Shown: piece after piece, positions 1 through 20,753 of the stretch
Layout of the letters: each line of letters begins with the position of its first letter
Numbering within the stretch: position 1 is the first letter of the stretch
Assembly (NCBI GenBank): GCA_964472345.1
Contig: CAYYLB010000011.1
Location: forward strand, 1 to 20,753
Origin: an uncultured Methanosarcinales archaeon
GTDB taxonomy: Archaea; Nanobdellota; Nanobdellia; Woesearchaeales; JAGLXL01
Length of the DNA stretch: 20,753 bases
Reading direction: 5' to 3'
Made by a program: the position numbers and the translations under genes
Notes under the pieces: generated by a model
Told to the model about the DNA's origin: nothing
Database searches by the model: none
Seen by the model: only the letters and a program-made list of their open reading frames with translations

Positions 1-135
1 GCTGCCGTACCAGCAGCGCGCCGCGATGAAAAACCAGAAGAGGCTGGGGGAGTTTGGTGATGGCCGTTAAAAAGTCGGAAGCTTTATATATAAGTTATCA
101 CTTAACAGAAGTAAAATATAAGCGAGGTGGTTTCC

Positions 136-462
136 ATGGATATTGCCGACAAAGTACAGGACATGTATAAGTTAGTTCGTTGCGGTGTACAAGCCCTTGC
201 TGTTGCCGCGGCTGTTGCGGCTGGAACGCTGACAGGATGCGCAGGCCAGGATGTTCAGCCTGCCGGGCGAGGCGCTCGCATCGGTGGGCCGGGTATCACT
301 AATCAATTTGGTCCGGGTATCACTAATCAATTTGGTCCTGGTGACTATATGATAAATGGGTCAGTAAAGTACATCCCCCGGATGGTGTGGGGACAAAGCC
401 CAGTCAACCAATTTCCTGAGTATATAGAGGGCTATAGAACAGGCGGAGCAGCATTCAGATAA
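136..462 (+). CDS. Small putative lipoprotein with tandem GPGITNQF repeats. An N-terminal hydrophobic stretch ends in a lipobox-like LTGC. A GTG at 127 or an ATG at 163 are alternative starts.
   Basis: ORF track 127..462. ATG at 136 is preceded by GAGGTG (124-129). An A/T-rich TATA-like tract lies at 84-95. The signal-like segment is 'KLVRCGVQALAVAAAVAAGTLTGC'. Confidence 0.4.
   Translation: MDIADKVQDMYKLVRCGVQALAVAAAVAAGTLTGCAGQDVQPAGRGARIGGPGITNQFGPGITNQFGPGDYMINGSVKYIPRMVWGQSPVNQFPEYIEGYRTGGAAFR
286..345. repeat. About 24-nt tandem repeat, roughly 2.5 copies (ggtccgggtatcactaatcaattt), encoding GPGITNQF-GPGITNQF-GPG.
   Basis: Direct read of the sequence. Two perfect 24-nt copies are followed by a partial copy. 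Confidence 0.7.
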
Positions 463-493
463 GCGCTGCGCAAGGTGGTGCTACCTCCATCAC

Positions 494-502
494 TTTTTTA
501 TA
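494..502 (+). promoter_or_regulatory. TATA box (ttttttata) about 28 nt upstream of the ATG at 526.
   Basis: The position matches archaeal leaderless promoter geometry. The same geometry recurs at 1653-1660, 5604-5611, 8475-8484, 14418-14425 and 19741-19750. Confidence 0.45.
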
Positions 503-525
503 CTTCCTTTTTCTTTTCTTGGTAT

Positions 526-1341
526 ATGCCCGTCTTCACCCACGTCACGCCCGCCGATCTTGAGCAGCTTGGGCAGCACGGCTTCTATCCCGTCCCGGCA
601 AAAGCGCCCTATGAGCGCGCACGGCTGCAGTCAAAGGCAGTGACCCTTGTCCTCTTCGCCAGCAACAAGCTGCTTGTGCAGGGAACGCCGGCAAACGCTG
701 AGGAAACGGCCGCATTGCTCCGGAAGCTCGGCATCGGGAAGGAAGCGAAGCAGCCGGCGTTCAGGGAAGAGCACGGAATGGTGATCGGATCTGACGAAGC
801 GCTGAAAGGCGACACCTTCGGGGGCATCGTCGTTGCGGCGGTCAAGGCCGACGATGGGCAGCGCCGGCAGCTCATCGAGCTTGGTGTTGCTGACTCAAAA
901 TCGCTGAGCGACGAGGAAGTCCTGCTGCTCGCTCCAAGGATCGAGAAGATGGCGGAATACGAGATAAAAAACCTGCACCCGGAAGACTATAACAGGCACG
1001 ACGGCAATGTCACGGCACTCTTAAACAGGCTCCACAAGGAATGCTATTATTACCTCAAGCCCGGCAAGCATGTGGTGGACAAGTACCCCGGCTGCACGGT
1101 CGGCGACGTCATCGAGACGAAGGCCGAGAGCAAATACGTCGAGGTCGCTGCCGCTTCCGTCCTCGCGCGCGCCACCGCGCTGAAGCAGCTGGAAGGGCTT
1201 GGCGCAGAGGCTGGCTTTCGGCTGCCCAAGGGAAGCACGCACGTCGAGGAGGCGCTGCAGGAGCTGAAGCGAAAGCGGCTGAAGCCGGAGCGGTTCGTGA
1301 AGCTCAATTTCAGGAATGTGCAGCGGGCTCTGCAGGAGTAA
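526..1341 (+). CDS. rnhC: Ribonuclease HIII-like (RNase HII/HIII superfamily with an N-terminal extra domain).
   Basis: Catalytic motifs 'GSDEALKGDTFGGIVVAAV', 'ADSKSLSDEE' and C-terminal 'KAESKYVEVAAASVLAR' match the RNase HII/HIII family. An ~85-aa N-terminal domain ('AVTLVLFASNKLLVQGTPANAEE') resembles the RNase HIII N-domain. The first 17 codons of ORF-track start 475 translate the T-rich promoter. Confidence 0.6.
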   Translation: MPVFTHVTPADLEQLGQHGFYPVPAKAPYERARLQSKAVTLVLFASNKLLVQGTPANAEETAALLRKLGIGKEAKQPAFREEHGMVIGSDEALKGDTFGGIVVAAVKADDGQRRQLIELGVADSKSLSDEEVLLLAPRIEKMAEYEIKNLHPEDYNRHDGNVTALLNRLHKECYYYLKPGKHVVDKYPGCTVGDVIETKAESKYVEVAAASVLARATALKQLEGLGAEAGFRLPKGSTHVEEALQELKRKRLKPERFVKLNFRNVQRALQE

Positions 1342-1682
1342 GTCCTTCGCACGAGCAGGCTCCTCAGAAACCCGATGTACTGCCTGCTCCGCGCGAACGA
1401 GGCGCGCGGTTGCACCCGAGCGAAAGCGAGCGGTGCACAAGAAGCGCGGGATTCTTTGTGCCGAAGCTCTGCTGAGCGCAACCCAGGGGAAGTTTGCCTT
1501 CCCCGCGCCTTTGCTTGCACTGCCCAAGGGACCGATTTCCTCCGGAAAAGAAGAGTGAGCCACAGCGGGAAGAACGGCAGGAAATCGACCGAGTGAGCCG
1601 GCAGTGCCGAGCGCATGCGAGAGGGTTTCTGCGGAGCCGGGAAGCAGTAAGGTTTATAAGACCAAACGCCCCCGGATGCCGT

Positions 1683-2171
1683 ATGGCTGTGGGATTCAAG
1701 AACACCTTCCTCGAAGGCTCGTACCAAGATGACGTCCGCGGCAGCGTTGCCGTCGACCAGGTCGCCATCATGTCAGGCATGACCGCGGAGCGCCCCGGGT
1801 ACAAAGGATCTTTGGAGGCTGGCCACCTGCCGAACTATTCGCTGGAAATGGAAGGCGGCTCGTACAAGCTTGTTGTTGCAGGGAAGGCAAGAGACCCCGA
1901 AACGTACACGAGTCCCGTCACTGAAGCGATGATCATCTATTCTTTCGGAACCAACAATAATTTGGGAAAAGAAGCAGCCGAAGAGCGCAGGCGAGGGCAT
2001 CCCCGCAGGCACACGGCTGCCCCGCAAAGCCATGAGGCTGAATCGCATAGCTTTGAGGCAGGGCACGGGCAAAGCCTTGAAAAGAAAGTAGAGCTTGAGA
2101 ATGGGAAGCCTGAAACCGAGACCCTGGAGTGGGGAGATCCGCGTGCGCTCGTGATGCACATCGACTGCTAA
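1683..2171 (+). CDS. Hypothetical protein with an acidic, His-rich C-terminal tail. No family recognised.
   Basis: In-frame ATG at 1683 sits 27 nt downstream of TATA tttataag (1653-1660). The longer ORF-track start at 1494 lacks a promoter and is probably spurious. It is convergent with cca and the ends overlap by 4 nt. Confidence 0.35.
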   Translation: MAVGFKNTFLEGSYQDDVRGSVAVDQVAIMSGMTAERPGYKGSLEAGHLPNYSLEMEGGSYKLVVAGKARDPETYTSPVTEAMIIYSFGTNNNLGKEAAEERRRGHPRRHTAAPQSHEAESHSFEAGHGQSLEKKVELENGKPETETLEWGDPRALVMHIDC

Positions 2172-3424
2172 TCAACAACGGCCTTCTTTATCCTGCTCAC
2201 CTGCTCGCGAAAGCGCGGCTCTTTCAGGATGTTCCGGAGAGCATTTGATAGGTGGTATTCCTTCACCGGCACCTTCGCCCACAGGATGCCGTTCCTCACC
2301 AGCGTCGTGCGGTGCTTCTTCCGGAAGTCAGCAGCATGCTGTTCCAGCTTCACCGGCGGGCCCTTGCGGAGCTCGAAGCGCGCGCGCTGCCGCTTCCTGA
2401 CGATGAGCCAGAACACCGCGGCGCGCGCGCGGTCCCATTCCCATCCCGCGCCAGCCAGCTGGAAATCGTGCAGCCTTCTCTTGAGGAACTCGAATGCCTG
2501 CACCAGCTTCGCGCCGGCGACGTCCTCCTTCGCGTGCAGGGGGGTGAGCTCAAGCCAGACGAGATGGCTGCGCTTCTTTTTCTTCCGCAGCGCTTCAAGG
2601 CTCGCTGCCTGCTGCTCAAAAAAGCGCACGCCCTGCTTCTTCAGGAAGGCTGCAGCCTGCTTCCGGAAGCGCAGCCATTGCTCCCTGCCCAGTGCAGCCG
2701 CAGCATTGCGCGCTGGATCAACCGGATCGATGACAATCAGCGGTGAGTGCAGCTTCGCTTCGTTGAGCGTCTCCCACACCTTGGTCTTGTTGGGGTAATG
2801 GTGCGCAGCATCGACAATCTGCTTCTCCTCCCATGCTGTTGCGGCTCTCAGGAGCTTTTCAAAGCCGCCGTAGCGGATCGTGAGCACTTCGAGCACGTAG
2901 CCGCTGAACCCGCGGATGTAGCTTTCCGCGCCATAGCAGCGCTGGGCCTTGCAGAACGCTTTCGCAAGGCGGATCTCGTCGCGCAGCTGCCGGGTGCTGT
3001 TCTTTTTCACCCACTGCGCGTGCAACGGGCTGACGTCAGTGATGTTGGCTGCCTGCGACGCTTTTCGCACGTCCAGGATCGGAATCAGCTCAAATGTGAA
3101 GCCTGCGCGCCTGACGCGGAAATAATCGCGGGAGCCGTGCAGCCGCTCAGGGGAGGTCACTGCCTTTTTCAGCCGCGCCGCGAGCAGGTCGGCAAGCTGG
3201 TGGCTTCGCCCACGGTACTGCTCAGCGGGGAAGAGTATGAAGATGTCGGCGTCATGCTGGCCGCGGAGCCAGGTGCCCTTGGCGCCGCTGCCTCCCAGGA
3301 CGGCGCGCGCGTCGCCCACGGCAGCATTCAGGCGCACGAGGAATGCAGCGATGCGTGCAGCAACGTCCTTCTCCTCGTCGCGCGTCGGCGCGAGCCGCGC
3401 AAGCACCTGCTCTTTCCAGCCCAT
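2168..3424 (-). CDS. cca: Archaeal class I CCA-adding tRNA nucleotidyltransferase.
   Basis: N-terminal pol-beta NTase signature 'GGSGAKGTWLRGQHDADIFILF'. Length 418 aa and overall layout are typical of the archaeal CCA enzyme. Confidence 0.85.
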   Translation of the reverse strand: MGWKEQVLARLAPTRDEEKDVAARIAAFLVRLNAAVGDARAVLGGSGAKGTWLRGQHDADIFILFPAEQYRGRSHQLADLLAARLKKAVTSPERLHGSRDYFRVRRAGFTFELIPILDVRKASQAANITDVSPLHAQWVKKNSTRQLRDEIRLAKAFCKAQRCYGAESYIRGFSGYVLEVLTIRYGGFEKLLRAATAWEEKQIVDAAHHYPNKTKVWETLNEAKLHSPLIVIDPVDPARNAAAALGREQWLRFRKQAAAFLKKQGVRFFEQQAASLEALRKKKKRSHLVWLELTPLHAKEDVAGAKLVQAFEFLKRRLHDFQLAGAGWEWDRARAAVFWLIVRKRQRARFELRKGPPVKLEQHAADFRKKHRTTLVRNGILWAKVPVKEYHLSNALRNILKEPRFREQVSRIKKAVVD

Positions 3425-3485
3425 AAGCGGAAGGCGTGCGCCGGTGTTTATTAATATTTTGAATGGTATGTCGTTCGCCCGCCCT

Positions 3486-3860
3486 TCACCTCACAAATTC
3501 CACATTCTCCAGATGCTCAAACGCACGATCGCCGGTCAGAAATGGGATGCTGCGCTTCCGCGCAAGCACATAGCCGATGCAGTCAACGTAGGAGAGGTTG
3601 CTCTTTTTGTGCACCACGCGAAAGAGCATCGCCTCCTTGATGAGGTCGTCGTCGAGATCGACGCAGTAGGGAACAAGTCTTGCGTACGCGGCGTCCGCCC
3701 GTGCTTTCCCGTACAACAAAAGCAGGCCGTAGTAAAGTTCCATAAGATTGAGGCGCGTGGTGGCGATCCCTACGCCCGTGGCGAACCGCCGATAGGCAGG
3801 GTTTCCCGCAATCAGCTCATAGAATGCGTACGTGTCGAAAAAGTAGGTGGCTAGCTCCAT
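3486..3860 (-). CDS. vapC: PIN-domain ribonuclease toxin (VapC).
   Basis: PIN start 'FFDTYAFYELIAG', 124 aa. It overlaps the upstream antitoxin ORF by 10 nt. Confidence 0.75.
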   Translation of the reverse strand: MELATYFFDTYAFYELIAGNPAYRRFATGVGIATTRLNLMELYYGLLLLYGKARADAAYARLVPYCVDLDDDLIKEAMLFRVVHKKSNLSYVDCIGYVLARKRSIPFLTGDRAFEHLENVEFVR

Positions 3861-4060
3861 CCTGCGCGCACCAGATCCTTGAACTCCTGCCCCTGCCTGC
3901 GGCGCGGCAGCGAGCCAACGAGCGACTGCAGCTGCGCTTCCCGCACGACTTCAATAGTTACCTTTTTATTGGGCTTCAGGTGCCTGCGCTTGACGAGCTC
4001 CCTGGGAAAGACCACGCCGAGCGAGTTGCCCCATTTCCTGACGGTGAGCTGGAGTGCCAT
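3851..4060 (-). CDS. vapB: AbrB/MazE/SpoVT-type antitoxin (VapB).
   Basis: 'LTVRKWGNSLGVVFPRELVK' is a swapped-hairpin AbrB-type DNA-binding motif. 69 aa, immediately upstream of and overlapping vapC. Confidence 0.65.
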   Translation of the reverse strand: MALQLTVRKWGNSLGVVFPRELVKRRHLKPNKKVTIEVVREAQLQSLVGSLPRRRQGQEFKDLVRAGWS

Positions 4061-4067
4061 AGATTTG

Positions 4068-4089
4068 TTAGACTTAAGTTAGACATAAG
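4068..4089. promoter_or_regulatory. Direct repeat TTAGACTTAAG / TTAGACATAAG abutting the vapB start. Candidate VapB(C) operator.
   Basis: Direct read. The repeat lies between the start codon (4060) and an A/T-rich TATA-like tract (4092-4108, minus strand). Confidence 0.35.
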
Positions 4090-4177
4090 TATAACTACTA
4101 TAAAAAGATTGCGGTTGGCCCGGCATCAGGAGCGGTAAACCCTATGGAAGAGAAGAAGGTGAATGTGGCCTCTTGAG

Positions 4178-4537
4178 CTAGTTGAGGTGAACTTTCCCGC
4201 TTCCGCCAATTCCGCATTCCAGAGCATACTGCGCCAGACATGAGAGCGTATAACTGGTAGGATCCCCTTCTTCACCCATGAAAGCTGGCTCCTCTTCGAT
4301 GACGAGCAGATCGGTACCACCTTGACTTGCTAAAAGGATGATGCGATCTAGGCACGGGTGGGTTATTGCATCTCTCTGTGTAAGCACAAGTTCCGGTTCA
4401 CCAACCCATTTCCGTATGTGGGCAGTATAATTAAAAGCAACCCACATTCGAGTCCCATCAGTAAAAAGGTCGTTCTTATTGCCATCTCCAACATTAATGT
4501 AACCAACGACACACAAAGAGTAGCATCTGGAGTCCAT
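4178..4537 (-). CDS. Hypothetical protein of about 119 aa in an AT-richer patch. The ORF track extends it to 4615.
   Basis: ATG at 4537 lies 27 nt from the shared TATA at 4558-4571. The longer 4615 start would overlap the divergent gene's start codon. No family recognised. Confidence 0.35.
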   Translation of the reverse strand: MDSRCYSLCVVGYINVGDGNKNDLFTDGTRMWVAFNYTAHIRKWVGEPELVLTQRDAITHPCLDRIILLASQGGTDLLVIEEEPAFMGEEGDPTSYTLSCLAQYALECGIGGSGKVHLN

Positions 4538-4557
4538 CCCAACAAAAAGAAGACACA

Positions 4558-4571
4558 GATTTTTAAAGATT
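4558..4571. promoter_or_regulatory. Bidirectional TATA element (gatttttaaagatt). It serves the + gene (ATG 4593, 29 nt away) and the - gene (ATG 4537, 27 nt away).
   Basis: Near-palindromic A/T box, equidistant from two divergent ATGs. Confidence 0.45.
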
Positions 4572-4592
4572 CCGTTGTACTGTTGCGGAATC

Positions 4593-5321
4593 ATGGTATC
4601 CCTCGGATTGGGCATGCAAATAGTCGACCTTGCACTCTACCTCGAGGCCCACCAGACCCTCATCTTCTCCGACTTCCACATCGGCTATGAAGAAGCCCTG
4701 GCGTCGGCGGGCGCGCTCGTCCCGCGGTTCCAGTTCGGGGATACGCTGAAGCGCCTCGAGGGCATTTTCGCCGCGCTCGGGGGAAAAGCGGTCAAAACCA
4801 TCGTCATCAACGGCGACCTCAAGCATGAGTTTGGCGCGATCAGTGCGCAGGAATGGCGGAACATCCTGAAGCTGCTGGATTATTTTGCGGTGAAAGCGGA
4901 GCGCATCGTGATCGTGAAGGGCAACCACGACGTGATGCTCGGTCCGGTGGCGAGAAAGCGGAACCTCCGGATGGTGGCTGAGTACCGTGCTGGCGAGAGC
5001 CTGATTGCACATGGCGACGCGATTGCGGAGAAGACGAAGCTTCAAGGGATACAGACCCTCATCATCGGCCATGAGCATCCTGCGCTCGGCGTGCGGGAGC
5101 ATAGGCGCGTCGAGCTCGTCAAGTGCTTCCTGAAGGGCGCGTGGAAGCGCAGGACGCTCATCGTGCAGCCGTCGTTCAACCTGCTTGTCGAGGGGACGGA
5201 CGTCCTGCAGGGAAGATTCCTCTCACCCTACCTGCAGCAGCCGCTTGGCGCGTTTGAGGTCTACGCGGTGCCGAAGCCGGGAGAAGTGCTGTATTTTGGG
5301 AGGATGAGGGATTTAAAGTAA
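4593..5321 (+). CDS. Calcineurin-like metallophosphoesterase (archaeal SbcD/Mre11-related COG1407-like).
   Basis: Motifs 'SDFHIG', 'INGDLKHEF', 'VKGNHD', 'IAHGD' and 'IIGHEHP' form the standard metallophosphoesterase set. An alternative start lies at 4614. Confidence 0.75.
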   Translation: MVSLGLGMQIVDLALYLEAHQTLIFSDFHIGYEEALASAGALVPRFQFGDTLKRLEGIFAALGGKAVKTIVINGDLKHEFGAISAQEWRNILKLLDYFAVKAERIVIVKGNHDVMLGPVARKRNLRMVAEYRAGESLIAHGDAIAEKTKLQGIQTLIIGHEHPALGVREHRRVELVKCFLKGAWKRRTLIVQPSFNLLVEGTDVLQGRFLSPYLQQPLGAFEVYAVPKPGEVLYFGRMRDLK

Positions 5322-5603
5322 ACGCCGCGGGAGGGATTCTCAGTGACTTTTGAACCCTCACGCCCTTGCGGACACTGGATATCTGCGCGGAAGGTGTTGT
5401 CATCTCATGCAGTGCAGCATCAAACACCTGCTGGGATAGCAATCCAGCGCACTACCAGGTTATGCGACCGCGGCGCCTGGATGCCAAAGCCGGACAGCGG
5501 TTTATAAATATTTGGGCGGTGCGGCGGTTTTGGGTAATGGCCTTCCCTGGCTGCAATGCATTGTTCCTGCTACAGCCGAAGCATGAGCGCCATCGGCAAC
5601 ACA

Positions 5604-5611
5604 TTTTTAAA
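5604..5611 (+). promoter_or_regulatory. TATA box (tttttaaa) 26 nt upstream of the alaS ATG.
   Basis: Direct read. A second TATA-like box (tttataaata, 5501-5510) lies about 100 nt further upstream. Confidence 0.5.
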
Positions 5612-5633
5612 CATCCCGACGTTCCCGCATCTG

Positions 5634-8426
5634 ATGGACATCAAGGAAATCAAGGCGCGCTTCAAGCAGGAGGCGCAGAAACACCCTGAGAAGCACTACC
5701 CTGTCACGGCGCTGAAAGAGCTGGGATTCTCGCGGAAGCAGTGCAAGGCCTGCAGCGCGTTCTTCTGGAGCCAGGAGCCGCAGGCGACGTGCGGCGACGC
5801 AGCCTGCACCGGTGGCTTCTCGTTCATCGGAAACAGCCCGGCGAAGAAAAAGCTCAGCTACGCTGAAACGTGGAAGGTGTTTGCGAAGATCCACCGGAAG
5901 CTCGGCTACACGCCGATCCCGCGCTACCCCGTCGTCGCACGCTGGCGCGAGGATACCGACTTTGTGCAGGCAGGCATCTATATCTTCCAGCCGTATGTCG
6001 TTACGGGCGAGGTCAAGCCGGCCGCAAACCCCGTGGTCGAGCCGCAGCTGTGCCTGCGCTTCAACGACATTGACAACGTCGGCATCACCGGCTCGCATTA
6101 TGTCTGCTTTGTCATGATGGGTGAGCATGCGTTCATGCCTCCCGCGGACTTCAAGCCTTCCCAGTATGTCCAGGACCACCTGGCATGGCTCAACCAAGGG
6201 CTCGGCCTTCCTCTGAAAGAGATCACCATCCATGAAGACGCCTGGGGGGGAGGCGGCAACCTCGGGCCGAGCATGGAGTTCTTCTCCCGCGGGCTGGAGC
6301 TGAGCAACCAGGTTTATATGCACTATGAGGTACTGCCGGACGGCTCCACCAAGGACCTGAACATCAAGGTGCTCGACATGGGGCAGGGGCAGGAGCGCGT
6401 GCCGTGGTTCACGCAGGGCGAGGTCACGAGCTACGAAACGACGTTTCCTGCAGTCATCAAAAGGCTCAGGAAAGCCACCGGCGTCGCGCTCGACCGGCAG
6501 TTCATGAAGCGCTTCCTTCCGTATGCTGCATTGCTGAATGTCGATGAGGTCGCCGATGTCGATGCGGCATGGCAGCGTGTCGCAAAGCTGACGGGCATTT
6601 CTGCCCCTGAGCTGCGCGAACAGGTCCAGCAGCAGGCTGCGCTCTACTCGGTTGCGGAGCATGCACGCGCGCTGCTCGTCGCCTTCCACGACGGCGCGCT
6701 GCCGAGCAATGTCGGGGGAGGCTATAATCTCCGCGTCATTTTCCGCCGCGCGCTCGGGCTTGCGCAGCGCTTCGGGTGGGATGTCTCACTGCCCGACATC
6801 TGCGCGTGGCATGCTGCGGAGCTGAAGAAGCTCTTTCCCGAGCTGCAGCAGAACCTCGGCGAGGTCGCGAAGATCCTTGAGGTTGAGAAGGGCAAGTACG
6901 GGAGCACGCGGGAAAAGGCGCACGCGATGGTCGCACGCATCACCCGGCAGCAGGTAACCGACAAGGTCCTGCTGCAGCTGTATGACAGCCACGGGATTGC
7001 GCCGGAGCTCGTGAAAGAGGAAGCGGCCAAAGCGGGCATGGCCCTTGAAGTGCCGGAGAACTTCTACGCGCGGGTCGCTGACCTGCACGAGAAGAAAGCG
7101 CAGGTCCATGCGACAGAAAAGCAGGAAAAGCTCGAGCTGCACGGCATCCCCGAGACGAAAGCGCTCTATTTCGGCGACTGGCGCGCCCCTGCGCAGTTCA
7201 CCGCAGCGGTGCTGAGCGTGCAGCGCTCCCTGGTGGTGCTTGACCAGACATGGTTCTACCCCACGTCAGGCGGCCAGCTGCATGACACCGGCACGCTGGA
7301 CGGCATTGCGGTCGTCGATGTGTTCAAGCAGGGGCCCCACATCATCCACCGGCTGGAGAAAGACGCCCCATTCACGCGCGGCTCCCAGGCCGTCGGGCGC
7401 ATTGACGCGAAGCGCAGGCAGCAGCTCGCGCAGCACCACACTGCGACCCACATTATCAATGCGGCCGCCCGCACGGTGCTGGGGCAGCATGCGAACCAGG
7501 CAGGAGCGAAAAAAACCCCGGAGAAGGCAAGCATCGACCTGACGCATTACGCTGCGCTGGGCGATGATGAGCTGTTCGCGATCGAGGAGGAAGCCAACCG
7601 TATCGTGCAGCGCGCAGTCCCCGTGCACAAGTCATTCATCCCCCGTGATGAGGCCGAGAAGCGCTTTGGCGTCGGCATCTACCAGGGCGGCGCCGCTCCG
7701 GGAAACCTGCTGCGCATCGTGGACATCGAAGGGATTGACGTTGAAGCGTGCGGCGGAACGCACCTCAACAGCACGGCAGAAGCGGGGCTGATCCACATCA
7801 TCGGATCAAGCAAGATTGCGGATGACCTGGTGAGGATCGAGTTTGCCGCCGGCGACGCAGCACGCTCCTGGGAAGCATCGCTGCGCGAGCGGAGTGCGGC
7901 GATCACGGCGCTTGTGAAGCGGCTCGCAGGCATTGACGTGGCAGTGACACCGCACCAGCTGCAGCCTGCTGCGGATGTGTTTCATGTCGCCGTGGAGCAG
8001 CTTCCCGGGACCATCGAAAAGTTCCTTCACGAGGTTTCGCGTGCTGCAGGGGCGCAGCGCAGGGATGAAGCTGAGCGCTTTGCGCCGGGGCCGCTTGTGT
8101 CATTCTGTGCGGAGCTCTTTGCGGCGTGGAAGCGGCAGCAGAAGGAGCATGCGCAGCTGCAGGAGCAGCTGGTCAGGGAGCAGGCCTCCAAACTCAAGGA
8201 GCGCTCGGTGCAGCTGATAGATGCGGAGAGCAGTGCGCTGCGCGAGATTGCGGCATCGTTCAAGGAGCTGCTGCTGGTGAACCGTGAAGGGCAGTTCGTC
8301 TTCAAGGGGAGCGACGCGAAGTTTCAGGGGCTGGTGGAGCGCTTTGGCGCAAAAGGCGGCGGCCACGGGCTGCGGCAGGGGCGCGTCACAGACCCGATGA
8401 AGGTCGCGAAGGAGTTCCGGTTCTGA
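5634..8426 (+). CDS. alaS: Alanyl-tRNA synthetase, archaeal type.
   Basis: 'LKELGFSRKQCKACSAFFWS', 'IHEDAWGGGGNLGPSMEFFSRGLELSNQVYM', an editing-domain 'HTATHII...CGGTHL', and the C-terminal domain. The true start is the ATG at 5634, not ORF-track 5556. Confidence 0.95.
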   Translation: MDIKEIKARFKQEAQKHPEKHYPVTALKELGFSRKQCKACSAFFWSQEPQATCGDAACTGGFSFIGNSPAKKKLSYAETWKVFAKIHRKLGYTPIPRYPVVARWREDTDFVQAGIYIFQPYVVTGEVKPAANPVVEPQLCLRFNDIDNVGITGSHYVCFVMMGEHAFMPPADFKPSQYVQDHLAWLNQGLGLPLKEITIHEDAWGGGGNLGPSMEFFSRGLELSNQVYMHYEVLPDGSTKDLNIKVLDMGQGQERVPWFTQGEVTSYETTFPAVIKRLRKATGVALDRQFMKRFLPYAALLNVDEVADVDAAWQRVAKLTGISAPELREQVQQQAALYSVAEHARALLVAFHDGALPSNVGGGYNLRVIFRRALGLAQRFGWDVSLPDICAWHAAELKKLFPELQQNLGEVAKILEVEKGKYGSTREKAHAMVARITRQQVTDKVLLQLYDSHGIAPELVKEEAAKAGMALEVPENFYARVADLHEKKAQVHATEKQEKLELHGIPETKALYFGDWRAPAQFTAAVLSVQRSLVVLDQTWFYPTSGGQLHDTGTLDGIAVVDVFKQGPHIIHRLEKDAPFTRGSQAVGRIDAKRRQQLAQHHTATHIINAAARTVLGQHANQAGAKKTPEKASIDLTHYAALGDDELFAIEEEANRIVQRAVPVHKSFIPRDEAEKRFGVGIYQGGAAPGNLLRIVDIEGIDVEACGGTHLNSTAEAGLIHIIGSSKIADDLVRIEFAAGDAARSWEASLRERSAAITALVKRLAGIDVAVTPHQLQPAADVFHVAVEQLPGTIEKFLHEVSRAAGAQRRDEAERFAPGPLVSFCAELFAAWKRQQKEHAQLQEQLVREQASKLKERSVQLIDAESSALREIAASFKELLLVNREGQFVFKGSDAKFQGLVERFGAKGGGHGLRQGRVTDPMKVAKEFRF

Positions 8427-8507
8427 TGTTCACCGAAGCATGCTGGCACCTGCACAGGCATGTTCGGAGTGCAAATATTTATTAAGAAGCGCCCATCAGG
8501 AGCCGCC

Positions 8508-9263
8508 ATGGCACTCCTTTCGGCATCCGCAATCATCATCGCCCTTCTTCTGCTCATCATCGCCTCCATCAAGCAGGTCAACCAGTACGATCGGGGCGTC
8601 AAGTTCCGCTTCGGCAAGTATGTGGGCATGATGCAGCCCGGCTGGCGCATCATCATCCCCGTTATCGAGCGGTGGGCGCGCATCGACATCCGCACCCGGA
8701 CGCTGGACGTCGAGCCGCAGGACTGCGTCAGCAAGGACAACATCTCCATCAAGGTGAATGCGGTCGTCTATTACCATGTGCAGAGCGCGGAAAAGGCCGT
8801 GCTGGAGGTGGAGGACTTTGCCTATGCCGTTTCCCAGCTCTCCCAGACAACCATGCGGAACATCGTCGGCGAATTTGAGCTTGATGACATCCTGCAGCAG
8901 CGCGAGAAGATCAGCAAGGAAATTCAGGGCATCGTGGACAAGGCGACCGACCAGTGGGGCATCAAGGTCGAGAAGATCGAGCTGAAGGACATCAACCTTC
9001 CGGAGAACATGAAGCGCGCCATGGCGGCGCAGGCAGAGGCGGAGCGCGACCGCAGGGCGCGGATCACGCTCGCGACCGGAGAGGAGCAGGCTGCGTCCAA
9101 GCTTGCGGAAGCTGCGAAGAAGATCAGCGCGCAGCCTGCGGCGCTGCAGCTGAGGCTGTTCCAGACGATGTCCGAGATCGCGTCGGAGCGGAATTCGACG
9201 ATCATCCTGCCGGTTCCCGTCGAGCTGCTCGAATACCTGAAGAAGCTTGGGAAGGAGAAGTAA
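8508..9263 (+). CDS. SPFH/band-7 (stomatin/prohibitin-like) membrane protein.
   Basis: N-terminal TM 'ALLSASAIIIALLLLIIASI' followed by an SPFH core ('RTRTLDVEPQDCVSKDNISIKVNAVVYY...') and a coiled-coil tail. TATA atatttatta lies at 8475-8484. Confidence 0.8.
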   Translation: MALLSASAIIIALLLLIIASIKQVNQYDRGVKFRFGKYVGMMQPGWRIIIPVIERWARIDIRTRTLDVEPQDCVSKDNISIKVNAVVYYHVQSAEKAVLEVEDFAYAVSQLSQTTMRNIVGEFELDDILQQREKISKEIQGIVDKATDQWGIKVEKIELKDINLPENMKRAMAAQAEAERDRRARITLATGEEQAASKLAEAAKKISAQPAALQLRLFQTMSEIASERNSTIILPVPVELLEYLKKLGKEK

Positions 9264-9307
9264 GCTGCTGCGTCTTCGGCGTCATTTTTGGGACGCAGGC
9301 AACCTAT

Positions 9308-11035
9308 CTATCGCGCTGCCACAAGTTTTTCCATCACCACCATCTCTTTCTCCAGCGTCCCGTCCCCGATGGCGCGCGTCTCCTGCTCAAAATGCTTCCG
9401 GAATTCCTTGAAGAGAACCTGGTAGTGCGGCGAGACGCGCAACGGAAGCGACTGCCGCTCCCAGCGCCCCAGTGTGAGATCATCCTCGGAGGGGATCGCA
9501 ATGCCGCGCTCACGGGCTGTCCGCGGACGCTCACGCTCCTCTCCGCCCGCCCGCTCGTCAAGCATCCAGCTCCTCAGCAGGCTTGCGTAGCGCGACAGCA
9601 GGATGCCCTTGCGGATGCCGCTGCTGGCGAAATGCCCCGAAGCGCCCTGCGGGAAGGTGACCTGCGCCTCGCTGCCCTTGCGGTTGCCGTCGCGGTCATG
9701 GTACTGCACGCGGAGCGTCAGCCTGCCGTCATCGGACAGCTTCCTCAGCTTGAGCAGCACGAGGCCGCCCCGCGTCCCTTCGTCATTCGTTGCAGACGGG
9801 AAGAGCGTCGCGACCTTCATCAGCTCGCCTGTCGCCTCGCTCGCTTCCGGTGAGCCGAAGACCTTCTCGATTTCGTAGCCTTTCGCATCAAGCGTGAGCG
9901 TCAGATCGAAAACGAGCGGGGTCACCATGAAATCGAACTCGTCGCTCATCCGCTTCTTGAACTCAGTTGGTGAATGAACCGCATAGTAGTTCGCACCATT
10001 GGTTTTCGTTACGGCATCAACGAGCTCGCTGTTGAAATCAACGCCGATGCCGATGAAGGTCGTGAAGATGCCGCGTTCCGCATTGCGCTCGGTGATCTTC
10101 AGGATGTCGTCCTCATCGAGCAGGCCGATATTGGGCATCGCGTCGGTGAGGAAGATGATGCGGCTCTCGTAGCCCTGCGCTGCCGGTATTGATGAGAGCA
10201 GCTCCGTCGCCTGCTTCATGCCCGCGGAAAGGTGCGTGCCACCGCGTGCCTGCAGCTCCCGGACGTGCTGCTTGATGCTCTCAAGGCCCGCCTCCCGGAG
10301 AGGTCGCAGCTCCCTGGCAAGATATGCCTGGTCGTTAAAGAGCACGACGCCGAAGCGGTCCTCGGGCTTCAGGTGGTCCATCAGCGCGATGAGCGATTCA
10401 CGCGCAACCTCGATCTTGCTGCGCGCAGCCTCTTCTCCCTGATCGATAACGCTTCCGCTGCCGTCATAATAGTACCGGTCAAACTGCTCGTTCATGGAGC
10501 CGGAAATGTCGAGCACGACGACGAGATTGAGCTTCTTCCGCTGGAAGTCCTCTTCCCTGATTCCTGAATTGAGCCCGACGGAAAGGTAGTACTCGGGCTT
10601 TTGGGAGAGCGGATCGGCGGAAATGGCGGTGTGGTACGATGGGCAGAACAGCTCGGCACACGGCTGCGTTTCACCCGTATCAAAGTAATAATCGTAGAAG
10701 AGCCCTTCATAGGTGATGTCGGTAGGGAGCGGCAGGTAGCCTGCGGCAATGTTCTCGCGGAAGTTGCTGATGTCCTTGGCGCCGCCAGTGGAGAAGCCGA
10801 TGGATGCGGCCGATGCAGACTCAGCGGCTACTATGGTTGGTGAGCCTCCGCCACCCGAGCCTCCGGTTGAAGTGAATTGAGGCCTGCCGATGGCCACTTT
10901 CCCGCCTTCCTGTTCGCTTATCCCCGTGCTGACCTGGAGCGCGTTCAGGCCGTTCTTCTGCACGAGCACAACAACCGCAGTTACTGCAATAACGGCTATC
11001 GCCAGCACCATCAGCACTTTCAGCGGCTTACGCAT
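9308..11035 (-). CDS. N-terminally membrane-anchored von Willebrand factor A (VWA) domain protein with a poly-Gly linker.
   Basis: TM 'VLMVLAIAVIAVTAVVVLV', linker 'GGSGGGGSPTIVAAESASAA', and MIDAS motifs 'VLDISGSM'...'THLSAGM'...'LTDAMPN'. The start at 11035 lies 2 nt after the upstream gene's stop, indicating an operon. Confidence 0.75.
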   Translation of the reverse strand: MRKPLKVLMVLAIAVIAVTAVVVLVQKNGLNALQVSTGISEQEGGKVAIGRPQFTSTGGSGGGGSPTIVAAESASAASIGFSTGGAKDISNFRENIAAGYLPLPTDITYEGLFYDYYFDTGETQPCAELFCPSYHTAISADPLSQKPEYYLSVGLNSGIREEDFQRKKLNLVVVLDISGSMNEQFDRYYYDGSGSVIDQGEEAARSKIEVARESLIALMDHLKPEDRFGVVLFNDQAYLARELRPLREAGLESIKQHVRELQARGGTHLSAGMKQATELLSSIPAAQGYESRIIFLTDAMPNIGLLDEDDILKITERNAERGIFTTFIGIGVDFNSELVDAVTKTNGANYYAVHSPTEFKKRMSDEFDFMVTPLVFDLTLTLDAKGYEIEKVFGSPEASEATGELMKVATLFPSATNDEGTRGGLVLLKLRKLSDDGRLTLRVQYHDRDGNRKGSEAQVTFPQGASGHFASSGIRKGILLSRYASLLRSWMLDERAGGEERERPRTARERGIAIPSEDDLTLGRWERQSLPLRVSPHYQVLFKEFRKHFEQETRAIGDGTLEKEMVVMEKLVAAR

Positions 11036-12368
11036 AGGCACCACCCACCATCGCTGAAAGGTAATGGTCAGGCATCGGGAGCGCGCTCCACAGGAACATG
11101 ATGATACCGCCAAACAGCAGCAGCCAGAAGAGCGTCGCGCCGAAGGCGAAGAGCCCCATGCCAGCTCCTTCCCTTAGGCCAAGGTAGAGTGCGGGTGCAA
11201 AAACCAGGCCGAGCATGGCAAGGCCAACGAAGAGCGGCAACAGGACAAACATGAGGCCGGCGTATCCGTCGTGGTAGCTGCTCACGCGCGCTGCGTACCA
11301 GAGCACTCCGACGGCGCCGAAATAGACGAAGTACACCAGTACTGCGCTCACGAAGCTCACAAGGAGCGCTTTCGTGAGCGCAGCGCTTTTCGCTGCCTGT
11401 GCAGGATAGCTGCGCTTCAGGGGGCGGGAGAGGGTGTCCTTTCGCTGTGCGGAGGTGTGGCTGCTTCCGTAGCATTTCATTTGTGCGGCGAACCGCACGG
11501 CAAGCGTAGCAAGTGCCGCAAAAATCAGGGTGACTACTGCGATGATGATGAGGATCCGCCACTTGTAGAGCAGCAGCGAGGAGGAAGCGTACGCTGCCGT
11601 GACGTGGAAGCTCTCCCACGGATCGAGCGACTGTGTTTCTTTGACAAGGCCGGAGACGTGCTCGACGCGATCCGAGAGCTTGCTGAGGGTGCTTGCGGGG
11701 GCTCCACCGATTGGTGCGGCTTCCTTCGCAGAGATGGCGAGCGAAAACGCAGACTGGTAGTCGACAGCGGTCGTGCTGCCCTTGAGCTTGAAGTCAGGGA
11801 GCGCGTTCACTGCCACGCGGATGTGGTGCGTGTCCACTCCCATCCTGATGGTTTCAAAGTCCGCCTTCCAGACGCCGAGGCTTTTCTTCGCATAATCACC
11901 TGCTTTGTAGTACAGGAGAATCGTGGCACGCTCGTTCTGCTCCACTGGCACGGGCAGCTCAAATCTGAGCATCGTTGAGTGCGAGAGCGTTTCCTGCGTG
12001 TAAAGAACGGGGTAGTATTGAGCGGGGTAGTATTCCGGTCCATACCTCACGCCATCGCCGGAGCCGTACGGATCGTAGCGCCAGTCATCATACGCTTCCG
12101 CTTCCTGCATGATGCTGATGATGCGCACGCTGGTGCCGGGAATCTCGACGCTGAAACCATATAATGGCTCTGGCGGGAGATTGTTGAGCGAAAGCTTCGC
12201 GACCACCTCTGCTTCCCCTTCACCGTCGAAGATCACGGAGTAGTGCTGCGTGTTGGTGAGAAAGCGGTCGGGGGACGGGTCTCCGGGATAATCATAGGGG
12301 GAAGCCAACACTGCAGGCACGATGAGGACGAGCAGCAGCACCGCCGTTCTGAGAGGATTTGTGTTCAT
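11028..12368 (-). CDS. Polytopic membrane protein with a cleavable signal peptide, a ~250-aa extracytoplasmic domain and about 4 TM helices. First gene of the operon with the VWA protein.
   Basis: Signal 'MNTNPLRTAVLLLVLIVPAVLASP'. Hydrophobic helices run from 'WRILIIIAVVTLIF' onward. GGTGA sits 10 nt upstream of the ATG. Minus-strand TATA at 12404-12411. Confidence 0.6.
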   Translation of the reverse strand: MNTNPLRTAVLLLVLIVPAVLASPYDYPGDPSPDRFLTNTQHYSVIFDGEGEAEVVAKLSLNNLPPEPLYGFSVEIPGTSVRIISIMQEAEAYDDWRYDPYGSGDGVRYGPEYYPAQYYPVLYTQETLSHSTMLRFELPVPVEQNERATILLYYKAGDYAKKSLGVWKADFETIRMGVDTHHIRVAVNALPDFKLKGSTTAVDYQSAFSLAISAKEAAPIGGAPASTLSKLSDRVEHVSGLVKETQSLDPWESFHVTAAYASSSLLLYKWRILIIIAVVTLIFAALATLAVRFAAQMKCYGSSHTSAQRKDTLSRPLKRSYPAQAAKSAALTKALLVSFVSAVLVYFVYFGAVGVLWYAARVSSYHDGYAGLMFVLLPLFVGLAMLGLVFAPALYLGLREGAGMGLFAFGATLFWLLLFGGIIMFLWSALPMPDHYLSAMVGGAYA

Positions 12369-12430
12369 GGTCGCTTCACCGAAAGACGAAGGGGAAGCCT
12401 TCTATTTATACCCCGGAGTAAGCTGCAAAT

Positions 12431-12445
12431 GGGGTTGAAGTCTTC
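12431..12445 (-). promoter_or_regulatory. Box a of the conserved GAAGACTTCAACCCC element. It lies 22 nt upstream of the minus-strand TATA for the membrane/VWA operon. On the plus strand it is 6 nt upstream of a second TATA-like tatttaag (12452-12459).
   Basis: Direct read. The element aligns with the boxes at 16716-16729, 18478-18492 and 16553-16561. Confidence 0.5.
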
Positions 12446-12650
12446 CAAGCGTATTTAAGAGAGGGCTCCTTCTCTTCTGGAGAGCCGGAGGCTGCTGCTT
12501 TCGTGCGCTTCCGTGCGGCGTGTACGGAACGGCGGCAAACCACCATCGACGGCGAAGGCACGAGAGAACGGTTGTGCTGGGTGCGTTCCGAAACATTTAT
12601 AAGTACTACTAAAAAAGAGTAACAAATAAAAGGTTAAGGGGTATGTTCGC

Positions 12651-14183
12651 ATGAAGCTTCGCATGAAACGCAATTTGAACATCATGGCGATCGCCGCTCT
12701 TGCCTGTTTCCTGGCGCTCGTGATGCTGACATCAGCGCAGCAGGCAGCGGTCACGTTTCTGGAGCCGGTGAAAGTGCCGCACGGCGCAGACACCATCACG
12801 TTCGATAAGATCGGCCCTGTCTATTTCGGAGCGGACACGAATTATGAGGAACGGCAGACGGAGCGGTATATTGACCACAAGCTCTATGGCAAGGACGCGA
12901 AAACAAATGACTACCGGCTCGTCATTGATATGGATCCCATCCTCTGCCAGGCGAATGTTGAGCTGGCAGCGGTTGAGGAGCAGTACCGGGTTCCGAGCAG
13001 CCGGCTGACGGCTCTGGCAGACATCACTGACAAGGACGGAAAGCTCGTTGACTCGGGATTTGCGGAATGCACCTCCCAGCCGTACCTTGACGATGAGCGG
13101 CAGCGGGCATGTGTGTACCGCATCCCTTCATTCAAAAGCCTGGCGGGAGAGCAGGCGCGCGGCAACCGCTTCACCTGCACCATCAAGTTCCTTGATGACA
13201 ATGACAACGCGGTCGCGCAGGCAGCGTCACAGAAGCCTGCGGTGGTTGCGGATGTGAACTATCATGTCGCTAACATTGTTGACGAAGAGAAGGTTAACTA
13301 TGCGAGTCCGATTGCTGATTATGGGGATTTTAGCACGCAGTATCATTACTTTACTGATATCAGCGGTGTCCGCTCCCAGGAAGAGCTTGATGACACCCGC
13401 AGCAAAGAGAAGCTCGGGAAGGTGGTCTTTCATGGCATCATCGCAGTCACCATGAACCGCGAGGTTTCTCCCGTTCAGGTCATTCTGGACCGTGGGCTTG
13501 AGGCCTGCTTTGTTCATCCAACTCACAGCAATCGAATGATGGAGGTGGTTGGTGTGTCGATCGGTGATGAGGAGAAGCATGCAGGGGACGTGATGGTGGG
13601 GTTTTCTCCTGACATCGTCGAGCAGCTCAATGAGTGCAACCGCCAGGTGAGCACTGCACGAGGCGAAACGGAGTTGGGTGGAGAAAGCGGCCATGCAGTT
13701 TTTGGAGAGCATTATATCCTTCTCTCAAACACCAAAGAGTTTTTATGGGTCTATGATTCGGTGAAGAATCTCATTTCAAGGCATGAGCCTGTTGCCTTCA
13801 GCCACGAGATGGGACATGCCCGTGAGTTTGAAGAAACCGCAGGGTATGCTGCATGTGACGAGTACGACTACGAACTCTGGAAGAAACAGGATCAAGACTT
13901 CAAAGAAAGCGGTTTTCAAGGCTGTCCCAATCCATGGCCGCCCTGCTGCTGCGCCGAGGTGGATGGCACCAACTGCCTTGAGGTAAACGAGGCCTGTATG
14001 GGTACCGAGGAAATCAGGTCAAGAAGCACGGGGAGGGTCGTCATCCGCAGTCCTGTCTGCTATGGAATGCCCCTTGATTATTCTGAGCAGAACAAACTGG
14101 GCCCATTCATGGGTTTCAGCGTGATGGGAAAAGGAAACGCGTATCCTCTCTCCTTTCCGTCCCCATTGCCGAAGGTCGGGTAG
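12651..14183 (+). CDS. Secreted zincin-like metalloprotease candidate (HExxH) with a Cys-rich C-terminal region.
   Basis: Signal peptide 'MAIAALACFLALVMLTSAQQA'. 'AFSHEMGHAREFEE' has the HExxH plus downstream E arrangement. The C-terminal segment reads 'CPNPWPPCCCAEVDGTNCLEVNEACMG'. AAGGGG sits 10 nt upstream of the ATG, and tttataag lies at 12596-12603. Confidence 0.55.
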   Translation: MKLRMKRNLNIMAIAALACFLALVMLTSAQQAAVTFLEPVKVPHGADTITFDKIGPVYFGADTNYEERQTERYIDHKLYGKDAKTNDYRLVIDMDPILCQANVELAAVEEQYRVPSSRLTALADITDKDGKLVDSGFAECTSQPYLDDERQRACVYRIPSFKSLAGEQARGNRFTCTIKFLDDNDNAVAQAASQKPAVVADVNYHVANIVDEEKVNYASPIADYGDFSTQYHYFTDISGVRSQEELDDTRSKEKLGKVVFHGIIAVTMNREVSPVQVILDRGLEACFVHPTHSNRMMEVVGVSIGDEEKHAGDVMVGFSPDIVEQLNECNRQVSTARGETELGGESGHAVFGEHYILLSNTKEFLWVYDSVKNLISRHEPVAFSHEMGHAREFEETAGYAACDEYDYELWKKQDQDFKESGFQGCPNPWPPCCCAEVDGTNCLEVNEACMGTEEIRSRSTGRVVIRSPVCYGMPLDYSEQNKLGPFMGFSVMGKGNAYPLSFPSPLPKVG

Positions 14184-14448
14184 GACAATCATCCCCGTTC
14201 TCTGGCTCGTTCTTTTGGCCAGTTCATCCTGCGCGTGCTGCCTGCCACTCCGTGCCGCTCCGCGGAGCATGGCTTGTTCTTGTCGATTGCGCCGGCCTTA
14301 TGGGCAGCGCGGGTTGACACCGGAACCGGCAGGGCGTTCCCATCGGTGCGATAGTTGACGAAAATTTGCTTTATAGTGCAAACTTTTTACCTATTTCTTT
14401 GCAGTATAATGCAAACATTTATAAACAACTGTCGCTTCTTCCCCTGCT

Positions 14449-15684
14449 ATGCTTCGAGATAGGCTCATCCTGCAGCAGCGGGAGCTGGATCAGAAACGGA
14501 AAGAGCGCTACATCCCGCGCAACGTCCCCACACCCCCCCTAGAGCTCATCACCATCATCATCGGCCCGAGGAGAGCGGGCAAGTCCACCTTTGCCATCCG
14601 CGCCTTTGACGCTCCATTCGCATACGTGAACTTTGACGATGAGCTCCTGGCAGGCACCGAGAACTATGATGAGATTCTTGCGGGTTTGGATTCGCTCTAT
14701 GGTAATCCTTCCGCCTACCTTTTTGACGAAATTCAGAACCTGCCGAAGTGGGAGCTCTTTGTCAACCGGTTGCATCGGTCTGGGAAAAAAGTGCTCATCA
14801 CAGGAAGCAACGCCCATCTTCTCAGCAAGGAGCTGGCAACACACCTCACGGGGCGCCATCTTCCTGTCATCCTCTTTCCTTTTTCATTTCCCGAAGCGCT
14901 CAAGCTCGAGCAGCGGGAGCTGACGGTTCCGGAAATCAAGAGCCGGCTGCAAACCTACCTTGTCAGGGGGGGTTACCCCGAAACGCTCCTGAAGGGTATC
15001 GACCACAAAGAATATCTCACGACATTATTTGCTTCCACCATCTATAAGGATATTGTCGGCCGTTTCCGCATCCGGAACCCCCGCTCCATCGAGAATCTCG
15101 CCGTCTATCTCCTTTCGAATGTCGGAAAAGAATTCTCCTTGAACACGCTTCGCCAGCTTACCCGGAGCAAGAGTTTCCACACCGTAGAGAAGTATGTGGG
15201 TTATCTTGAGGAAGCATTCCTCTTTTTCTCGCTGCAATCGTTTTCCTACAAGCTCAGGGAACGGGGGGCACGAAAGAAGATCTATTGCATCGACAACGGC
15301 CTCATCACGGCAGCAGCGTTCCAGATCAGCCCGGACATCGGCAGGCTGTCGGAGAATGTGGTGGCAATCCAGCTCAGGAAGGAAGAGCTGCGCGGCCGCT
15401 GCCAGCTCTTTTTCTGGAAAAACCCGCAGCAGGAAGAGATCGACTTTGTGGTGAAGAAAGGCGTGGCCGTTGCGGAACTCATCCAGGTATGCCACGCGCT
15501 TCCCGGCCAGAAAACGAAGGAACGGGAAATCCGGGCGCTGCTGAAGGCATCCCGCGAGCTCCGCTGCAAGAAGCTTACCGTAGTCACGGGGGAGCAGGAA
15601 GGAGAAGAAACACTGGAATGGTTCGGCATCGAGCGGAAGCTCCGGTTCGTTCCCCTGTGGAAATGGCTGCGGGAAAGGGACTAG
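14449..15684 (+). CDS. AAA+ ATPase of the DUF4143/COG1373 type.
   Basis: Walker A 'GPRRAGKST', Walker B 'AYLFDEIQ', and a C-terminal DUF4143-like region. TATA tttataaa (14418-14425) lies 28 nt upstream. Confidence 0.8.
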   Translation: MLRDRLILQQRELDQKRKERYIPRNVPTPPLELITIIIGPRRAGKSTFAIRAFDAPFAYVNFDDELLAGTENYDEILAGLDSLYGNPSAYLFDEIQNLPKWELFVNRLHRSGKKVLITGSNAHLLSKELATHLTGRHLPVILFPFSFPEALKLEQRELTVPEIKSRLQTYLVRGGYPETLLKGIDHKEYLTTLFASTIYKDIVGRFRIRNPRSIENLAVYLLSNVGKEFSLNTLRQLTRSKSFHTVEKYVGYLEEAFLFFSLQSFSYKLRERGARKKIYCIDNGLITAAAFQISPDIGRLSENVVAIQLRKEELRGRCQLFFWKNPQQEEIDFVVKKGVAVAELIQVCHALPGQKTKEREIRALLKASRELRCKKLTVVTGEQEGEETLEWFGIERKLRFVPLWKWLRERD

Positions 15685-15742
15685 GGCGGTAGCGCGGCGC
15701 CAAGGCTTCTTGCAGCCTGCTTCGAGAACCTTGTGCTCATGC

Positions 15743-16471
15743 TCACTCTATCTCGAACCCCACGTCCACCTGCACGCTCACCGTGACGTCGCGGGGGCTG
15801 ATGGCGGTCTGTTCTGCCGCAAGCTCGCTCCGCGCGTAGAAGATGGGCGGGACAAAGCCAAGCTCGCTCACGGACACTGCTTTCCCGAGCGCGACGCCGA
15901 GGCTTTCTGCGATGACTGCCGCCCGCTCCCGCGCGTCGCCCGCGGCTTTTGCGAGCAGCTCTGCGTGGACGGCCCTCTGCTTCCCGTCCGAGAGGGTGAA
16001 CGCGATGGACTGGACGGTGTTCGCTCCGTTTTCCACGGCAGCGTCAACCAGCGCTCCGACGCCATCAAGTTTCGTTGTCGTGACCATGATGGTATGGTCC
16101 AGCCGGAACCCCTTGTCCACGCTCTTGCCGAGCAGCGGGTCCCATTCCTGGAAAGGATAGAGCGCATACGTGGTCGTTTCGATCTCATCGTCCCTGACGC
16201 CGGTGTCCTTGAGCGCCCGCATCACCTGATTCATCTGCGCGCGGCTGCGCTCCTGCACCTGCTTTGCGTCTTTCCCTTCGGTGCTCACGCCCAGCGCGAC
16301 CAGCGCCTTGTCGGGAGCGACGTCTTTCTGGGCAGAGCCTGACACCCGTACCTGATTCATGCTGCCATCGCCTGAAACGACGATCTGCCGCTCGCCGAGG
16401 CTGAAGAAGAGCGCTGCGGCAAGCAGGACGAGCACGCCGAGCGTGATGCTGTACAAGGTCTTTTCGTTCAT
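15743..16471 (-). CDS. SIMPL/DUF541-family (BP26/OMP28-like) periplasmic-type protein with an N-terminal TM/signal.
   Basis: 'LVLLAAALFF' anchor followed by SIMPL-like 'IVVSGDGSMNQVRVSGSAQKDVAPDKALVALGV...' and beta-rich repeats. Minus-strand TATA at 16503-16516. Confidence 0.7.
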   Translation of the reverse strand: MNEKTLYSITLGVLVLLAAALFFSLGERQIVVSGDGSMNQVRVSGSAQKDVAPDKALVALGVSTEGKDAKQVQERSRAQMNQVMRALKDTGVRDDEIETTTYALYPFQEWDPLLGKSVDKGFRLDHTIMVTTTKLDGVGALVDAAVENGANTVQSIAFTLSDGKQRAVHAELLAKAAGDARERAAVIAESLGVALGKAVSVSELGFVPPIFYARSELAAEQTAISPRDVTVSVQVDVGFEIE

Positions 16472-16533
16472 GGGGAGATCACCGCCGCCGATAATGGGCT
16501 TCTTTTATTTAAATGGTGCGGAAAGCTTCGGCG

Positions 16534-16562
16534 GCGGTTGAAGTTATCTCTTCTTCAACCGC
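16534..16562. terminator. Strong hairpin with a 10-bp stem (gcggttgaag / cttcaaccgc) and a 9-nt loop. It contains the stop codon of the 35-aa ORF and doubles as box d (ACTTCAACCGCC) 22 nt upstream of the SIMPL-gene TATA.
   Basis: Perfect inverted repeat read directly from the sequence. Confidence 0.45.
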
Positions 16563-16651
16563 TCCCGTATCGCCATCACCACGACGAACACCACGATCGC
16601 CACCGCGGCGCCGAGCAGGAACCAGAGCAGGACGTCGGGCTGCTGCATCAT
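16544..16651 (-). CDS. 35-aa single-TM micro-protein MMQQPDVLLWFLLGAAVAIVVFVVVMAIRERLKKR. It is below the ORF-track length cutoff.
   Basis: ATG-ATG start. It has its own minus-strand TATA (16686-16694) preceded by box b. It is closely similar to the C-terminal TM anchor of the 17709..18437 regulator ('QQSDAVVWFLLGAAVTIIAVIIIAILWKYSRKKKQKG'). Confidence 0.45.
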   Translation of the reverse strand: MMQQPDVLLWFLLGAAVAIVVFVVVMAIRERLKKR

Positions 16652-16715
16652 GGATTGCGGGGTGTATCATGCAAGCATCCGGCAGCATTTAAACAGCTTC
16701 TGATAGCTGCAACGC

Positions 16716-16729
16716 GGATTGAAGTCTTC
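16716..16729. promoter_or_regulatory. Box b (GGATTGAAGTCTTC; minus-strand reading GAAGACTTCAATCC). It lies 23 nt upstream of the minus TATA for the micro-protein. On the plus strand it is 6 nt upstream of TATA tttaaataa (16736-16744), which serves the gene at 16767.
   Basis: Direct read. The box sits in a bidirectional promoter arrangement. Confidence 0.5.
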
Positions 16730-16766
16730 GCTGGGTTTAAATAATTTCTTGCCCAGCACTTTCTTC

Positions 16767-17690
16767 ATGAACAAGGGGGAGATGATGTTTATGAAACCGA
16801 AAGAGCAACTGCAAAAACTTAGGAAGCATTGGCTTGCTGCCGCGCTTGTTGTCGGAGTGCTCGTCATCTTCCTGATGATCGGAACGGGACGTGTTGCGAC
16901 ATTTCAGGGCACCACGGATGTCCAGGAGCGAGGTTGGGGTCAACTTGTGGTGCAATCTGCTGGTGGCGGAGGTGGAGGCGGCTCTGGAAGACTTATCGGA
17001 GCAGCAGCATCTGAATCCTTGCAAAACCTTCTTGATCGTAAAGTGGCTACCGATGTTACCCTCTCAACGGAAATTGAACGGGGGACATTTCAGAAGGCAG
17101 AGCAACAGCTCAAGGCGACCATCTCAGCAAACAAAGGCCTCATTCTCGATGAGAAATTGGCACGACACGGCTCGGGCAGATCATTGGCGTACGAAGGGAG
17201 CTACCGCATCAAAATAAGCCCGGATAATTACGATCGCGCCATAGCCCAATTAAAGGCAATAGGGGGAGTTGTTGAATTCACCCAGCACAGTGAAGACATT
17301 TCAGATCAGTATGTGAACACGCAGGTAGAGATCGATACCGAGAAATCGCGGCTTGTGCGTTATAACCGGATCTATGCAGATGCAGTGACAATCGAGGAGA
17401 AGCTCAGCATTACCAACCTGATATTCGAGCAGGAGCGGAAAATCAAATATCTGGAAGACGCGCTGAAAAACAGTGACCAGCGGCTTGAGTATGTCGCCAT
17501 TGCGTTATCGCTGCAAGAAAAACGCTCAGCATACGTGGATATTGTCGTCGTCAAGTTCGCGCAACTGGCGAAGCTCTTCGTCGCAAGAATGAACGGCCTC
17601 CTCGAGTTCCTCTTCGTGGTGCTGCCGTTTGGGATTGCCGCGCTGATGGTGTGGCTTTTCGTACGATTCGTGCGAAGACGGAGGCAGTGA
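16767..17690 (+). CDS. Bitopic membrane protein. It has an N-terminal TM, a poly-Gly linker, a ~230-aa extracytoplasmic coiled-coil-rich domain, and a C-terminal TM with an Arg-rich tail.
   Basis: 'WLAAALVVGVLVIFLMIGTGRVATF', 'GGGGGGGSGRLIGAAASES', C-terminal 'FLFVVLPFGIAALMVWLFVRFVRRRRQ'. ATG at 16767 lies 27 nt from the TATA. ORF-track start 16719 is upstream of the promoter. Confidence 0.55.
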   Translation: MNKGEMMFMKPKEQLQKLRKHWLAAALVVGVLVIFLMIGTGRVATFQGTTDVQERGWGQLVVQSAGGGGGGGSGRLIGAAASESLQNLLDRKVATDVTLSTEIERGTFQKAEQQLKATISANKGLILDEKLARHGSGRSLAYEGSYRIKISPDNYDRAIAQLKAIGGVVEFTQHSEDISDQYVNTQVEIDTEKSRLVRYNRIYADAVTIEEKLSITNLIFEQERKIKYLEDALKNSDQRLEYVAIALSLQEKRSAYVDIVVVKFAQLAKLFVARMNGLLEFLFVVLPFGIAALMVWLFVRFVRRRRQ

Positions 17691-17730
17691 TATTCCTTTT
17701 TTATCTCTTTATCCTTTTTGTTTCTTCTTT
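17691..17730 (+). terminator. T-rich tract (tattccttttttatctctttatcctttttgtttcttcttt) after the stop of the + gene. This is an archaeal oligo-T style terminator.
   Basis: Direct read. It partly overlaps the 3' end of the convergent gene. Confidence 0.35.
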
Positions 17731-18428
17731 CTAGAATACTTCCAAAGAATAGCAATGATAATAACAGCAATAATCGTCACTGCGGCGCCGAGCAAAAACC
17801 AAACCACTGCATCTGATTGCTGAGCGACAACCGTAGCAGCCTTCGCGGTAGCCTCTTCAGCTGCACCTGAGGCATTTTGCACCATCTCTTTGGCTGATTC
17901 TCCAGTGGTTGCTATGCTTCCTCCACCTCCTCCTCCGCCTTCAAGAACGGACTTCGCAAGAAGCTGGTCTTGTAGCTCGCTCCCTACCGAGGAGACGGTT
18001 CCTGAGGCCGAGAACACAGCAATTCTCCCACTGACTAACGCCAAGAGTCCTGCAAAGAGAGCACTGACTCCTAACGCAATGCCCGCCACCGGCAGCACCG
18101 CCCTCAGCTTCTCCCGCAGGCCTTCGATCTTCTTTGGAGCGATGATGATGTACTTGTTCGCGAGCTTGTAGTGCTGCACCTCCCTGCCCTTGGGGCTGTA
18201 GTGGAACTCTTCCGTTGCGATGAGCTTGGCTTCCTGCAGCTTCTGGATATGATAATGCACGGTCGAGAGCGGAATGCCAAGAGCGGCGGCGATGCCCGAC
18301 TCAGTGTCGTCTTCCCTGTCCGCAAGATGCTCAAGGATCCTCCTGCTGGTCTCGCTGGTGATGGTCTCGGCGAGCTTCTTGGTTTTTGGCTCGCTCAGAT
18401 CAACGAGGAGGAACTTGCCTTTTGCCAT
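17709..18428 (-). CDS. Membrane-tethered ArsR-family winged-HTH transcriptional regulator. Domain order is wHTH, TM1, poly-Gly loop, TM2, Lys-rich tail.
   Basis: 'SETSRRILEHLADREDDTESGIAAALGIPLSTVHYHIQKLQEAKLIATEE' is an ArsR-type HTH. TM1 is 'VLPVAGIALGVSALFAGLLALV'. The loop carries 'GGGGGGGS'. TM2 is 'VVWFLLGAAVTIIAVIIIAILW', followed by 'KYSRKKKQKG'. ATG 18428 (M4) fits TATA 18451-18459. ORF-track start 18437 is also possible. Confidence 0.6.
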   Translation of the reverse strand: MAKGKFLLVDLSEPKTKKLAETITSETSRRILEHLADREDDTESGIAAALGIPLSTVHYHIQKLQEAKLIATEEFHYSPKGREVQHYKLANKYIIIAPKKIEGLREKLRAVLPVAGIALGVSALFAGLLALVSGRIAVFSASGTVSSVGSELQDQLLAKSVLEGGGGGGGSIATTGESAKEMVQNASGAAEEATAKAATVVAQQSDAVVWFLLGAAVTIIAVIIIAILWKYSRKKKQKG

Positions 18429-18477
18429 GGGAAGCATCTGCGGAAGCCGCTTTAAATACGTTGTGATGGCTTCGAAC

Positions 18478-18492
18478 GGGGTTGAAGTCTTC
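18478..18492 (-). promoter_or_regulatory. Box c (GAAGACTTCAACCCC on the minus strand). It lies 21 nt upstream of TATA tatttaaag for the ArsR-TM regulator gene.
   Basis: Direct read. It is identical to box a over 15 nt. Confidence 0.5.
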
Positions 18493-18515
18493 GCGGGGCG
18501 TTGCGGGCGCGGCGT

Positions 18516-19208
18516 TCACCGTCGCCGTTCGTGCCCTCCTGTATCACTCATCCCGCCCGCAGGAAACGAAAGTGGGGATGAGAGCGGGGGTGGCGCGGCA
18601 CGGCTGAGAAGCCGCACCCATCGGTAGCTGTGGAACAGGACGACATGGTCACGGACAGCCTGGCGTGCGAAGGGGTCGCCCTTCCGTAAGAGCCCGATGA
18701 AGTCTTTTGTCCGCAGGAGCCGTGCAGAAACCCTGTTTTCAAGAGTGACGAAGCACGTTTCAACGATGGCAGTGATTCTTTTCCGGTGCATCTTCCTCAT
18801 CAGCAGGAGCATATCAAGGTCGCTTTCCTTCGTCCCGGTGCCGCGGGCAAGAGAGCCGAAGACCAGCGCAGCATCAACAAGAGGGGCTGCCTCTTTCCTG
18901 AACTGCTCCATCGGGCCACGGAAGCGGGGATGTTTCATAAGGAAACCGGCAAGCGTTTCCCTCTCCAGCAGCGCAAAGCAGAGGCGTCCCGTTTCGGAGG
19001 CAAGGTTTGGCCGCAGCAGCCTGAGCAGCGGCTTCTTCCCCCTGAGTTCCTCCGCGATCACCTCCGCCGTGAGCAGCTCCTGCACATAGGCGTAAGCCCT
19101 TTTCTGCGAGGCGCGGACCTCCCTGATCAAGGCTGATATGGGGATTTCTCCCCGTCGGTAGACTGCTTCAATGATCTTGTATTTCGTTTGCGGAATGGGA
19201 AAAATCAT
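18516..19208 (-). CDS. Minimal nucleotidyltransferase (pol-beta superfamily, MntA-like) fused to an N-terminal wHTH-like domain.
   Basis: 'ALVFGSLARGTGTKESDLDMLLL' matches the GS-x9-13-DxD NTase motif. The ATG at 19208 overlaps the upstream HEPN stop as ATGA. ORF-track start 19295 lies inside the HEPN gene. Confidence 0.7.
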   Translation of the reverse strand: MIFPIPQTKYKIIEAVYRRGEIPISALIREVRASQKRAYAYVQELLTAEVIAEELRGKKPLLRLLRPNLASETGRLCFALLERETLAGFLMKHPRFRGPMEQFRKEAAPLVDAALVFGSLARGTGTKESDLDMLLLMRKMHRKRITAIVETCFVTLENRVSARLLRTKDFIGLLRKGDPFARQAVRDHVVLFHSYRWVRLLSRAAPPPLSSPLSFPAGGMSDTGGHERRR

Positions 19209-19717
19209 CGGTAACACCTCTCCTCGATGAACGGAACAATCTTCTTCGCCAGCAGGTACACGCTCTCCGCATCGCTCCGCGACAGCTGCTTCCATTTCCC
19301 GACATCATACTGCCCGATTTTCCTCAGGGAATACATGACATCAAAGCCCGTGAAGTCCGCGAACTTCGCATGGATCCCCCTAAGCTCGCCGTAGAGCCCC
19401 GACGGGAGGACATCAAAAAACGTGAGGGCGAGAATGGCGCAGAGATGATCCTTCGAGTAGAACCCTCTCTCCTTGATGAGCAGCGCATTCATCGCATGGT
19501 GGATCGCGTAGTACGACTTGACGATGGCCCAATCCCACTGCTCCCGGGAGAAGTCAGCGTCGACGCTCCGCAGGTCGCTCTTTGCCTTTTCCAGGTGCGA
19601 AGAAAATTCCCCGGTTTGCACCTCAACAAACTTTCCCAGGGAAGCACAGTTCTCATAGGCAGCCCTGACACGCTCGGGCTTCTGCGGCAGCTGAGGGACG
19701 ACTTCTTCGATGACCAT
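19205..19717 (-). CDS. HEPN-domain protein, a putative toxin/RNase partner of the downstream nucleotidyltransferase.
   Basis: All-helical; 'WDWAIVKSYYAIHHAMNALLIKERGFYSKDH' matches the HEPN core helices. It is translationally coupled to the NTase gene. TATA atatataaat (19741-19750) lies 28 nt upstream. Confidence 0.6.
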   Translation of the reverse strand: MVIEEVVPQLPQKPERVRAAYENCASLGKFVEVQTGEFSSHLEKAKSDLRSVDADFSREQWDWAIVKSYYAIHHAMNALLIKERGFYSKDHLCAILALTFFDVLPSGLYGELRGIHAKFADFTGFDVMYSLRKIGQYDVGKWKQLSRSDAESVYLLAKKIVPFIEERCYR

Positions 19718-19933
19718 AATAGACAGAATAGTATATAACTATATATAAATTTATCTATTTTTCCCCGTGCGCTGTATGTGGGCGCAACGAAGCGCATGAA
19801 TCACCACTGCATAACCTACAGGGGGAGGCGTCAGAGGCGCGTGGACCCCCTTGTGATCATTCTGGATCCGTGCTCGCCCTGCTCTTGCGAACGGGGGAGC
19901 GAAAGCGATGGACTGTATGACGCAGACGCCCCT

Positions 19934-20624
19934 TTATTCTATTTTGTCATGCTTTTCCAAATTACATTTAGCACAGAGAATCCTTACATTTTTTTCGGTT
20001 ATACTACTTCCCCCTTTAGAAAATGGTAACTCATGGTCGTAATGTAAGTTTTTGGTCGAACCACAAAGAACACACCGATTTTTTGTCTCTTTTCCAGACG
20101 GCAACTTTAACATTGGTTGGTATAAGTCTCGTATGTTCTTCTTCATCTTTTCCTTTTGGAATCTCGATAGCATCCTCAATAGGCTTAAGAATAAATTTTA
20201 GAACTTTTCTACCATTTGAAATTCTTGTCTCATAGTCAATCAATGAGAATAGCCCTTTTTCTGACCAAATTCCAGAATTTAATTTTTCAAAAACAAGTAT
20301 TTTTTCTGGAGAAATCAAGCCTTTTTTATAATCTTCTACTGCTTTCACAAATTTGCCATTTTCTGTCAATGTTCCATTATCAGTTAATAGTGGTTGATCA
20401 ATTTGCTTTGGTTCGGGGTTTTGTTTTGATTTTGGAACATCGTGACCCTCATAGATCAGCAAATTCCTCTCAATATCTATCTCATCGTCATATGGGGCGC
20501 CAGGCCTAACAGACATTAAAATGGCAGAAAGGCCCTTTTTTATGTGAAAATTCATCCCTTTCTGAATGGTATTTACATGAATTTTATTACACATCTCCCG
20601 AAAAGACAAAATTTCATCTTTCAT
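19934..20624 (-). pseudogene. HNH endonuclease with an uncharacterised N-terminal domain, interrupted by a 1-nt frameshift in a T6/A6 homopolymer (20079-20084).
   Basis: Frame 1 ends '...VKVAVWKRDKKSVCSLW'. Frame 2 continues 'KNRCVLCGSTKNLHYDHELPFSKGGSSITEKNVRILCAKCNLEKHDKIE' (CxxC...HxDH...N...CxxCN, an HNH motif). Deleting one A restores 'WKRDKNRCVLCGS'. The region is strongly AT-rich compared with its flanks. Confidence 0.6.
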
Positions 20625-20753
20625 ATTAACACCTGATTATAGGAAATAAATAAACCTTTCCCAAGGGGTGCCGGGTGCTATTGCACATAACCCATAACGC
20701 CCGAACAAAAACCATTTAAACCCCCCATCCGCCCCCGAAGCGCATGGCTCTCC

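What the first reader, a model, noticed from the sequence alone, without database searches (positions are those of the whole stretch)
12431..18492. Recurrent 45-nt promoter architecture [GAAGACTTCAAyCC]-N21-23-[TATA] marks a candidate cell-envelope regulon
Four promoters align when read on the minus strand. They are a (12445->12399), b (16729->16686), c (18492->18451) and d (16561->16503). The four sequences are: a TTGGAAGACTTCAACCCCATTTGCAGCTTACTCCGGGGTATAAATAG; b AGCGAAGACTTCAATCCGCGTTGCAGCTATCAGAAGCTGTTTAAATG; c CGCGAAGACTTCAACCCCGTTCGAAGCCATCACAACGTATTTAAAG; d GATAACTTCAACCGCCGCCGAAGCTTTCCGCACCATTTAAATAAAAG. The box sits at a fixed distance upstream of the TATA, at the BRE-distal side where archaeal activators and repressors bind. 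The spacers also share a second block, TTGCAGCT / TCGAAGCC / CGAAGCTT. The downstream genes are (a) the polytopic-membrane-protein plus VWA operon, (b) a 35-aa TM micro-protein, (c) a membrane-tethered ArsR-type regulator, and (d) a SIMPL/DUF541 protein. All four are envelope proteins. Boxes a and b also sit 5-6 nt upstream of plus-strand TATA-like boxes. Box b's plus-strand TATA serves the divergent bitopic-protein gene at 16767. The box core, GAAG-T-CTTC, is a small palindrome suited to a dimeric wHTH factor. One of the four promoters is that of the ArsR-type regulator itself, which would make this an autoregulated circuit. I could not find this box elsewhere in the window, including inside genes.
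Basis: seen in the sequence. Interest (0 to 1): 0.8.

Follow-up and report, generated by a model that had tools for sequence, protein, structure and literature searches.

The report
Conserved operator of a membrane-tethered archaeal regulator
The four look-alike promoters are real binding-site-plus-TATA modules of a small gene circuit, conserved across Woesearchaeota/Nanoarchaeota-type (DPANN) archaea, in which a membrane-anchored DNA-binding protein most likely controls its own gene and neighbouring genes for cell-surface proteins.

Summary
GAAGACTTCAAYC occurs exactly three times and once with two mismatches. All four copies are intergenic, on the minus strand, and 21-22 nt upstream of a TATA box.

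Comparison with 80 related loci revises the anatomy. The conserved element is a 7-6-7 imperfect palindrome, (A)ACTTCAA-N6-TTSAARY, ending 9-13 nt upstream of the TATA box, just beyond the BRE.

- The element sits at a fixed distance upstream of 68 of 80 orthologues of the window's wHTH/two-TM regulator.
- It precedes 42 of 47 neighbouring DUF4349 genes.
- It also precedes SIMPL, VWA, beta-propeller and other signal-peptide proteins.
- A matrix built only from the other genomes picks sites c, a, d and b as the four best hits in the window.
- Across 1.2 Mb, 87% of 161 sites are intergenic, against 16% non-ORF sequence.

Best reading: an autoregulated local regulon of a transmembrane transcription regulator, probably acting as an activator from the membrane. 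Binding by this protein and the sign of regulation are inferred, not shown.

Box b is primarily the DUF4349 promoter. Its 35-aa "micro-protein" looks like a remnant of a regulator gene.

Novelty: a new member of a known kind, with ArnR and TFB-RF1 as the closest analogues.

The parts
18468..18492 (-). Operator c: GAAGACTTCAACCCCGTTCGAAGCC. Half-sites are ACTTCAA and TCGAAG with a 6-nt spacer.
   Evidence: (23.0 bits). It matches the composite promoter found upstream of 68 of 80 regulator orthologues.
18451..18458 (-). TATA box of promoter c (TATTTAAA), preceded by ATCACAACG in the BRE position. The ATG at 18428 lies about 26 nt from the TATA centre, so the mRNA is predicted to be leaderless.
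   Evidence: The same spacing holds in orthologues: the 50-mer start lies 66-68 nt from the ATG in 36 of 68 sites.
17709..18428 (-). Transmembrane transcription regulator, 239 aa. It has an N-terminal wHTH (about aa 14-90), TM1 (about 113-137), a variable Gly/Ala/Ser-rich extracytoplasmic loop, TM2 (about 207-229) and a basic tail.
   Evidence: Pfam HTH_20 at 1.9e-11. Alignment A1 shows an invariant recognition helix STVHYH.QKL.EA. AF2 model. Foldseek best hits are PH1932, Phr, SmtB and CadC.
16703..16729 (.). Operator b, shared by two divergent promoters: CTGCAA-CGCGGA-TTGAAGT on the plus strand, ACTTCAA-TCCGCG-TTGCAG on the minus strand.
   Evidence: (11.5 bits minus strand, 8.7 plus strand). 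The TTGAAGTyWTCGCTGGG-TATA arrangement is shared with L002 and L004.
16736..16743 (+). TATA box (TTTAAATA) of the DUF4349 promoter, 9 nt after the operator. The ATG at 16767 lies at leaderless distance.
16767..17690 (+). DUF4349 membrane protein with an N-terminal TM, an extracytoplasmic coiled-coil domain and a C-terminal TM. It is convergent with the regulator gene and is the most conserved regulon member.
   Evidence: Pfam DUF4349 at 1.9e-24. In 47 of 80 loci a homologue lies within 10 kb of the regulator, and 42 of those 47 carry the operator.
16686..16693 (-). TATA box (TTTAAATG) of the minus-strand side of b.
   Evidence: Promoter b(-) is 82% identical over 49 nt to the regulator promoter of L001.
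16544..16651 (-). 35-aa ORF (MMQQPDVLLWFLLGAAVAIVVFVVVMAIRERLKKR). It is probably a remnant of the C-terminal TM helix of a second regulator copy.
   Evidence: 87% DNA identity to the 3' end of the L001 regulator gene.
16524..16548 (-). Operator d: GATAACTTCAACCGCCGCCGAAGCT.
   Evidence: (20.2 bits). It is conserved in L001, L207 and L208, and homology to the window begins exactly at the box.
16506..16513 (-). TATA box of promoter d (TTTAAATA). A GGTGAT Shine-Dalgarno-like sequence precedes the ATG at 16471.
15743..16471 (-). SIMPL/DUF541 protein with an N-terminal TM or signal sequence.
   Evidence: Pfam SIMPL at 3.2e-46. Operator-preceded SIMPL genes also occur in L001, L034 and L060.
12421..12445 (-). 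Operator a: GAAGACTTCAACCCCATTTGCAGCT.
   Evidence: (21.7 bits). It is 91% identical over 35 nt to L002 12344-12378. It belongs to the 'a-type' promoter class TTGmAGCTTACT-N5-6-TATAAATAGAAG, seen at 14 sites.
12403..12410 (-). TATA box of promoter a (TATAAATA). The BRE position is GC-rich (CTCCGGGG). A GGTGA sequence precedes the ATG at 12368.
11028..12368 (-). 446-aa protein with a signal peptide, an extracytoplasmic domain and C-terminal polytopic TM segments. No Pfam family matches.
   Evidence: The L002 orthologue is 29% identical (E 1e-40) and has the same promoter. The family has 6 members downstream of operators.
9308..11035 (-). VWA-domain protein with an N-terminal TM. Its start overlaps the stop of the 446-aa gene, so the two probably form one operon.
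   Evidence: Pfam VWA_2 and VWA. VWA proteins sit directly behind operators in L074 and L081.
12452..12459 (+). TATA-like box (TATTTAAG) 9 nt from the plus-strand edge of operator a. It may be a divergent promoter towards the secreted 510-aa protein gene (12651-14183), which also has its own TATA near 12585. Whether it belongs to the circuit is uncertain.

Best explanation
The four sites are operators of a compact, autoregulated regulon. Each consists of an imperfect palindrome (A)ACTTCAA-N6-TTSAARY, whose proximal edge lies 9-13 nt upstream of the TATA box, just beyond the BRE.

The protein most likely to bind is the product of 17709-18428. It has an ArsR-like winged-helix domain followed by two transmembrane helices, which makes it a one-component transmembrane transcription regulator. 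A dimer would read the two half-sites while anchored in the membrane.

The targets are:
- the regulator's own promoter (c);
- the convergent DUF4349 gene (b, plus strand);
- the SIMPL gene (d);
- the operon of the 446-aa membrane protein and the VWA protein (a).

Because the operator always lies upstream of BRE/TATA, I favour activation by helping TFB/TBP recruitment, as for ArnR, TFB-RF1 and upstream-bound TrmBL1. At b and possibly a, the symmetric site is flanked by TATA boxes on both sides. The co-conserved DUF4349 protein is a candidate partner or sensor.

Shown: the motif, its fixed geometry, its restriction to promoters, its deep conservation, and its association with the regulator gene and with envelope-protein genes.

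Inferred: that this regulator binds the motif, the sign of regulation, and the signal it responds to.
For: Motif and chance.

Deep conservation:
- Promoter a is 91% identical over 35 nt in AT-rich L002, where the downstream proteins are 29% identical.
- L004/L016 has a perfect palindrome, GACTTCAA-TCCTCC-TTGAAGTC, before its regulator gene.

Autoregulation: 68 of 80 regulator orthologues from Woesearchaeota/Nanoarchaeota genomes carry ACTTCAA-N6-TYRAAS-yTATCAaAAC-nn-TATTTAAA at a fixed distance from the ATG. The recognition helix is invariant across the family, which fits an invariant motif.

Specificity:
- 210 matrix hits against 7.6 in shuffles over 1.2 Mb.
- 161 unique sites, of which 140 are intergenic against 16% non-ORF sequence (binomial P 3e-88); 49 sites score on both strands.
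- The TATA start lies 32-34 nt from the matrix start in 129 of 146 TATA-bearing matrix hits.

Targets:
- DUF4349: 42 of 47 genes carry the operator.
- Beta-propeller proteins: 5 of 5.
- The 446-aa family: 3 of 4.
- VWA and SIMPL genes and lipoproteins also appear.
- Sites cluster within 3 kb of the regulator gene.

Activator position rule, from the literature:
- TrmBL1 activates when bound upstream of BRE/TATA (PMC4706686).
- TFB-RF1 has a palindrome at a conserved distance upstream of a weak BRE and acts on its own operon (PMC5937170).
- ArnR is a membrane-bound activator with boxes at -43 to -84 (PMC6396743).
- In the window, promoters a, b and d lack the RAAA-type BRE seen at the non-regulon promoters upstream of 12651, 14449 and 20624.
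Against: - There are no binding, TSS or expression data. Everything rests on sequence comparison.
- The matrix was trained on regulator promoters from the same loci that were then scanned. Only the roughly 97 other sites and the window's own sites are independent.
- The source genome is not in the genome collection, so no genome-wide scan of it was possible. Only 10 kb either side of each regulator gene was examined.
- The second half-site is weak in most sites (TCAAAC). A direct-repeat reading, TTCAA-N5-TTCAA, cannot be excluded.
- The attempt to compare BRE strength across promoter classes was inconclusive because the registers differ.
- Twelve of 80 orthologues lack a recognisable site. Several of these follow an upstream gene without a gap, and some lie at contig ends.
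- The regulator's own promoter has a good A-rich BRE, so autoregulation could equally be negative.
Confidence: 0.7

Rival explanations
1. The operator and regulon are the same, but the membrane-tethered regulator is a repressor. It would hold the promoters off, by blocking TFB/BRE access or by tethering them to the membrane, until a signal releases it.
For: - Most characterised ArsR/SmtB-fold proteins are repressors. Foldseek hits include SmtB, CadC, ArsR and Phr.
- The operator edge is only 9-13 nt from the TATA box, so a bound dimer could clash with TFB at the BRE.
- The regulator's own promoter has a good A-rich BRE, as expected for a basally active, negatively autoregulated gene.
Against: - In no case does the operator overlap the TATA box or the TSS, which is the usual position for archaeal repressors.
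- The position is the same at all target classes and matches known activator sites.
- Target promoters a, b and d in the window lack an A-rich BRE.
Confidence: 0.25
2. The motif is a real operator, but a different soluble transcription factor encoded elsewhere binds it. The membrane-tethered regulator gene would then be only one of the targets.
For: No direct evidence links the protein to the site. Only 20 kb per genome was examined, so a distal factor would be invisible.
Against: - Sites are concentrated within 3 kb of the regulator gene: 15-20 per 100 kb, against about 1 per 100 kb beyond 5 kb.
- The site precedes the regulator gene in 68 of 80 genomes.
- An invariant recognition helix parallels an invariant half-site.
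- Self-targeting by a palindromic site is the classic signature of the cognate factor.
Confidence: 0.12
3. The similarity reflects common descent of duplicated promoter segments, or recombination scars, and has no shared regulatory role.
For: - Promoter b(-) is 82% identical to promoter c over 49 nt, including non-motif positions, and is followed by a regulator-gene remnant.
- Operator copies flank inserted cassettes in L208, L001, L002 and L032.
Against: - Promoters a and d share only the motif and TATA with c, and sit in unrelated flanks.
- The motif survives at 29% protein identity and across a shift from 58% to about 35% GC.
- Position-specific conservation with a free spacer is what selection on a binding site produces. 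Recent duplication would not give this pattern.
Confidence: 0.03
4. The box is a general promoter-strength element of these genomes, or is read by an alternative TFB/TBP, and is not a gene-specific operator.
For: The element lies at a fixed distance from the TATA box, as core promoter elements do.
Against: - Other clear promoters in the window lack it: alaS, 12651, 14449, 19717, 20624 and 3424.
- 450 generic promoters in the related loci were collected only after excluding operator-bearing ones.
- The element lies beyond the reach of BRE contacts and is palindromic.
Confidence: 0.03

Closest known systems
ArnR/ArnR1 of Sulfolobus acidocaldarius, membrane-bound one-component activators of the archaellum promoter (PMC6396743)
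   Same: - N-terminal HTH and two C-terminal transmembrane helices.
- Acts on DNA from the membrane.
- Inverted-repeat boxes lie upstream of BRE/TATA (-43 to -84).
- Targets are cell-surface structures.
   Different: - ArnR has HAMP-like and sensor domains between the HTH and the TM helices. The window protein has only a short helix before TM1, and its variable loop is extracytoplasmic.
- The motif differs: TCGAC-N5-GTCGA against ACTTCAA-N6-TTGAAGT.
- The lineages differ: Sulfolobales against Nanoarchaeota/Woesearchaeota.
- No sequence relationship was tested beyond the shared wHTH class.
TFB-RF1 (PF1088) of Pyrococcus furiosus (PMC5937170)
   Same: - A palindromic site (TCTGAANTTCAGA) at a conserved distance just upstream of a weak BRE and TATA.
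- It acts on its own operon and on one further membrane-transport operon.
- The site is phylogenetically conserved across an order.
- This is the mechanistic template for the activation model.
   Different: - TFB-RF1 is soluble and belongs to a different family.
- Its motif is shorter and unspaced.
- TFB recruitment is demonstrated there and only inferred here.
Transmembrane transcription regulators (TTRs) such as ToxR, CadC and TcpP; census in PMC10269533
   Same: A DNA-binding domain fused to TM segments, forming a one-component signalling protein that works at the membrane. Some have a co-encoded membrane partner such as ToxS or LysP (from my own knowledge), for which DUF4349 would be the analogue here.
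   Different: - The well-known bacterial examples use OmpR-type wHTH domains and one TM helix with a periplasmic sensor domain (from my own knowledge).
- This protein has an ArsR-like wHTH, a TM hairpin and a low-complexity loop.
- The text of that census does not mention DPANN, Woesearchaeota, ArsR or HTH_20.
ArsR/SmtB-fold archaeal regulators PH1932 and Phr (PDB 1uly/2cwe, 2p4w)
   Same: They are the best sequence hits (E 0.002-0.02) and the best structural hits (Foldseek E 5e-5 to 3e-4) for the wHTH domain.
   Different: - They are soluble dimers.
- Phr is a repressor whose site overlaps the TSS (from my own knowledge).
- The window protein fails the NCBIfam ArsR/SmtB cut-off, scoring 25 bits against 55.

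Membership tests
Transmembrane transcription regulator (TTR, as defined in PMC10269533) | A predicted DNA-binding domain | tested here: met
   Pfam HTH_20 at 44.2 bits against a cut-off of 27, plus HTH_24, MarR_2 and HTH_IclR. The AF2 model shows a wHTH with pLDDT of about 82-94 across the helix-turn-helix and lower values (60-70) in the wing.
Transmembrane transcription regulator (TTR, as defined in PMC10269533) | At least one transmembrane region in the same polypeptide | tested here: met
   Two hydrophobic helices, LPVAGIALGVSALFAGLLALV and VVWFLLGAAVTIIAVIIIAILW, are conserved in position in 20 of 20 aligned homologues. They are modelled as long helices. No dedicated TM predictor was run.
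ArsR/SmtB metalloregulator family | Sequence membership (NCBIfam NF033788, Pfam HTH_5) | tested here: not met
   NF033788 scores 25.4 bits against a cut-off of 55. Pfam HTH_5 is marginal at 23.0 against 22. The fold resembles SmtB, CadC and ArsR, so the protein is ArsR-like in fold only.
ArsR/SmtB metalloregulator family | Metal-binding site (alpha3N or alpha5 Cys/His ligands) | not tested
   The wHTH region (aa 1-110) contains no cysteine. Ligand sites were not analysed further.
ArnR-type membrane-bound activator | N-terminal HTH plus two C-terminal TM helices | tested here: met
   ArnR architecture is taken from PMC6396743.
ArnR-type membrane-bound activator | Cytoplasmic HAMP-like and sensor domains between the HTH and the TM helices | tested here: not met
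   TM1 follows the wHTH after about 20 residues. Pfam finds no further domain.
ArnR-type membrane-bound activator | Inverted-repeat boxes upstream of BRE/TATA (ArnR box TCGAC-N5-GTCGA) | tested here: inconclusive
   The position class is the same, upstream of the BRE. The sequence and spacing differ (ACTTCAA-N6-TTGAAGT). No homology test against ArnR was possible.
Activator-type archaeal promoter (TFB-RF1 or upstream-bound TrmBL1 logic) | Binding site entirely upstream of BRE/TATA at a conserved distance | tested here: met
   The operator edge lies 9-13 nt from the TATA box at all four window sites. The offset is 32-34 nt in 129 of 146 TATA-bearing matrix hits in relatives.
Activator-type archaeal promoter (TFB-RF1 or upstream-bound TrmBL1 logic) | Weak BRE at target promoters | tested here: inconclusive
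   Window promoters a, b and d lack the RAAA run seen at non-regulon promoters. The cross-genome profile comparison was not clean.
Activator-type archaeal promoter (TFB-RF1 or upstream-bound TrmBL1 logic) | Factor-dependent stimulation of TFB/TBP recruitment or transcription | not testable with these tools
   This needs in vitro transcription or EMSA with TBP and TFB.
Autoregulated transcription-factor regulon (comparative-genomics criteria) | The motif lies upstream of the factor's own gene and is conserved across genomes | tested here: met
   68 of 80 loci, plus L001, L207 and L208.
Autoregulated transcription-factor regulon (comparative-genomics criteria) | The motif is enriched in intergenic regions upstream of orthologous target genes | tested here: met
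   140 of 161 sites are intergenic. DUF4349 genes carry the operator in 42 of 47 cases.
Autoregulated transcription-factor regulon (comparative-genomics criteria) | Physical binding of the factor to the motif | not testable with these tools
   EMSA, footprinting or DAP-seq is required.

The most novel reading that the evidence does not exclude
Two linked readings go beyond an ordinary regulon.

First, the regulator-DUF4349 pair may be the conserved envelope or host-contact sensing module of Woesearchaeota/Nanoarchaeota-type DPANN archaea. It would switch surface proteins from the membrane.

Second, its operator may double as a preferred insertion or recombination site, where toxin-antitoxin and defence-type cassettes enter and leave. 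The cassettes seen are HEPN/MNT, AbrB-type, Phd-like and AAA_14/PDC-S01. This would create a regulated, cassette-accepting hotspot.

Four independent cases show inserts bounded by operator copies of 8-25 nt; in L032 the outer copies share 42 identical nt: L208, L001, L002 and L032.
Probability: 0.12. Interest if true: 0.8.

Novelty: new member of a known kind. Interest (0 to 1): 0.6.

Why it matters
DPANN archaea of the Woesearchaeota/Nanoarchaeota type are uncultivated, have small genomes, and have almost no described gene regulation. This locus offers a concrete, testable circuit with a defined 20-bp operator and a candidate membrane-anchored factor.

- The conserved core pairs the regulator with DUF4349, a domain of unknown function.
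- A variable set of secreted proteins (SIMPL, VWA, beta-propeller proteins and lipoproteins) is attached to that core.

The circuit is conserved in most of the 80 species-level genomes examined. It therefore probably reports something basic about how these cells sense or remodel their surface, which is the interface with hosts for many DPANN. It also gives a functional lead for DUF4349 and adds an archaeal example of transcription control from the membrane, next to ArnR.

Practically, the operator matrix can be used to annotate regulon members in any MAG of this clade.

Tried and rejected
1. Exact look-up of the window's regulator in the assembly index found nothing. The source genome is also absent from the genome collection: the best hit is 48-50% identical. 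A true genome-wide scan of the source organism was therefore impossible.

Of the 80 loci returned, 78 are chance matches in GC-richer, mostly bacterial-looking contigs from gut, soil and water samples, including one recurrent gut-metagenome sequence (their coding status and taxonomy were not checked). Only L102, and doubtfully L100, has a TATA box at the right distance. The pattern was too degenerate for a database of that size. The scan serves only as a rough negative control.

4. I asked whether the L002 gene behind its b-like promoter (9158-9991) is a DUF4349 homologue. It is not (no Pfam hit). It forms an operon with the regulator instead.

5. The cross-genome comparison of BRE strength was inconclusive because the TATA registers differ between promoter classes.

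6. A systematic search for long exact operator duplications found a clear case only in L032. The insertion-hotspot idea therefore rests on four cases.

7. Literature searches for DUF4349, DPANN promoter motifs and membrane-bound archaeal regulators found no description of this regulon. The library is incomplete, so this is absence of evidence only.

8. PADLOC finds no known defence system among the regulon genes. The regulator hits Csa3/CARF models only through the generic wHTH.

Full report
**1. The observation**

The four quoted sequences are in the window as written.

- GAAGACTTCAAYC is exact at 12433-12445, 16717-16729 and 18480-18492, all on the minus strand.
- GATAACTTCAACC, with two mismatches, is at 16536-16548 on the minus strand.
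- No other match with up to 2 mismatches exists on either strand (4 found, 0.97 expected).
- The 11-mer core with up to 1 mismatch gives 4 matches against 0.45 expected. None of 100 shuffles reaches 4. The extra match, at 13893 inside a gene, looks like chance.

Each box is followed after 21-22 nt by a TATA box and then by a start codon. Everything else checks out.

**2. The setting**

The window is a complete 20,753-bp NCBI contig.

Its genes include archaeal housekeeping functions: RNase HII, the CCA-adding enzyme and AlaRS.

In the region of interest there are:
- a 446-aa membrane protein followed by a VWA protein;
- a secreted 510-aa protein;
- an AAA_14/DUF4143 ATPase;
- a SIMPL protein;
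- a DUF4349 protein;
- a 239-aa protein with an HTH_20 winged helix and two hydrophobic helices;
- a nucleotidyltransferase/HEPN pair.

The regulator's relatives are annotated as Woesearchaeota or Nanoarchaeota. They are 40-60% identical overall and about 70% identical over the DNA-binding half. The window's lineage is unusually GC-rich, at 55-60% against 30-45% for the relatives.

**3. Close relatives**

L001, L207 and L208 are ENA contigs 85-94% identical in DNA to the window. They keep boxes c and d, and L208 also keeps box a.

At this distance conservation alone says little, but two details are informative.
- Homology between L001 and the window resumes exactly at box d.
- The window's 35-aa ORF behind box b is 87% identical in DNA to the 3' end of the L001 regulator gene, which encodes its C-terminal TM helix.
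- The minus-strand side of promoter b is 82% identical to the regulator promoter over 49 nt.

So b(-) and the 'micro-protein' look like the remains of a second regulator copy.

**4. Distant relatives give the decisive evidence**

In AT-rich L002, the orthologue of the 446-aa protein is only 29% identical (E 1e-40). It is nevertheless preceded by AACTTCAACTCCATTTGCAGCTTACTGCGGGCTATATAAAA, which is 91% identical to promoter a over 35 nt.

In L004/L016 the regulator gene is preceded by a perfect palindrome, GACTTCAA-TCCTCC-TTGAAGTC, followed 11 nt later by TATAAATA. The DUF4349 gene of the same contig has AACTTCAATCCTATTCAAAA, followed by 11 nt and then TTTATATA.

I then fetched 80 loci encoding regulator relatives from species-representative genomes.
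- 68 of the 80 have the same composite promoter at a fixed distance from the start codon: wTAACTTCAA-N6-TYRAAS-yTATCAaAAC-nn-TATTTAAA.
- The ATG lies about 26 nt after the TATA centre, which predicts leaderless mRNA.
- The window's promoter c fits this consensus position by position.

**5. What the motif is**

The information profile shows three elements:
- a strongly conserved distal half-site, A-C-T-T-C-A-A;
- a free 6-nt spacer that is pyrimidine-rich on this strand;
- a weaker proximal half-site, T-Y-R-A-A-S-Y.

The reverse complement of the proximal half-site is R-S-T-T-Y-R-A. This is compatible with ACTTCAA at all seven positions.

In 49 of 161 unique sites the matrix scores on both strands.

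Relatives have TAAC, GTGAC or ATAAC there.

Because TTCAA and TTGAA differ only at the centre, a direct-repeat reading (TTCAA-N5-TTCAA) cannot be excluded for the majority class.

**6. Specificity**

I built a 24-nt matrix from the regulator promoters and scanned all 1.2 Mb of loci.
- It gives 210 hits at 14 bits or more, against 7.6 in shuffles.
- These collapse to 161 unique sites. 140 of them (87%) are intergenic, although only 16% of the sequence lies outside long ORFs (binomial P 3e-88).
- 138 unique sites have a TATA box at the expected distance on at least one strand.
- The TATA offset is 32-34 nt in 129 of 146 TATA-bearing matrix hits.

Caveats:
- The 64 'own' promoter sites are circular, because the matrix was trained on them. 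The roughly 97 other sites and the window's sites are independent.
- The TATA pattern I used is permissive in AT-rich DNA.

Applied to the window, which contributed nothing to the matrix, the four best hits are c (23.0 bits), a (21.7), d (20.2) and b (11.5). Their reverse readings follow. Shuffles give 0.23 hits at 10 bits or more.

**7. The regulon**

Proteins encoded downstream of the non-regulator sites cluster as follows:

| Family | Members downstream of sites |
|---|---|
| DUF4349 | 39 |
| 446-aa family of promoter a | 6 |
| Secreted beta-propeller proteins, about 655 aa | 5 |
| SIMPL | 4 |
| VWA | 2 |
| Assorted lipoproteins and signal-peptide proteins | singletons |

Counting from the gene side, the operator precedes:
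- 42 of 47 DUF4349 genes found within 10 kb of a regulator gene;
- 5 of 5 beta-propeller genes;
- 3 of 4 genes of the 446-aa family;
- 2 of 4 VWA genes;
- 2 of 9 SIMPL genes; the other VWA and SIMPL genes may lie inside operons.

Sites are concentrated within 3 kb of the regulator gene, at 15-20 per 100 kb. Density falls to about 1 per 100 kb beyond 5 kb. This is a compact local regulon with perhaps a handful of distal members per genome.

The window reproduces the canonical layout.
- The regulator and DUF4349 genes are convergent.
- DUF4349 is driven from the plus-strand side of operator b: TTGAAGTC-TTCGCTGGG-TTTAAATA, with the ATG at leaderless distance.
- The string TCGCTGGG between the operator and the TATA box is shared with L002 and L004.

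Each target class also has its own conserved proximal segment:
- regulator promoters: yTATCAaAAC;
- DUF4349 promoters: AAGTCTTTAAAGCA;
- a-type promoters: GCTTACT-N5-6-TATAAATAGAAG.

**8. The protein**

Alignment of 20 family members shows:
- an invariant N-terminal region, including the recognition helix STVHYH.QKL.EA;
- a conserved first TM helix about 20 residues after the wing;
- a loop that varies in length and is low in complexity;
- a conserved second TM helix (WFLxG...);
- a basic tail.

The AF2 model (mean pLDDT 69; about 82-94 across the helix-turn-helix, 60-70 in the wing) gives a four-helix wHTH with a beta-hairpin wing and two long helices.

The best structural matches are PH1932, Phr, SmtB, CadC and ArsR. 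The best sequence matches in the PDB are PH1932 and Phr, at E 0.002-0.02. The protein fails the NCBIfam ArsR/SmtB cut-off.

It is therefore an ArsR-like wHTH fused to a TM hairpin. By the definition of PMC10269533 it is a transmembrane transcription regulator. The text of that paper does not mention this clade or this domain type.

**9. Mechanism**

Shown: the geometry. The operator's proximal edge lies 9-13 nt from the TATA box at every window site and in nearly all relatives. The site therefore occupies roughly -42 to -62, just upstream of the BRE.

Established knowledge:
- TrmBL1 activates when bound upstream of BRE/TATA and represses when bound downstream (PMC4706686).
- TFB-RF1 binds a palindrome at a conserved distance upstream of a weak BRE and recruits TFB, including at its own operon (PMC5937170).
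- ArnR and ArnR1 are membrane-bound activators whose boxes lie at -43 to -84 (PMC6396743).

Inference: a membrane-anchored dimer binds the palindrome and assists TFB/TBP recruitment. At b, and possibly at a, one symmetric site serves TATA boxes on both sides.

In the window, promoters a, b and d have GC-rich, non-RAAA sequence in the BRE position, unlike the non-regulon promoters upstream of 12651, 14449 and 20624. This fits activator dependence, but my cross-genome test of the point was inconclusive.

I rate the steps as follows:

| Claim | Probability |
|---|---|
| The sites are operators of a transcription-factor regulon | about 0.85-0.9 |
| The adjacent membrane regulator is the factor | about 0.7-0.75 |
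| Activation rather than repression, given the above | about 0.6 |

The signal is unknown. The near-obligate partner DUF4349 has an N-terminal TM, an extracytoplasmic coiled-coil domain and a C-terminal TM. This is the tail-anchored topology also noted for a bacterial DUF4349 protein in PMC10924467. It is the obvious candidate co-sensor, but that is speculation.

**10. Comparison with known systems, and novelty**

The system works like ArnR (a membrane-bound wHTH activator of surface structures) and like TFB-RF1 (an autoregulated palindrome upstream of a weak BRE).
- It is not a member of the ArnR family. It has no HAMP or sensor domain, its motif differs and its lineage differs.
- It is not a bona fide ArsR/SmtB metalloregulator.

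I found no description of this motif, regulator or regulon in the searchable literature. I class it as a new member of a known kind. Its interest lies in being a deeply conserved, experimentally tractable regulatory circuit in an uncultivated DPANN lineage, and in the functional lead it gives for DUF4349.

**11. Side observation**

Relative to the window, several relatives carry inserts bounded by copies of the operator.
- L208 has an 829-bp insert with two small genes, one of them AbrB/SpoVT-like. It is flanked by ACTTCAAC exactly inside operator a.
- L001, L207 and L208 have a 270-bp insert with a 48-aa antitoxin-like gene, flanked by GATGACTTCGGCC and GATAACTTCAACC at d.
- L002 has an AAA_14/DUF4143 gene flanked by 25-nt operator copies.
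- L032 has a 110-aa gene and a HEPN/MNT pair between three copies of the DUF4349 operator; all three share 19 identical nt and the two outer copies share 42.

The inserted genes are of toxin-antitoxin or defence type. In the window, the AAA_14 gene matches PADLOC PDC-S01 at 2e-94 and the nucleotidyltransferase matches PDC-M05A.

Two explanations are possible. The operator may be a preferred insertion site. Alternatively, operator copies may mediate recombination that shuffles cassettes. Four cases cannot decide between them.

Noticed in passing
window 16544-16651 (-), with L001 4426-4539: The 35-aa 'micro-protein' ORF is 87% identical in DNA to the part of the L001 regulator gene that encodes its C-terminal TM helix. 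Its promoter b(-) is 82% identical to the regulator promoter over 49 nt. It looks like the remnant of a second regulator copy. If so, the L001 regulator is a reg1-N/reg2-C chimera that lost DUF4349.
   Followed up: partly
L208 6701-7537; L001 4531-4823; L002 10937-12365; L032 10239-12059: Four independent inserts relative to the window or to neighbouring sequence are bounded by direct copies of the operator (8-25 nt; in L032 the outer copies share 42 identical nt). They carry toxin-antitoxin or defence-type genes: AbrB-like with an 84-aa partner, a 48-aa antitoxin-like gene, AAA_14/DUF4143, and HEPN/MNT. The operator may be an insertion or recombination hotspot.
   Followed up: partly
window 14449-15684 (+): The AAA_14/DUF4143 ATPase matches the PADLOC candidate defence family PDC-S01 at E 2e-94. 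It is absent at this position in L001 and L208, where a 163-aa gene sits instead, so it is an accessory gene in this neighbourhood.
   Followed up: partly
window 18516-19717 (-): Overlapping HEPN (170 aa) and nucleotidyltransferase (259 aa, PADLOC PDC-M05A-like) genes lie directly upstream of promoter c. The pair is conserved in L001, L207 and L208. The nucleotidyltransferase has an N-terminal extension with a weak wHTH-like hit (CasR model).
   Followed up: no
window 12452-12650 (+): A TATA-like box (TATTTAAG) lies 9 nt from the plus-strand edge of operator a. It is followed by a GC-rich stretch with inverted repeats (GGCTCC...GGAGAGCC). It lies upstream of the gene for a secreted, Cys-rich 510-aa protein with no Pfam family, which has its own TATA near 12585. 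This may be a second, regulated promoter or a leader.
   Followed up: partly
window 17709-18428, 16767-17690, 9308-11035: Runs of 4-7 glycines (GGGGGGGS, GGGGGGGSG, GGSGGGGS) occur in the predicted extracytoplasmic segments of the regulator, DUF4349 and the VWA protein. The AT-rich relatives lack them.
   Followed up: no
window 20200-20225: A weak palindromic matrix hit (10.2 and 6.8 bits, AGAACTTTTCTACCATTTGAAATT) lies inside the gene 20031-20624, which has a weak SAD/SRA-like match. It is probably chance.
   Followed up: no
L007, L019, L025, L029, L041, L043, L053, L059, L061, L065, L068 (upstream of the regulator): In 11 loci the gene immediately upstream of the regulator promoter encodes a polytopic membrane protein with GTSIPE-type repeats, like a Na+/Ca2+ exchanger (CaCA). 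Other loci have unrelated neighbours.
   Followed up: partly
window 3486-3860 (-) and 4178-5102 (-): A PIN-domain gene and two overlapping ORFs without Pfam hits lie here, in a lower-GC patch (52% GC at 4001-5000). This may be another toxin-antitoxin or accessory islet. I did not examine it.
   Followed up: no

Follow-up and report, generated by a model that had tools for sequence, protein, structure and literature searches.

Transmembrane transcription regulators are defined as single polypeptides with a predicted DNA-binding domain and at least one predicted transmembrane (TM) region (Demey et al. 2023, PMC10269533). They are no longer thought to be rare (PMC10269533), and the original prediction for the locus described here, which called membrane-anchored one-component regulators rare, was outdated on this point. 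In the ToxR-ToxS, TcpP-TcpH and CadC-LysP systems a membrane-tethered DNA-binding domain is encoded beside the gene for a second membrane protein (PMC10269533). The neighbour modulates or protects the regulator, and envelope or virulence genes are controlled. An OmpR-type winged helix, one TM helix and a folded periplasmic sensor domain make up these regulators, whose partners are encoded in the same operon.

The archaeal precedents, ArnR and ArnR1, are one-component regulators of Sulfolobus acidocaldarius that sit in the membrane and activate the archaellum promoter (PMC6396743). ArnR carries an HTH and two C-terminal TM helices and recognises inverted repeats with N5 spacing in the promoter that it targets; purified in detergent, the full-length protein binds the DNA of this promoter (PMC6396743). 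A cytoplasmic HAMP-like and sensor region lies between its HTH and TM helices (PMC6396743). ArnR is restricted to the Sulfolobales and Desulfurococcales. We know of no DUF4349 partner for it.

DUF4349, the domain encoded beside the regulator described here, is found in bacteria fused to zf-HC2 anti-sigma domains and encoded beside ECF sigma genes, and in one lineage a SIMPL gene then follows. The bacterial DUF4349 relatives P0135-P0139 and P0147 carry the zf-HC2 domain. The archaeal locus shares with these zf-HC2-TM-DUF4349-TM modules the same DUF4349 ectodomain, the N-in two-TM layout, a transcription factor encoded next door and SIMPL alongside. In the bacterial modules, however, a soluble sigma factor is held by the cytoplasmic zf-HC2 domain, whereas in the archaeal locus the winged helix-turn-helix (wHTH) is itself membrane-tethered, the cytoplasmic stub of the DUF4349 protein is only about 14 aa long, and the two genes are convergent and not co-transcribed. 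Among the papers covered by a literature search none describes the regulator family; DUF4349 occurs in three of them, and the two that were listed have nothing to do with regulation.

Results

The window, the whole stretch of 20,753 nucleotides analysed here, has the regulator gene at 17709..18437 on the minus strand, an ORF of 242 aa. The true start is probably ATG 18428 (MAKGKF..., 239 aa), because the spacing from the promoter box described below to the ATG is then 62 nt, the family mode. Residues 28-75 match Pfam HTH_20 (PF12840) with 44.2 bits against a cut-off of 27. The AlphaFold2 model has a winged helix at residues 17-92 (18162..18389, minus strand), consisting of four helices (17-26, 29-40, 46-53 and 57-69) and a beta-hairpin (strands 73-80 and 86-92). 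The top Foldseek matches in the PDB were the ArsR homologue PH1932, Phr, SmtB and CadC of pI258, with a probability of 1.00 for PH1932, SmtB and CadC. Profile score and fold therefore both place the domain among the ArsR-like wHTHs, as had been predicted from the sequence. In the family alignment (A1) the invariant columns of the domain form the recognition helix, P-L/I-STVHYH-x-QKL, and the wing, FHYSxKGREVxHYKLANKYIII.

Outside the wHTH the model has a long helix at 104-142, which comprises a juxtamembrane part and TM1, and a second helix at 208-241. TM1 spans about residues 113-137 (18027..18101, minus strand) by hydropathy, alignment A1 and the modelled helix; it has an invariant L115 and P116 and an almost invariant G123, and a conserved basic juxtamembrane helix, GLREKLR, stands before it. 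The predicted extracytoplasmic loop, about residues 138-210 (17808..18026, minus strand), was modelled with low confidence (pLDDT < 60). It is acidic, of low complexity and rich in Ala, Ser, Thr, Glu and Pro, with no conservation across the family, so that a specific contact on the extracytoplasmic side could be made only by the TM helices, which counts against the mechanism proposed below. We read the loop as a variable, disordered spacer and not as a folded sensor. The loop of the window regulator contains GGGGGGGS, while a poly-G run of four or more was found in no other family member examined. TM2, about residues 211-232 with a W-F-L-x-G motif, is followed by a Lys-rich tail (17712..17807, minus strand; alignment A1, hydropathy and charge); G217 is invariant and W213, F214 and L215 are each conserved at 90% or more.

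A Kyte-Doolittle profile of the window regulator shows exactly two hydrophobic segments, at 119-135 and 215-231, and two are also present in 78 of 80 homologues. With the HTH_20 match, these make the protein a transmembrane transcription regulator by definition. On average across the family the part before TM1 has a net charge of +3.4, the loop one of -2.9 and the tail one of +2.3, and this distribution favours an N-in/C-in topology with the HTH and the tail in the cytoplasm; there was no sign of an HTH placed outside the cell. The predicted order of wHTH, TM1, Gly-rich loop, TM2 and basic tail was thus borne out by hydropathy, model and sequence, and the charges favour the predicted orientation. 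The tether from wing to TM1 is very short, about 10 residues; it could make it hard for a protein held in the membrane to bind an operator, and this tells against the mechanism proposed below.

The family to which the regulator belongs is large and uniform across the Woesearchaeota and Nanoarchaeota, with at least 457 clusters at 50% identity (taken at E <= 1e-30) and more than 720 near full-length homologues, spread over hundreds of tiny Woesearchaeota (DPANN) archaea. The best 150 representatives are all 109-312 aa long. Loops in the family range from 36 to 97 aa. In the main class the recognition helix and the promoter box are both essentially invariant, leaving no covariation to score.

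When set beside ArnR, the window regulator is alike in its N-terminal HTH, its two C-terminal TM helices, its N5-spaced inverted-repeat boxes (bound by ArnR, and predicted to be bound by the window regulator) and its predicted control of surface structures. It differs in architecture: the 10 or so residues between wing and TM1 leave too little space for a HAMP or sensor region, and the family has an external loop of 36-97 aa. The ArnR box, TCGAC-N5-GTCGA, also differs from ACTTCAA-N5-TTGAAGT. The ToxR-type systems share the membrane tether and the neighbouring membrane-protein gene, but Pfam found no Trans_reg_C domain in the regulator, and its two TM helices and disordered loop set it apart from them. 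PH1932, Phr and the ArsR/SmtB proteins are its best matches in both structure and sequence, sharing the wHTH fold and a recognition helix of the S-x-x-H-x-x-x-L type. Unlike ArsR/SmtB, however, the window regulator has no metal ligands, and the C-terminal dimerisation helix is swapped for a TM hairpin.

The convergent neighbour of the regulator gene, at 16767..17690 on the plus strand, encodes a DUF4349 protein (PF14257, 86.6 bits against 27.7; residues 91-300, profile positions 1-213 of 213). Its true start is probably ATG 16791 (MKPKEQLQKLRKHWL), which agrees with the family N-terminus in alignment A3. In the AlphaFold2 model a cytoplasmic N-terminus of about 14 aa leads into an N-terminal TM helix, a disordered Gly-rich stalk, a ferredoxin-like domain with a helical hairpin, a C-terminal TM helix and an RRRRQ tail, so that the ectodomain, TM helix and Arg-rich tail foreseen for this protein are present. 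Pfam found no zf-HC2 domain (PF13490) in it, and it is not a zf-HC2 anti-sigma factor. A fold search offered no clue to function: its ferredoxin-like and coiled-coil matches were all weak and fell short of E < 1e-3.

The pairing of the two genes is strongly conserved in relatives, as the original prediction required. Of 82 loci, 47 have a DUF4349 gene no more than 4 kb from the regulator gene; in 43 it lies downstream and is convergent, and in 15 the gap is 100 nt or less. In the class with an ST.HYH.QKL recognition helix 75% carry one nearby. One regulator subfamily pairs with SIMPL in place of DUF4349 and another with neither, and the closest relative of the window locus, L001, has no DUF4349 gene at the corresponding position. 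A search for an HTH-DUF4349 fusion found none in the best 150 representatives of the family, nor in the 120 word-indexed matches that scored best. As about 43% of the regulator loci have no DUF4349 gene nearby, DUF4349 could be only a target; this, the absence of a fusion and the uninformative fold search are points against the partner role proposed for it below. An upstream HEPN/nucleotidyltransferase pair was considered as linked genes and rejected, being common only to L001 and not conserved elsewhere.

The regulator gene has a promoter at 18450..18490 (minus strand) in which a 31-nt box (18460-18490, AGACTTCAACCCCGTTCGAAGCCATCACAAC; position weight matrix (PWM) score 33.4 bits) stands directly against the TATA box TATTTAAA, some 30 nt ahead of ATG 18428. 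The box has a dyad-like core, ACTTCAA-N5-TTGAAGT, and stands directly upstream of BRE/TATA. In 69 of 79 loci (87%) it adjoins the TATA box in front of the regulator gene, at a fixed distance of 61-64 nt from the ATG, and it likewise adjoins that of 38 DUF4349 genes. A box in the regulator's own promoter is the classic signature of autoregulation, which it would predict here. In 832 kb there are 158 box sites against 4.3 expected. The ORFs behind them include 38 for DUF4349 and three each for SIMPL, the 446-aa family described below and a beta-propeller protein; the box also precedes genes for VWA and further anchored proteins. An N-terminal hydrophobic segment is present in 17 of 23 other box targets against a background of 29%.

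The window itself has four copies of the box by PWM, with 0.05 expected. One (16697-16727, 19.8 bits) lies in a divergent promoter at 16688..16745, between a 35-aa micro-ORF and the DUF4349 gene, with TATA-like elements on either side (TTTAAA at 16688-16693 and TTTAAATAA at 16737-16745; repeat families D3/D4, alignment A2). Another, at 16516..16546 (minus strand, 18.2 bits), lies in the promoter of the SIMPL (DUF541) gene (15743..16471, minus strand; PF04402, 158.6 bits against 25.2), whose product has an N-terminal anchor. L001 has the same site, and the box makes SIMPL a predicted regulon member; its gene adjoins the regulator gene in 11 loci. The fourth, a box core at 12421..12442 scoring 18.8 and 11.4 bits on the two strands (repeat family D3), is upstream of the gene for a 446-aa signal/multi-TM protein (11028..12368, minus strand), also a predicted member, for which a Pfam search matched no family. 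Homologues of this gene stand directly 3' of the regulator gene, with the box in L008, L033 and L077 and without a scored box in L010. The box in front of the regulator, DUF4349, SIMPL and other envelope genes agrees with the boxed regulon of the original prediction and points to a previously undescribed envelope regulon, of which the DUF4349 gene is the most conserved predicted member.

Discussion

On balance we lean towards a transmembrane transcription regulator that autoregulates and controls the box-bearing envelope regulon from the membrane, with DUF4349 as its likeliest partner or sensor. A regulator dimer would bind the box directly upstream of BRE/TATA, at its own promoter and at those of the DUF4349, SIMPL and 446-aa membrane protein genes, with further sites in other genomes at beta-propeller and VWA protein genes, and would do so without leaving the membrane. 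That the box lies upstream of BRE/TATA is suggestive of activation. DUF4349 may modulate the regulator through membrane-level contacts, a contact that we infer by analogy with the bacterial ECF sigma/zf-HC2-DUF4349 modules. The likeness to anti-sigma systems had been proposed before the neighbour was recognised as DUF4349, and gains independent support from bacteria, where DUF4349 forms the extracytoplasmic part of the zf-HC2 anti-sigma proteins whose genes adjoin those for ECF sigma factors.

It is possible, though we put it forward only tentatively, that this is an envelope-to-gene device of the Woesearchaeota and the archaeal counterpart of ECF sigma/anti-sigma pairs, built from the same DUF4349 and SIMPL modules. 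Archaea to our knowledge have no sigma factors, and in a counterpart the transcription factor itself would therefore be tethered, with DUF4349 as sensor or gatekeeper. The output would be the set of surface proteins (VWA, beta-propeller, SIMPL and further anchored ones) shown to the surroundings or to hosts; the Woesearchaeota here are probable episymbionts. DPANN archaea have tiny genomes and few regulators and depend on cell-surface contacts, and we are aware of almost nothing known about their gene regulation. With this family comes a transcription factor that is nearly universal in the Woesearchaeota, together with a candidate operator that is precisely defined and a predicted regulon made up almost wholly of envelope proteins. 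It would also give a first functional context to DUF4349 and SIMPL, two widespread domains of unknown function, which by this analogy may be linked to transmembrane transcription control in archaea and bacteria alike.

Action from the membrane has to be weighed against regulated proteolysis, in which the regulator would be stored inactive and its wHTH freed to bind the box. An envelope signal, or lost protection by DUF4349, would expose the loop to a site-1 protease, and an intramembrane protease would then cut TM1, much as for RseA/RsiW or TcpP-TcpH. Anti-sigma factors, to which bacterial DUF4349 belongs, often work through regulated intramembrane proteolysis, and the disordered, unconserved loop, the helix-destabilising residues of TM1 (the invariant Leu-Pro and nearly invariant Gly) and the very short tether would all suit it. 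But the 82 loci examined show no linked protease gene, and the conservation of TM2 and its boundary motif goes beyond what the remnant of an anchor would call for. ArnR is described as membrane-bound, and its full-length form, purified in detergent, binds promoter DNA (PMC6396743); the general view of transmembrane regulators is that they act from the membrane (PMC10269533). We consider proteolysis rather unlikely, if a serious contender. The box, predicted to be bound by the regulator, could also be bound by another factor, the membrane wHTH being only a regulon member with some other role such as DNA tethering or protein binding. The box does include a BRE-proximal part, and this part could be a promoter-class element. 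Its place in front of the regulator's own gene in most loci, the invariance of recognition helix and wing in parallel with that of the half-site across very divergent genomes, and a dyad-like core suited to a dimeric wHTH make this improbable. Least credible of all is a classical ArsR/SmtB metal-sensing repressor whose C-terminal helices are hydrophobic by chance. Pfam matches to HTH_5 and HTH_20 and the structural likeness to SmtB, CadC and ArsR would fit, but the regulator has no cysteine anywhere, TM1 replaces the alpha-5 dimerisation and metal-binding helix, and the curated metalloregulator model NF033788 scores 25.3 bits against a cut-off of 55; on the missing cysteines and the low score we reject a metal-sensing identity.

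The anchor module (TM helix, GR[IV]A[VT]F and poly-Gly-Ser) shared by the regulator and the DUF4349 protein had been proposed as a paralogous device that pairs the two in the membrane. The similarity itself is statistically real. The two proteins align by BLASTP at 38% identity over 80 aa (E = 0.049), and the Smith-Waterman score of 101 compares with 35 +/- 6.7 in segment-wise shuffles (0 of 2000 reach 101); with poly-G removed it is 59 against 28.8 +/- 5.6 (1 of 2000), and it exceeds all of about 1,300 non-cognate regulator/DUF4349 comparisons (maximum 48). As a basis for pairing it fails, being unique to the window genome. A further 36 cognate pairs lack it (mean score 30.7, against 26.1 for non-cognate pairs), GRVATF and poly-G are unconserved in either family, and a family-wide feature is ruled out. 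So is recent gene conversion or duplication, by a nucleotide identity of 48.6% and a third codon base that agrees at random, in 8 of 30 identical residues. A third envelope protein, the VWA protein, has the same Gly-rich type of stalk, and the N-terminus of SIMPL, compared with the regulator module, also reaches z of about 4; both observations suggest that anchors and stalks of one style are used throughout the genome. Given also that L001 has no DUF4349 at that position, we doubt strongly that the module pairs the two proteins.

The comparison with L001 bears too on the integrity of the regulator gene. A 1.4-kb mosaic segment of low GC (about 0.50), at 16654..18083 by blastn against L001 and GC profile, stands in place of the 283-bp loop-coding region of L001, with a breakpoint near codon 117 of the regulator (LPVA|). 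The ORF might therefore be an assembly chimera of an L001-like N-terminal part and the 3' end of a second strain's regulator gene with its DUF4349. The breakpoint does fall at the end of a highly conserved stretch, with a GC shift there, the exact regulator protein is known from a single NCBI contig, and an independent Logan contig ends at 17709. Against this, the right-hand mosaic junction is confirmed in the independent assembly L086, where DUF4349, box, truncated TM2 and SIMPL recur at 99.9% identity. The DUF4349 cassette is then truly inside an L001-like locus and a regulator 3' end must adjoin it. The reading frame is also unbroken and the architecture canonical for the family, and we regard a chimera as very improbable. 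Judged by alignment with L001, the low-GC segment, with a new loop and TM2 and the DUF4349 gene, has replaced an L001-type loop and stranded the old TM2.

The 35-aa micro-ORF (MMQQPDVLLWFLLGAAVAIVVFVVVMAIRERLKKR; 16544..16651, minus strand), with its own box and TATA in front, has 87% nucleotide identity with the 3' end of the L001 regulator gene, and matches TM2 of the window regulator (BLASTP E = 5e-5); in an independent Logan assembly, too, gene calling picks it out. By these matches it is the stranded original TM2 and tail of the regulator gene, and the micro-protein, with a box promoter of its own, could serve as an extra decoy or modulator.

A family of membrane-tethered winged-helix regulators

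The 242-residue ORF at 17709..18437 (reverse strand) was originally predicted to encode an ArsR-like DNA-binding domain, a transmembrane helix, a loop, a second transmembrane helix and a tail, and Pfam, AlphaFold2, Foldseek and hydropathy all agree with this layout. Residues 28-75 matched HTH_20, an ArsR-type winged helix, at 44.2 bits against a Pfam cut-off of 27, with weaker matches to HTH_24, MarR_2, IclR and HTH_5. The AlphaFold2 model, built with 24 homologues (mean pLDDT 72.5), has helices at 17-26, 29-40, 46-53 and 57-69, a beta-hairpin at 73-92, a single long helix at 104-142, a low-confidence region and a helix at 208-241. Its Foldseek matches in the PDB include PH1932 (an ArsR homologue), Phr (the Pyrococcus heat-shock regulator), SmtB and CadC of pI258, and a profile search of PDB sequences agreed, matching 5duk and 1uly. 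A metal-sensing ArsR was ruled out, as the protein has no cysteine and scores under the curated threshold; a ToxR-like regulator was ruled out by the Pfam result.

Hydropathy identified only two transmembrane segments, TM1 (119-135) and TM2 (215-231), and in 78 of 80 homologues the net charge averages +3.4 on the N-terminal side of TM1, falls to -2.9 in the loop and returns to +2.3 in the tail. The topology predicted from this pattern places the winged helix and the tail in the cytoplasm and the loop outside, the orientation that had been proposed.

A word-indexed search found at least 722 homologues at E <= 0.001. The best 120 are 189-275 residues long and mostly 45-50% identical over almost their full length, and the named sources among them are Woesearchaeota, Nanoarchaeota or Nanoarchaeia. 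An exhaustive profile search matched 1953 clusters (50% identity level); 457 of these reach E <= 1e-30, and the best 150 all fall within 109-312 residues. When homologues were aligned the first 116 residues were almost invariant, including the recognition helix P-I/L-STVHYH-L-QKL, the wing FHYSxKGREVxHYKLANKYIIIAP and a juxtamembrane helix, GLxEKLxxxLP. Conservation is weak across TM1, apart from an invariant Leu-Pro and one nearly invariant Gly. The loop is unalignable (36-97 residues, rich in Ala, Ser, Val, Glu and Thr), and the boundary of TM2 is conserved as QPDIALWFLxGS, with a basic tail beyond TM2. The GGGGGGGS stretch was found in the window regulator alone among the family members examined.

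Transmembrane transcription regulators are already a known kind, to which this protein belongs, and a common one rather than the rarity first supposed: 367 of 404 archaeal species possess one or more, with two transmembrane helices in 17% of them (PMC10269533). Among characterised archaeal proteins the closest is ArnR, which combines an HTH domain with a HAMP/sensor region and two C-terminal transmembrane helices and binds inverted-repeat boxes with an N5 spacer (PMC6396743). However, the sensor region of ArnR is cytoplasmic, while the window regulator has none and instead has an external loop. Homologues are named in databases only as "helix-turn-helix domain-containing" or "ArsR family regulator", and our literature search found no paper on the family. 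What is new here is the family, its well-defined box and candidate envelope regulon, its conserved convergent DUF4349 partner and the link, across domains of life, of DUF4349 and SIMPL (DUF541) to transmembrane control of transcription.

A conserved box and a candidate envelope regulon

The upstream regions of the regulator genes have a common element, TAACTTCAAC-N4-ATT[CGT]AA[AG]C-yTATCAnAAC. The 31-nt box directly adjoins TATTTAAA, has a core that is a partial dyad (ACTTCAA-N5-TTGAAGT) and starts 61-64 nt 5' of the ATG in 69 of 79 regulator loci. The start of the window regulator is probably mis-set and the true start most likely ATG 18428; the protein would then open like the rest of the family (MAK.NFLLVDL), and the box would lie 62 nt from the ATG, the commonest spacing in the family. 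The regulator genes are probably leaderless. Counted from the ATG, the box covers about -62 to -32 and therefore lies just upstream of the BRE position, partly overlapping it. Archaeal activators such as ArnR typically use sites placed in this way, and by analogy we infer that the box is an activator-type site.

A position weight matrix run over 832 kb found 158 sites, where block shuffles gave 4.3. The regulator's own promoter holds 69 of these. The first ORF downstream of the other 89 encodes a DUF4349 protein in 38 cases, SIMPL in three, a homologue of the window's 446-residue membrane protein in three, a PF09826 beta-propeller protein in three and a VWA protein in one; several others encode small lipoprotein-like or transmembrane proteins. 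Excluding the regulator and DUF4349, 17 of 23 targets have an N-terminal hydrophobic segment (background 29%).

The window itself has four sites, where the full matrix predicts 0.05, and the earlier suggestion of a boxed regulon is supported by their positions: 18460-18490 in the regulator promoter, 16697-16727 between a divergent micro-ORF and the DUF4349 gene with a TATA-like element on either side, 16516-16546 in the promoter of the SIMPL gene (15743..16471, reverse strand), and 12421-12442 in that of the 446-residue membrane protein. This last dyad lies between 11028..12368(-) and 12651..14183(+), again flanked on both sides by TATA-like elements. The 446-residue protein (11028..12368) has no Pfam family, yet in four further genomes a homologue of it is found beside the regulator gene; the 510-residue secreted protein on the opposite side is also unannotated. 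Together the regulator and the predicted box targets make up a candidate envelope regulon. In two other loci, further box-preceded micro-ORFs lie beside the regulator gene (L026:5643-5830 and L043:4976-5220); their products, of 41-62 residues, are single-TM or lipoprotein-like, and small membrane peptides may thus recur in the regulon.

The DUF4349 neighbour

The gene at 16767..17690 (forward strand), tail-to-tail with the regulator gene, matched DUF4349 at 86.6 bits in Pfam. In its product a disordered Gly-rich stalk leads from the N-terminal TM to a ferredoxin-like domain that includes a helical hairpin; a second TM and an Arg tail lie at the C-terminal end. Here too the start is probably mis-set; the true one is most likely ATG 16791 (MKPKEQLQKLRKHWL), which matches the family N-terminus.

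We surveyed 82 regulator loci: 80 from a scan of species-representative genomes, the window itself, and the contig that carries the closest homologue. The proposed pairing of the two genes holds well beyond the window: DUF4349 is present in 47 loci, downstream of and convergent with the regulator gene in 43 of them, and the gap is <= 100 nt in 15. In two MAGs the regulator occurs twice (L018/L050 and L015/L064), with a DUF4349 gene of its own beside every copy, which suggests that the pair was co-duplicated, unless the bins mix strains. The presence of the partner tracks the regulator subfamily. DUF4349 is nearby in 47 of 63 regulators (75%) with an ST.HYH.QKL recognition helix, SIMPL follows the regulator in all five members of the subgroup whose helix starts with PLPT, and the STVHYNL subgroup has neither. 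The locus of the closest relative, L001, runs regulator, small ORF, SIMPL, with no DUF4349; the window alone among the 82 loci has both.

One weak match of the DUF4349 query was a 423-residue protein carrying a zf-HC2 anti-sigma domain at its N-terminus, and a search with this protein found the zf-HC2-DUF4349 architecture in six clusters with 23-36% mutual identity. An ECF sigma gene directly precedes the zf-HC2-DUF4349 gene in all four genomic contexts examined; DUF4349 is therefore repeatedly the outer part of a transmembrane device controlling a transcription factor. In one bacterial lineage (three contigs) a SIMPL gene follows with a 4-nt overlap, and DUF4349 and SIMPL travel together in both domains of life. 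This bacterial parallel is the strongest argument, although one by analogy, that the archaeal DUF4349 neighbour may be more than a target. In three bacterial loci (L082, L084 and L085) genes for NUDIX, ECF sigma, zf-HC2-DUF4349 anti-sigma and SIMPL proteins form a conserved operon, which places two domains of unknown function in a bacterial setting.

The shared module and the mosaic locus

The original prediction based its argument for the pair on a similar TM, GRVATF-type and poly-Gly stretch in both proteins. The similarity stands: the Smith-Waterman score is 101, against 35 +/- 6.7 in shuffles (0 of 2000 reach 101), and 59 against 28.8 +/- 5.6 without poly-Gly (1 of 2000), and the window pair exceeds every non-cognate comparison (maximum 48). 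Its weight for the pairing does not, with 36 other cognate pairs averaging 30.7 against 26.1 for non-cognate pairs. GRVATF and poly-Gly were not found in other DUF4349 proteins in the homologue alignment, and only five of 80 regulators have G/S-R-[VIM]-x-x-[FY] after TM1. A recent conversion was ruled out because the two genes are only 48.6% identical over the module DNA, with random identity at third positions. The VWA protein at 9308..11113 (reverse strand) has a similar N-terminal TM and GGSGGGGS stalk (z = 8.4, or 2.2 without poly-Gly), and the SIMPL N-terminus compares with the regulator module at z of about 4. The VWA stalk, GGSGGGGS...AAESASAAS, resembles both the regulator loop and the DUF4349 stalk, so Gly-rich stalks appear habitual in this genome's anchored proteins. 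We read the module as a lineage-specific style of anchor and stalk, strongest in the regulator/DUF4349 pair.

The locus is a mosaic relative to L001. Window 19798..18084 matches L001 2429..4142 at 94.5% nucleotide identity, through the HEPN and nucleotidyltransferase genes and the N-terminal third of the regulator gene, to a breakpoint at about codon 117 (LPVA|), exactly at the start of TM1. Similarity resumes at 16653..16540, 87% identical to L001 4426..4539, the 3' end of its regulator gene (TM2, tail and stop), and continues through 16548..15743, 90% identical to its SIMPL gene. The intervening 1430 bp (18083..16654) is lower in GC (about 0.50) than its flanks (0.58-0.63) and takes the place of 283 bp of the L001 regulator gene. 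It supplies the regulator with a different TM1, loop, TM2 and tail, and also contains the convergent DUF4349 gene and a box that has two TATA-like elements. The 35-residue TM micro-ORF at 16544..16651 (reverse strand), with its own box and TATA in a promoter at 16688..16727, is the stranded original TM2 and tail of the regulator gene. Its ATG-ATG start aligns with GTG-ATA in L001, and it differs by five conservative replacements and six synonymous changes, too few for a judgement on selection. The independent Logan assembly L086 reproduces 14395..17709 at 99.9% identity, with the micro-ORF called as a gene. The left junction, near 18084, has support from the NCBI contig only, so there is a small risk that it is an assembly chimera.

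Other features of the window

The HEPN (19205..19717) and wHTH-nucleotidyltransferase (18516..19295) genes overlap on the reverse strand, spanning 18516..19717, and form a HEPN/MNT-type toxin-antitoxin-like pair. This pair is common to the window and L001 only, and elsewhere is unlinked to the regulator gene. In 19800..20753 the GC falls to about 0.43, and a 197-residue ORF with no family match (20031..20624) overlaps an 81-residue HNH endonuclease ORF (19934..20179) in a different frame; a restriction-like element, frameshifted or of foreign origin, may lie here. At the other end of the window a tandem 24-nt repeat (285..332) encodes GPGITNQF twice within a small ORF (127..462), whose putative lipoprotein-like product has no family match.
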